DNA of 64,000 bases from Holosporaceae bacterium (lineage in GTDB: Bacteria > Pseudomonadota > Alphaproteobacteria > UBA3830), in contig JAIRZM010000001.1 of assembly GCA_031267235.1 (NCBI GenBank), positions 95,512 to 159,511 of the forward strand, written 5' to 3'. Positions 1 through 64,000 of this stretch are shown in pieces. A model generated the notes under the pieces. It made no database searches. It had not been told where the DNA came from and saw nothing but the letters and a program-made list of their open reading frames with translations. Made by a program: the position numbers and the translations under genes. Each line of letters opens with the position of its first letter. Within the stretch, counting starts at the first letter, position 1.

Positions 1-1574
1 AGGCGCTCAGTATCGAGTGTTTTCCATTTCAGAACTCCCTCCAGAGAAAGCTTGATCTCGGAAGCCGCGTCCTTTTCAATGTCACTCATCTCCACTGCTT
101 CAGATCCTTCAAACACTCCAACACAAGCCATATCATGCAATTTTACGGATCCATTGGAACATTTAATACAGACGCTCACGACCCCAGAGCTGGAAAGAGT
201 TTCTCTTTGCTGATAAACTTGACCATTAATGGGGATTAATCTATGACCATCCACAGCCAGTGTGCCTACGCTAAGTATCTTCACAATCTTACAATCCGGT
301 GACGAAAAATTTATGACGTCTCCATCCTTCAGAACTGGCGCATTTTTTATGCCATATTTGCGCGCTATTTCCGCATGTTTGCGCAGATGAATGCGTTCTC
401 CGTGGATCGGAATGAGGATTTTTGGTCTGACAAGATCGTATAGGTGCTCCAGCTCCTCTTGACTAGGATGTCCGGACGCGTGAATTTTATAATCAACGTC
501 CGTTATGATATCGACTCCTTTTTCCGTGAGGAAGTTTTGAATTTCCAAAACTGATTTTTCATTGCCCGGAATAACGCGGGACGAAAATATTACCAGGTCA
601 TTTTCCTGCAGCTGAACTGTTTTGTGTATACCCTTTGATATTTTGCTCAGCGCTGAATTTACTTCTCCCTGACTGCCGGTGCAAACCATGAGCACTTTGG
701 TAGGCGACAGAGAATCTACCCTCTTTTCATCTAAAAATGCGGGAATTTTGGTTAAATATCCGGAAGATTTCGCTATTCTTTCTATTTTTTTCAGAGATCT
801 TCCGACTATGAGCAACTCTCGACCGCTTTCTTTAGCCGCGTGGTAGCAGGACTCTAATCTTGCTAAGTTTGAGGCAAAACATGTGATTAATATCCTATTT
901 TTCTTGTGCTTTTTTACCAAATTAATAAGATTCTTTCGCACTTCCTTTTCGGAACCATATTTGACGCTTCGAAAAACGTTGGTGGAATCGCAAACCAGCG
1001 CCGTTACTCCGTCATCGCCGTACTTTTTTAGGGTTTCCTCGTCCGTTTTGGTTCCCAAAACTGGATCGTCATCGATTCTCCAATCGCCGGAATGAAGTAT
1101 TAGCCCCGCCGGAGTGGCGATGGCCAGCGCCGAAGATTCAGGAGTCGAATGGGCGACTGAAATAAATTCTACCGTAAAATTCCCAATTTTTATTTTGCTG
1201 TGGGGCAATGCTTTTAGCAGCTGCACTTCCTTTTCCATATCAAATTGCTGCAATTTTTCCCTTATCATCTCGACGGCAAAGGGGCGAGCATATATCGGAC
1301 ACTCTATCATGGGCCAAAGATATGGAATTGCTCCTATGTGATCCTCGTGGGAGTGGGTAATGAGCAACGCCTTGATTTGTGATTTATGCTTTATCAATGA
1401 TTCCGGTGATGGCACAATCAACTCGCGGCCAAAATTTCCATCGAAACCCATGCCCATGTCCACCAAAATCCACTGCTCATTGTATATATATGCGTACAAA
1501 TTCATCCCAATGCCGGAGCATCCTCCGATGGGAGCAAAATTTAATCCATTTATTTTTTCGCTCTTGCTATTCAT
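1..1574 (-). CDS. rnj: Ribonuclease J (metallo-beta-lactamase/beta-CASP family); C-terminus lies beyond the window start
   Basis: Absent from the ORF track because it runs off the window. My minus-strand translation from the ATG at 1574 reads MNSKSEKINGLNFAPIGGCSGIGMNLYAY...LLITHSHEDHIGAIPYLW (HxHxDH motif)...HASGHPSQEEL, open to position 1. It overlaps the birA stop by 8 nt. Confidence 0.85.
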   Translation of the reverse strand, partial: MNSKSEKINGLNFAPIGGCSGIGMNLYAYIYNEQWILVDMGMGFDGNFGRELIVPSPESLIKHKSQIKALLITHSHEDHIGAIPYLWPMIECPIYARPFAVEMIREKLQQFDMEKEVQLLKALPHSKIKIGNFTVEFISVAHSTPESSALAIATPAGLILHSGDWRIDDDPVLGTKTDEETLKKYGDDGVTALVCDSTNVFRSVKYGSEKEVRKNLINLVKKHKKNRILITCFASNLARLESCYHAAKESGRELLIVGRSLKKIERIAKSSGYLTKIPAFLDEKRVDSLSPTKVLMVCTGSQGEVNSALSKISKGIHKTVQLQENDLVIFSSRVIPGNEKSVLEIQNFLTEKGVDIITDVDYKIHASGHPSQEELEHLYDLVRPKILIPIHGERIHLRKHAEIARKYGIKNAPVLKDGDVINFSSPDCKIVKILSVGTLAVDGHRLIPINGQVYQQRETLSSSGVVSVCIKCSNGSVKLHDMACVGVFEGSEAVEMSDIEKDAASEIKLSLEGVLKWKTLDTER

Positions 1575-2313
1575 ATTGTACCGTTATTCCTTCTTCATTT
1601 ATAAAAACATCACCACTGGAAACGAATATGCTGCGATCATTTTTTTTCAAAATCAATCTTCCAAATTCATCGATGCCGGAAAACACTCCGCACAACGATT
1701 CGCGACCATTCTTGATCGTAATTTTACAGTCTATTTCGTTAATATATCGTAACCAATGATCCCTTACATAAAAAAAACCTAGATCTTTCAGATTGTCAAA
1801 CCATTTTTCAATGTCTGCAGAAACGCGCGGCAACATTTCCCTGGAGGTAGGAACTCTGCTCTTGCCGTCAAAGGACTTCAACACTTCGCCTATGCTGATG
1901 GCAGAACTCAAAGATGGAACCGGATTAACATTTACGCCAACACTGATTACCAACCAATGACCCAACGCCGCCAATAATATACCACTAATTTTTGATTTTT
2001 TATAGTAAATGTCGTTGGGCCAGCGAAGATACAAATGGCTATCGTCCGGAAGGTAATGGCCAATGGATTCCCGCACAGCGCAAGCGGTTGTGATGGAAAG
2101 TTGGCCCAAATCTGCATAGTCGGGAAACGTTTTGATGAAGGAGACAAACAGATTGCCCGGAACAGACGTCCACTTTCTTCCGCATCTTCCTATGGAGTCC
2201 GTTTGTCGGTCGGCAATGATGGCGTATTCGGATATGTCTTTCCCTCCTTCGATCCAGCGCAGAGCAAATTTGTGGGTACTGTCGATGGTTTTTAGTCGAA
2301 TAACAGTCTTCAT
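1567..2313 (-). CDS. birA: Biotin--[acetyl-CoA-carboxylase] ligase, short form without HTH
   Basis: 248 aa. GRCGRKW matches the BirA GRGRxGRxW biotin/ATP loop, and the length fits a group I ligase. Confidence 0.85.
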   Translation of the reverse strand: MKTVIRLKTIDSTHKFALRWIEGGKDISEYAIIADRQTDSIGRCGRKWTSVPGNLFVSFIKTFPDYADLGQLSITTACAVRESIGHYLPDDSHLYLRWPNDIYYKKSKISGILLAALGHWLVISVGVNVNPVPSLSSAISIGEVLKSFDGKSRVPTSREMLPRVSADIEKWFDNLKDLGFFYVRDHWLRYINEIDCKITIKNGRESLCGVFSGIDEFGRLILKKNDRSIFVSSGDVFINEEGITVQYE

Positions 2314-2567
2314 GGCGCCTTATTGTCACCGGAAGATCTAGTAATTGCTTTAAATCCAAAAAACAATGCTGCTGCGGCTAGAATATAGAAGAGACATTCC
2401 GGCGGAGAGGCAAGTAGTGTTGCTCCGGAGCAACATAGAACGAATCCCAACGCCATCATTCCCCAGACGAATGCCATCATGGTGACGAAGGATACACACA
2501 AACAGAAGCATGTAAAAAAAATAAGAAATGCAATCAGCAAGCAAAAAAAGACCATATCGGTTATCAT
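2310..2567 (-). CDS. Small hydrophobic membrane protein, function unknown
   Basis: 85 aa, almost entirely hydrophobic with about 3 TM segments. Its stop overlaps the birA ATG as ATGA (2310-2313), suggesting translational coupling. Confidence 0.45.
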   Translation of the reverse strand: MITDMVFFCLLIAFLIFFTCFCLCVSFVTMMAFVWGMMALGFVLCCSGATLLASPPECLFYILAAAALFFGFKAITRSSGDNKAP

Positions 2568-2700
2568 GATACTATTATTTTTCTCCCATTAGAAGATTTA
2601 TTTTTCATTACTCACCATCATGCTGCCTGCGGGTTCCAGGGCCCGTTGAAATACTTTGATTTTTGCTGTATCCTAGAGCGTTGCTGGTGCGAGTTTTAGT

Positions 2701-3975
2701 GTGATAGAAAAAATAAAAGTATATGGCAAGCAGAAGGTGAACGGAAAAGTGAACATTTCCGGAGCAAAGAATGCCGCTCTGCCTCTGCTGGCGGCCGCGC
2801 TGCTTTCCAGTGACGGCATGCATCTTAAAAATGTTCCCCCACTGACTGACATAGCAACCATGCTTGCTCTGCTGGAGAACTTGGGGGTTGATTGTCAAGT
2901 TTTGAAAAATTCTCCCCACGCCAATAGCATAAAATTAAAGACAGATTCAGTTGAAAATTTTACGGCTCCCTACGAGATAGTAAAAAAAATGCGAGCGTCG
3001 GTGTTGGTTTTGGGCCCGCTCCTGTCGAGATTGGGTCGCTGTAGAGTTTCGCTGCCCGGTGGATGTGCCATAGGCGTGCGTCCCATAGATTTACATTTGA
3101 AAGGCATGGAGGCTTTGGGAGCAACGACGGAATTGCGGGACGGCTACGTGTATGCCAGCGCTCCGAGAGGATTACGCGGTGCGGAATTCGCCTTTCCCAT
3201 TGTCACCGTCACCGGAACTGAAAACGTTATGATGGCTGCAGCTTTAGCCAATGGAACAACCATCCTAAAAAATGTAGCTCGAGAGCCTGAAATTGTCGAT
3301 TTGGCCAATTGTTTAAACAAAATGGGAGCCAATATTTCAGGACAGGGAACTGATACTATCGTAATTCAAGGTGTTACTAGCCTACGCTGTTCGGAACATA
3401 CAGTCGTTCCGGATCGCATTGAAGCCGGAACCTATGCTCTTGCAGCCGGCATTACCGGAGGGCGCGTTGATCTGCTTGGCGGAGATTTTAGGAAGCTATT
3501 GCCAGGTTTCCTGGACAAAATGGAGGCGACTGGCCTCAGTTTTTCTCCCATCGATGATGGACTTCGCGCTGAATCATCTGGAAAAATATCACCGGTTGAT
3601 ATAGACACAGAGCCATTTCCGGGATATCCTACCGATCTGCAGGCGCAGTGTATGGCAATGCTCTGTTTGGCTGATGGGGAATCAACTATACGGGAAAATA
3701 TTTGGGAAAATAGATTTATGCACGTGGCTGAGCTTATGAGAATGGGAGCAGACATATCCATTTCAGGTACCCATGCACATGTAAGAGGCGCCAAGCACCT
3801 GGTCGCCGCTCCCGTGATGGCAACAGATCTAAGGGCCTCCTTTAGTTTAGTTTTGGCGGCCTTGGCAGCGGAAGGAGACACCGTAATAGATAGGGTTTAT
3901 CACCTGAACAGGGGCTACTGTTGTGTTAAGGAAAAATTTGCCGGCTGTGGCGTTGAGTTAGAAAGAATGAGGTAG
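2701..3975 (+). CDS. murA: UDP-N-acetylglucosamine 1-carboxyvinyltransferase
   Basis: 424 aa. Has NISGAKNAALP at the N-terminus and the active-site Cys context LPGGCAIGVRPIDLH. GTG start. Confidence 0.95.
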   Translation: MIEKIKVYGKQKVNGKVNISGAKNAALPLLAAALLSSDGMHLKNVPPLTDIATMLALLENLGVDCQVLKNSPHANSIKLKTDSVENFTAPYEIVKKMRASVLVLGPLLSRLGRCRVSLPGGCAIGVRPIDLHLKGMEALGATTELRDGYVYASAPRGLRGAEFAFPIVTVTGTENVMMAAALANGTTILKNVAREPEIVDLANCLNKMGANISGQGTDTIVIQGVTSLRCSEHTVVPDRIEAGTYALAAGITGGRVDLLGGDFRKLLPGFLDKMEATGLSFSPIDDGLRAESSGKISPVDIDTEPFPGYPTDLQAQCMAMLCLADGESTIRENIWENRFMHVAELMRMGADISISGTHAHVRGAKHLVAAPVMATDLRASFSLVLAALAAEGDTVIDRVYHLNRGYCCVKEKFAGCGVELERMR

Positions 3976-3991
3976 GAAAGGAGAATATGCC

Positions 3992-4297
3992 ATGAAGATA
4001 ACGCAGGAGAATACCTTCCAATCGGATGTATTGGACAAAGATTTTGTGGTTGTGGATTTTTATGCAGATTGGTGTGGCCCCTGTCGCATGATAACTCCTT
4101 TTTTGGAAGAAGCGCAATCTGAACTCGGCGTAGAAGTGGTGAAAATTAATATAGACGAGAGTCCAGACATTGCGTCCAGGTACAATGTCATGAGCATTCC
4201 CACACTGGCGATTTTTAAAAATGGAGAAAAAACATCTGTTAGCATTGGAGCATCGTCCAAGGCAAGAATCATTGATTGGATCCAATCGCATCGCTAA
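3992..4297 (+). CDS. trxA: Thioredoxin
   Basis: 101 aa with the WCGPC redox motif and MSIPTL. Confidence 0.95.
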   Translation: MKITQENTFQSDVLDKDFVVVDFYADWCGPCRMITPFLEEAQSELGVEVVKINIDESPDIASRYNVMSIPTLAIFKNGEKTSVSIGASSKARIIDWIQSHR

Positions 4298-4313
4298 TGT
4301 TCCACGTGAAACA
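4298..4313. promoter_or_regulatory. parS-like centromere site 1 (TGTTCCACGTGAAACA)
   Basis: 16-bp palindrome matching the chromosomal parS consensus TGTTNCACGTGAAACA. It starts on the nucleotide after the trxA stop codon. Confidence 0.7.
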
Positions 4314-4330
4314 TATGATGATGGCGACAT

Positions 4331-4918
4331 ATGATCTCAAAAAAAGATCTGAATGTTTCACGTGAAACATACGAAAAACTGAAAACGTATGAAAGACTGC
4401 TGCTAAAATGGCAGAAAGCGATTAACTTGGTTTCACGTGAAACATTGGACCATTATTGGGAAAGACATGTGTTGGATAGTCTGCAAATCATCCCATACAT
4501 TAGAGGAAAGAGTATTCTGGATATTGGATCTGGCGGAGGTTTTCCGGGAATGGTTCTGGCGATGGTTGAGCGCTGGCACGTGGTTTGCGTAGATTCAGAC
4601 AGAAGAAAAATGCTATTTCTTGCGGAAGTCGCTCGGATGACTAACACCCGAGCACATTTGATAACCTGCGCGATTGAGGAGCTTCAGCTGAATGGATTCG
4701 ACACGGTATGTTCCAGAGGATTTGCTAGAGTGCCAAAATTATTGGGAATCATGATGGCTCGCAAATCGGAATATGGTGTTTTTCTCAAGGGAGTTAAGAT
4801 GAATACTGAATTAATGGAGGCAGCTGAAGAATTTGATTTTAAATATGAAACGCATCCTAGCAAAACAAACGAAGGAAGCTATATTTTGACGGTGCATTCC
4901 GTTAGCAGGAAAAAATAA
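4331..4918 (+). CDS. rsmG: 16S rRNA (guanine527-N7)-methyltransferase RsmG/GidB
   Basis: 195 aa. Has NLVSRETL...HVLDSL and the SAM motif ILDIGSGGGFPG. Confidence 0.9.
   Translation: MISKKDLNVSRETYEKLKTYERLLLKWQKAINLVSRETLDHYWERHVLDSLQIIPYIRGKSILDIGSGGGFPGMVLAMVERWHVVCVDSDRRKMLFLAEVARMTNTRAHLITCAIEELQLNGFDTVCSRGFARVPKLLGIMMARKSEYGVFLKGVKMNTELMEAAEEFDFKYETHPSKTNEGSYILTVHSVSRKK
4354..4369. promoter_or_regulatory. parS-like centromere site 2 (TGTTTCACGTGAAACA, perfect palindrome)
   Basis: Perfect 16-bp palindrome inside rsmG. It encodes V-S-R-E-T, residues 9-13. Confidence 0.75.
4429..4444. promoter_or_regulatory. parS-like centromere site 3 (GGTTTCACGTGAAACA)
   Basis: One mismatch to the palindrome. 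It lies inside rsmG and again encodes V-S-R-E-T, residues 34-38. Confidence 0.65.
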
Positions 4919-4920
4919 GC

Positions 4921-7575
4921 ATGGGAAACATATATAATATCCCACTCAATGGCAATTTTCTTGAGGAAATAGAAGCGTTAATAGAAAAAATAACGACAAT
5001 GCATGACTGTAATTTTAGAGTATTCCTTCCTAATTTGAGGAGTGATCGAGAATTGAGAAAATATATGCTATCTTTACCTCAGTGGAACATGTCCTCTCTA
5101 CCGCAAATGAGCGCAATTTCTAATTTTTTTACTTTTGAAGATCAGAAAATAACACCTCTGGTGATGCATCTACTTAAAAATAAAAACCAATCAATTCCTA
5201 TGGACACGCTGTTTTCTCTTGCCGAGAGTCTTGTTTCGTTTTTAAAGGAGCTTGTTTTTAACAATATTTCTCTGCCCCAAATAAGTAGCGTGATTCCAAA
5301 AAATCTAGCGGAACGCTGGGGGCACACGCTGGCAATTCTGGAAGAAGTTTTTGCAACAGAAAAAATAATGCAATTCATTGAAGACGCGAAAGCAAGAATG
5401 GAAAATTTCGCCGAATTGCCTAGGAATTTGAATATAATCGCCGTTGGTATTGGAGATGCAAATCACTATGTGCGATTATTTTTGAAATATGTGATGACTT
5501 CAAAAAATGGAGTCTTGATTATTTTCGGATCTGAATCTCCGGAGCATAAGAATTACAAAGTTAATGCAAATCTCCTGGAGTCCATCGTTGGTTCCGAAGG
5601 CAATGCCCAATTGAAACTCTGCGTTTCAAATGAAATTTCCGGTCAGCGGCGCAATTTTTCCAGATCATCCAAAGCAATCGAAGAATTCAGAACTTTAGGC
5701 GAAGAGGCCTTTGCCATTGCTTTGGCCACTCGAAGAGCAATTTTTGAAAATCAAAGTGTGCTCATAGTTTCGCTGCAGCGATATCTGACTGAAAAAATAA
5801 AAAAAGAACTCCTGCGGTGGAATATTTTTGCTGACGATTCAATTGGTTGTCCGTTTGTTAAAAGCGAAAGTGGATTGGGAACTTCTTTGGTAATAAATCT
5901 GATGGCTCGCCAATGCGATGTTCAGTCCTGTTTGGATTTGCTAAAAGCAAGTCGAGATTACGCTGCCATTGCCCAGGAATTGGAGGAATTTTTCCGAAAG
6001 CAACGAGCGACGCCACCCAATTTTTTTGCAGCTCTGGATCTCTGGGACAGGAAGAAAGAAAATCAAAATTTTTTGGAGTTGATGACAAAACTACAAGCTT
6101 TCAAAGTTGACACTGAAGCGCAGCGTACATTTGCCGAATGGCATTCGGATTGCCGCTTTATTCTTTCCTTGATTGATCCGGAGCATGCTGTAGGGCTTTT
6201 GAGTGCGTCGGAGAGCGTGTTGTCGATGGGAGATCTCCTGCCTCCCATGAATTTTGAAGACTTTCGTATATTTTTTACAAATAGAGTAATGGCCGCATCC
6301 CAAAGGGAAGAGGAAGGCTACACGGAAGGAGTGACTATTCTCGGAGCAATAGAAGCGCAGCTGCTGGACGCCGATTTAGTTATAATCGCGGGAGCCAACG
6401 AAGAATCGTGGTCAGCCTCCGAAGATAATGATTTTTGGCTAACGAAATCCATGCTCAGAAGCTTAAACATCAAGTCTGTGGAGGCCCGCAACGACTTTCT
6501 TCATAGCATTTTCGAGCGTCTATGCCATAAAAATCAAGTGCTGATCACTAGATCCGAGATAATCGGTGGATTGCGCCAGAGAAAGTGCAGATATTTGGAA
6601 ATATTACCTCAAAACCAAGGAGTTATTGGCGAAACAGCAGACTATGCCTCATCCATCTGTTTTGATATTGCAGTGAACCCCTGTCTTCCGCAGGAGAAAA
6701 ATACTTTGCAACAGTTAATGCTGAGCATACGAAAGTCTTATGAACGAAAAATTGCAAAATTCGAAGCGCCAAACCCAGAGTTGCATAGTCGACCGCGCAA
6801 ACTATGGGCGTCAGATGTGGATTTGCTGATCAATAATCCCTACGCCTTTTATGCAAAAAAAATTCTTGGCCTATCGGAGATTAGTGACATAAATAATCGC
6901 CAAAATATTAGAGGCAATTATTGGCACGCACTACTGGAATACTTTGTAAAATATTCTCCGGACAAAACAGATGTAAATAAACTGAATTATTTTGCTGAAA
7001 AGATATTAAAAGACAGATGGTTAAATCCTTATGGATTGGGATTATGGTTTTTCGGAAGGAAGAAAATTTTCTCCTTCATCGTCGATCATTTAAAAAGCAA
7101 TTGCCAATACTTTGCGGAGATTCCGGGAAGTTTTTCTCTGCAAATATCTCCCGATTGCAATGTTAGCATATGCGCCAGAGTTGATAGAATAGATATAAAT
7201 GCCGACGGCAGTTTATGCGTCATAGACTATAAAACTGGCGTATTGCCCAGCAATAATAAGATGACAAGAGGCATTAAAATACAGCTTCCGATTGAGGGAT
7301 TAATTGCGCAAAACGACGGCCTTGGCCTCGGCAACGAAGCTCTAGAAAGGTTGATTCTTTGGAAATTGGGCGGCGCAGACGGAGGAGAAGAAAAAATCAT
7401 TACCAAAGATAGAGCGGAAACGGCGAAACTATGCGATCAGGCATTGGTTAAACTAAAAAAACTTATAAAGCAATATAATGTGTTGGGAGCTTCCTACGAC
7501 GTAAATGTTGACGCGGCCTACGACAATGCATATTTACATCTTGCCCGGGTGAAGGAATGGCACAATGCCGGATAA
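4921..7575 (+). CDS. addB: Double-strand break repair protein AddB (alphaproteobacterial type, PD-(D/E)XK nuclease)
   Basis: 884 aa. The C-terminal nuclease motif is VDRIDINADGSLCVIDYKTG. It sits directly upstream of addA and overlaps it by 11 nt. Confidence 0.8.
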   Translation: MGNIYNIPLNGNFLEEIEALIEKITTMHDCNFRVFLPNLRSDRELRKYMLSLPQWNMSSLPQMSAISNFFTFEDQKITPLVMHLLKNKNQSIPMDTLFSLAESLVSFLKELVFNNISLPQISSVIPKNLAERWGHTLAILEEVFATEKIMQFIEDAKARMENFAELPRNLNIIAVGIGDANHYVRLFLKYVMTSKNGVLIIFGSESPEHKNYKVNANLLESIVGSEGNAQLKLCVSNEISGQRRNFSRSSKAIEEFRTLGEEAFAIALATRRAIFENQSVLIVSLQRYLTEKIKKELLRWNIFADDSIGCPFVKSESGLGTSLVINLMARQCDVQSCLDLLKASRDYAAIAQELEEFFRKQRATPPNFFAALDLWDRKKENQNFLELMTKLQAFKVDTEAQRTFAEWHSDCRFILSLIDPEHAVGLLSASESVLSMGDLLPPMNFEDFRIFFTNRVMAASQREEEGYTEGVTILGAIEAQLLDADLVIIAGANEESWSASEDNDFWLTKSMLRSLNIKSVEARNDFLHSIFERLCHKNQVLITRSEIIGGLRQRKCRYLEILPQNQGVIGETADYASSICFDIAVNPCLPQEKNTLQQLMLSIRKSYERKIAKFEAPNPELHSRPRKLWASDVDLLINNPYAFYAKKILGLSEISDINNRQNIRGNYWHALLEYFVKYSPDKTDVNKLNYFAEKILKDRWLNPYGLGLWFFGRKKIFSFIVDHLKSNCQYFAEIPGSFSLQISPDCNVSICARVDRIDINADGSLCVIDYKTGVLPSNNKMTRGIKIQLPIEGLIAQNDGLGLGNEALERLILWKLGGADGGEEKIITKDRAETAKLCDQALVKLKKLIKQYNVLGASYDVNVDAAYDNAYLHLARVKEWHNAG

Positions 7576-17325: not shown

Positions 17326-17402
17326 GCGTTCGTAGCTCAGCTGGATAGAGCGTCTCCCTCCGGAGGAGAAGGCCGTGGGTTCGAATCCCTCCGGACGCGC
17401 CA
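17326..17402 (+). tRNA. tRNA-Arg (anticodon CCG), CCA encoded
   Basis: Sequence GCGTTCGTAGCTCAGCTGGATAGAGCGTCTCCCTCCGGAGGAGAAGGCCGTGGGTTCGAATCCCTCCGGACGCGCCA. Standard cloverleaf with anticodon loop CTCCGGA and the same U-U T-stem mismatch as the tRNA-Leu. Confidence 0.9.
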
Positions 17403-17709
17403 TCTCAAATATCAGATGAACAGTCCTCCAGGATTTTCAAAAAACTATGCGGCAGGTATCTTTTTTTGGCTGTAGATTTCTCGTCAGATTCGCCGCCAGA
17501 TCCTCATGCACGCCAAACACACCGGGATCACGCGCCGCGGTCCGGCTCGTTCTAGCAAAAAGCACCTCAGTAGGCAACGATCTCAGTTGTGCATACTACT
17601 TCGGCAACTACATGGAATCACAAAACGACACCCGCCGAGCACTCAGCACTTGGAATAGGAATAGAGTTAGGGAAAGTTTGGTCGGGAAGAAAACTCCGTC
17701 ATGCCAAAC

Positions 17710-17733
17710 GCTGGCGCGCCGAAACGCGCCAGC
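17710..17733 (-). terminator. Perfect 9-bp GC-rich hairpin downstream of pal (possible terminator)
   Basis: GCTGGCGCG-ccgaaa-CGCGCCAGC. It ends about 38 nt past the pal stop on the minus strand and is followed there only by GTTTGG, a weak U-tract. Confidence 0.35.
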
Positions 17734-17770
17734 ATTCTGCATGGGGAAAGCAACGCGAAGCAGTGGCTTG

Positions 17771-18250
17771 CTATTCGATCACCGAAATTGCAACGCGGTT
17801 CATCCTGTAAATTTCTTCCTGTGTTCCCTGAGCGGCAATGGGGCGATCCTTACCGTAGGAGACTGTTCTAATGCGATCGCCGGAGATGCCGTGATCCATG
17901 AGGTACCTAGCTGCAGCATCAGCTCTTCTTTCGCCCAATCCAAGATTGTACTCCCTCGTGCCGCGCTCGTCGCAGTGTCCCTCCACCAGAACTTTCCTCT
18001 CTCCGTTTTGCTTCAGCCACTCAGCCTGACGCGACAAAGTAGCTTCAGCCTCCTGAGAGACGCTTGATTTATCATATTCGTAGAAAACTCTATCGCCGGC
18101 CTTGGCTATAAAATCAGCCGCAGATCCTGCAAGAGCTTCATCTTCAACGACGGCCACATCACCGCCGTCAGCGTCCTGCATTCCACATTCACAAGCGGTT
18201 AGAAGCGTAAGAACCGCCAAAGAAACCAAACTATTTGCTTTTTTTTCCAT
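17771..18250 (-). CDS. pal: Peptidoglycan-associated lipoprotein (OmpA-family)
   Basis: I start at ATG 18250 (MEKKANSLVSLAVLTLLTAC, lipobox LTAC) with an AGGAGA RBS. OmpA-like motifs are EGHCDERGTREYNLGLGERRA and NRVAI. Confidence 0.9.
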   Translation of the reverse strand: MEKKANSLVSLAVLTLLTACECGMQDADGGDVAVVEDEALAGSAADFIAKAGDRVFYEYDKSSVSQEAEATLSRQAEWLKQNGERKVLVEGHCDERGTREYNLGLGERRADAAARYLMDHGISGDRIRTVSYGKDRPIAAQGTQEEIYRMNRVAISVIE

Positions 18251-18536
18251 CTTTGCTCTCCTAAAAATTACACAAATTGCGTATGAATACAAAAGCTATA
18301 TCCAACGCAAATCATCGTATATTAGTTATCTTAATTAAAAGTTAACGTCAAGAATTCTTTTGCGTATGATCAACCTTTCTCCAAGGCCTTTCTGGAAAAG
18401 ATATAGAACATCAAATGGTCAAATCCCACGTTTTTTCCCACAGCAAAGCCGTATAGCTGAGCAACCCCGGACAAGTTGCTTTTTTATCACAAACACAAAA
18501 CAACTTTTGTCTATTTACTCAGCAAAATTACGATGG

Positions 18537-18564
18537 TTGACAGCCCATGACATTTTGTTATTAT
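18537..18564 (+). promoter_or_regulatory. Putative sigma70-type promoter for trpS
   Basis: TTGACA (18537-18542), 16-nt spacer, TATTAT (18559-18564), about 47 nt upstream of the trpS ATG. Sequence match only. Confidence 0.35.
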
Positions 18565-18610
18565 CCGTCGCGAGAACTATAATGATGATATTGTGGACAC
18601 TGGGAATCTA

Positions 18611-19627
18611 ATGAGAAAAGTTGCTCTAACCGGAGATAGACCAACTGGAAACCTGCATCTGGGGCATCTTGCTGGATCCCTGAGAAGTCGCGTTGAAATG
18701 CAAAGCTCCTTTGATCAGTACATTATGCTAGCTGATGTTCAAGCGCTCACGGATTATTTTGAAAATTCACGGAAAGTGGTGGACAGCATCCTTGAGGTGA
18801 TCGCCGATTATTTGGCAGTTGGCTTAGATCCTGAATTATCCACGATATTCATCCAATCCCAAATACCTGAGCTTTCTGAACTCACAATGTATTATATGAA
18901 TTTAGTCTCCCTGAGCAGATTGGAAAGAAATCCCACCGTGAAGGCCGAAATCGCCCAAAAGAAGTTTGGAGAATCCGTTCCGGCTGGCTTCCTATGCTAT
19001 CCCATCAGTCAAGCATCGGATATAACAGCCTTCAAAGCAGAAATCGTGCCGGTAGGCGAAGATCAGCTTCCGATGATAGAGCTTTCCAATGAAATAGTGA
19101 GAAGATTCAATAGAATTTATCATACGAATTGCCTAAAGGAGTCTACCGCTCACCTAAGCAAGACCACCAGGCTTGTGGGAATAGATGGAAAAGCGAAGGC
19201 GAGCAAATCATTAAATAACGCAATCTTTCTTAGCGATTCAGCAGAGCTCGTAGCGCAAAAAGTGCAAACCATGTACACGGATCCTGGACATATAAAAATT
19301 TCAGATCCGGGAAATGTTGAGGGAAATGTTGTCTTTGCATATTTGGATGCCTTCCATGACAACGAGGAAGAGATTTCTTCACTCAAGAAAAAATATTCCC
19401 AAGGAGGATTGGGGGATACGGTTTTAAAGTCTCTTTTGAATGATACTTTGCAGAAATTGCTACAACCAATCAGAGAGAAGAGAGAATCCCTCAACAAAAA
19501 AGACCTACTGGAGATATGCTACGTCGGCACCAACAAGGCAAAAAGTGTTGCGCAAAAAACACTTTATGAAGTAAAAAGCGCCATAGGCATCAATTTTTTT
19601 GATAAAAGTTTAAATAGAAGGAATTAA
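18611..19627 (+). CDS. trpS: Tryptophan--tRNA ligase
   Basis: Has HIGH-type motif GNLHLGH and KMSKS-type motif KASKS. I prefer the ATG at 18611 over the track's GTG at 18593. Confidence 0.93.
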   Translation: MRKVALTGDRPTGNLHLGHLAGSLRSRVEMQSSFDQYIMLADVQALTDYFENSRKVVDSILEVIADYLAVGLDPELSTIFIQSQIPELSELTMYYMNLVSLSRLERNPTVKAEIAQKKFGESVPAGFLCYPISQASDITAFKAEIVPVGEDQLPMIELSNEIVRRFNRIYHTNCLKESTAHLSKTTRLVGIDGKAKASKSLNNAIFLSDSAELVAQKVQTMYTDPGHIKISDPGNVEGNVVFAYLDAFHDNEEEISSLKKKYSQGGLGDTVLKSLLNDTLQKLLQPIREKRESLNKKDLLEICYVGTNKAKSVAQKTLYEVKSAIGINFFDKSLNRRN

Positions 19628-19700
19628 AGTGCTCAGAGGGTATTGATTTTTAGAAAGAAAAATTTCAGACTCTGACACTGTTAATATAAAGGAGTACGTT

Positions 19701-19973
19701 ATGAATAAGTCAGAGTTGATTGATGCGTTGTCTAAGAAAAGTGGTCTTACAAAATCCGATTCCGAGAAAGCCATTAACGCTTTTGTTGGCATCATGGAAG
19801 CTACCCTAAAGAAAGGGCAGGATGTGACTTTAGTTGGTTTTGGTAGTTTTTCCGTAAAGAAGACCGCCGGCAGAAGTGGAAGAAATTTTAAGACTGGAGC
19901 TACCATAGACATTCCTCCAAGGAAGTCAGTGCGCTTTAAGCCAGGCAAAAATCTAAAAGATTGCGTGAACTAG
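19701..19973 (+). CDS. hup: HU-family DNA-binding protein
   Basis: 90 aa: MNKSELIDALS...GFGSFSVKKTAGRSGRNFKTG...RFKPGKNLKDCVN. A GGAG RBS lies upstream. Confidence 0.85.
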   Translation: MNKSELIDALSKKSGLTKSDSEKAINAFVGIMEATLKKGQDVTLVGFGSFSVKKTAGRSGRNFKTGATIDIPPRKSVRFKPGKNLKDCVN

Positions 19974-20083
19974 GCTTACCGGTTTCCGGTTAAATCGGCG
20001 GTCGCTTAACGGCGGTCGCTGGTGCTTTAGGGAAGAATTTTCTTCGTCTGCTGTTGTGCAATCGGAATTGAGGATTTTAGGGT

Positions 20084-20791
20084 ATGAAGAAGTTTATCGG
20101 CGCTGCTTTTTTATTTGTTTTGTCGCAGTTTTTTGCGGAATCTGATCTGTGGGCAGCAGCGGAACAAGGGTCGTCCGCCAATAAATCTGCGGATGATTTT
20201 TTTGAATTATCAGAGCCTCACAAGAGCATTAGCGGAGCTTACTGTGGCCTGGGCGCTGGTCTGTCGCTAATATCCCACAACGTTAGCTACGCCAAAAGTG
20301 GAGGCTCCGAGGCGAGTTGTAAAAAAAATGCCTCTCAGTTTGATTTTTCGCTGATTTGCGGATTTGGAGCTCCTTTTTATGGGAAGTATTACGCCGGAGT
20401 TGAGTGTGATTTCTTCAAAAGATTCTCTAAAAAAACCTCCTACAACAATGAAATTGGCATAATACATTCCGCTAATATCGGGGCGAATATGGACGTGCGT
20501 TTTGGATATCTATTTCCGGAGCATGGTTCCATGGCTTATTTGACTGCTGGTTTTGCCCGAATTGTCGGGAGAATAACATTTGACAAAAGCAATGGGGAGG
20601 GATCTTTTGGATCGTTCTATCCCACTGTAGGTCTTGGCCTGGAGCACAAGATCAATCATCGCTGGAACGTTAGAGGCGATTTCCGCATAGCCATCACCTC
20701 CAAGGACGACAACAAGTACTACGGTAATTGGAAATACGAAGCAAAACCCAATAGAATCTCTTTCCGGTTATCCATCACCAGAAGTATTTAA
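20084..20791 (+). CDS. Outer-membrane beta-barrel protein (small porin/Omp25-like family)
   Basis: 235 aa with a signal peptide. It shows alternating aromatic/hydrophobic beta-strand patterns (YAGVECDF, MDVRFGYLF, NVRGDFRIA). Confidence 0.65.
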   Translation: MKKFIGAAFLFVLSQFFAESDLWAAAEQGSSANKSADDFFELSEPHKSISGAYCGLGAGLSLISHNVSYAKSGGSEASCKKNASQFDFSLICGFGAPFYGKYYAGVECDFFKRFSKKTSYNNEIGIIHSANIGANMDVRFGYLFPEHGSMAYLTAGFARIVGRITFDKSNGEGSFGSFYPTVGLGLEHKINHRWNVRGDFRIAITSKDDNKYYGNWKYEAKPNRISFRLSITRSI

Positions 20792-20876
20792 CAATTCCTA
20801 AGAAATATTCTAGCAAGAAGCTCTAACTTGGGTTAGAATCGATGATGGTTATTTTCATAGGCAGGTCTGTATCCTA

Positions 20877-21518
20877 ATGGAAGAAAATTCAATAATTAAC
20901 GAAATAAATGAAGAGCTGAAAAATGAGCAGCTGTGGGAGTTTTTTAGCAAGTATCGCAGAAGCATTTTTGCTTTTTTAGTCGTTGCTGTGTTAGGAATAA
21001 TAGTCTATTCCTCTTGGTATAACAGAAAAAACACCAAGATGGAGGAGATAACCACCGCACTGGTGAACATTTTGAGAGCTCCGACGCAGAAAAATGAAGT
21101 TATTATTGGCGGATTGATGGAAAATGCCCCTGCTGAGGTAAAGCCGATTCTTGCAATTATGAAATCCGGAAGAAAGCTGTCGCAGCTAGAGAATGTAACC
21201 GAAAATCTGGACGCCCTGCTGGAACTATCGAAAAAACATGGAGTTGATTTGATTTGGAAGGATTTGGCGTTGATAATTTATGCATCCCATAGCCCATCTC
21301 TGGATGTTTCAATAAAGTTGCTGGAGCCTTTGACTGTAGAAGGGCGGCCATTTCGCTTTACGGCTCTTGAGATGTCAGCGACAATACATGAAAACATGGG
21401 GCGACGCCAAGAAGCCTTGGAAAATTTTCAAAAAATTATCGATAGCAGGGAAGCTCCAAACTCTCTAAAACGTAGAATTGCGACTCTTTCTAATCATCTA
21501 AAAAATCTGGAGAAATAA
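20877..21518 (+). CDS. YfgM-like membrane-anchored TPR-like protein
   Basis: 213 aa with a single N-terminal TM after a charged leader. It occupies the conserved position immediately upstream of bamB-der. Confidence 0.55.
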   Translation: MEENSIINEINEELKNEQLWEFFSKYRRSIFAFLVVAVLGIIVYSSWYNRKNTKMEEITTALVNILRAPTQKNEVIIGGLMENAPAEVKPILAIMKSGRKLSQLENVTENLDALLELSKKHGVDLIWKDLALIIYASHSPSLDVSIKLLEPLTVEGRPFRFTALEMSATIHENMGRRQEALENFQKIIDSREAPNSLKRRIATLSNHLKNLEK

Positions 21519-21520
21519 TC

Positions 21521-22810
21521 ATGAAGCATCTTTCTGCGTTGGCTGTTGTTTTGTCTTTGCTCTTTTTGGGCGGTTGCTCTTCCAAAGAAACTCTTCTGGG
21601 AGCTAGAGAAGAGCTCATCGTTGCGGAAATGGGAGAAGAAGAAATTTTAAACAAATTAGATACTTCTCCTGTGATATCAGATCCGTCAAAAGATAATGAC
21701 GACTATCCTCAGGCGTTTTTTAATGCTGCTCACTGCTATGCACCACTGAAACTCTCGCTTTCTCCAACAAAAGTTTGGAGCTCCAGTCTAGATTTTGAAA
21801 GCAGTCAGTTCATCATAATGACAGCGACTCCAGTGATTGCCGATGGAAAAGTTTTCTGCATTGACGCCGGAGGCATCATCTACGCTCTGAATCAAAAAAC
21901 CGGCGAAAGATTATGGCGAGTGAGCACAACCATTGTGGGGAAAGACGGCCAAATAGGCGGAGCGATTGCCTACAACGCTGGACGCATCATTGCAACATCC
22001 AGTTTTTCCGAATGCTTTGCCCTGGATGCAGAAAGCGGTAAAATTCTCTGGAGAATTAAGCTTCCTGCTGCTTGCAAAGGTGACGGCATTACAATTTCAA
22101 ATAAAAAAGCATTCATATCCTGCAGCAATAGCAGTCTGCAGGTGGTAGATATCAGCAGTGGTAAGATTTTATGGTCTCATTCGGGAATGGTTTCCGACTC
22201 CACCTACATAGGAAGCTCTGGCGCTGCAGTAGTTGACGGAGTGGTCTACCTCAGCTATCCATCCGGAGAAGTTTACGCTCTTCTGGAAGAGACGGGAGCG
22301 GCAATTTGGGACGCCATGACGTCCAAGTTTTCCCTCACCAATGTTTCGCGCGCCTTTGCTCATCCAAGGGCTTGTTCCGTCGTAAATGATGGAGTCGTCT
22401 ACATATCCGCGGCTAATGGTCAGACTTCCGCATTCAATGCAAAAACCGGAAAGCTTATTTGGAAAAACGATTTTGGAAGCGCTCAAACTCCAATTGTAAG
22501 CGGAAATAGCATTTTCATATTTAATGCAAAATCCGAGCTCGTATGTCTGAACAAAGAAAACGGAAGAAAACGTTGGAATACATTGTTAACCGCTGATGAA
22601 GAACATATCTCAGATTGGTATGGAATGGCGTTGTTGAAGGATAATCTGCTGATGATTTCTCCTCTTGGTCGCATGATGTTTGTGTCCATTTATGATGGTA
22701 AAGTCAAGAAAGTGCTAGATCTAGACGACGGAGTTTCCGTAAATCCGGCAATCGCCGATGGCGCAATATATTTGCTCATGAACGAAGGCAGTGTCTCGGC
22801 CTACAGATGA
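21521..22810 (+). CDS. bamB: Outer membrane protein assembly factor BamB (PQQ-like beta-propeller lipoprotein)
   Basis: 429 aa with lipobox LGGCSS. Repeated G..(I/V)YA(L)...(T)G..(L/I)W propeller blades; located upstream of der. Confidence 0.85.
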   Translation: MKHLSALAVVLSLLFLGGCSSKETLLGAREELIVAEMGEEEILNKLDTSPVISDPSKDNDDYPQAFFNAAHCYAPLKLSLSPTKVWSSSLDFESSQFIIMTATPVIADGKVFCIDAGGIIYALNQKTGERLWRVSTTIVGKDGQIGGAIAYNAGRIIATSSFSECFALDAESGKILWRIKLPAACKGDGITISNKKAFISCSNSSLQVVDISSGKILWSHSGMVSDSTYIGSSGAAVVDGVVYLSYPSGEVYALLEETGAAIWDAMTSKFSLTNVSRAFAHPRACSVVNDGVVYISAANGQTSAFNAKTGKLIWKNDFGSAQTPIVSGNSIFIFNAKSELVCLNKENGRKRWNTLLTADEEHISDWYGMALLKDNLLMISPLGRMMFVSIYDGKVKKVLDLDDGVSVNPAIADGAIYLLMNEGSVSAYR

Positions 22811-22831
22811 AAATCGCACTTCATTGGGCGT

Positions 22832-24184
22832 ATGATTATGCATAATAAGAATTCTGTGGTTTTGATTGGAAGACCCAATGTTGGCAAATCCACTCTTTTC
22901 AATAGGCTTGCTGGAAAGCGGCTAGCCATTGTCGGCGACGTACCAGGCATCACTCGTGATCGTAAATTAACCATGGTTGATTTATGTGGACTGAGGTTCA
23001 AACTTTTAGATACTCCTGGGGTTGATCCGCTTTCCCGTAGCTCGCTGGCAATATCCATGAATGCCCAATCGCTGGCTGGCGTCAAAGAGTCTGGCATTGT
23101 TTTCTTTGTCGTTGATGCGCATGAGGGCATTACCACTCTTGATCGAGAAATTGCCTCTTGGCTCAGGTCTTCCCTAGGAAAACTTGGGAATCGTTCCATA
23201 ATCATTATTGAAAATAAATCTGATGGAAGCTTTCCTCCAATTGCTTCGAGTATTTTAGGGTTTGGAGAAGGAATTGCCGTTTCCGCAGAGCATAATCTCG
23301 GAATAGATGAAATTTATACTGTGCTCATGAGCTGCAATTCGTTTTGCATGCCAGAAAAATGCGAAATTATTCCAGCAAACGCTGTCAAAATTGCCATTAT
23401 AGGCCGTCCTAATGTAGGAAAATCGACTCTAATCAACGCTATTTTGGGAGAAAACCGTTTGCTTACCGGAGAGCAAGCCGGAATCACGCGGGATGCGATT
23501 TCTGTGGATTGGCAATTTAAAAATCGCAAAATTATATTAATGGACACTGCTGGACAGCGTAGAAAATCTCAAGTTAAGGGAAAAATTGAGACGATTTCTG
23601 TCATGGACGCTCAGCGATATATTCGGCAGGCTCACCTGGTGTGGGTACTTATGGACATCGAAAATCCGCTGGAAAAACAGGACATAACCATAGCCCGCGA
23701 AGCCTTTAGGGAAGGGAAAATTGTTATATTTCTTCTAAGCAAAAGCGATAAGTCCTCAAATCCAGACGAAGTGCAAAAATCAGTGGAAAAGCGCCTTCGA
23801 AAGGAATTTGCTCAATTACCCGGTGTTACCTGTCTTTTAATTTCCGCAAAGGAAATGAAGGGGCTTGCAAGAGTTTTTAATATATCATTTGCATTGTTTG
23901 ATAATTGGTCTCGCAGAATTCCAACTGGAGTTCTCAATAGATGGCTCCAGAAGGCTGTTTCCCAAACGCCGCCGCCGCTGGTCCGCAATTCGACTGTTAA
24001 GTTGAAGTACATATCTCAAACCAGTAGCAAACCACCGACGTTTATCGTATTCGCCAACCGCTCCGATCGTCTGCCGGACAGCTATGGCAGATACCTGCTG
24101 AATCACTTGAGCAAATCTTTTGAATTCGGAGGAATTACGCTGCGTCTATCCTTTCGGCAGCCGAAAAACCCATTTGACAATTGA
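22832..24184 (+). CDS. der: Ribosome-associated GTPase Der/EngA (double GTPase domains)
   Basis: 450 aa. It has two G1 motifs (GRPNVGKST twice) and DTPG/DTAG G3 motifs. Confidence 0.95.
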   Translation: MIMHNKNSVVLIGRPNVGKSTLFNRLAGKRLAIVGDVPGITRDRKLTMVDLCGLRFKLLDTPGVDPLSRSSLAISMNAQSLAGVKESGIVFFVVDAHEGITTLDREIASWLRSSLGKLGNRSIIIIENKSDGSFPPIASSILGFGEGIAVSAEHNLGIDEIYTVLMSCNSFCMPEKCEIIPANAVKIAIIGRPNVGKSTLINAILGENRLLTGEQAGITRDAISVDWQFKNRKIILMDTAGQRRKSQVKGKIETISVMDAQRYIRQAHLVWVLMDIENPLEKQDITIAREAFREGKIVIFLLSKSDKSSNPDEVQKSVEKRLRKEFAQLPGVTCLLISAKEMKGLARVFNISFALFDNWSRRIPTGVLNRWLQKAVSQTPPPLVRNSTVKLKYISQTSSKPPTFIVFANRSDRLPDSYGRYLLNHLSKSFEFGGITLRLSFRQPKNPFDN

Positions 24185-24600
24185 TCAATGCTTGCTAATC
24201 TAGAACTTTCTATTTTTGAAGATGGGATTATTTTGCTTATCGGAAGGCGTGAGCATAGACAACCACTTGTTATAATACGGAGACCACACGGATGGCAAAA
24301 AGAATACCCTTCCGCTATATTTACAGTACACAAAGCGAACCTCTTCACAGAAATATATATATAGAATTTTCCTTTGGAATCTTTTACGATAACTTGCAAT
24401 GCAGTGCCGTTCATGTTTTCGCGTTTAATTTGGCAAGAAAGGATACCTTTACTAGAATCACAAGTGCATTTGTCCAAAATTATAATTTTATAAAGCCATT
24501 TGTAAAAATCACGGATTGAACCATTGTATATGCAAGAGACTGCCTGATACATATAGTAAGTTGACATGCTCGCATCTTTTGTATTACACGATCGCCACAT
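24103..24600 (-). CDS. Doubtful Cys-rich hypothetical ORF
   Basis: 165-aa ORF filling an otherwise empty ~450-nt gap. No motif recognised, and its 3' end overlaps der convergently by 82 nt. Confidence 0.2.
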   Translation of the reverse strand: MWRSCNTKDASMSTYYMYQAVSCIYNGSIRDFYKWLYKIIILDKCTCDSSKGILSCQIKRENMNGTALQVIVKDSKGKFYIYISVKRFALCTVNIAEGYSFCHPCGLRIITSGCLCSRLPISKIIPSSKIESSRLASIDQLSNGFFGCRKDRRSVIPPNSKDLLK

Positions 24601-24636
24601 TTTTGCTGCGTTTCAATGGCGTGTAATTTATTCCAA

Positions 24637-25551
24637 TTACGCTAGAAATTGATTTGCGTCCAGAGCGGCCATGCAACCCTGCCCCGCTGATGTTATGGCT
24701 TGCCTATAGATAGGATCGCAAACGTCTCCGGCGGCAAATACTCCAGCTACTGAAGTTTCTGTGCTATTTGTCTTTATTAGAACGTAGCCTTCATCGTTTA
24801 AGTCCAATTTAGATTTGAAAATTTCCGTAGCTGGCTTGTGTCCAATGGCAATAAATACTCCGTCTATGGGTTTTGAGGTTTCACTATGGTCAAGAAGGTC
24901 TTCTAGCTGTAACTCGGTTACTTTTGTCCCATCCCCAACTATACCTTTTACCCCGCTATTCCAAATAACGCTTACCTTGGAATTTTCCAGTAGACGGTCT
25001 TGCATAATTTTTTCAGCACGCAGTTGATCTCTTCTGTGTATGAGCGTGACATTTTTAGCAAATCTAGTCAGATAAATTGCTTCTTCGACAGCGGTGTTGC
25101 CTCCGCCAACCACCGCCACATCCTTATTCCTAAAGAAAAAACCATCGCAGGTAGCGCAGGAAGAAACCCCCGCTCCCCGATACTGGGCCTCACCGGAAAT
25201 TCCGAGCCACTTGGCGCTGGCTCCGGTGGCGATGATAACAGCTCTGCTTTCATAAGAAATTCCGGATTCTCCCAGACAAACGAAGGGTCTTTCAGAAAAA
25301 TCCACCGACTTTATGGCGTCCTGCTCAAGAGAAACACCCATATTTTCGACTTGAAGCCTCATCTTGTCCATCAACTCTTGCCCAGATATGAGCTCAGGAA
25401 ATCCAGGATAATTCTCTATGGAAGATGTTGTGGTCAATTGGCCGCCAGGCTGACCTCCAACTATTATTTTCGCAGAGCGCCCTGCTCTTGCGGCGTAAAT
25501 TGCGGCGGCACATCCAGCTGGGCCACTGCCAATGATTAAAATATCTATCAT
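24637..25551 (-). CDS. trxB: Thioredoxin-disulfide reductase
   Basis: 304 aa with FAD motif IIGSGPAGCAAAIYA, redox-active CATCDG, and GGGNTAVEEA. Confidence 0.93.
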   Translation of the reverse strand: MIDILIIGSGPAGCAAAIYAARAGRSAKIIVGGQPGGQLTTTSSIENYPGFPELISGQELMDKMRLQVENMGVSLEQDAIKSVDFSERPFVCLGESGISYESRAVIIATGASAKWLGISGEAQYRGAGVSSCATCDGFFFRNKDVAVVGGGNTAVEEAIYLTRFAKNVTLIHRRDQLRAEKIMQDRLLENSKVSVIWNSGVKGIVGDGTKVTELQLEDLLDHSETSKPIDGVFIAIGHKPATEIFKSKLDLNDEGYVLIKTNSTETSVAGVFAAGDVCDPIYRQAITSAGQGCMAALDANQFLA

Positions 25552-25616
25552 CCAACCTTCGTTAATTAACTAATCCAACCGCAATGGTAGCAAAATATTT
25601 ATTTAAATGCGATGCG

Positions 25617-26723
25617 TTATACTTCTCTGCAGATGGATTTTTCTACGTGATAGATCTGGGCTACTTCGGAAAGCTCCTCAAATAGATACGGATCAGTTCC
25701 GGTGAAAAATGTCTGCACATTCAGAGACAGCAATTCTTTAAACAAGCTTTGTCTGCTGCCATTATCGAGACGCACCAGCAGATCGTCCAGCAATAGTACT
25801 GGAACTCCGCCTCTTAAACGCAAATAAATTCTAGCCATCGCCAAAATAATGGATATGAGAAACGCCTTCTGTTCGCCGGTCGAACAATTTTCAGCGTCTA
25901 AATTTGTTTGGGGAGCAGTCGCATGCCAGAGAGTTTTTTGGGCACTAACGGCGGTGGTTTGCCTCTCCGCATCATCGGCTCTGCTTCTTGCAAGAGCGCA
26001 CATTAGCTCCAAAAAAGCATTTTCTTCGCTATTATCTTCGTATATTTTTTCGATAACGCCGGAAATGCCTACGCGCGGCCTCAGAAAATTGGAGGAGTGC
26101 TCGGCGAATGTTTTGCGTAGCAGTTCTATAAATTCCAATCTTGTTTTGGTTATTTGAATATTCTCCAGAGCAATTTTTTCCTCTAAAACCGTCAGCCAGT
26201 TTACATCTTTCCGCAGGAGCATAACATGCAGTCGCTCTTTTTGCAGCATATTTAGATTGTAAATCCTGCGTTTATGTCTTTTATCGTAGCCGCTTACAAG
26301 ATGATCAAAGAAGCTTCTTCGATCCGCTAAAGCGCCGGAAAAAATATTATCCATGCTCGGCACAACCCAGAGCAGCCATAATACTTCTTCAAATTTAGCC
26401 AATGAATTAGCGTTGTCGTTGTCTATTTTTGCCGTTCGTCGTCCATTCTGAACGCCGACCGATAAAAAAGTTCGGTATTGCTCATTTTGCAGTATTAATT
26501 CAAGATTCCAGGAAGAAGCTGGAGAATCAAGCGAATTCAGATCAGCCATTGAGGCTTTTCTTAGGCCTCTGTCGGAGGAGAATAGCGAGATTGCTTCCAA
26601 AATATTAGTTTTGCCTGCTCCATTTCTCCCCTGAAAAACAACGAATCTGGAAGAAAAATTCAAAACCAACGCACGATAGGAACGAAAGTTTCTACAGCTT
26701 AATCTTAGGAGATTAGATTTCAA
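25617..26723 (-). CDS. recF: DNA replication/repair protein RecF
   Basis: 368 aa with Walker A GRNGAGKTN and LLLDDL. Located directly downstream of dnaN. Confidence 0.9.
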   Translation of the reverse strand: MKSNLLRLSCRNFRSYRALVLNFSSRFVVFQGRNGAGKTNILEAISLFSSDRGLRKASMADLNSLDSPASSWNLELILQNEQYRTFLSVGVQNGRRTAKIDNDNANSLAKFEEVLWLLWVVPSMDNIFSGALADRRSFFDHLVSGYDKRHKRRIYNLNMLQKERLHVMLLRKDVNWLTVLEEKIALENIQITKTRLEFIELLRKTFAEHSSNFLRPRVGISGVIEKIYEDNSEENAFLELMCALARSRADDAERQTTAVSAQKTLWHATAPQTNLDAENCSTGEQKAFLISIILAMARIYLRLRGGVPVLLLDDLLVRLDNGSRQSLFKELLSLNVQTFFTGTDPYLFEELSEVAQIYHVEKSICREV

Positions 26724-26727
26724 GAAT

Positions 26728-27831
26728 TTAGATTCTCATTGGCATAACGACAAACAACGATTCCGGCTCAGACTCATCCACAATTAATATAGGAGACAGA
26801 GCCTCTTTGATGTAGACCTTGATCGTCTCCCCCGACAGCGTTTGGGCAACGTCCAGGAGATAAGTGGCGTTGAATCCGGCGCTCCAATTCTGCCCCGAAT
26901 ACGCAACATCAACTTCGTCTCTTCCGTTACCTATTTTGTTATTAGCCACACAGCAGGATAGATTTCCCTTGCTAAGCTCAAGTTTTATGGATCTTATTTT
27001 ATCGTCGGAAATTACGGAAACACGATCGACAACCTCGACAAAATCAGACCTTTTAACCGTGAAAAAATCTCCCGTTATCTCCGGAATAACTCGCTTGTAC
27101 TCCGGGAAAATTCCATCCACAAGTTTCGAAATAAAGATAACATTCCCCACCATGAATTGCACTTGATTGGCGTTGAAGGTGATTTCGATTTCATTTGGAA
27201 AAGCATCCAGCAATTTTTTTATTTCAAATACTGCTTTTTTGGAAACTATCACACCCTGAAGGCTTTCTTTGGATCCAGTAGCTATTTCGGAAATGGACAA
27301 TCGGTGTCCGTCCGTAGAGGCGGCTTTTATTTTATCATCTTCTTTGCGCAGATAGATACCATTGAGGTTATGGCGGCTTTCCTCCGGTGACATGGAAAAC
27401 TTTGTACGACTGATTAATTTATTGAAATCCTTAGATTTTATATTAAAACAGCAGAAATTCTTCAGCGTAGTTATTTGGGGAAAATCCGAATGATCCAGCG
27501 TCGATAATTCAAATTTTGATTTCCCCGTAACGACCAAAAGCCTGCTACCTTTATCCAATAGAGAAAACTCCAGCGTAGAGCCTTCAGAAGCTTTACGAAC
27601 GATATCGCCCAAAATGTTGGCGGGCACGGCAGCCGCTCCGAATGTATCCACATCGGCGGGTATTTCTTCAATCATCGAATGATCAAGATCCGTAGCCTTC
27701 AACTGCAATCTTGATTCGCTGAAATCAAGCAAGACATGGGATAGTATTGGAATTACTGACTTTTTATCCGCGATACCAACCATACGCATTATGGCGGGCA
27801 AAGCATCTTTTTTTGTAATTCTCGCTCTCAT
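26728..27831 (-). CDS. dnaN: DNA polymerase III beta sliding clamp
   Basis: 367 aa with LQLKATDLD, ASTDGHRL and C-terminal VVMPMRI. Confidence 0.93.
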   Translation of the reverse strand: MRARITKKDALPAIMRMVGIADKKSVIPILSHVLLDFSESRLQLKATDLDHSMIEEIPADVDTFGAAAVPANILGDIVRKASEGSTLEFSLLDKGSRLLVVTGKSKFELSTLDHSDFPQITTLKNFCCFNIKSKDFNKLISRTKFSMSPEESRHNLNGIYLRKEDDKIKAASTDGHRLSISEIATGSKESLQGVIVSKKAVFEIKKLLDAFPNEIEITFNANQVQFMVGNVIFISKLVDGIFPEYKRVIPEITGDFFTVKRSDFVEVVDRVSVISDDKIRSIKLELSKGNLSCCVANNKIGNGRDEVDVAYSGQNWSAGFNATYLLDVAQTLSGETIKVYIKEALSPILIVDESEPESLFVVMPMRI

Positions 27832-27940
27832 TATTTGCTCTCCGTACGACTAATTGACGCAAAACCTGCCCGCTGAGAATAACCCTTTTCGAAAAACAAA
27901 ACAATCTGTAATCCGACGATGGGATTCGCCATAAGGGTAT

Positions 27941-29920
27941 CTATTTGCGCCATGGCATTTTGCCTAGAATCTCCATCGCCGCTAGTCGCGGCGTTGTTTT
28001 CAGTGTTTCCATAATTTTTACGAATGATTTTTTTTGCCTATAGGATTCGCTAGAAGATAGCATCTTCTTCGCATATGCAAAAATAGTCTCACCATTGCAC
28101 TCGTTCTGCAAGAGCTCTGGAACAACCTTTCTTTTTGCCAAAATATTTATCAGGCAAACCCAAGGCGTTTTTATTAGAAATTTTACTAGAGTGTAGGTAA
28201 TTGTTGAAGTTTTATAGATCACAATAGATGGAAGACCTACTCTGGCCAGCTCTAGAGTTACAGTGCCGGATGCGGCGATAGCGAGATCCGATGAATAATA
28301 GGCCAGATTTTTTTTGCATTTTTCTTTTACTATAAGCGGCCTTGTAGCCCAGTCATTGGTCAACGCCTCAACGCGGGGCGCAACGTCTCTGGTGGTGGGA
28401 ATAATAAATCTCACATTTGCATATTCACGCATCATCAACCGTGAAAATTCATTCATTACGGGAAGATGCCTTTCTATTTCCGACACTCTGCTGCCGGGAA
28501 GTAAAGTTATGATTTTGAAGGCGCTCCGTCGCCCATTACCGCAGACTGATTTTATAAATTTTTGCAAATCGGATGGAAGAGGTTTTTCGAAATCTGGATC
28601 TGTAGCTACTGGATGTCCAACAAAAACCGCCTTCAAACTATACTGACTAAACAATTTTTCTTCGAATGGAAATAGAACCAGCAATTTATCTATAAATTTG
28701 TGCATTGATTTTGCGCGCCAACGTCTCCAGGCCCATATGGGAGGCGAAACATAGTGAATTACCGGAATCTTTCCATTAATTTTCTTGATTTTTTTGTCGA
28801 TGCGGTGAGTAAAGCCGGAAGAATCAATGGTAACTATCATCTGCGGCTCATATGCGCAGATTGCGCTCACTGTTTTGTCGATGAGTCTTTTGATGCGAAA
28901 AATTTTTCCCAAAACCTCGAAAATTCCAATAACTGATAATTCTTTGATGGAAAATAGTTTTTTCAGGCCAGCCTTCTCCATGCATTCGCCTCCTACGCCA
29001 AAAAACTCCACATTTCCAGATGATATTTCATATATGTCCTCCATCAGCTTTCCCCCCAAGTAATCCCCGGATGCTTCTCCCGCAATGATAAAGATTTTCG
29101 TTTTTGAGCAATTGACCGAAACGCCAACCACAAACATTCCAGCTTCATTGGCGTAATCAATGACTGCTTTTTTGTTCAAGATTATGCATTTATTTGCTTC
29201 AACGGCTATCCCCTCAAAGCCATGCGCCTGCAGCTCTTTGATGGTGTCAATTCCTATGGTTGGAAGGTCAAGTCTATTGTCTTGCTGAGGTTTAGACGTC
29301 TTAACAAGAATCCCACCGCTGGAAGATTTTCGTAATTTTGCGCATCTTTTAATTAAGGCATTCGTGCCGCTTACATCCTCTGTTCCAAGAACTTTTCCAT
29401 GAAAAATTACGCAGGATTGCCCAAGATCTTGGGCGCCGAGTTTTTTCGCCGATTCAAACCCAGTTTTGATATCCGCTACATTCGATTCCGAAGGTTTGCG
29501 TAATGAAAAAACTCCTTCGCCCAGGAAAATATCATCCAGCATGTCAGCTCCAGACACCAACTTGAATCCCTCCTGTTGAAGCAGATCTGAGATACTGCGC
29601 AACAATGCATCATCGCCGGCAAAAATTGATTTTCCAAGTTTTAAAAGCCATTTTCTTCCTTTTTCATCAAGGGATAAATTACTCCAGTTGGGACGCTTTA
29701 CATAACCGGCAAAAATTACTTTCTCAACGTCGTTTTTATGAAAAAAATCAACCGCTTTTCCGATTTCGCCAAGTTTTATGGATAATTTTTTGGAGAGCGG
29801 CCAGCCCCGTTGATCACAAAATTCTTCCAGAAATATCAAGCAAAAATTTAGATTTTTTTTGCTACAGGCCTGCGCTACTAGCAGCGGATATTCGCCTCCT
29901 CCGCACACGATTCCTATCAT
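27941..29920 (-). CDS. lpxB: Fused LpxI (UDP-2,3-diacylglucosamine hydrolase, DUF1009) - LpxB (lipid-A-disaccharide synthase)
   Basis: 659 aa. Residues 1-~268 are LpxI-like (GIVCGGGEYP, AGDDALLR, DLPTIGIDT, FVVGVS). Residues ~275-659 are LpxB-like (IFIIAGEASGDYLGGKLM, LLPGSR). Confidence 0.85.
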   Translation of the reverse strand: MIGIVCGGGEYPLLVAQACSKKNLNFCLIFLEEFCDQRGWPLSKKLSIKLGEIGKAVDFFHKNDVEKVIFAGYVKRPNWSNLSLDEKGRKWLLKLGKSIFAGDDALLRSISDLLQQEGFKLVSGADMLDDIFLGEGVFSLRKPSESNVADIKTGFESAKKLGAQDLGQSCVIFHGKVLGTEDVSGTNALIKRCAKLRKSSSGGILVKTSKPQQDNRLDLPTIGIDTIKELQAHGFEGIAVEANKCIILNKKAVIDYANEAGMFVVGVSVNCSKTKIFIIAGEASGDYLGGKLMEDIYEISSGNVEFFGVGGECMEKAGLKKLFSIKELSVIGIFEVLGKIFRIKRLIDKTVSAICAYEPQMIVTIDSSGFTHRIDKKIKKINGKIPVIHYVSPPIWAWRRWRAKSMHKFIDKLLVLFPFEEKLFSQYSLKAVFVGHPVATDPDFEKPLPSDLQKFIKSVCGNGRRSAFKIITLLPGSRVSEIERHLPVMNEFSRLMMREYANVRFIIPTTRDVAPRVEALTNDWATRPLIVKEKCKKNLAYYSSDLAIAASGTVTLELARVGLPSIVIYKTSTITYTLVKFLIKTPWVCLINILAKRKVVPELLQNECNGETIFAYAKKMLSSSESYRQKKSFVKIMETLKTTPRLAAMEILGKMPWRK

Positions 29921-31720
29921 CTATCCTTCCCTATTCATCTTTAGAGCAGCCAAAAATGTGCCCTGCGGAATTTTAACGTTTCCTATCTCGCGCATCTTTT
30001 TCTTTCCCTTTTTCTGCTTTTCCAATAGTTTGTTTTTTCTGGTTACGTCGCCGCCGTAGCATTTGGCGATGACGTCTTTTCTAAACGGCGAAATAGTCTC
30101 GCGAGCCACTACTTTTCCACCAATGGCTGCCTGAATTGGAATTTTGAACATATGGCGCGGTATAAGATCTTTGAGACGCTCACACAGAATGCGACCACGA
30201 TACTCGGCGTTCCCAGCGTAAACTATCATGGACAAGGCGTCCACCTGCTCTCCGTTTATTAGAATTGTCATTTTCACTAAATCGCCTTCTCTATAGCCAG
30301 CGAGAACATAATCAAAGCTCGCATAACCGCGACTGATAGATTTCAAACGATCGTAAAAATCATAAACTACTTCATTCAACGGCAATTGATATTCCAAAAG
30401 AACGCGAGATCCCACATAGGTAAGCTCATTCTGCATGCCACGCTTTTCTTCGCATAGTTCCAAAATGTTTCCCAAATACTCATCAGGAGTTATGATTCTA
30501 GCGGTAATCCAGGGCTCTTCCATGGATGAAATAAGACTTGCATCCGGCATATCAGCTGGATTATGGATATCCTTAACGTCTCCACTGGTAAGCAAAACCT
30601 TATAAACTACGCTGGGAGCCGTTGCCACAAGATCCAAATTGTATTCGCGTTCCAGCCTTTCCTCGATTACTTCCAGATGCAACAATCCCAGGAAGCCACA
30701 ACGAAACCCAACCCCCAAAGCCTGCGATGTTTCCGATTCAAAGGAAAAGCTTGCATCGTTTAGCTGTAATTTGACAAGACTCTCCTTCAACTTAGAATAA
30801 TCTACCGTATCAACGGGGAACATGCTGCAAAAAACAACCGGAATGCATGGTTTAAACCCAGGCAAAGCTTCAGAAGCTCGTCGATTTTCTTCAGTTATGG
30901 TGTCTCCCACACGAGCGTCTCCGACACTCTTAATTCCGGCTATCAAGTAGCCAATTTCTCCCGTTTTCAGTTCATGTGTTTCGACCTGTTTAGGAGAAAA
31001 GACTCCCACTTTTTCTATTGAATAGGTCATTTTAGCCGCCATTAGTCGAACTTTCATGCCGACTTTTACGGATCCATCTTTTATCCTTACCAGCGCCACT
31101 ACGCCCATATAGGGATCATACCAGCTGTCAATCAAAAGAGCTTTTAGGGGGGCATCTTCGTTTCCGCCGGGAGGAGGGAACTTTACCGCAAGCGCCTCCA
31201 ACACATCTGGAACGCCTGTGCCAAGCTTTGCGGATACTGGAATTGCATCTCGACAGTCAAGACCAATAACGTCTTCTATTTGTCTACTTATCTTTTCAAT
31301 ATCCGCCGCTGGAAGATCTGTCTTGTTGAGGACAATAATAATTTCATGATCATGCTCCAACGCCTGATAAACGTTGGCCAAGGTTTGAGCCTCCACCCCC
31401 TGTGTGGCGTCCACCACAAGTATTGATCCTTCGCAAGCGGCCAGCGAGCGACTTACTTCATAGGCAAAATCCACATGGCCGGGCGTATCCATAAGATTCA
31501 TCTGGTAGACATTTCCATCTTTTGCTTTGTAATTTAATCGAACAGTTTGGGCCTTTATGGTGATGCCGCGCTCTCTCTCTATATCCATGGAGTCCAGCAT
31601 TTGATCCCTAAATTCCCGCGAATCTACAGCCCCACAAAACTGAATCAGGCGGTCGGCAAGGGTAGATTTTCCATGATCGATATGAGCGATTATGGCAAAA
31701 TTCCTAATGAAAGATTTCAT
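29921..31720 (-). CDS. lepA: Elongation factor 4
   Basis: 599 aa with [23 protein letters not shown] and the LepA C-terminal domain. Confidence 0.97.
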
Positions 31721-34092
31721 TTCGCGCGCAATTCTCCGCCAACGGTTCCGATATACTCAAGAATTTTTGCGGAAACTTTTTTCGCTTCATCTTCCGTTAG
31801 AGTTCTGTCAACTGCTTCCAGCGTCACGGAAACTCCGATGGAATTCTGCGTGTCGCTTAAATTGAAATAATCAAAGATATCAACCTTAGATATGAGTGGA
31901 TCAAGTTTGTATATGGCATTCATGATATTTCCAATGGCAACTTTCGCTCCGAAGACAAAAGCGAAATCTCGAACGATCTTCGGAAATACCTTCGACACAT
32001 AATAATTTTTTTCGCCATTGCAATCCTGCAGCGAAGCAACCAACAATTCGAAACAGACTAAATTTTCCGCAATGCCGAACAATTTATTAATTTTCGGATG
32101 TAGCTCTCCAAAATAACCAAGTTTTTTCTTTCTCAGAAAAAGCGTGCCGCTTCTGGATGGATGATAATAGGACGGAGCAACAGTCTCTACGACAACATTT
32201 TTCAGCTTTATTCCCAAATAATCTAACAGAGCAAAAGCATCGGCTTTCGCGTCAAACGGATCGACGGATCTCTTCTTCTGGAGCCAACTTCTATCGTGGG
32301 CGCTTCCGGTACGCAATCCAGTAATATGTCTCTCCTGCACATATTGATTGTAAAAAACATTACCAATTTCAAATATTTTCACGCCAGACTGACCGTAATT
32401 CAGAGAACGTTTTGCCGCAAGCAAAAGATTTGGAATTAAAGACGGTCTCATTACGTTCAAATCGGCGCTAATGGGATTAATTAAATGGATAAGCTTATTG
32501 TTTTCCTGGAAAGCGTTAGCATAATCTTCCCTGATGAAAGAATAGGAAATCACCTCCGAAAGGCCACAGGATGCAAGCAGTCGCGAAGCTTCCGTTAGGC
32601 ATTTTTTCTCACTCAAAATTTTATCGTGTTCGATAAAAACGTCTTCCATCTTTTTTTCCGGTATATTGTCGTAGCCGGTTATACGCAAGATTTCTTCGAT
32701 CAAATCTTCTTCGATACTAATGTCTGATCTCCAGCGCGGAACCGCGTAGGTTGCTTCTGTTTTGCTGGATTCAATTTCCCGCAGACCAAGTTTTTTCAGT
32801 ATAGTTCTAGACGATTCCCAGTCTACATCATGACCGCAAATACTTAGGAGCTTTTCTTTTCTGAGAGTGATGGATTGCTTAGGCATAGGCTCGCGACCAA
32901 CAACGAATATTTTGCTGGCTTCTCCTCCGCAATTATCGAGAATTAACTTGCTAGCTCCCTCTATTCCGGAAACGCACGAAGTCTCGTCAATGCCACGCTC
33001 AAACATTGTCCTGGAATCGCTGGAGAGATTTAGAAGCGTTCCGGTTCTTGATACAAAAATTGGATCAAAGAAAGCTGACTCTATAAGAATGTCCGTAGTA
33101 TTCTCGTCGCAGGCAACTTTTGCTCCACCCATTATGCCAAGCAAACACAGCGGAGATTCGGCATCGGCGGCTACCAACATGTCCCGATGCAAATTGTGCT
33201 CGACATTTTTAAGATCCGTGAATCTTTCTCTGTGTTTTGCGAATCTAATAGCTAGGCGCCCCTTGATCTTCTTTAGGTCGTAGATGTGCAATGGCCTGCC
33301 GGAATCCATCATCCACCAGTTTGCCATATCCACTACCGCAGAAACACTGTTCATGGAAGCTGACTGCAGAAAAGATTTAATCCACTCCGGACTGCTGCCA
33401 TTTTTTAAATTGCGGATTACGCGAAAGGCAATAATCGGAGCATATTGGGAACAAGAATCGCTTCTTTCGCATTCAATATCCAGCGGAAATTTGAAGGAAT
33501 CCTTGCATGGCTTTGCCTCGGAACTGATGAAATCTCCAACGCCTGCCACTGCCAAATCTCTGGCTATTCCCTTCACCGAAAGACAATCTCCTCGATTCGG
33601 AGTGATGGATAAATCTATTATTCCACCGCCATATCCAAGAACATCGCCCACCGAAGTCTCAAGATCAATTTCATTTTTTAATTCGACGATTCCATCTTTG
33701 TCGGAGGATATGGAGAGCTCGGCAGGCGAGCACATCATGCCATCGCTTTCAATTCCTCTGATTTTACTTTTTTTCAAAATTTCACGGGAGGATGGAATTA
33801 TAGCTCCAGGCATGGCCAAAATTGTTTTTAGTCCGACTTTTGCGTTCTTCGCTCCGCACACGATGCGCATCTTCTGCCCACGCGCGTCCATCACAATGCA
33901 AATATTTAGCCTATCCGCATCCGGATGTTTTTCCATTGCTTCTATTTGCACCAATTTAAAATTTCTAAAAATCTCTCCAGGATCCAGGAGGTTTTCCACC
34001 TCCAAACCGATGGAAGTGAGCCTATCGGCGATCTGCCGAATGTTCAAATCCGTAGATAAGTGTCGCTTTAGCCAATTAAACGAAAAACGCAT
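31717..34092 (-). CDS. pheT: Phenylalanine--tRNA ligase beta subunit
   Basis: 791 aa beginning MRFSFNWLK, with B3/4, B5 and FDX-ACB regions. Located downstream of pheS. Confidence 0.95.
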
Positions 34093-34112
34093 CTAACCCT
34101 CCCATTAATTTG

Positions 34113-35171
34113 CTAGGAAACATGCTGGAACCCAAAGGTATTTCTCCAACGATCGTCGGATTCGAAATATTCTCTCAGATCAGAAATTCCGTACTTCAAG
34201 GAAGTCAGTCTTTCTACGCCGAAACCAAAGGCTAGCCCCTGATATTTATCAGCATCAACATTCCCGTGCCTCAGAACATTTGGATGCACAACCCCACAAC
34301 CACAGATTTCCAGCCACTTGTCTCCGCAACCAAACACCATCTCTCCATCTTTGATGCCATAACTCACATCCACCTCAGCAGACGGTTCAGTAAATGGAAA
34401 GAAGCTCGGCCGCAATCTTATACTAAGGTCTTTTACTGCAAAAAACTTTTTCAAAAAATTTGTGATAATCCACTTTAGGTGCGCAAACCCAACATTTTTC
34501 TCCACCACCAATCCTTCCACCTGAGTAAACATTGGAGTGTGAGTTGCATCGCTGTCGCTTCTATAAACTCTGCCAATCGAAAAAAAGCGGTGCGGCGGAG
34601 TATTTGCCAGCATGGCGTGAATCTGAATGGGAGAAGTATGAGTGCGCAGAAGATTCCGGCCCTTTTCGCTGGACGGAACGTTCACATAAAATGTATCGTG
34701 CATCGTTCTAGCCGGATGATGGTCCGGCATATTTAACGCCGTGAAATTATAGTACTCGTTCTCTAAATCTGGACCATCCGCGCAAACGAATCCAAAGGAA
34801 GACAAAATATTCGCAATCTCCTCCGAAACTTTCGTCAGCGGATGTATGCGGCCAAAGGAACGGTGACGTGCTGGCGCGGAAACATCCACAAACTCGGAGC
34901 CAAGTTTTTTATTAAGCTCCTTCAGCTCCAGTCTCGAATGTTTTAAGTCCAGTTGCCGTGTTATCTCATTCTTTACGACGTTGATTTCTGCGCCTAATTT
35001 GCGCTTTCCCTCCTTATCCAATCCTCGCAGTCTATCCATTATCTGGGTAATTCTTCCATTTTTCCCGAAGATAACGCTTCTTATGGAATCCATCTTTTTT
35101 AGATTGTCACATTTTTCGATTTCAGATAAACAGCTTGCCAACAACTTGTCCAACTCGGTCATGAATGCCAT
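34113..35171 (-). CDS. pheS: Phenylalanine--tRNA ligase alpha subunit
   Basis: Class II motifs are present (HPARTMHDTFY, FRSDSDATHTPMF, FGFGVERL). I chose the internal start MAFMTELDK; the track's 373-aa form adds an implausible leader. Confidence 0.93.
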   Translation of the reverse strand: MAFMTELDKLLASCLSEIEKCDNLKKMDSIRSVIFGKNGRITQIMDRLRGLDKEGKRKLGAEINVVKNEITRQLDLKHSRLELKELNKKLGSEFVDVSAPARHRSFGRIHPLTKVSEEIANILSSFGFVCADGPDLENEYYNFTALNMPDHHPARTMHDTFYVNVPSSEKGRNLLRTHTSPIQIHAMLANTPPHRFFSIGRVYRSDSDATHTPMFTQVEGLVVEKNVGFAHLKWIITNFLKKFFAVKDLSIRLRPSFFPFTEPSAEVDVSYGIKDGEMVFGCGDKWLEICGCGVVHPNVLRHGNVDADKYQGLAFGFGVERLTSLKYGISDLREYFESDDRWRNTFGFQHVS

Positions 35172-35399
35172 ATCCTTCACAAAAACAAATCCTGTGCGAA
35201 TATAGCAAATAACATCTCCGAAAAAAAGCCACATAACGCCAGCAATTTTTCATGTTTTGCTACACTTAAATACAAGATCCCGTCATGAATTTCTCACTGC
35301 AATTAGCGCATCGCAATGAGCATATTCCTAAGGTCACTTGGATAATTTGTAGCGAAACCTGAATATTACGCGACCCTCTACAATATCGGGACTATGCGT

Positions 35400-36122
35400 C
35401 TAGCCTAGCAAGTTTCGTCGAAAGAGCGCTTTTTTTTGCAGTAGCTTGGATAACTGTTTTAGACCATGCGGAGAGCCGATTTCGTAAAATCTTTTTTTCG
35501 CAACAAAAGAGGCCAACTCGTTTTTTTTAATTAAATCAGCGTAGGTGTCCATTAAATCATAGAATTTGTTCGACTGTAAATTCCCCAATAAGCGTTTTTG
35601 TAAAATACCAAGTCCGTAGTCTATATATTGCATCTCTGGAACCGGATGTTTTTTATCGTAGCATATAATTTTTTTATCTCTAAAGATAATATTACTGTTA
35701 TCATATAGGCATTTATTATGATAAATTGTTATGAGAGCGGAGCGTTTGCTTTGTTTATGGCATTCATATACCGCTTCATAATCGCAATCCAAGTAAGAAT
35801 CTCCGTATAAAACGAAAAACGTTTCCTCCAGCAACGGTAGAGCTTTTTTTAGCGCGCCGGCGGTACCCAATAATTCAGTGCCATCAAAAGAATACGAAAT
35901 TTCCAACCCAAATTGAGAACCATTGCCGACTTGAGCTTCTATCATTTCTCCCAAATGACCAACGCACAACACCACTTTGCTAATGCCTCGTTCCTTTAAT
36001 AGCTTCAATTGATGGAAAATAAACGGCTCCCCCGCTACCAAAAGAAGAGATTTTGGGATTTTTTCAGTAGCCGGATGCATACGCGTAGCCAACCCGCCCG
36101 CTAATATAGCTATGGATAACAT
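35400..36122 (-). CDS. Sugar-1-phosphate nucleotidyltransferase (HddC/heptose-1-P guanylyltransferase-like)
   Basis: 240 aa with ILAGGLATRM...IPKSLL at the N-terminus and GTAGAL. It is the last gene of the sugar operon. Confidence 0.8.
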   Translation of the reverse strand: MLSIAILAGGLATRMHPATEKIPKSLLLVAGEPFIFHQLKLLKERGISKVVLCVGHLGEMIEAQVGNGSQFGLEISYSFDGTELLGTAGALKKALPLLEETFFVLYGDSYLDCDYEAVYECHKQSKRSALITIYHNKCLYDNSNIIFRDKKIICYDKKHPVPEMQYIDYGLGILQKRLLGNLQSNKFYDLMDTYADLIKKNELASFVAKKRFYEIGSPHGLKQLSKLLQKKALFRRNLLG

Positions 36123-36129
36123 AAACTAT

Positions 36130-37080
36130 TTATTCCGGCTTTTGGAATACCCCTACACAACGAATACCATAGGGATATGATACTATTTTCCCGAGTATCA
36201 ATTCAATCTTAAATATCATGCGCGGAAGAAATCCTGCGGTTTTGGAGATTAAGTTTTTGGATAAACGAGATTCACAAATAGATTGTTGCCGCTCTACTGC
36301 AGCATATCTAGCTCGTAGTTTTTTCACGCACCAAAATAATGGGTAGAGAAAAAAACCTAAGTGAGAAAAATAAACCTGTTTCAATCCAGATTTGTTTAAA
36401 ATTTTCAAAATTTGCGCATCGCTGTAACGTCTGTAGTGACGCAATTGGACATCGTAAGCATCAAACAATCCTTCTCCATAGGGAACTTCAAAAACAAAAA
36501 CACCTCCCGGCTTTAGGATACGGTGTATTTCTTCTACAGCGCGTTCATGATCTTTTATGTGCTCAAGAACATTCAACGCTATGACGGCATCATAGCTATC
36601 GTTTGCTAAAGGACAATCTGTTACGTCAAAACATAATAACGGCGTTGGAATATTTTCTTTTTCTAATTCTTTCGATATTCTGTGTAGCGTTTTTGATATA
36701 ATATCTGTTCCAACAATTTGCGTACAAGGAAATGATTGCCACAGATATCTCAGCAAAATGCCACTTGAGCAGCCTATCTCTATAATTGCCCCCCCTCCAT
36801 CACTGTTTGACAAAATCGGACAATATTTCTTCAGATTTTCGATGCCGATATCAAAAGAAGCTTTGTCGATAGGATGTTGGCCATTGCTTATTTCTTCATG
36901 AAACCCTGTTAGATCGTCGTTCCATCCAGTAGGAGAAGTTGACATAGGATAGACCAAGACCCCTTCAGCATACGATTCTCCTACAAATTTTTTCCCATTC
37001 CAGACGATTTCTTCCTCTCCTTTTATAGGATTAGGAAATTTTTGTTTGTTTGTTGAATATATGCTTATGTTATTTCCCAT
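36130..37080 (-). CDS. Class I SAM-dependent methyltransferase
   Basis: 316 aa with motif I IIEIGCSSG and the post-I/II region DAVIALNVLEHI...LKPGGVFVFEVP. Confidence 0.8.
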   Translation of the reverse strand: MGNNISIYSTNKQKFPNPIKGEEEIVWNGKKFVGESYAEGVLVYPMSTSPTGWNDDLTGFHEEISNGQHPIDKASFDIGIENLKKYCPILSNSDGGGAIIEIGCSSGILLRYLWQSFPCTQIVGTDIISKTLHRISKELEKENIPTPLLCFDVTDCPLANDSYDAVIALNVLEHIKDHERAVEEIHRILKPGGVFVFEVPYGEGLFDAYDVQLRHYRRYSDAQILKILNKSGLKQVYFSHLGFFLYPLFWCVKKLRARYAAVERQQSICESRLSKNLISKTAGFLPRMIFKIELILGKIVSYPYGIRCVGVFQKPE

Positions 37081-37168
37081 TACATTGTTTTCCTTTGGAA
37101 TAGAATAACAATAAAAATGCCAATTTTCGGCTTCCTACTATAGACAACATTCTCGTACCCTTAATCCT

Positions 37169-38146
37169 CTAAAACAAAGCTCTTGCGCCACCAAAATCAA
37201 AATGAAAGCGCACTTCCTCCAGCCCGGCGGCATTCATTGCTTGACGCAATTTTGTGCTATCATGAGACAGAAACATTAGGAAGCCTCCACCACCAGCTCC
37301 TACAAGCTTTCCGCCAATCGCGCCATTTGCCATTGCTAAATCGTACCATTCATTAATTTGTGGATTACTCATATTGTCGAAACGTTTCTTTTTATGTTCC
37401 CAATGTTCATGCATCAATTGCCCAAATTGTGTTAAATCGCCATTCTCTAGTGATTCTTTACATTTATACCCTAATTTCTTTACATAGTGCAAATTGTCAA
37501 TCATATCAAGATCTTTTTGCTCTGTGCGAAAATGCTGATCTTTCAATACATCTCCTGCCTTACGGGAAAAACCAGTGAAAAACAGAAGCAATCTATCCTC
37601 AAGTTCGAAGATTGTTTGCGTTGATACCTTTAGTGACTCCGTAGAAACCGTATCATCTTTATGAAATGTAAAACACGTTAAGCCACCGTAGGATGCTATA
37701 TATTGATCCTGCTTGCCTATCGGTTCGCCGAGACGATCTATTTCTATGTGACAGGCTAACTCGGCCAGCTCCTGCTGGGAAATTAGTCGTCGTCTATGCG
37801 CATGTAAAGCTTTCAGCAGAGCGGTTGTGAAGCTCCCTGAAGAACCAAGTCCCGTTCCCGCAGGAATATCGGCCAAAGAAGTTATTTCCACCTGAGGAGT
37901 GCGCAAATTCTGCATGGAAAGGGCTTCCCTAATAATTTTATGCTGCACCTGATCAACTCTTTCCACATGTTCAAGCTGGGAATATTTCAAATATATACCC
38001 GGAGTGAAAGGTCGCATCACGGTAACGTATATGTATTTATCAATGGCTCCGGAAATGCAAAAGCCTTCATGGTAGCGATAATAGGACGGAATGTCAGTTC
38101 CACCTCCTCCAAAGGTAATGCGCAAAGGACTGCGGGCGATAATCAT
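37169..38146 (-). CDS. GHMP-family sugar kinase (D-glycero-D-manno-heptose 7-phosphate kinase HddA-like)
   Basis: 325 aa with SPLRITFGGGGTD, GHMP motif II PAGTGLGSSGSF and motif III GAGGGGFLMF. Confidence 0.8.
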   Translation of the reverse strand: MIIARSPLRITFGGGGTDIPSYYRYHEGFCISGAIDKYIYVTVMRPFTPGIYLKYSQLEHVERVDQVQHKIIREALSMQNLRTPQVEITSLADIPAGTGLGSSGSFTTALLKALHAHRRRLISQQELAELACHIEIDRLGEPIGKQDQYIASYGGLTCFTFHKDDTVSTESLKVSTQTIFELEDRLLLFFTGFSRKAGDVLKDQHFRTEQKDLDMIDNLHYVKKLGYKCKESLENGDLTQFGQLMHEHWEHKKKRFDNMSNPQINEWYDLAMANGAIGGKLVGAGGGGFLMFLSHDSTKLRQAMNAAGLEEVRFHFDFGGARALF

Positions 38147-38148
38147 GC

Positions 38149-39132
38149 TTATTTTTCCCTTTCCTGCTTATAAAGTTTGTCCACTAAGCGGAGATTGGTC
38201 AGAGCATCTTGGATATCGCCCAGTGGAGAACGATTTTCCGAGATGGCCGCCAATAATTCCTCCATTTCAAGGTCCCAGGATGTGTCCGGGAATGGATACT
38301 GCCAAATGATCGTTTGGGGCGGGCCCATTGAAGGCAACATTTTGTAAAAACTCAGCTGTTCAAGGCCATAGCTCCCGCCAAGACCGTCGATTTGCAATTT
38401 GCCTGATTTTCCATAGATTTCGAAGCAAAAAGTGTTCTTCCATTCGGTCCAGGTGGCGTGCAATTGGGCGGTTTTTCCATCGACAGTCTGCATTGTTAGA
38501 AAACAGTTGTCCTCTACGTTGCCGGACCAATAATAGCGGGGCAAGACTCCGTATACCGTCGTAAATTCTCCCAAAAACCAACGCGATAAATCTATTAGAT
38601 GTGAACCCTGGTCCAGTAGTTCGCCTCCGCCGGAAATTTCCCGATTAAATCGCCATTCTTTTTCATAATTTAAGCGACCGCCATGCCCATAACGACCCCG
38701 CACAAACATAAGCTGACCGACATCGCCTTGATTTACAAGCTCTTTAGCGCGCCAAATGGCCGGATGGAAACGATGATTGAAGCCTACTTTAACTTTTAAG
38801 CCACGTTTCGCGGCTTCCATTGCCACCGGCTCAAGTTCCTCTGCATTTCTAGCGCCTGGCTTTTCCAATAATAGATGCTTATTCGCTTTGACTGCAGTCA
38901 AAGCCAAAGAAGCTAGCTGGTCATGGGTGGCGGAAATTATTATTATTTCGGCTTCTGAGTTTATCACTGCGGCAGCATCAGCCATAGCTCTCCCGCCAAA
39001 TTCCGCACACAGTGTTTCGGCTTTTTTCATTTCAAGATCAGCTGCAGCCACCAGTTGGTTCTCATTTTTTTTAACCACGCTTGACGCTCTTTTTCGACCA
39101 ATAAGGCCGCATCCAATTATTCCAAACTTCAT
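38149..39132 (-). CDS. Gfo/Idh/MocA-family NAD(P)-dependent oxidoreductase
   Basis: Begins MKFGIIGCGLIGRKR (Rossmann fold) with EKP in LLLEKPGA. I start at 39132, which forms an ATGA overlap with the SDR stop; an alternative start is at 39144. Confidence 0.8.
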   Translation of the reverse strand: MKFGIIGCGLIGRKRASSVVKKNENQLVAAADLEMKKAETLCAEFGGRAMADAAAVINSEAEIIIISATHDQLASLALTAVKANKHLLLEKPGARNAEELEPVAMEAAKRGLKVKVGFNHRFHPAIWRAKELVNQGDVGQLMFVRGRYGHGGRLNYEKEWRFNREISGGGELLDQGSHLIDLSRWFLGEFTTVYGVLPRYYWSGNVEDNCFLTMQTVDGKTAQLHATWTEWKNTFCFEIYGKSGKLQIDGLGGSYGLEQLSFYKMLPSMGPPQTIIWQYPFPDTSWDLEMEELLAAISENRSPLGDIQDALTNLRLVDKLYKQEREK

Positions 39133-40016
39133 TTGTCTCCCCAAGTTTGTCCGCGATCCTTGCCGGTGATGCGACGCAATGTATAAAGATCGGAATCCCT
39201 CAGCTCTTCCAGATGATTAGGCCATTCCCTCCAATTGTCCCACTGGGCACTGATTAAACGCCCAGTGATTCCGTTACTGGCATCGGAAGCTAAAAAGACT
39301 GCCAACGCAGCACCAATAGATAATGGCGTCGTATTTCCTGTTAGTTTCGATTGCACCATGCGATCATGAAAATCTTTTCCAATAGTCTCAGATCCAGCGT
39401 TTAATGCTTCGTCTAGAAGGCGAGTATTCAGTAAACCAGGAGCAATGCAATTCGCATCGATGTTAAACTCTTTAAGTTCACCAGCCAAGCTCTCAATAAA
39501 TCTTACAATTGCCGTTTTGCTAATCGCATAAGCAGTCAAATATGGCATTGGATTTGTAGCGCCGCCGCCAGATATTTGAATAATTTTGCCGCATCTATTT
39601 TCCTTAAAGTGCGGCAGTAAATTCATGCACATTAAAACAGAACCATTAAGATTTATGGCCAATGCATTTTGCCATTCATGCCAGTCAACCGATTCTATTG
39701 ACCCTTTGGGCCCATAAACACCGGCGTTATTAACTAGAACGTGCATCTGATTAAATTCATCAATAATTTTTTTGCAGAAATGGTTAACTTGCTCAAAATC
39801 AGCGAGATCAATCGATATAGACATAATTTTTTGCTGTGGATTCGCCAATTGCATAAGTTCTGCAGTAGCATCGTCAAGTACAGATTTATCGCGGGCACAA
39901 ATGGCCAAGTTAGAGACGCCTGATTCGATAAAATGGCGCGCTATTTCCAGGCCAAGCCCCTGACTTGCCCCGGTTATAACGGCATTTTTGTTTTTCAAAC
40001 TAAGAGGTGTATTCAT
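39129..40016 (-). CDS. Short-chain dehydrogenase/reductase with ~40-aa C-terminal extension
   Basis: 295 aa with VITGASQGLGLEIA, NNAG and YAISK. Confidence 0.8.
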   Translation of the reverse strand: MNTPLSLKNKNAVITGASQGLGLEIARHFIESGVSNLAICARDKSVLDDATAELMQLANPQQKIMSISIDLADFEQVNHFCKKIIDEFNQMHVLVNNAGVYGPKGSIESVDWHEWQNALAINLNGSVLMCMNLLPHFKENRCGKIIQISGGGATNPMPYLTAYAISKTAIVRFIESLAGELKEFNIDANCIAPGLLNTRLLDEALNAGSETIGKDFHDRMVQSKLTGNTTPLSIGAALAVFLASDASNGITGRLISAQWDNWREWPNHLEELRDSDLYTLRRITGKDRGQTWGDK

Positions 40017-40026
40017 ATTTTAATAA

Positions 40027-41313
40027 TCACGGCTTTCCGATCGTATGATACTCAAATCCAGCAGTATTCCAATCAATTAAAAGTCTATTAATATCAATAA
40101 TTTTAAGATTGGGATTGGATTTTTTTAGTTTTTCTGGATCAATTTGCTTGCATTCATTATACGATGTAGACACAATTAACACATCAGCTCCCCTAATAGA
40201 CTCAATGGGATCCTTAAGTTTTACGACTTCTTTAGTCCCAAAACAGGAAGGCAACGTTTCCACCAGTGGATCATACACGTTTACACACGCCTTTCGTTCA
40301 AGTAGGTAGCTTACAAGATCAACCGTTGTAGAACGACGTAGTGTATTTGTGTTGGCCTTGTAGGTTAAACCCCATATAGCTATACATTTTCCCTCTAAAT
40401 CATCATACATACTGTTAATTTTGCGCCATATCCATTTTTTATGATTATTGTTACTAGAATTGATGGCGTTAATTAATTGGCTAGAAATAGTATTTTTCTT
40501 TGCAACTTCAGATAAAAAGTTAACATCCCTCGCAAGCGTTCCTCCGGAAAAAGCTCCTCCCGGCAATAAATACGCTTTCTGGCCAATGCGTTGTTCCGTC
40601 TTCATTCCGCGCGCAACTTCTGAAGCGTCTGCCCCAACTGATTCGCATATGGAGGCAATTTCGTTTGCAAAAGTAACTGACAACGCTAAAAAAGTATTAA
40701 TTGCATGCTTTGTCATTTCAGCTGATTCAATGCTCACCCATTCTAAATTCGCCGTTATTGAACTCAGTAACGACTCTAAAATATCTTTTACGCGATCGTT
40801 TTTTCTGCAGCCAACAACAATGCGATCCGGATTCAAAAAGACTTCTAGAGCTTGGCCAAGACGTAAATTTTCCGGAGAATACGCAAAATGCAAATCGAGA
40901 TTTTTGTCACGAGCAATTTTTTCGAGACATCGCACGGAACCAACAGGAAGCTGCGAAGAAACCAGCACGATCGCTCCAGCTGGCAAAAATGGCAGGGAGC
41001 GCTTCACCTGCTCGATCACATATCCAGTATCTGCCACATCATTATCGTCTACCGGAGTATCATAGGTTATCCACAATATTTCAGAACTCTCCAACGCGCG
41101 TTCTGGCGAATCCGTGAATTCAAGATGACCAGAACGCAGGCATTGCTGCATCATGCTTTCTAGACCAGGTTCAAATATAGGCGAAAGACCGCTGTTTAAT
41201 TTTTTAATAATATGCGATTTGTAGTCCAGCGCTATAACCTCATGTTTCAGAGAAGCTAAAGCAGCAGAAGTAACACAACCCAAGTGCCACAATCCCTGTA
41301 CGCATATTTTCAT
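40027..41313 (-). CDS. Nucleotide-sugar 6-dehydrogenase (UDP-glucose/GDP-mannose dehydrogenase family)
   Basis: 428 aa. MKICVQGLWHLGCV is the N-terminal NAD fold; the central helical and C-terminal UDP-binding domains are consistent in length and layout. Confidence 0.8.
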   Translation of the reverse strand: MKICVQGLWHLGCVTSAALASLKHEVIALDYKSHIIKKLNSGLSPIFEPGLESMMQQCLRSGHLEFTDSPERALESSEILWITYDTPVDDNDVADTGYVIEQVKRSLPFLPAGAIVLVSSQLPVGSVRCLEKIARDKNLDLHFAYSPENLRLGQALEVFLNPDRIVVGCRKNDRVKDILESLLSSITANLEWVSIESAEMTKHAINTFLALSVTFANEIASICESVGADASEVARGMKTEQRIGQKAYLLPGGAFSGGTLARDVNFLSEVAKKNTISSQLINAINSSNNNHKKWIWRKINSMYDDLEGKCIAIWGLTYKANTNTLRRSTTVDLVSYLLERKACVNVYDPLVETLPSCFGTKEVVKLKDPIESIRGADVLIVSTSYNECKQIDPEKLKKSNPNLKIIDINRLLIDWNTAGFEYHTIGKP

Positions 41314-41350
41314 AATTTTGTACTCTGCATAATTTACACTTCTTCTCCAA

Positions 41351-41725
41351 TTATTTTGGTCTCAGAGTAAGCCCAATGAAAAGATTCAAATTTACCGATG
41401 GTATCAATAAAGGAAACCAAACGCTATGAATTATAGAAAAATACAACTCAAGTTCGCATAATATTTCTTCTGGCATGTTGATATGCTGAGATTTTATAAA
41501 CCAATCGTAGCTTTGGTTATATAATTTTTCAAAATGTGGGCGAGCAGATAAATTTCGAGCAATACTCAGTAATTTTAGCGAATAGAGAGGGTATTTATGA
41601 TTGAAAATTTCGACGAAACTATACCATTCATTCTGCAATGCGTGTAAATGCGCATTCATAAAATCTCTGCTGATTTCTTGTTGTTCCGGAGTAAGCTCCG
41701 GAAGTTTTTGGGGCCATTTATTCAT
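41351..41725 (-). CDS. Hypothetical protein, possibly a gene remnant
   Basis: Starting at MNKWPQKLPELTPEQQ (ATG 41725) gives an 8-nt overlap with the epimerase stop. No catalytic motif, and the C-terminal third looks non-native. Confidence 0.35.
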   Translation of the reverse strand: MNKWPQKLPELTPEQQEISRDFMNAHLHALQNEWYSFVEIFNHKYPLYSLKLLSIARNLSARPHFEKLYNQSYDWFIKSQHINMPEEILCELELYFSIIHSVWFPLLIPSVNLNLFIGLTLRPK

Positions 41726-42689
41726 TGTGATCATCTCCAAATACATATCTATGGAGCAATAGCCAATCTAAAGTTTTAATTACTCCATCCAAAATATTTA
41801 TTTTTGGCTTCCAACCCAAAGATTGAATACGTCCGGTGTCCAGCCAGATAAATGGACTATCTCCTATCCAGCCGCGCTTTTCACCGGAATATTTCAATCG
41901 AGGGCTAACTTTCAAGTGCTGGGCTATGGCGTTAACGGAGTCGTTTACCTCAACATAACTATCCACTCCAAGATTAAAAATATTCACTCCATCATGGCAT
42001 TTGTCCAGGGCCAACAGCATAGCGTCTATACAATCTTGAACATATATGTAAGATTTGCGTTGATGACCATCGCCCAATATGCGCAATTCGTCTGGATTAT
42101 GCAGAAGACTGCGACAAAAATCAAAAACATGTCCATGCGTATAACGCTCTCCCAATATGGAAACGAAGCGAAATATGTATCCATTAAATCCAAAACCTTC
42201 GCAATACGCCTGGATCAGCGCTTCACAAGCCAATTTGGATGCTCCATAAAGAGAGGTCTGAACAGGAAAAGGAGCATCCTCCGGCGTTGGATGCACCAAT
42301 GGCTCGCCATAGATCGAACCCGTGGAAGAAAATACGATTTTTTTGATATCGTTAAGGCGCATGGCGTCGAGAACATTGTGAGTAACTATAGTGTTTTGCT
42401 CCAAATCCTTTCGAGGATGATCAAGACCAAAGCGAACGTCGGCATTGGCCGCAAGATGCCAAACTGTGTCTATTGGTATATTCATGGCGCTGGTAATCGC
42501 CTCCAAATCCAATAAATCCGCCTCCAGCAGCATAAAATTTGGATTAGAGAGAGCCTGCTCCAGGAATTTCTTTCTGCCAGTGGAAAAATTATCATAAACA
42601 ACGACTTTTTGATCGCAATCCAGCAGTTTATCGACCAAATTTGATCCGATAAAACCCCCGCCTCCAGTTATGAAATGAATTTTTGACAT
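41718..42689 (-). CDS. NAD-dependent nucleotide-sugar epimerase/dehydratase (extended SDR)
   Basis: 323 aa with ITGGGGFIGSNL, catalytic YGASK and GDGHQRKSYIYVQD. Confidence 0.85.
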   Translation of the reverse strand: MSKIHFITGGGGFIGSNLVDKLLDCDQKVVVYDNFSTGRKKFLEQALSNPNFMLLEADLLDLEAITSAMNIPIDTVWHLAANADVRFGLDHPRKDLEQNTIVTHNVLDAMRLNDIKKIVFSSTGSIYGEPLVHPTPEDAPFPVQTSLYGASKLACEALIQAYCEGFGFNGYIFRFVSILGERYTHGHVFDFCRSLLHNPDELRILGDGHQRKSYIYVQDCIDAMLLALDKCHDGVNIFNLGVDSYVEVNDSVNAIAQHLKVSPRLKYSGEKRGWIGDSPFIWLDTGRIQSLGWKPKINILDGVIKTLDWLLLHRYVFGDDHNE

Positions 42690-42693
42690 GCCA

Positions 42694-44736
42694 TTACTTA
42701 ATTGTTGAGGTGTCAGTATTTTTGCCGATTTTACTAGGTTCCGTTTCTTTCACAATTATTTCTTTAAACCCAATAGCAAGCATGCGAGATTCGAGGTTGC
42801 CAGGAAAAATATCCCTTGGTGCAACGGCGTCTGGCAAATCCAACAACAACTCTAGGGTGCCAGTAGATGAGATGCTCTTGTTTACAGTTGCAAATATAGT
42901 TCGCGGCTCAGAAAGCACAATTTCTCTCAGTGGACTTCTATTTAATGTTAGCAAGACACGTTGTTTATTATTTAACACATGAATTAACGGTATTTCTAGA
43001 GAGAGTTCTCTTCCTCTTAAATAAGGAGGTAATTTTATATTGATTCTCACCTGCTTACCATCTGACCAACGACCCCATTCTTCAGACTGAGATAACCCAG
43101 CAACATAAACATTAAATGGCGGATTCGTTATGTCTATAATGCCGTTTTGCGGAAAATCTAACCAACAATCAATTGCTGTAGGCATATACACATAGAAATG
43201 TGGAATTTCGTGTCTGGGCAAATCTAACACAGATAGATGATTAACATAATCTGTTCCTATATTTGGCACCAAAATGGCGATTTTATTGTCTATCTTCAAC
43301 TGGGCAATTAATGCTTTAGGGTTTGTAAACACTAAAAAATATTTTTCATCGCTCAAATTGTATGATTGAGATACATCGCTTACAAACTTAAAATCTTTAT
43401 GTACTGGCAATTCATTGCACAACAACAGAGCTGACTGAGCAATAAAATCTTTGTACACAGACAACATCCACATGTTTTGATGCCATCGAAAGGGATTGTC
43501 AACAAAACACTCAATATTTGGCGTATAAGCAACCACAGTATAGCCCGTGCTTTTCAATATAGCTGCTTTATTTATCAAAACATTAGTTTCCAAACGTTCA
43601 GATGTCCTTCCCAACATCTCCGTGTAGCGATTCCTTGCCTCCCCAAAGACATAAAAAAACGCCGAAACAACACCGCCAATCAAAATAATTTTTGTCAACC
43701 AAAAAGCTCGAATTGTCATTTTTTTCAGAAGTTCCGACTTCCAAAACATATACAAATAGACGATGACCACTGTCTGCTGCACCACGATAGCCGGCATGAT
43801 ATAATAATGCGCCTTAAGTCTCAACACAATATGCGCTCCAATAAACAAAAGAGAGCTTAATAATAATGCGTCAACAATGCGAACGTCATTTTTTCGTTTG
43901 GACACAAAGTAAGTGAATCTGATTAAAGCTATAATGCAAGATATTTTGACAATTGGATGTTGCCCAATATAAAATAAAGTTATTGTTGATACGGCTTCCC
44001 TACATCTCGCTATATTGTATGGAACGCCTCTTTGAGCACAATAGCAATAGAGAACAAAAAATAAAATCAACTGCAATATTATCATTAGGTGATAAATTTT
44101 TTCTTTTTTTACTAGATTGTCAAAGTTAATTGCTAGCGATATTACGCTAATCGGAAATATTAAAATAAAAGCTGTTTCCTTCATATAAAACGCAAGCACA
44201 GCAAATATTATTGCAAAAACATAAAAACCACTACTGTCATTTTTTTGAGCGGAGATAAAACAATAAAACCACGCTGCCCACAAAGTAATCACGGATGACT
44301 CCGCTGATTGCAATAGCGAATATGACCAAAACAAAGCCGGGGTTGACATTGGGATAAATAAGCAGGCGAGAGTACCGCTAATCTTGTTGGATAAAACCCG
44401 CACTCCTGAACAAATGCAAACAAGTAACATCGCGAGTTTGACAAAATTGTGAACCCCCATCAAGACAACCTTGATATTATCGTCAAAGTTTAGAGGCATA
44501 TATGGGCAATATTCTTGCATCATCAGTGGAGAAAAACGCCAAACACCTCCGTAACATATAGGTATTTTTTTTTGATTTAAAAAACCAAAAAAGAGTGCAC
44601 CTTCATCGCCAAAAGTAAGGCAAGCATCGTTGATTATGTAATAACCGTATTGTGCAAGCAAAATTCCCAGCAGTACCATAAGAAAAATATGGAAGTAACC
44701 TAACAGTTTTTCGCTAGCGATACGACGACCTATCAT
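42694..44736 (-). CDS. Large polytopic GT-C-like (ArnT/PMT-like) membrane glycosyltransferase with ~290-aa C-terminal soluble domain
   Basis: 680 aa with about 11 hydrophobic segments in residues 1-385. A DE pair (TFGDEGALFF) sits in the first extracytoplasmic loop, as in GT-C enzymes. The C-terminal domain contains SEEWGRWSDG and ESRMLAIGF. Confidence 0.6.
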   Translation of the reverse strand: MIGRRIASEKLLGYFHIFLMVLLGILLAQYGYYIINDACLTFGDEGALFFGFLNQKKIPICYGGVWRFSPLMMQEYCPYMPLNFDDNIKVVLMGVHNFVKLAMLLVCICSGVRVLSNKISGTLACLFIPMSTPALFWSYSLLQSAESSVITLWAAWFYCFISAQKNDSSGFYVFAIIFAVLAFYMKETAFILIFPISVISLAINFDNLVKKEKIYHLMIILQLILFFVLYCYCAQRGVPYNIARCREAVSTITLFYIGQHPIVKISCIIALIRFTYFVSKRKNDVRIVDALLLSSLLFIGAHIVLRLKAHYYIMPAIVVQQTVVIVYLYMFWKSELLKKMTIRAFWLTKIILIGGVVSAFFYVFGEARNRYTEMLGRTSERLETNVLINKAAILKSTGYTVVAYTPNIECFVDNPFRWHQNMWMLSVYKDFIAQSALLLCNELPVHKDFKFVSDVSQSYNLSDEKYFLVFTNPKALIAQLKIDNKIAILVPNIGTDYVNHLSVLDLPRHEIPHFYVYMPTAIDCWLDFPQNGIIDITNPPFNVYVAGLSQSEEWGRWSDGKQVRINIKLPPYLRGRELSLEIPLIHVLNNKQRVLLTLNRSPLREIVLSEPRTIFATVNKSISSTGTLELLLDLPDAVAPRDIFPGNLESRMLAIGFKEIIVKETEPSKIGKNTDTSTIK

Positions 44737-45440
44737 AACCTAAACCCAGCCCTGACGGCATCGTTATGGAACATTTTTACGGTTTCCAGAGAAAATTCAT
44801 CTAAATCTTTGCCTAAATTGCCCAATTTATTCAAAATATCGTTTGTTACCGTTATGATGTGGCATCCAACAGATTCTGCTTGAAATATGTTTAATATTTC
44901 GCGTGGACTTGCCCAAATAAGCTCCAGCTGCGAATAAGGGCGCAGCAACTCAACGGCAGCGCTCATTACTGGAACAGGATCTCGCCCCGTATCCGCTATG
45001 CGTCCAGCAAAAACAGAAATATATGATGACGGACTATTGGCCAGAGCTTGACTCACTTCAATCACTTGCCTTAGAGTCATAATGGCCGTTACATTCTGCT
45101 TTACCCCAGCATCAGCCAAGCGTTTTATCAGAGCACAAGAAGATTGATTTAACGTATTCGTTATGGGAATTTTCACGTACACGTTATCGCCCCACTGTTT
45201 TATGCGCAGAGCCTGCCTCTCCATTTCCGAAAAATCATCAGAAAACACCTCAAAGGAAACTGGTCGGTCCGGAATTACCTCAATTATCTCCCGAGCGAAA
45301 GCTTCATAGTCCTTTATGCCGGCTTTATTCATCAGTGTTGGATTAGTGGTAAAACCTTTTATCCATGGTTTAGCATACATCTCCAACATTCCGGCTTTAT
45401 TTGCACCATCAGCAAAAATTTTAATATCACCAATTTGCAT
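44733..45440 (-). CDS. Transaldolase-family protein (short TalC/FSA-like form)
   Basis: 235 aa with GFTTNPTL and the Schiff-base Lys context VYVKIPIT. It has an ATGA-type overlap with the downstream GT-C gene. Confidence 0.8.
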   Translation of the reverse strand: MQIGDIKIFADGANKAGMLEMYAKPWIKGFTTNPTLMNKAGIKDYEAFAREIIEVIPDRPVSFEVFSDDFSEMERQALRIKQWGDNVYVKIPITNTLNQSSCALIKRLADAGVKQNVTAIMTLRQVIEVSQALANSPSSYISVFAGRIADTGRDPVPVMSAAVELLRPYSQLELIWASPREILNIFQAESVGCHIITVTNDILNKLGNLGKDLDEFSLETVKMFHNDAVRAGFRL

Positions 45441-45471
45441 TAATCCTCCATATTCAATTGTAAATTAATAA

Positions 45472-46092
45472 TTATCTGCCCATAGATTCCCATTTCGTCG
45501 GCGCGACCTTCAATTTGGGATGAGAAACTAATAAATGCCATATTACTCCGTGGAAAGCTTCAGTGTGTGGAGTAATGTGAGCTATATTTACTGTTGGCAC
45601 GACAACCACAGCATCCCCCATTTGCGCTGTATATCCGCCATCTCGTCCCACAATTCCCATCACTGATGATCCTTTTTTCTTAGCGCAATCAATTGCTTGT
45701 ATCATATTTGGACTAATGTTACGCTCCAAGTCGCCTCCGCCTACGGATAGAATCAATAGGCCGTCTTTCTCGTTAAGACGCGAGCCCGTAAGCCAGCTGC
45801 CAAAGACAGTCTCCCAACCTTCATCGTTGGTGCGAGCGGTTAGTTCCGACACATTGTCTACCGGAGTATAGGCCTCAAATCCAGCTAATTTGCGAAAGTC
45901 ATTCACAGCATGAGAAGCCGAACCGGCAGATCCTCCAACTCCTAAGATAAAAAGCCTTCCGCCATTTTCGCGTACTCGCAACAACGCGTCAACTAATTCC
46001 TCAATAGCCGCACGATCCAAGCTGTTTATTATCTTTAAAGATTCCTTTAAAAAATCATCTACAAACATAACAACGGATACTATCCCGATCAT
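45472..46092 (-). CDS. SIS-domain sedoheptulose-7-phosphate isomerase (GmhA-like)
   Basis: 206 aa with RLFILGVGGSAGSASHAVNDF and LLILSVGGG. An alternative start is at 46068. Confidence 0.8.
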   Translation of the reverse strand: MIGIVSVVMFVDDFLKESLKIINSLDRAAIEELVDALLRVRENGGRLFILGVGGSAGSASHAVNDFRKLAGFEAYTPVDNVSELTARTNDEGWETVFGSWLTGSRLNEKDGLLILSVGGGDLERNISPNMIQAIDCAKKKGSSVMGIVGRDGGYTAQMGDAVVVVPTVNIAHITPHTEAFHGVIWHLLVSHPKLKVAPTKWESMGR

Positions 46093-46148
46093 GACATGGT
46101 TGTCAATTATATGTTATAAGGTGAGCGAATACTTGTAATAGGGCGTCG

Positions 46149-47150
46149 ATGAAAAAAAAACAAAATAAAAAAAATGCGAAAGATAGCGCCGAAGTCACAT
46201 TGGACAAAAGCTTCAAACTTTCCGTTGTGGTTCCGGTTTATAATGAAGAGAAAACTGTTAATATTTTTTTAAACAGGATACAGCCGGTGTTGAACAGAGT
46301 TACCAATAATTACGAAATAATTTTTGCCCTGGATCCGAGTACAGACCGCACCGAAGAAATAATTGAAAATGCACATCGGGTTGATAATCGCATCAAACTA
46401 CTTCGCTTTTCGCGCCGCTATGGACAACCAGCCGCCACTTGGGCTGGTCTGCATAATGCCACCGGCGATGCGGTTATCCCCATCGACTGTGATATGCAGG
46501 ATCCTCCAGAATTAATAGAGAAAATGATAGATTTATGGCACAATAAAGGCTATAAAGTTGTGATACCTCAACGACAATCCAGAGATGGCGAGAATTTTTT
46601 AAAAAAAATAATATCCTATGTGGGCTATTGGGTTATTAATAAAATTGCCTCCGTTGATATTCCCCGCAACACGGGAGACTTCCGCCTATTGGACCGCAGA
46701 GTAGTTAATGAACTGATGCGCCTACGCGAAAGTCATGGATTTCTGCGCGGATTGACTAGTCTGGTGGGGTTCAGGACTTATTTGCTGCCGTTTAACCGAC
46801 TCCCAAGAGCTGGAGGGGAAGGAAAATACAATCGCATTACCGGTAATTTAAGAATAGGATTTAACGGCATAGTGGCGTTTTCTGATTTTCTGTTAAATAT
46901 CATAACGGCACTGGGATTGATTCTTTCCACCTTATCTATATTAGGAGCTGCGTTCATGGCATGCGCCAAATTGTTTGGTTGGTGGGAATCAGTAACTGGA
47001 GTAACAACCATGCTGGTAATAGTTCTCCTGCTGTTCGGCATGCTATTTTTGGCGTTGGGAATTATGGGAGCATACGTGTCACGCATATACGATGAAGTTA
47101 AAATGCGGCCCAAATTTATTGTAGAAAAATCTCTTGGATTGGACGCATGA
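46149..47150 (+). CDS. GT2 polyprenyl-phosphate glycosyltransferase (ArnC/GtrB/DPM1-like) with C-terminal TM hairpin
   Basis: 333 aa with SVVVPVYNEE and DCDMQDPPE (DxD), plus two C-terminal TM helices. It is transcribed divergently from the 11-gene operon. Confidence 0.85.
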   Translation: MKKKQNKKNAKDSAEVTLDKSFKLSVVVPVYNEEKTVNIFLNRIQPVLNRVTNNYEIIFALDPSTDRTEEIIENAHRVDNRIKLLRFSRRYGQPAATWAGLHNATGDAVIPIDCDMQDPPELIEKMIDLWHNKGYKVVIPQRQSRDGENFLKKIISYVGYWVINKIASVDIPRNTGDFRLLDRRVVNELMRLRESHGFLRGLTSLVGFRTYLLPFNRLPRAGGEGKYNRITGNLRIGFNGIVAFSDFLLNIITALGLILSTLSILGAAFMACAKLFGWWESVTGVTTMLVIVLLLFGMLFLALGIMGAYVSRIYDEVKMRPKFIVEKSLGLDA

Positions 47151-47328
47151 GCACGAATTTCAAACTTCATTAAATAAGGAAACGACGACGCCGGATTTGA
47201 TACGATGGATGGGTGACTCATCCCAGCGCTGCTGGCTTAAACTACAAGCCCCCCGCTGCGCTAATTTTTTGTCACCCACCTAGAGCTCTCGCAAAATTGA
47301 GGGCTAAAATTAGCGCGCCCTCGAAGGA

Positions 47329-49425
47329 CTAATGCTGCATTATCCTGGCCAACGACGCCAACAGCAGGATTGCTACAATGTTAGCAATTTTTATCATGGG
47401 ATTGATGGCTGGTCCTGCAGTGTCCTTGTATGGATCACCGACGGTGTCTCCGGTAACCGCAGCCTTGTGAGCTTCGGATCCTTTTCCACCGCAATTGCCA
47501 TTTTCAATGTACTTTTTTGCATTATCCCAGGCGCCACCTCCAGAAGTCATGGAAACCGCCAAAAATATGCCGGTCAAAATAGTGCCAAGAAGCATGGCAC
47601 CCACTCCCTTAAGTCCAGCTTCATGTCCTCCCAGAGAGCCAATTGCCACATACAAAACGATGGGAGCCAAAACCGGCAGCAAAGATGGCACAATCATCTC
47701 ATGAATTGCAGATTTTGTGAGTATGTCCACCGCAGTTTTGTAATCCGGCTTAGCTTTGCCTGTCATGATACCTTTTATGGACTTAAATTGACGTCTTACT
47801 TCCATTACTATGGCTCCGCCGGCTCTCCCGACTGCCATCATTCCACAAGCTCCGAACAAATACGGCAGGAGACCGCCCACAAACAATCCAACCACCACAT
47901 ATGGATCCCCCAGATCAAAACGAATCGATAAGTCAGGAAAATAATAGGCTATATCCTGGGTATAAGCGGAAAACAACACCAAGGAGGCCAAGCCCGCTGA
48001 TCCGATGGCGTAGCCTTTGGTGACGGCTTTTGTGGTATTACCAACCGCATCCAATTTATCCGTAACTACGCGTATTTTATCCGGAAGGCCTGACATCTCC
48101 GCAATTCCTCCGGCGTTATCCGTGATGGGACCATAGGCGTCCAGAGTAACGATTATGCCAGCCAAAGCAAGCATAGACGTGGCTGCAATGGCCGTTCCGT
48201 ACAATCCGGCTTGCAGATAGGAAGCCAAAATGCCAATGCAGATAATGATTACCGGAATTGCCGTAGACTCCATGGAAACGGCTAATCCCTGAATAACGTT
48301 GGTTCCGTGTCCGGTCTCAGAAGCATGAGCAATGCTTATGACAGGTCGATAGGAGTAGGACGTATAATATTCCGTAACGCAGACCAACAGGAGCGTAATG
48401 GCAAGTCCGATTATGGTGCAGGCCATTATTCCACATCCGGAGAAGGTATCAGTGCTTCCATTAATTTTAAACACCGTATTGAAATCGAACATTTTTTGGG
48501 AAACGATATATATCAACACCAGAGAGAATCCTACGGTCGCCAGCAATCCTTTGTATAGAGCATGCATCACGTTCTGTTTGCTCCCCAATTTCACGAAAAA
48601 AGTTCCCAAAATCGAACCGATAATACAGATACCGGAGATAACAAGCGGGTAAATCATCAGAAGATCCCTTGTGACGCCAGTAAAAAAGATACCCGCCAGA
48701 ACGATGGTGGCAGAAATGGTAACCACATAGGTCTCGAAAAGGTCAGCCGCCATACCAGCGCAATCTCCGACGTTGTCTCCCACATTATCTGCAATTACCG
48801 CTGGATTTCTTGGGTCATCTTCGGGAATACCAGCCTCAACTTTTCCAACCAAATCAGCTCCCACGTCTGCTCCTTTGGTGAAAATTCCTCCCCCAAGACG
48901 GGCAAATATAGAAATGAGAGAAGCTCCAAAGCTCATGGCAATTAACGATTCAGCTATAAGCCTAACGTCGCTCACAAAAGCCTTCAGATAGAAAAAATAC
49001 AGCGAAATTCCCAACAGTCCAAGACCAACCACCAGGAACCCCGTAATGGCTCCGGACTTATAGGCCACAGATAGCGCTTGATTAATACCGCCTCTAGCTG
49101 CCTCGGCGGTGCGTACATTGGCTCTCACGGAAATATTCATGCCAATGTATCCAGCAAGACCAGATAACAAAGCTCCGAGAATAAATCCTATAGCCGGATA
49201 TGCGCTCATGAACGCCCACACCACCGTCGCCATGATGGCGCCGACTACGGCAACAGTTCTATATTGCCTATTCATGTAGGCGGACGCTCCATCCTGAATT
49301 GCCGCCGCTATCTCTTGCATTCGGTCATTTCCTGGATTGAGTTTAAGCATATAATTCGCGTTTATGGCCCCGTACACCAGCGCCAAAATTCCGGATATGA
49401 TAATTGTCAATTCACAATGTTCCAT
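47329..49425 (-). CDS. hppA: Membrane-bound proton-translocating pyrophosphatase
   Basis: Has [29 protein letters not shown] and [13 protein letters not shown] start at MEHCELT (49425) rather than the track's 49467. Confidence 0.95.
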
Positions 49426-49791
49426 AAAACATCCCCACAAAAACAAGGGGCACTTTAGCATAATCAAAAGAAAATATCAAATTTGAAGTAATATTTTTCT
49501 TATCTCATTTGCAGTTAGTTGGCTTGCTTATTTTTTCGTCGAAAAATAATCAGTTGCATATAAAATGCCGTAGCTTTCGTGAACGATTTGCGCTCTCTGC
49601 GCCGAAAGCGCATTGCCAGACAAGCAGAGATAGTGAAACTCGGCAGGCTTTGGCATTTCAGGCCCTTGCCTGTCACTTTTTTGCAACAGCTCCGGAGGAA
49701 TCGCATCATTTGCGCAAAAAAAATGCAAAAACTCATGAATTAGAAGTCTATGTTGCTTTACAATACAAAATAGTGATTTCTTGAGATAAAA

Positions 49792-51114
49792 ATGAACTGG
49801 ACCATAACTCAAATAGCTTCGGTGGTATTATGTGCCGTCGGATCTGGCATGATTTTTTCGTCATTTGGGCATACGCCGATTCTTGGCTACATCATTGCCG
49901 GCGTTTTGCTGGGACCCTCAGGCGTTAAATTCATAACTGATCGCGCAGTGGTGGAAGTGTTTGCCGAAATGGGCATCCTGTTTCTGCTTTTTACCATTGG
50001 TCTGGGCCTTTCCTTTGAGAAGGTCAAAAACATTTGGAAGACATCCTTGACCGCCACTCTGCTTTCGGCGGTCTTCATATATGTTGTGGTGATGGCGGCG
50101 GGAAACTTTTTGGATTTATCGCAGAGTCGCATCATTCTCATAACCTTTTGCGTGACCTTATCCTCTACGGCTGTTACGGTTAAGTCATTGGAAAATTTGA
50201 GAGAACGAGACGAAAGCATCGAATCAAGCTCCTTCGGAATATTGATAGCTCAGGATTTAATCTCTTTGCTCATGGTGTTGGTAATAAATTTTCTCGGCAC
50301 CTCGTCGGGAGTTGATTATCAAACCCAAAGAATTGTGGCAGTTTTTCTGTTTGCTCTTGGATTGGTTTTCTATTTCACCAAATATCACAAGTACATTCAC
50401 AAAGTTACCGATTTCATTAGAAAACATGATAACATGCTGGCACTGACTGTGTTTGGGTTTTGTCTGGGCTTTGCTGTTTTTACGGAAATCGCCGGACTTT
50501 CCGCTCCATTTGGCGCTTTTATAGCCGGACTAATCCTAGGCAACTCCAATATGCGCGATAAGGTCAAAAGCATCTCATCTCCCATTGAAGAAATCCTTTT
50601 GATGACATTTTTCCTCAGCGTTGGACTGTTGGTGGACATGAGCTTTATCTGGAATAATTTCCTGCTGATTTTAACGTCGTTGATTTTCGTCACATTCGGT
50701 AAAACGGTGATCAATATTTTTGTGCTGAGGTTTTGTCGATTTCCCCTGAAAGAATCATTTGTCATTAGCGTATTATTGGCCAATATAGGCGAGTTCTCCT
50801 TCATGTTAACCTATGCGGCCAATAAAATCGGCCTGGTGAATGAATACGGAATAAAATTTCTTGTAAGTTTAACGGCATTGAGCCTGTTGCTGAGTCCATT
50901 CTGGCTAATTTTTGCAGAGCGGTGCCGAGTTCTTGCGGAAAATGCAAATGTCATTTCCTCCTGGGAGTTTTTCCAATTGGCCGGAGGACAAGAGATTCGT
51001 GAAATGAGGCATCTTGTGGCTCTAGCAATAGATTTTTTCAAATACTCCTTCGGGATGATATCCGAAAAGACGCAGAGATTATTCAAAATAGTAAAAAATA
51101 AAGCAAAAAAATGA
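49792..51114 (+). CDS. Cation:proton antiporter (CPA2/Kef-like membrane domain only)
   Basis: 440 aa polytopic protein with PILGYIIAGVLLGPSG and EMGILFLLFTIGL. No TrkA-N domain. Confidence 0.85.
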   Translation: MNWTITQIASVVLCAVGSGMIFSSFGHTPILGYIIAGVLLGPSGVKFITDRAVVEVFAEMGILFLLFTIGLGLSFEKVKNIWKTSLTATLLSAVFIYVVVMAAGNFLDLSQSRIILITFCVTLSSTAVTVKSLENLRERDESIESSSFGILIAQDLISLLMVLVINFLGTSSGVDYQTQRIVAVFLFALGLVFYFTKYHKYIHKVTDFIRKHDNMLALTVFGFCLGFAVFTEIAGLSAPFGAFIAGLILGNSNMRDKVKSISSPIEEILLMTFFLSVGLLVDMSFIWNNFLLILTSLIFVTFGKTVINIFVLRFCRFPLKESFVISVLLANIGEFSFMLTYAANKIGLVNEYGIKFLVSLTALSLLLSPFWLIFAERCRVLAENANVISSWEFFQLAGGQEIREMRHLVALAIDFFKYSFGMISEKTQRLFKIVKNKAKK

Positions 51115-51758
51115 ATCTGGATTGGTACTACGCGAACAAAATCCAGCTAGATCATAGCATTGGCATTGACGAAGTGGGGAGGGGACCTTTGGCTGGTCCA
51201 GTCGTTGCCACCGCAGTATGGATAAGTTCGGAACTAGCGCTGCAGCTAGAGAAAAGCAATAAGCTAGTCGTTCGTGATTCAAAAAAAATGAGCCACGCAC
51301 AAAGAATGAAGGTCGTGGAATGGCTGCGTCTCCAACCTCAAGAATTGTTGCGCTATGCGATTGGTCAGGCAACAGTCGAAGAGATCGATCAGCTAAATAT
51401 ATTGAATGCTACCATGTTGTCCATGGAGCGAGCTCTCAATTCTCTCGGAATTTTCAAAAAATATGCTCTGGTAGATGGAAATAGAGCGCCAGATTTAAAA
51501 AATATCCAAACAAGGCTAGTGGTAAAGGGAGATGATAAAGTCTTGTCCATATCTCTGGCCTCCATTATTGCCAAGGAACATCGAGACGACTCAATGCGCA
51601 AGCTGGCCCTTGAATATCCACACTACGGATGGGAAACCAATGTTGGCTACGGATCACAGCAACATCTTCGTGCAATCTCAATGTATGGCATTACGCCCCA
51701 TCATAGAAAAACTTTCAACAGAGTAGCGACTTTTGCTAAAGGAAGCCAATGTACGTAA
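51111..51758 (+). CDS. rnhB: Ribonuclease HII
   Basis: 215 aa with GIDEVGRGPLAGPVVA and DSKK. Confidence 0.93.
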   Translation: MNLDWYYANKIQLDHSIGIDEVGRGPLAGPVVATAVWISSELALQLEKSNKLVVRDSKKMSHAQRMKVVEWLRLQPQELLRYAIGQATVEEIDQLNILNATMLSMERALNSLGIFKKYALVDGNRAPDLKNIQTRLVVKGDDKVLSISLASIIAKEHRDDSMRKLALEYPHYGWETNVGYGSQQHLRAISMYGITPHHRKTFNRVATFAKGSQCT

Positions 51759-51867
51759 CCGGCAAAACCGGCAATCATCGTTTCGCGTAGCCGCAATTGG
51801 CTCATGAAAAATCTATTGACTTTTTCGTAAGAAAGTTTTAGTAAGGTGAGCGAAAGGGAGCTTTTTG

Positions 51868-51993
51868 ATGAAAGTTGTAAATTCTTTGAAAACCATCAGA
51901 TCTAGGCATAAAAATTGCCGTTTGGTTAGACGCAAAGGAAGAGTCTATATAATAAATAAGTCCAATCCGCGCTTTAAAGCAAGGCAGGGTTAG
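51868..51993 (+). CDS. rpmJ: 50S ribosomal protein L36
   Basis: Below the ORF-track size cutoff. ATG at 51868 after an AAGGGAG RBS translates to [41 protein letters not shown] (41 aa). Confidence 0.9.
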
Positions 51994-52073
51994 TTTTTCG
52001 GTTATTAGTTTTTTTATTTTAATCAAATGTTCTTTAATTTCCATTCGCACAAAATAAAGCAAGAGGATGTTTA

Positions 52074-53768
52074 ATGCTAGAAGAGTCAAGCCCTCAGGGT
52101 GAGAGTTTCGTAGAGCTTTTCGAACAAACCAGCGGGCCTTCAGCCTGGACTGGCAAGGTAGTAAAAGGGATCGTAGTAGAAGTCGATGATAATTTCGCAG
52201 TGATAGACGTTGGGCTTAAATCCGAAGGGCGCGTCCCAATTGAGGAATTTAACAGCGCCGGAAGAAGAGCGGAAATTAAAGTCGGCGATAAAATAGACGT
52301 CTACGTAGATCGCTACGAAAACAGGAATGGAGAGATAGTTTTAAGCCGTGAAAACGCTCTCCGAGAAGCGGCTTGGAACGAGCTGGAGAAATCTTTCCGC
52401 GAAGGCGCCAGCGTTCTCGGTACAATATTTAACCGCGTAAAAGGCGGTTTCATGGTGGATATAAACGGAGTGTCCGCATTTTTGCCAGGAAGCCAGGTTG
52501 ACGTTCGTCCCGTGAAGGATATCTCGCCGCTGATTGGAATCGAGCAGCCATTTATGATTCTGAAAATGGACAAGCTGCGAGAAAATATCGTTGTTTCGCG
52601 TCGCGAGATTCTGGAGGGCGCTAACGCCGAAGAGAGGGCGAAGGCGATGGCCAATCTCGAGGAGGGGCAGGTTATTGTCGGCATCGTCAAAAATATCACC
52701 AATTATGGAGCTTTTGTTGATATCGGAGGGGTTGACGGGCTATTGCACAACACCGATATTTCCTGGAAGAGAATCAACCATCCATCGGAAGTGCTTACTT
52801 CGGGACAAGAGATAAACGTAAAAGTAATAAAGTGCAATAAGGAAACGAGACGCATCTCTCTTGGCATTAAGCAATTGAGCAAAGATCCTTGGGACGGCGT
52901 CGATATTGAGTTCAAAGTTGGAACTCGCGTTCGGGGTAAGATTACCAATGTGACGGATTACGGTATATTTGTGGAACTAAAGGACGGCGTGGAAGGGTTA
53001 GTCTATGTCTCGGAAATTAGTTGGAAAAAGAACACTTCTCCGCTGAAAATTGCTGCCGTGGGAGAAGAGATAGAAGTTATGGTTCTGGATATGGACTTGA
53101 CCAAAAGGCGCATTGGCTTAGGGATCAAACAGCTGCAGGACAGTCCGTGGGGACAAATCGAAAAGGACTTTCCCGTGGGACACACTTTTGATGGAAAAAT
53201 CTCGAATGTTACGGACTTTGGTATTTTCATCAAAATAAGCGATGACATTGACGGCATGGTTCATATGAATGACATCTCTTGGGAGAAAAATGCTCCGGAA
53301 GAATTGATCAAATACAAAAAGGGAGATGTGATAAAAGTCAAGGTACTGGAGGTATCATCGGAGAAGGAAAGAATTTCTCTGGGCGTTAAGCAGTTGAGCG
53401 ACAATCAGCGAAAAGAGAACGCCGTCAATCTTAAAAAGGGAGCAGTTGTTACCTGCGTTGTGTCAGCCATTAGGGATGATGGCATAGATGTAACCACGAC
53501 GTGCGGCACTTTCGGATTTATCAAAAAAGTTGAGCTTGCCAAGGATCGGCAGGATAGAAGGATGGATAGATTCGCTGTGGGAGAAAAAGTTGACGCCAAG
53601 ATAACATCGATGGATAAGACAGGAGAGAAGATTAATTTATCCATCAAAGCGCTAGAAATCGAGGAAGAAAAACAGGCAATGGCTGAATTTGGGTCTCCGG
53701 ACAGCGGCGCCAGCTTGGGAGATATTTTGGGCGTAGCCATTGGTAAATCTAAAAAGGAAAAACCGTAG
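52074..53768 (+). CDS. rpsA: 30S ribosomal protein S1
   Basis: 564 aa with six S1 repeats (G.V..V...GAFVD(I/L)GG.(D/E)G(L/M)(L/V)H). Confidence 0.95.
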   Translation: MLEESSPQGESFVELFEQTSGPSAWTGKVVKGIVVEVDDNFAVIDVGLKSEGRVPIEEFNSAGRRAEIKVGDKIDVYVDRYENRNGEIVLSRENALREAAWNELEKSFREGASVLGTIFNRVKGGFMVDINGVSAFLPGSQVDVRPVKDISPLIGIEQPFMILKMDKLRENIVVSRREILEGANAEERAKAMANLEEGQVIVGIVKNITNYGAFVDIGGVDGLLHNTDISWKRINHPSEVLTSGQEINVKVIKCNKETRRISLGIKQLSKDPWDGVDIEFKVGTRVRGKITNVTDYGIFVELKDGVEGLVYVSEISWKKNTSPLKIAAVGEEIEVMVLDMDLTKRRIGLGIKQLQDSPWGQIEKDFPVGHTFDGKISNVTDFGIFIKISDDIDGMVHMNDISWEKNAPEELIKYKKGDVIKVKVLEVSSEKERISLGVKQLSDNQRKENAVNLKKGAVVTCVVSAIRDDGIDVTTTCGTFGFIKKVELAKDRQDRRMDRFAVGEKVDAKITSMDKTGEKINLSIKALEIEEEKQAMAEFGSPDSGASLGDILGVAIGKSKKEKP

Positions 53769-53791
53769 ATTCTAAAAGGAGGGCATTCGCC

Positions 53792-54409
53792 ATGCGTTTG
53801 ATATTAGCTTTTTCTGCAGTTTGGTTTTTCCTGCCTGGAGGTTTTGCGGAAGCGAGCGCTCCGGCAGAGAGCTCTCAAACTCAAATTAAGGAGGAAACTC
53901 CGGAGGAGCGCATTCTCAGCTTAGGAGATCAGGCCTTTAAAATAATAAGAACCACCGGGATAAAGCCGCAAGAAGTTTTTTCTAGATTTAAAGAACTATT
54001 GGATGAGTATTTTGCGATACCTTCCATTGCTACCTTCGTTCTCGGCGCCTATGGAGAAAAATTTAAAGAAAATGGTCAGAGGACTGCATTTGAAGAATAT
54101 TTGGAAAACCTTCTTGTTAGATCGTATTCGTCTAAATTCTCTGAATATATGAAGGCAAAGTTTGCGGTTTCTGGCTCTAGGCGTAGTGGGGAACAATTTC
54201 ATGTATCATCCACGATCTCTATTCCAAACAAAAAGGGCATTAAGATAATCTGGTATTTGAAAAATATAGGTGGCAAGCTAATGATTACGGATGTTAAAAT
54301 AGAAAACATGAGCATGCAAAAGACTCAAAAAGCGGATATAGTCAGCCGCATCAAGGCTGTTGGAGTCGAGAAGTTTATGCAGGAATTTAAGGAGAAATAT
54401 GGTTGCTAA
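53792..54409 (+). CDS. MlaC/Ttg2D-like periplasmic phospholipid-binding protein
   Basis: 205 aa with a signal peptide. Contains FVLGAYGEKF...F...LVRSYSSKF...ITDVKIENMSM, which fits the family pattern. Confidence 0.6.
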   Translation: MRLILAFSAVWFFLPGGFAEASAPAESSQTQIKEETPEERILSLGDQAFKIIRTTGIKPQEVFSRFKELLDEYFAIPSIATFVLGAYGEKFKENGQRTAFEEYLENLLVRSYSSKFSEYMKAKFAVSGSRRSGEQFHVSSTISIPNKKGIKIIWYLKNIGGKLMITDVKIENMSMQKTQKADIVSRIKAVGVEKFMQEFKEKYGC

Positions 54410-54866
54410 ACAATCGCCTTTCCTGCAAATTCCGCTGATGGTTTTCCCAAATGCAAAGGGTCTTGATCTTCCATCCTATGCCACTGACGGAAGCGCCGGA
54501 GTGGATTTGCGTGCAGCCATTTCCGATGAACTCCTCCTGCAGAGAAATGAAAGAAAATTGATACCTACGGGGGTAGGCATTGCCCTTCCGGTTGGCTATA
54601 ATGCCGAAATACGGTCTCGATCTGGGTTGGCCTATAAAAATGGCGTCATGGTTCTAAATTCTCCTGGAACCGTAGACAGCGACTATCGCGGAGAACTGAT
54701 GGTTTTGCTTATGAATTTAGGAGAAGAGAGCTTCAGGGTAGAACGCGGGATGAGAATCGCCCAAATGGTCATAATAAAACATGAGACCGTAGTTTGGAAG
54801 GAAGTGAACGTCCTGGAAGACACATCGCGATCCACAGGCGGCTATGGCTCAACGGGAGTTAAATGA
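54399..54866 (+). CDS. dut: dUTP diphosphatase
   Basis: I start at ATG 54399 after a GGAG RBS. Has GSAGVDLRA, RSGLA, GTVDSDYRGE and GYGSTG. The track's longer form overlaps the upstream gene. Confidence 0.93.
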   Translation: MVAKQSPFLQIPLMVFPNAKGLDLPSYATDGSAGVDLRAAISDELLLQRNERKLIPTGVGIALPVGYNAEIRSRSGLAYKNGVMVLNSPGTVDSDYRGELMVLLMNLGEESFRVERGMRIAQMVIIKHETVVWKEVNVLEDTSRSTGGYGSTGVK

Positions 54867-55603
54867 AACATTGTCACTGGAAATTATTTCTTTTTTTTCT
54901 TTTAGCGGCTTGCGCTTCCGACAAGGAAAGCCTTAAGGATCGCACTGTCGAGAGCATTTACAGGAAAGCCTCTCATTTGTTAAATGACAGCGAATATACT
55001 GATGCAGCAACAGAATTTAAGGACATAGACACACTGTTCCCCTATTCCGCCAAAGCCAGCGAAGGGCAAATTTTAGCCGCCTACTGCCATTTCCTAGCAT
55101 CAAATTACCAGGATTCGCTGCGAGAAATTGAGGTGTTTTTGAGATACCATCCATCTCATGAGTTGGCGTTATACGCCATGTATCTGAAAGCCGCGAATCT
55201 GTACATGGGAGTTTCATCGGTGGGAAGAGATTCAAAGGCGACTCTGGAAGCGAAAAGAGCCTTCGTCGAGCTGATAAATAAGTTTCCCAACTCCAAGTAT
55301 CGCAATGATAGTCTCAGAAGAATCATAATTCTGGACGATCTAATAGCAGCCCACGAAATGCTTATAGGGAGATTTTATCAAAAAAATAAAAATGCTCTGG
55401 CCGCCATTGGGAGATATAATTTTGTTACGAGCAATTTGCATCATACCAACTATGCGCCAGAGGCCTATTATAGAATTCTGGAGTGTTGCTCCTCCATTGG
55501 CCTAAAAGAAGAGGCTCAGGGAGCCCGTGGAGCTCTAAAATTATGGTATCCTGACAATACTTGGAGTAAGAAAGCGGATTTGCTGCTAAAAAGTAGTCTT
55601 TAA
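54863..55603 (+). CDS. bamD: Outer membrane protein assembly factor BamD (YfiO) lipoprotein
   Basis: 246 aa with lipobox LLAACAS and TPR-like helices (YRKA, F...YP.S.Y...A). Confidence 0.8.
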   Translation: MKHCHWKLFLFFLLAACASDKESLKDRTVESIYRKASHLLNDSEYTDAATEFKDIDTLFPYSAKASEGQILAAYCHFLASNYQDSLREIEVFLRYHPSHELALYAMYLKAANLYMGVSSVGRDSKATLEAKRAFVELINKFPNSKYRNDSLRRIIILDDLIAAHEMLIGRFYQKNKNALAAIGRYNFVTSNLHHTNYAPEAYYRILECCSSIGLKEEAQGARGALKLWYPDNTWSKKADLLLKSSL

Positions 55604-55678
55604 TTAGCTTTTTGTGGTTACCATAGCAGCGTAACAGTGGGTTTGACATTTTTAATAGTTTTGTAAGGATTTTTTGAT

Positions 55679-55858
55679 ATGAATACAAGCGTTGATAGGA
55701 TTGAAAAAGAGTACTTTTCGATAGAGGATGTGGTGTCATATTCCAACATAGAAATTACGCATGCGAACGATAATAAGGCTCCTCTGAAGGTCATGGCAAC
55801 CAAAGTAATTGTTTGGCTAGTCATCATTTCCATGATTGCTGCATTACTGTTGATTTAA
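55679..55858 (+). CDS. Possible 59-aa tail-anchored membrane protein
   Basis: My translation is MNTSVDRIEKEYFSIEDVVSYSNIEITHANDNKAPLKVMATKVIVWLVIISMIAALLLI. It is co-directional with bamD and accA. A 71-aa antisense ORF competes for the same DNA. Confidence 0.25.
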   Translation: MNTSVDRIEKEYFSIEDVVSYSNIEITHANDNKAPLKVMATKVIVWLVIISMIAALLLI

Positions 55859-55996
55859 ACGGAACAATCTGCGCTGTTTGACAATCGCATAACAATGCGG
55901 AATATAGAGTTGTACGCGCAACCGCTGACACAGAATTCAAATATTGTTATCTTGTTTCTCCTGATATATTATTACGCATCGAAAAATGAGGAGTTA

Positions 55997-56938
55997 ATGG
56001 TAATTCTTGACTTTGAAAAGCCTATTTTTGAGCTGGAAGCTAAGATAAAAGAGTTAAAAAATCTAAATACCGGAGACCTTGGCATAATAGAAGACGTAAA
56101 GCGTCTTGAAAATAAGAAAAAAAAACTATTGAAGCAAGTGTATTCTAATCTTTCTCCATGGCAGAAAGTTCTGGTGGCGCGCCATCAAGAACGGCCGCAC
56201 GCTTCCGATTATGTAAACGCGTTAGTGGACGATTTTATACCGCTGGCCGGAGACAGACATTTCGGAGATGATCCTGCAATTGTATCCGGTATCGGTAAAT
56301 TTAAGGGCACAGCAGTTGCAATTCTTGGGCATGAAAAAGGAAAAGACACCGAAGATAGAATTCACCATAATTTTGGAATGCCTCATCCGGAGGGGTATCG
56401 CAAGGCCCTAAGAATTATGGATTTAGCCGATAGGTTTAGGCTTCCGCTGTTGACATTTATAGATACAGCCGGAGCATATCCAGGGGTTGGAGCAGAGGAG
56501 CGTGGTCAGGCTGAAGCAATTGCCAAATGCATTGAGCGCTCTTTGCAGTTCAAAAACCCCATCATTGCCACCGTAATAGGAGAAGGCGGATCCGGAGGAG
56601 CGGTTGCTCTAGCCGTTGCCAATGTAATTCTAATGCTGGAGCACTCGGTGTATTCAGTCATTTCTCCGGAAGGATGTGCCTCTATTTTATATCGCAATCC
56701 AGAAAAAGCCTCCGACGCAGCCGACGCGCTAAAACTTACTGCACAGGATCTTATACGCTTTCGGGTGATAGACGAGGTTCTGGAGGAATCGCTGGGAGGC
56801 GCACATCGCGACCCTGTATTTACCATTAAATCAGTTGGAGAGAAAATAAAATCAGCTCTGCTAGGATTGTCTAACATAAAAGATTTAAAAGCTCATCGGA
56901 ATCAGAAGTTTCTAGATTTTTGCAGAAATTATAATTAG
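55997..56938 (+). CDS. accA: Acetyl-CoA carboxylase carboxyltransferase alpha subunit
   Basis: I start at MVILDFEKPIFELEAKI after a GAGGAG RBS. Has FIDTAGAYPG and GEGGSGGA. Confidence 0.93.
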   Translation: MVILDFEKPIFELEAKIKELKNLNTGDLGIIEDVKRLENKKKKLLKQVYSNLSPWQKVLVARHQERPHASDYVNALVDDFIPLAGDRHFGDDPAIVSGIGKFKGTAVAILGHEKGKDTEDRIHHNFGMPHPEGYRKALRIMDLADRFRLPLLTFIDTAGAYPGVGAEERGQAEAIAKCIERSLQFKNPIIATVIGEGGSGGAVALAVANVILMLEHSVYSVISPEGCASILYRNPEKASDAADALKLTAQDLIRFRVIDEVLEESLGGAHRDPVFTIKSVGEKIKSALLGLSNIKDLKAHRNQKFLDFCRNYN

Positions 56939-56950
56939 TGGAGTTGCGCG

Positions 56951-58186
56951 ATGTTTAAAATAGACACTAGAAAATATGAGACCATCATAAGTACTCTGGG
57001 AAATATTTTTGAGTGGTATAGCTTCGCCCTGTTTATGCCATTTCTTCCGGTGATTTCCAAGCAATTTTTTCCCATGGAAGATGCTGTTTTAGCAAAACTG
57101 CTAACTTTTTTCACCCTATCTATTGGGTTATTCATGCGCCCATTCGGAGCAATAATATTTGGTCCCATTGGAGATAAATTTGGCCGCCAAAAGACCATAT
57201 CCCTTTCAATTTTGCTAATGGCTCTTCCGACAATCTGCATAGGATTGCTGCCCAATTATCGTGACATTGGAATCGCCGCTCCGATCATTTTGGTTTTTCT
57301 GCGAGCTCTGCAGGGGATATCGCTGGGCGGCGAATATACGGCAGCCATGGTTCATTTGGTGGAACGCGCCCCCAGCCATCGGCGCGGATTCTACGGCAGT
57401 TGGTCCGATGGAGGCTCTCAAATTGGAGTGTTGATAGGAGGACAGGCGCTGATGATGCTCTACAGTTTCTGCACCGAAACGGAAATATATTCTTTCGCCT
57501 GGAGGGGGCCATTTTTGTTGGCCATTGTGTTACTGCCATTCGCGTTCATGGTCCCGAATCAAAGCGTGCCATCCAAAAAGAAATCAGATGAGCCAATTTT
57601 CCAAACATTACTCAAACATAAAAAGGAAGCCAGCTGTACCGTTGTCATTACAGCATTTAGTGCCGTTGGTTTTTATACGCTATTTACATTTCTGCCATAT
57701 TATTTGGTTTTCGATAATATACTTACTTTAAAACAGGCCACCCAATGCACCATTGCATCAAATATGATAGTGATAGTATTTATTCTGTTTTGTGGGTATT
57801 TATCGGATAAGTTCAAACGAAAACCTTTTATGATTTGCGGTATTATTGGGGTTTCTTTGGTTACGGCAGCAATGTTTGTATTTCAAAAGAACTCATTTTC
57901 TTATTGGTTTACGCTGCAATCTTTGTATGGTTTTTTTATGGGAGCCTATTACTCCAGCAGGAGCGCGTTCTTTGCCGAAGCTTTTCCCGCTAAAATCAGA
58001 TGCACGGCAGTATCTTTGTCATTGGGCATAGCACAGGCGATATTTGGCGGATTAACGCCAATAGCAATGAGCTACTGCAAGGAATATTCCAATTTTTTTG
58101 CATCCATTCCCATACTTGTTGTCGCTCTAGGGGCAATATATGCAATATCCTTACTTGAGGATAGAACAGGAAAAGATTTGATATAA
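56951..58186 (+). CDS. MFS transporter, metabolite:H+ symporter (ProP-like) family
   Basis: 411 aa with about 12 TM segments and FGPIGDKFGRQKT, the MFS loop 2-3 motif. Confidence 0.85.
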   Translation: MFKIDTRKYETIISTLGNIFEWYSFALFMPFLPVISKQFFPMEDAVLAKLLTFFTLSIGLFMRPFGAIIFGPIGDKFGRQKTISLSILLMALPTICIGLLPNYRDIGIAAPIILVFLRALQGISLGGEYTAAMVHLVERAPSHRRGFYGSWSDGGSQIGVLIGGQALMMLYSFCTETEIYSFAWRGPFLLAIVLLPFAFMVPNQSVPSKKKSDEPIFQTLLKHKKEASCTVVITAFSAVGFYTLFTFLPYYLVFDNILTLKQATQCTIASNMIVIVFILFCGYLSDKFKRKPFMICGIIGVSLVTAAMFVFQKNSFSYWFTLQSLYGFFMGAYYSSRSAFFAEAFPAKIRCTAVSLSLGIAQAIFGGLTPIAMSYCKEYSNFFASIPILVVALGAIYAISLLEDRTGKDLI

Positions 58187-58188
58187 CC

Positions 58189-59100
58189 ATGTGGGTCTGC
58201 AGCGCTCCCTCCAATATTGCTCTTATAAAATACATGGGGAAGCAAGAGGGAAATATTCCCAGCAATGTTTCTTTATCATATACGCTGAACAAATTTAGCA
58301 GCGAGGTTTCGCTGGAAGTTTGGGAAAATGAAGACGTCTTTATAAATAAAATGAATCTAGCTGAAGAATCGGTTCGCAGATTTCTTGGGCATCTGAATCA
58401 TATAAAGAATGTAACTAACTGCCGTAAATTTTTTAGAATAAGATCGCAGAATAATTTTCCCCATTCGGTCGGTATTGCTAGTTCAGCTTCGAGCTTTGCA
58501 GCGCTGACCATTTGCTCATTTCGCGCTATGTGCTCTCTGGAAAATATACCGCTGCCATCGCCGGAAGAAATGAGCCGAATTAGCAGGAATGCATCCGGAT
58601 CATCCTGTAGATCATTTTTTTCTCCCTGGAGTCTTTGGGATGGCGAGAATGCCATGATGGCTAACATAGAAATCTTCGAATTGCGGCATAATTTGCTACT
58701 ACTCAACAAAACTCCAAAAGCGATTGCTTCCAGCGAAGCCCATAAACGCGTAAGAAGCAGTCTGCTATTTTCCGGAAGAGCCGACAGAGCGAGAGCGCGT
58801 CTCAACAAATTGATTCCCGCCTTGAATAATAATTGGAGAGAAGCATATCAGCTGTGTTGGGAAGAATTCTGGGATATGCATGCGTTATTCGAAACGTCTT
58901 CTCCGGCTTTTGGATACTTTTTACCTGAAACAATCGCTGTGCTGCAGGAAGTCAGAAGATTTTGGCAAAATTACCAGGATGGACCTCTAGCAACCGTTGA
59001 TGCAGGCTGCAATGTTCATCTTTTGTGGAGAGAAGACCAAGAAAAATCTCAAAAATGCTTGATTACAAAGCTGCGGCCGATGATTGAGTCCCTAATCTAA
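58189..59100 (+). CDS. mvaD: Diphosphomevalonate decarboxylase-like GHMP enzyme
   Basis: 303 aa with APSNIALIKYMGK, SQNNFPHSVGIASSASSFAALT, ASGSSCRSF and TVDAGCNVHLL. These match the MVD signature blocks. It starts 2 nt after the MFS stop. Confidence 0.8.
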   Translation: MWVCSAPSNIALIKYMGKQEGNIPSNVSLSYTLNKFSSEVSLEVWENEDVFINKMNLAEESVRRFLGHLNHIKNVTNCRKFFRIRSQNNFPHSVGIASSASSFAALTICSFRAMCSLENIPLPSPEEMSRISRNASGSSCRSFFSPWSLWDGENAMMANIEIFELRHNLLLLNKTPKAIASSEAHKRVRSSLLFSGRADRARARLNKLIPALNNNWREAYQLCWEEFWDMHALFETSSPAFGYFLPETIAVLQEVRRFWQNYQDGPLATVDAGCNVHLLWREDQEKSQKCLITKLRPMIESLI

Positions 59101-59111
59101 TGACCATAACT

Positions 59112-59843
59112 CTACAGATCCACTCGAGCAAGCGTTACCACAATAACTTTAGCGGCATTGTATTTTTTTAATATTCTTGAGCATTCATTTACCGTAGATC
59201 CCGTAGTTAGCACATCATCCACTAAAATCACGGACTTGCCATCAATCAGCGAAACATAATCTTCGTCCACTCCCAGTGATCCTCTGACATTTTTCAGCCG
59301 CCTATTTCTGGACAATCCTTCCTGTGGATCCGTATGTTTGATCTTTTTTAGGATTCGAGGCTCATAGGCAACGCCGCTGAGTTTTTGCAATCCCATTGCC
59401 AACAATTCAGATTGATTATACTGTCGCTTTAACCTTTTGAGAAAATGTATCGGAACCGGAATAATTATATCCGCACCTGCCATATCTTTTGCGCAAGCGC
59501 CATACATCCAGTTGCTTAATTTTTCAGCAATATAAGTTGCGTCCCAATGCTTGAACTTTAATATCATGTCTTTGGAAAAATCCTCGTATCTGAATGCCGC
59601 AATGGCTCGATCAAAGTGAGGTCTTTTCTTTAGACATGCCAAACATAGCGCATCCAAATCTATTTCAAATGGCGCTCCGCAGATCTTACATTTTGGGTCA
59701 GAAATCCATTTGATATGCTTCCAGCAATTGGGGCACAGCCCTTCGCTATCCACAAAATCTCCGCATTTGCAGCAGACTATGGGAAAGCATATGTTTTTTA
59801 CAACTTCCATGATTTTGTCGATAAAATAGTTCATCTGATCCAC
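59112..59843 (-). CDS. comF: ComF-family phosphoribosyltransferase-like protein
   Basis: 243 aa with an N-terminal Cys4 cluster (CCKCG...CPNCW...CKICG) and PRT motif ILVDDVLTTGST. Confidence 0.8.
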   Translation of the reverse strand: MDQMNYFIDKIMEVVKNICFPIVCCKCGDFVDSEGLCPNCWKHIKWISDPKCKICGAPFEIDLDALCLACLKKRPHFDRAIAAFRYEDFSKDMILKFKHWDATYIAEKLSNWMYGACAKDMAGADIIIPVPIHFLKRLKRQYNQSELLAMGLQKLSGVAYEPRILKKIKHTDPQEGLSRNRRLKNVRGSLGVDEDYVSLIDGKSVILVDDVLTTGSTVNECSRILKKYNAAKVIVVTLARVDL

Positions 59844-59980
59844 TAAATACTTGACGACGTTTATAGATAGAACGAAATAATTAATACCGCCTTAAAAAGA
59901 TGGTATTCTAGCGATGGCATCGAAAAATATAAATAAATCATTAACCATTATCAATTTATTCTAAAGAACATATTTTCGGG

Positions 59981-61279
59981 ATGAATGAAATGAAGAATTT
60001 TATTCAATGGCACGAGGGAATGCTGCTTTCTCCGCATCATTTCCAACAATCTGATGGTCATATTCAACATATGTTGAGCGTTTTTGGATCATCCTGCACT
60101 GCTTTTGGCTTTGGCGTCTACGAACTGAAGATAGACACTTCGGCGCTCTCTTCTGGAGTTATACGAATATTGAAAGTTCGTGGAATTTTTCAGGACGGCC
60201 TATGTTTTGATTTCGACGCCGTCCATGATCAACCATTGGAAAAAAATTTAAGCGATTATTTTGCATCCCATAGCTCCGCCGTAAAGATTTATCTGGCAAT
60301 ACCAGCACGCCGAACTGGAGAAAATGAATTGGCGGGCGAGATGGCGCGCTACTATTCCGCCGAGATAAGCGGGATTCGCGACGCCAATACCGGAGAAAAC
60401 ACCATCAATATTCCAATTCTAAAGCCGAAGCTAAAATTGCTCCTCCAGAGCGAGATTGACGCTCGCTACGTTAATTTCCCAATTTTTGAAGCGGAAAAAT
60501 CCATAGATGGCGGAGTTGTTGGCACGAATTTTATTCCACCGTTCATTGCTCTGGATGAACATTCCAAAATCCTGGAATTGTGTAGGGAAATCTCCCAGAT
60601 AATGAGAAACAAAGTTTCATATTTTTCAGATAGAAAGGATAATTATTCGCGCACGGCTACGGATGAGTCCATGGCCAGTCTACGGTTACTAATTCAGGCC
60701 GTTCTGCCACTGGAAGCAATTATTCGCATCAACGGAATTCAACCATTCGAAGTTTACAAGCATCTCATGAGCGCGATTTCAAAAATCATTTCCATTAACC
60801 CAATTCAACTTATTCCACGACTCACGGTTTATGATCACAACGATCTATTTTTTACTTTTGACGGACTGCTGCAATGCGCCCGAAACATATTGAATCAGCT
60901 AAAACAGCAATATGAGATTATTCATTTTGAAAAGGAAGGATCAATTTTCAAACTGCAAGTCAAAAAGGAATGGCTGACAAAAGAAGAAATTGCCATCGGT
61001 GTACAGAAGACTTTTGCCATGTCAAATGATGACATGCTTACCTGGATCAATGGAATGCAGATTGCAAGTGAATCTATGCTATCGGCAATCCGAGATAAAC
61101 GAGTTCTAGGAGCAGAACGAAAAATACTTGAGCGTGGCGCCTATATAACACAACCCGATGGCATGATAATTCTTGCTGTAAAAACGAAAACAGCCTACAT
61201 CAAAATTCCTGAAAAATTGTGCATACTGAACAGCTCACAAAATATGGCACCCGAAGACATTGTGCTATATGCCGATTAG
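59981..61279 (+). CDS. tssK: TssK/ImpJ/VasE-family protein (type VI secretion baseplate subunit homologue), orphan
   Basis: 432 aa. The N-terminal WHEGMLLSPHHFQQSD matches the TssK W-x-EG-x-L-x-PQHFQQ signature. An internal NFIPPFIAL motif is present, and the length is typical of TssK. Confidence 0.7.
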   Translation: MNEMKNFIQWHEGMLLSPHHFQQSDGHIQHMLSVFGSSCTAFGFGVYELKIDTSALSSGVIRILKVRGIFQDGLCFDFDAVHDQPLEKNLSDYFASHSSAVKIYLAIPARRTGENELAGEMARYYSAEISGIRDANTGENTINIPILKPKLKLLLQSEIDARYVNFPIFEAEKSIDGGVVGTNFIPPFIALDEHSKILELCREISQIMRNKVSYFSDRKDNYSRTATDESMASLRLLIQAVLPLEAIIRINGIQPFEVYKHLMSAISKIISINPIQLIPRLTVYDHNDLFFTFDGLLQCARNILNQLKQQYEIIHFEKEGSIFKLQVKKEWLTKEEIAIGVQKTFAMSNDDMLTWINGMQIASESMLSAIRDKRVLGAERKILERGAYITQPDGMIILAVKTKTAYIKIPEKLCILNSSQNMAPEDIVLYAD

Positions 61280-61285
61280 CGCCAT

Positions 61286-61316
61286 AAAAAAAGCCCCCGC
61301 ATAAAATAGCGAGGGC
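61286..61316 (-). terminator. Rho-independent terminator of groEL
   Basis: Minus strand reads GCCCTCGC-tattttat-GCGGGGGC followed by TTTTTTT, about 30 nt after the groEL stop. The 8-bp stem has one mismatch. Confidence 0.7.
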
Positions 61317-61347
61317 CTTCCGAGAAATATTCGAGAAACCAGAACTA

Positions 61348-63301
<1,954 letters not shown>

Positions 63302-63471
63302 ATTTTAACTCCATAACTTACCCCAAAATATAAAAATTTGCCATCGAAAGGCAGGGCGATGGTAGCAGCTAGTAAACATTAATTCAATAAAAAAAATCAT
63401 ACGATGTTGTAAAAATCACTTCCGTTAATATTTTATTAATCTTTAATACGTAGTATATTAACTGTAGTTTT

Positions 63472-63882
63472 ATGGAGATTATAGATATGAGCAAGAGAAA
63501 TATCCTTACTTCTGCAGCGCTTTCTCTGTCCCTGTTGGGCATTGTTTCCTGCGATCAAGAAGCGCCGAAGGAAGAAGCTAAGCCGGAGCAAGCAGCTGCT
63601 GCGCCAGCCGCACCAAAGCCGGCTGAAGCGGTAGATAAACCGGCAACAACGGAAGTCGCGACGGGTAAGGCTGAGGACGACAACAAAGCGGCTACCGCGT
63701 CCGATCAGCCTGAAGAAAAGCCAGAAGCTGCGTCGGAAACTGCAGCCGAGGGCGATGAGTCGACATCCGAAGACGCCCCAACGGTTGGTGAATCTTCTGC
63801 TCCCGCAGAGAAAAAATCTGAAGAGAAAGCAGAAGAATCAAGTAGCGAATCCCAAGCACCTTCGACGGAAAACAAGCAATAG
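63472..63882 (+). CDS. Acidic, low-complexity (A/E/P/K/S-rich) putative lipoprotein
   Basis: 136 aa with a signal peptide and lipobox LLGIVSC. After that there is no predicted folded region. An alternative start is MSKRN at 63487. Confidence 0.6.
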   Translation: MEIIDMSKRNILTSAALSLSLLGIVSCDQEAPKEEAKPEQAAAAPAAPKPAEAVDKPATTEVATGKAEDDNKAATASDQPEEKPEAASETAAEGDESTSEDAPTVGESSAPAEKKSEEKAEESSSESQAPSTENKQ

Positions 63883-64000
63883 ACCTGCTGCATTACGGTT
63901 GGGGGCACGCTAAGCTGTTGCGCAAATCAGCTGGATCTTTTGTGCTGAAGAGGTTTGGTTGATTTGCTCAACGGAGTAGATGGGCAACGTCGGTTACGTT

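Follow-up and report, generated by a model that had tools for sequence, protein, structure and literature searches.

We identified in the genome of a Holosporaceae endosymbiont a 12-gene locus that, judged by gene families and gene neighborhoods, represents a rearranged version of an uncharacterized operon found very widely in bacteria. The operon appears to make an activated seven- or eight-carbon sugar, starting from its own transaldolase, and the sugar is probably handed over to a lipid-carrier system for decoration of the cell envelope on its periplasmic side. We assign a probability of about 0.85 to this general architecture, that is, an NDP-sugar module combined with Gtr-type delivery. 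The locus spans positions 35400–47150 of the window, the whole 64-kb stretch of DNA that was analyzed, and is flanked by pheS/pheT and a Na+-pyrophosphatase gene. Eleven genes lie on the minus strand and one GT2 gene is divergent, and all 12 ORFs lie at the coordinates given by an earlier sequence-only reading. Families were assigned with Pfam and NCBIfam profiles, with equivalog cut-offs applied. These searches gave the families that had been named (NTP_transferase, methyltransferase, GHMP, Gfo/Idh/MocA, SDRs, PMT_2, transaldolase, SIS and GT2), and the family matches agree with a nucleotide-sugar route built from members of the GmhA/HddA/HddC superfamilies and supplemented by tailoring enzymes. 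The genes are:

35400..36122, minus strand: sugar-1-phosphate nucleotidyltransferase (HddC/LmbO/MurU-like); NTP_transferase, E 1.9e-19
36130..37080, minus strand: intact class I SAM methyltransferase with an N-terminal extension of ~90 residues; Methyltransf_11, E 1.6e-22
37169..38146, minus strand: GHMP anomeric sugar-phosphate kinase (HddA/LmbP-like); NCBIfam HddA, 169 bits (cut-off 600)
38149..39132, minus strand: Gfo/Idh/MocA oxidoreductase, putatively in the LmbZ role; GFO_IDH_MocA N- and C-terminal domains
39129..40016, minus strand: classical SDR oxidoreductase with a C-terminal extension; adh_short, E 1.3e-45
40027..41313, minus strand: cysteine-less member of the UDP-glucose/GDP-mannose dehydrogenase family, putatively in the LmbL role; three UDPG_MGDP_dh domains, TIGR03026 310 bits
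41351..41725, minus strand: methyltransferase remnant (class I SAM); two-part single-frame tblastn match to the methyltransferase of related locus L001 (L001_MT)
41718..42689, minus strand: extended-SDR NDP-sugar epimerase/dehydratase, putatively in the LmbM role; Pfam Epimerase, E 9.7e-47
42694..44736, minus strand: GT-C-type membrane glycosyltransferase; Pfam PMT_2, 31.9 bits (cut-off 26.1)
44733..45440, minus strand: transaldolase of the TIGR02134 type, 235 aa, apparently dedicated to the pathway; TIGR02134, 323 bits (cut-off 282)
45472..46092, minus strand: SIS-domain sugar-phosphate isomerase (GmhA/LmbN-like); Pfam SIS_2, E 8.7e-10
46149..47150, plus strand: GtrB-type polyprenyl-phosphate glycosyltransferase (GT2); PDB GtrB 5ekp, E 6.5e-67, full length

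All genes except the methyltransferase remnant are intact. The tight packing described earlier was borne out for the three overlaps (ATGA between the GT-C and transaldolase (TAL) genes at 44733/44736 and between the SDR and Gfo/Idh/MocA (GFO) genes at 39129/39132; 8 nt between the epimerase (EPI) gene and the small remnant ORF at 41718/41725) and for most junctions (≤10 nt), but not for three gaps, of 88 nt (intact methyltransferase (MT) to kinase), 37 nt (dehydrogenase homolog (DH) to the small ORF) and 31 nt (TAL to SIS). The internal start sites chosen in that reading agree with tblastn homology to relatives: GFO is 68% identical to its L001 counterpart from the start at 39132, with the mechanical ORF reaching a TTG at 39144. 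The SIS protein is 65% identical to its L002 ortholog in an alignment that begins at residue 3, and the true start of its gene is probably near 46068. The locus is indeed AT-rich relative to its surroundings (40.6% GC versus 43.4% in the rest of the window), and related genomes carry the operon in different neighborhoods. The GC shift is real but small, although hardly any sliding window of the same size falls below the locus value (minimum 40.5%, start 35001).

Genomes of at least 588 species, belonging to about 10 phyla, encode kinase orthologs with 64–83% identity. In 41 fully flanked orthologous loci, genes located within 10 kb of the kinase gene were those for TAL (41/41), SIS (39/41), the nucleotidyltransferase (NTase; 39/41), EPI (38/41), a HAD phosphatase (33–36/41), GFO (31/41), SDR (29/41) and DH (18/41), and a counterpart of the intact methyltransferase in 10 of the loci. 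The usual gene order in relatives is EPI-(DH)-SDR-GFO-kinase-NTase-SIS-HAD-TAL, the segment from the kinase to TAL being contiguous in 31 of 41 loci. Wherever it is present, the SDR gene immediately precedes that of GFO. A SIS-HAD-TAL-kinase core is present in Rhizobium jaguaris and Lawsonia intracellularis, and the SIS-TAL pair occurs alone in one locus (L089). By contrast, none of the seven clusters around more distant kinases (34–44% identity), including one of the hygromycin-B type, contains a transaldolase gene, and the transaldolase linkage is thus specific to the kinase orthogroup. The earlier suggestion that the enzyme combination is not a characterized pathway holds insofar as our literature search found no publication on the operon, but the combination is not private to this genome, being present in hundreds of species, usually in a different gene order.

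As to the sugar itself, we slightly favor an NDP-octose made in LmbR fashion, to which we give a little less than even odds, over an NDP-heptose, because eight of the nine enzyme families that make the sugar in the lincomycin GDP-octose route have counterparts in the operon (LmbR/N/P/K/O/M/L/Z; likeness at the family level, with the HAD taken from relatives). In that route, the LmbR transaldolase converts ribose-5-P to octulose-8-P, the LmbN isomerase, LmbP kinase, LmbK phosphatase and LmbO guanylyltransferase follow, and the resulting GDP-octose is converted by the LmbM epimerase, LmbL dehydrogenase and LmbZ oxidoreductase (PMC4351081, PMC5854111, PMC12945683). The lincomycin route includes an aminotransferase, LmbS, whereas the operon lacks one and has a classical SDR and methyltransferases instead; the lincosamide sugar is built into an antibiotic, whereas the operon product would enter a GtrB/GT-C envelope glycosylation arm. 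According to published comparisons, Ccb proteins share only 33–49% identity with the closest non-lincosamide sequences, which is no nearer than the locus kinase stands to true heptose kinases and counts against the octose reading. In an alignment with Thermoplasma acidophilum TAL (3s0c), the locus transaldolase, for which a Holosporaceae MAG encodes a 100% identical protein, keeps the catalytic Asp, Glu and Lys and the transaldolase-type Phe, so that by this comparison its catalytic residues are of the transaldolase rather than the aldolase type. CcbR, in turn, has 222 aa and a Cellulomonas “putative transaldolase” as its nearest relative; the two enzymes probably belong to different transaldolase subfamilies, and the likeness to the lincosamide pathway would therefore be one of analogy, not descent. 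To our knowledge, the lincosamide route is the only characterized sugar-nucleotide pathway that starts with a dedicated transaldolase. We know of no unbranched octose in bacterial envelope glycans, and our literature search likewise found none.

In the proposed octose pathway, each step of which is drawn from family, synteny and analogy, the dedicated transaldolase would transfer a C3 dihydroxyacetone unit from fructose-6-P or sedoheptulose-7-P to an aldose phosphate, most likely ribose-5-P, yielding octulose-8-P as LmbR does. The SIS isomerase would convert the ketose phosphate to an aldose phosphate, the GHMP kinase would phosphorylate C1, a phosphatase, operon-encoded in most genomes, would strip the terminal phosphate, and the nucleotidyltransferase would form the NDP-sugar. 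Tailoring by the extended-SDR epimerase, the Gfo/Idh/MocA-SDR pair, the cysteine-less dehydrogenase homolog and the remaining methyltransferase would likely consist of epimerization, oxidation/reduction or deoxygenation, and O-methylation. The GtrB-like GT2 would then load the sugar onto polyprenyl phosphate and, after flipping, the GT-C would transfer it to a putative envelope acceptor; LpxI-LpxB, MlaC and BamD, which are encoded elsewhere in the window, make LPS or lipid A a candidate.

The product could instead be an NDP-heptose (GDP-D-glycero-alpha-D-manno-heptose or an isomer), with the transaldolase boosting or securing sedoheptulose-7-P and with tailoring and delivery as above, a reading that we consider quite possible, if less probable. 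The GDP-heptose pathway of capsule, S-layer and O-antigen loci (GmhA, HddA, GmhB, HddC) employs the same four superfamilies with the same logic: isomerization, phosphorylation at C1, removal of the terminal phosphate and nucleotidylation. For the kinase, SIS, NTase and HAD, the nearest solved structures and curated profiles all come from this pathway as well, an observation that counts against an octose. The best-matching models are HddA for the kinase (E 2e-49) and gmhA for the SIS protein, with structural matches to HddA/WcbL (E 1e-40 to 1e-47), GmhA (E about 1e-12) and, for the NTase, HddC (5xhw, E 1e-18); among equivalogs, the top model for the HAD of relatives is that of heptose-1,7-bisphosphate phosphatase, and public annotation agrees. 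Moreover, the curated description of TIGR02134 is that of a true pentose-phosphate transaldolase, an endosymbiont whose pentose-phosphate pathway is reduced might need its own sedoheptulose-7-P route, and heptoses are well-known envelope sugars. However, all four proteins score far under the equivalog cut-offs (SIS, 56/209 bits; kinase, 169/600; NTase, 86/300; HAD, 98/178), and the earlier assignment of the first three to heptose was not upheld; the NTase is below cut-off on MurU as well (126 bits). SIS proteins from transaldolase-less clusters reach 92–108 bits on the GmhA model, which by this measure places the locus SIS unusually far from GmhA, farther than its counterparts in heptose-type clusters. 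The hygromycin-B-type module shares the SIS, GHMP kinase (34% identical to the locus kinase), HAD and nucleotidyltransferase, and its SIS homolog HygP acts on sedoheptulose-7-P (PMC10948575), but it lacks a transaldolase, its SIS is nearer GmhA (108 versus 56 bits) and its context is secondary metabolism. The idea that the transaldolase supplies sedoheptulose-7-P proved the weakest step of the sequence-only reading, because the gene is obligately linked in the orthologous loci and missing from all heptose-type clusters examined, including the one fed by sedoheptulose-7-P, and because the sole characterized pathway with this enzyme set builds octulose-8-P. The linkage also holds in free-living Proteobacteria, Acidobacteriota and Chloroflexota, groups that ordinarily make sedoheptulose-7-P with transketolase. 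The tailoring set differs too: we know of no characterized heptose-modification locus with a Gfo/Idh/MocA enzyme or a Cys-less UGDH homolog, both of which the lincosamide octose pathway uses.

Among the tailoring enzymes, EPI and SDR are 68% and 65% identical to their L001 orthologs, and the intact methyltransferase is 47% identical to L002_MT. In the dehydrogenase homolog, SGGTLARD aligns opposite the catalytic GGSCFPKD, with Thr replacing the catalytic Cys, and GGTLARD is found in 36 of 36 copies (the window copy and all 35 cluster-linked copies of related loci). Because of this replacement, the protein cannot be a classical 6-dehydrogenase, as had been proposed, or make a uronic acid; loss of the Cys, which is needed for four-electron oxidation, would fit a two-electron tailoring role. 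The ORF at 41351–41725, for which a Pfam search gave no match, corresponds in a single frame to L001_MT residues 1–77 and 162–228. In an alignment with intact orthologs of 237–247 aa, ~113 residues, among them the SAM-binding motif LEIGAGIG, are cleanly deleted in frame, and the remnant is probably inactive.

The deleted SAM-binding core is one of three observations that would fit the remains of a locus decaying in an endosymbiont whose genome is undergoing reduction, the glycan no longer being made and the phosphatase, the flippase and one methyltransferase having been lost first; the others are the low GC content and two missing genes. Indeed, tblastn with the cluster-linked proteins of relatives found neither a HAD phosphatase, in line with the GmhB gap noted earlier, nor GtrA encoded in the 64-kb window. 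We nevertheless consider such decay unlikely. The other 11 ORFs are full length, unshifted and tightly packed, with translational-coupling overlaps; two further Holosporaceae lineages (three of three examined) likewise carry the operon without HAD and GtrA, although their genes are intact, 44–84% identical and in different chromosomal neighborhoods, which points to long-term retention in the absence of these two; and 5–8 of the 41 loci, depending on the detection method, lack a linked HAD in other phyla. The Holosporaceae copy thus apparently still works, and its phosphatase step must be supplied from elsewhere or skipped. Still, given the missing phosphatase and GtrA genes and the defunct methyltransferase, the locus may have decayed in part in this genome, a point against a working octose pathway.

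The GT2 and GT-C proteins probably form a Gtr-type periplasmic delivery arm, as the GtrB and PMT_2 matches suggest; the earlier reading of a GT2 and a GT-C in place of Wzx/Wzy coupling was supported, and no Wzx, Wzy, Wzz, WaaL or ABC-exporter genes were found among the 12 locus ORFs and immediate flanks. An Arn-like route, in which the dehydrogenase would make UDP-glucuronic acid, the extended SDR would decarboxylate or epimerize it and ArnC/ArnT-like enzymes would modify lipid A, with TAL, SIS, kinase and NTase forming a separate pathway, is close to refuted: although the GT2 matches ArnC (structures, E about 1e-35; model, 145 bits, below cut-off), the GT-C matches PMT_2, a family that we take to include ArnT as well, and one source labels the GT-C a 4-amino-4-deoxy-L-arabinose transferase, the dehydrogenase lacks its catalytic Cys in every copy and sits between EPI and SDR in a single conserved operon that also holds the kinase module, while being dispensable in 23 of 41 loci, profile searches of the locus ORFs found no ArnB aminotransferase, ArnA formyltransferase or ArnD deformylase, and the GT2 is much nearer GtrB.

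With the Gtr three-component system (GtrA flippase, GtrB and a type-specific GT-C), the proposed arm shares a GtrB-like GT2 with two C-terminal TM helices (75% identical to L001_GT2; PgfS model, 219 bits, below cut-off) and, as in the analogous ArnC/ArnEF/ArnT arm, a polytopic GT-C with a DE loop after TM1. The Gtr donor is UDP-glucose, whereas here the donor sugar would come from a dedicated nine-gene operon, and searches with the GT-C sequence detected no relative among solved structures and few anywhere (238 representatives at E ≤ 1e-3 among 1.84 billion). A TM scan of the GT-C (structure prediction pLDDT 36) gave about 10–11 helices in residues 11–367, followed by a soluble C-terminal region of ~310 residues with a DUF7024-like motif and a weak DUF7024 match; TFxDE, in the loop after TM1, and SQxExWGRWSD are conserved, and the protein occupies the position of large membrane proteins in L001, L004 and L006. 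GtrA, missing from the Holosporaceae copies, was detected in 13 of 41 loci, adjoining the GT2 gene in L001 and L090 and lying in the same cluster in L002.

An ORF scan identified eleven ORFs on the minus strand over 35400–46092 and a single one on the plus strand. The gene families named in the sequence-only reading were recovered with Pfam and NCBIfam, and the gene overlaps it described are real, with internal starts that fit homology (the Gfo/Idh/MocA oxidoreductase, GFO, aligns from 39132 and the small ORF from 41725). Tight packing holds for most junctions (10 nt or less), but three gaps are longer (88, 37 and 31 nt). Features of the locus and its flanks, with the minus-strand genes in order of transcription:

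31717–35234, flank, pheS/pheT
minus strand, SIS isomerase
44733–45440, minus strand, transaldolase (TAL)
minus strand, 680-aa putative membrane glycosyltransferase (GT-C, PMT_2)
minus strand, extended-SDR epimerase (EPI)
41351–41725, minus strand, 124/131-aa ORF
40027–41313, minus strand, UDP-glucose/GDP-mannose dehydrogenase-family protein (DH)
minus strand, classical SDR
minus strand, GFO
minus strand, GHMP kinase
minus strand, class I methyltransferase (MT)
minus strand, nucleotidyltransferase (NTase)
46149–47150, plus strand, GT2 glycosyltransferase, divergent from the eleven others
47329–49467, flank, Na+-translocating pyrophosphatase

Sequence comparison shows the window to hold one version of an operon that is widespread among bacteria. 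A profile built from a kinase alignment and applied to one genome per species yielded at least 588 confirmed relatives; in the best 80 of these, kinase identity is 64–83%, and the hosts are Alpha-, Beta-, Gamma- and "Delta"-proteobacteria, Acidobacteriota, Chloroflexota, Chlorobi, Planctomycetota, Leptospiraceae, Cyanobacteria and Bacteroidota. Carriers in culture include Legionella massiliensis, Rhizobium tubonense, Methyloglobulus morosus and Rhodoblastus sphagnicola, and the plasmid-collection replicons with orthologues belong to Rhizobium jaguaris and Lawsonia intracellularis (plasmid 3). TAL relatives at about 70% identity or more number in the thousands and come from unrelated taxa. Neighborhoods were counted in the 41 kinase loci with full 10-kb flanks, where the genes near the kinase encode TAL (41), SIS (39), NTase (39), EPI (38) and, less frequently, a HAD phosphatase (33–36), GFO (31), SDR (29) and DH (18). 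The most frequent order is EPI-DH-SDR-GFO-kinase-NTase-SIS-HAD-TAL, and the kinase-NTase-SIS-HAD-TAL segment, four of whose five families are present in the window, is contiguous in 31 of the 41.

A locus from an uncultured deltaproteobacterium (L001) has the order seen in the window: HAD-TAL-membrane protein-EPI-MT-DH-SDR-GFO-kinase-NTase-GtrA-GT2. A common metagenomic type (L002) reads GT2-EPI-acyltransferase-SDR-GFO-kinase-NTase-MT-GtrA::MT-SIS-HAD-TAL-polyprenyl synthase-DUF7024 protein, and a third locus (L090) membrane protein-GT2-GtrA-EPI-SDR-GFO-kinase-NTase-SIS-HAD-TAL. The isomerase gene of L001 appears to be disrupted in an otherwise complete operon: within 7887–9453, an IS element (rve transposase and HTH_Tnp_1) lies directly upstream of a 121-aa SIS remnant. 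In another locus (L089, 9385–10726) the SIS-TAL pair stands alone, with kinase and NTase absent within 10 kb, which suggests that the two enzymes form a functional couple. A UbiA-family prenyltransferase adjoins the module in L088 (1835–3259), L020, L032, L069 and L080, as does the polyprenyl synthase in L002; these neighbors hint that some versions have a lipid carrier of their own or yield a product attached to lipid. On plasmid 3 of L. intracellularis, an obligate intracellular pathogen of pigs (NC_008014.1, 194 kb), the module lies inside a polysaccharide locus at 5334–13685 in the order SIS-HAD-TAL-LPG_synthase_TM protein-DH-SDR-GFO-kinase-NTase; its kinase, 67% identical, is annotated as a galactokinase.

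Kinase identity at this level across about 10 phyla makes the operon, in our experience, one of the better conserved glycan modules and one of the more widely transferred. Public annotation splits it into a galactokinase, a transaldolase of the pentose-phosphate shunt, a nucleotide-sugar dehydrogenase and a heptose bisphosphate phosphatase, and this piecemeal labeling hides the unit. Its components are familiar, being a sugar-nucleotide pathway and Gtr-type periplasmic glycosylation, but full-text literature searches turned up no description of the operon as a whole, nor anything relevant on DUF7024, octose in LPS, octose-8-P chemistry beyond lincomycin, or the glycans of Lawsonia or Holosporaceae.

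Horizontal origin, proposed earlier for an AT-rich block, is supported by cross-phylum identity, differing insertion contexts and a GC dip, but not by the locus borders. The window copy lies between pheS and hppA and another Holosporaceae copy (L004) between dnaKJ and mutS. The GC shift is modest (40.6% in the locus vs 43.4% in the rest of the window), although essentially the lowest in the window for stretches of this size (sliding-window minimum 40.5%, starting at 35001). The borders show no sign of a recent genomic island: a tRNA gene, an integrase and a flanking direct repeat were looked for there and none was found. The window has just two tRNA genes, Leu-TAA (16257–16342, minus strand) and Arg-CCG (17326–17402, plus strand); both lie some 18 kb away and have no association with the locus. 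Promoter and terminator scans gave scores no better than those of shuffled sequence. TAL and GT-C are each 100% identical to a protein of a Holosporaceae MAG.

TAL scores 323 bits on TIGR02134 (cut-off, 282), and its catalytic residues mark it as a true transaldolase: in comparison with 3s0c and 1vpx, Asp, Glu and the Schiff-base Lys are conserved, as is Phe at the position of the aldolase-type Tyr. As far as is known, FSA-type aldolases carry Gln and Tyr where TAL has Glu and Phe, and this assignment was rejected. All 41 orthologous loci contain a linked TAL, compared with none of seven clusters around kinases of 34–44% identity (Streptomyces sp. SAT1, of hygromycin-B type; Streptomyces NBC_00868; Rhizobium etli; Azospirillum; Methylovirgula; Lawsonia plasmid 1; and Jannaschia). 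Free-living bacteria ordinarily obtain sedoheptulose-7-P via transketolase, and many operon carriers are free-living; as TAL is nevertheless so strictly kept, it is unlikely that it merely tops up the sedoheptulose-7-P pool. HygP-type isomerases draw sedoheptulose-7-P directly from central metabolism (PMC10948575).

Several of the TAL-less clusters have features of their own. The SAT1 cluster, of the aminoglycoside kind, occupies the last 16 kb of a linear plasmid (NZ_CP016083.1, 840 kb) and encodes SIS, a GHMP kinase, a HAD, a GalT-like transferase, aminotransferases and a radical SAM protein, with APH(7'')-Ia (94.9% identity) adjoining. The R. etli cluster (pRetNXC12b, 1265–12734; kinase 44% identical) comprises SIS, a GT2, a 656-aa hypothetical protein, an LPG_synthase_TM protein, an epimerase and a 650-aa HAD-IIIA fusion, and clusters of this type also occur on about 50 other Rhizobium plasmids (R. 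leguminosarum, R. etli and R. phaseoli). In Azospirillum sp. B510 (pAB510f, 6968–10038), a distant kinase homolog (39% identical) adjoins a split transketolase, an aldo/keto reductase and a TylF-type O-methyltransferase, which may represent another chain-extension logic for an unusual sugar.

The lincosamide sugar pathway is, to our knowledge, the only characterized one to open with a transaldolase of its own. There, LmbR takes a three-carbon unit from either fructose-6-P or sedoheptulose-7-P and adds it to ribose-5-P, yielding octulose-8-P, which is isomerized by LmbN, phosphorylated by LmbP, dephosphorylated by LmbK and guanylylated by LmbO (PMC4351081, PMC5854111); the GDP-octose is then converted by LmbM (epimerase), LmbL (dehydrogenase family), LmbZ/CcbZ (NAD(P)-dependent oxidoreductase) and the transaminase LmbS (PMC4351081, PMC5854111, PMC12945683). 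Matched by family and described role, eight of the nine sugar-pathway families also occur in the operon, and the extended-SDR epimerase, the UDP-glucose dehydrogenase-family protein and GFO are all present, and adjacent, in the window. The missing family is that of LmbS, the C6 aminotransferase, with no match among the twelve locus ORFs; the classical SDR could take its place, reducing a keto intermediate where LmbS would aminate it. Because these families and the dedicated transaldolase occur together, we favor an NDP-octose as the product, with a probability of roughly 0.45. The preference over a heptose is only slight, since the comparison with the Lmb proteins is by family, the Ccb proteins share just 33–49% identity with their nearest outside relatives (PMC4351081), and CcbR (222 aa) probably belongs to another transaldolase subfamily than the TIGR02134 enzyme; the low identities and the subfamily difference mean that the resemblance may be convergent. 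The nearest non-lincosamide relative of CcbK is from Solibacter usitatus (ABJ81431; PMC4351081), a species not among the 120 matches listed for the HAD of a Ca. Solibacter MAG.

The gene-level observation of the sequence-only reading is confirmed and its interpretation partly supported, the central question being whether SIS, kinase and NTase make an NDP-heptose, as it proposed. This is somewhat less likely than an octose. Among curated models and solved structures the trio is nearest to GmhA, HddA and HddC, and the best PDB matches of the kinase are HddA/WcbL, but every equivalog cut-off is missed by far: SIS reaches 56.4 bits on TIGR00441 (cut-off, 209), the kinase 168.8 on the HddA model NF049969, still its best curated family (600), and NTase 86 on the HddC model NF049965 (300), below its 126 bits on the MurU model. 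The HAD of related loci likewise scores 98 bits on PRK08942 (178). As a calibration, proteins of the distant-kinase clusters were scored in the same way: their kinases reach 140–152 bits for HddA, a level similar to that of the window kinase, and SIS proteins of these TAL-less clusters reach 92–108 bits on the GmhA model, so the window SIS is unusually divergent from GmhA. The contrasting linkage of TAL also speaks against a heptose; were the product a heptose, the obligatory TAL and the invariant Cys-to-Thr dehydrogenase homolog would still need explaining.

DH matches all three UDP-glucose dehydrogenase-family domains (PF03721, PF00984 and PF03720; 310 bits on TIGR03026). In this family, the catalytic Cys forms the thiohemiacetal and thioester for the second oxidation. 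Aligned with the solved UDP-glucose dehydrogenases 3gg2, 4a7p and 2y0e, however, DH has SGGTLARD in place of the catalytic GGSCFPKD, with Cys replaced by Thr and Lys by Arg. GGTLARD is found in the window protein and in all 35 cluster-linked orthologs of other loci; a second, unlinked paralog in one locus retains Cys. The earlier assignment of DH as a nucleotide-sugar 6-dehydrogenase therefore does not hold: judging from its sequence, DH cannot be a classical uronic-acid-forming enzyme, because the GGxCxxKD Cys needed for the second oxidation is Thr, and the substitution points to a two-electron tailoring role instead. It also removes an Arn-like (Ugd) reading, for which ArnA, ArnB and ArnD functions are missing as well (no aminotransferase, formyltransferase or deformylase family match in the locus ORFs); GT2 scores 145 bits on the ArnC model, below the cut-off of 529. 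The invariant Cys-to-Thr homolog, optional in the operon, is a clean enzymology target.

More tentatively, and at somewhat less than even odds, the operon would be a primary-metabolism counterpart of the lincomycin sugar route and perhaps its ancestor: an NDP-octose (perhaps 8-deoxy or O-methyl), made by a transaldolase-primed route, would decorate the envelopes of hundreds of species in about 10 phyla, the Cys-less UGDH-like proteins would form a conserved tailoring class, and in Holosporaceae a GT-C specific to the lineage would place the sugar on LPS or a surface protein. If so, an unrecognized class of eight-carbon sugars would join the bacterial cell-surface glycans. If TAL works like LmbR, many bacteria, including the intracellular Holosporaceae, L. 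intracellularis and L. massiliensis, bear a surface eight-carbon sugar overlooked by glycan chemistry, and the lincomycin sugar pathway gains an obvious relative in primary metabolism.

The two other Holosporaceae lineages compared (L004/L005 and L006–L008) show the rearranged layout of the window copy, in which GT2 points away from the string SIS-TAL-GT-C-EPI-MT-(DH or MT)-SDR-GFO-kinase-NTase. In both, SIS is followed by TAL with no intervening HAD, and GtrA is likewise absent; tblastn found no HAD phosphatase or GtrA anywhere in the 64-kb window, in agreement with the GmhB-type phosphatase having been noted as missing. Because this absence is kept over considerable divergence (44–84% identity), the missing phosphatase and flippase are a Holosporaceae lineage feature rather than fresh damage. 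The one damaged gene is the ORF at 41351–41725, both ends of which align to intact 237–247-aa methyltransferases of relatives; it lacks about 113 internal residues, among them the SAM-binding LEIGAGIG motif, and is a methyltransferase with an internal deletion. It has no TM segment, and a small flippase (GtrA or ArnE/F-like) was rejected for it. This ORF would suit a decaying remnant, but decay of the whole locus is improbable.

We propose that a transaldolase-primed NDP-higher-sugar pathway would feed a Gtr-type periplasmic glycosyltransferase, and consider this overall architecture, a sugar-nucleotide module with Gtr-type delivery, highly probable. GT2 matches Synechocystis GtrB (5ekp) over its full length (residues 21–332, E = 6.5e-67), a better match than either ArnC (about 1e-35) or dolichol-P-mannose synthase, and ends in two TM helices typical of the GtrB class; the Holosporaceae copies differ from Gtr-type systems in lacking the GtrA flippase, which L001, L002 and L090 do encode and which was detected in 13 of the 41 loci with full flanks. 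GtrB orthologs (E < 1e-130) occur in about 20 of 80 related loci; in many others their place is taken by ordinary GT2/GT4, Wzy-like or ABC genes. Because of this variation the sugar module is portable between delivery systems, the Holosporaceae version using a Gtr-type route.

GT-C scores 31.9 bits on PMT_2 (gathering score, 26.1) and has about 10–11 predicted TM helices, the C-terminal part of some 310 residues being soluble. It evolves fast: an exhaustive profile search gave only 238 representatives out of 1.84 billion at E ≤ 1e-3 and 11 at E ≤ 1e-30, an indexed search only two sequences, and the PDB no sequence match; the AlphaFold model (pLDDT 36) is unusable. A TFxDE loop after TM1 and a C-terminal, DUF7024-like SQxExWGRWSD are kept in its only close relative. 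LPS is the obvious candidate acceptor. The window also encodes MlaC (53792–54409), BamD (54863–55603) and, as one 659-aa ORF (27941–29920, minus strand), the N- and C-terminal domains of LpxI fused to LpxB; the organism therefore has a lipid A-containing outer membrane. The LpxI-LpxB fusion joins two steps of the lipid A pathway in one protein.
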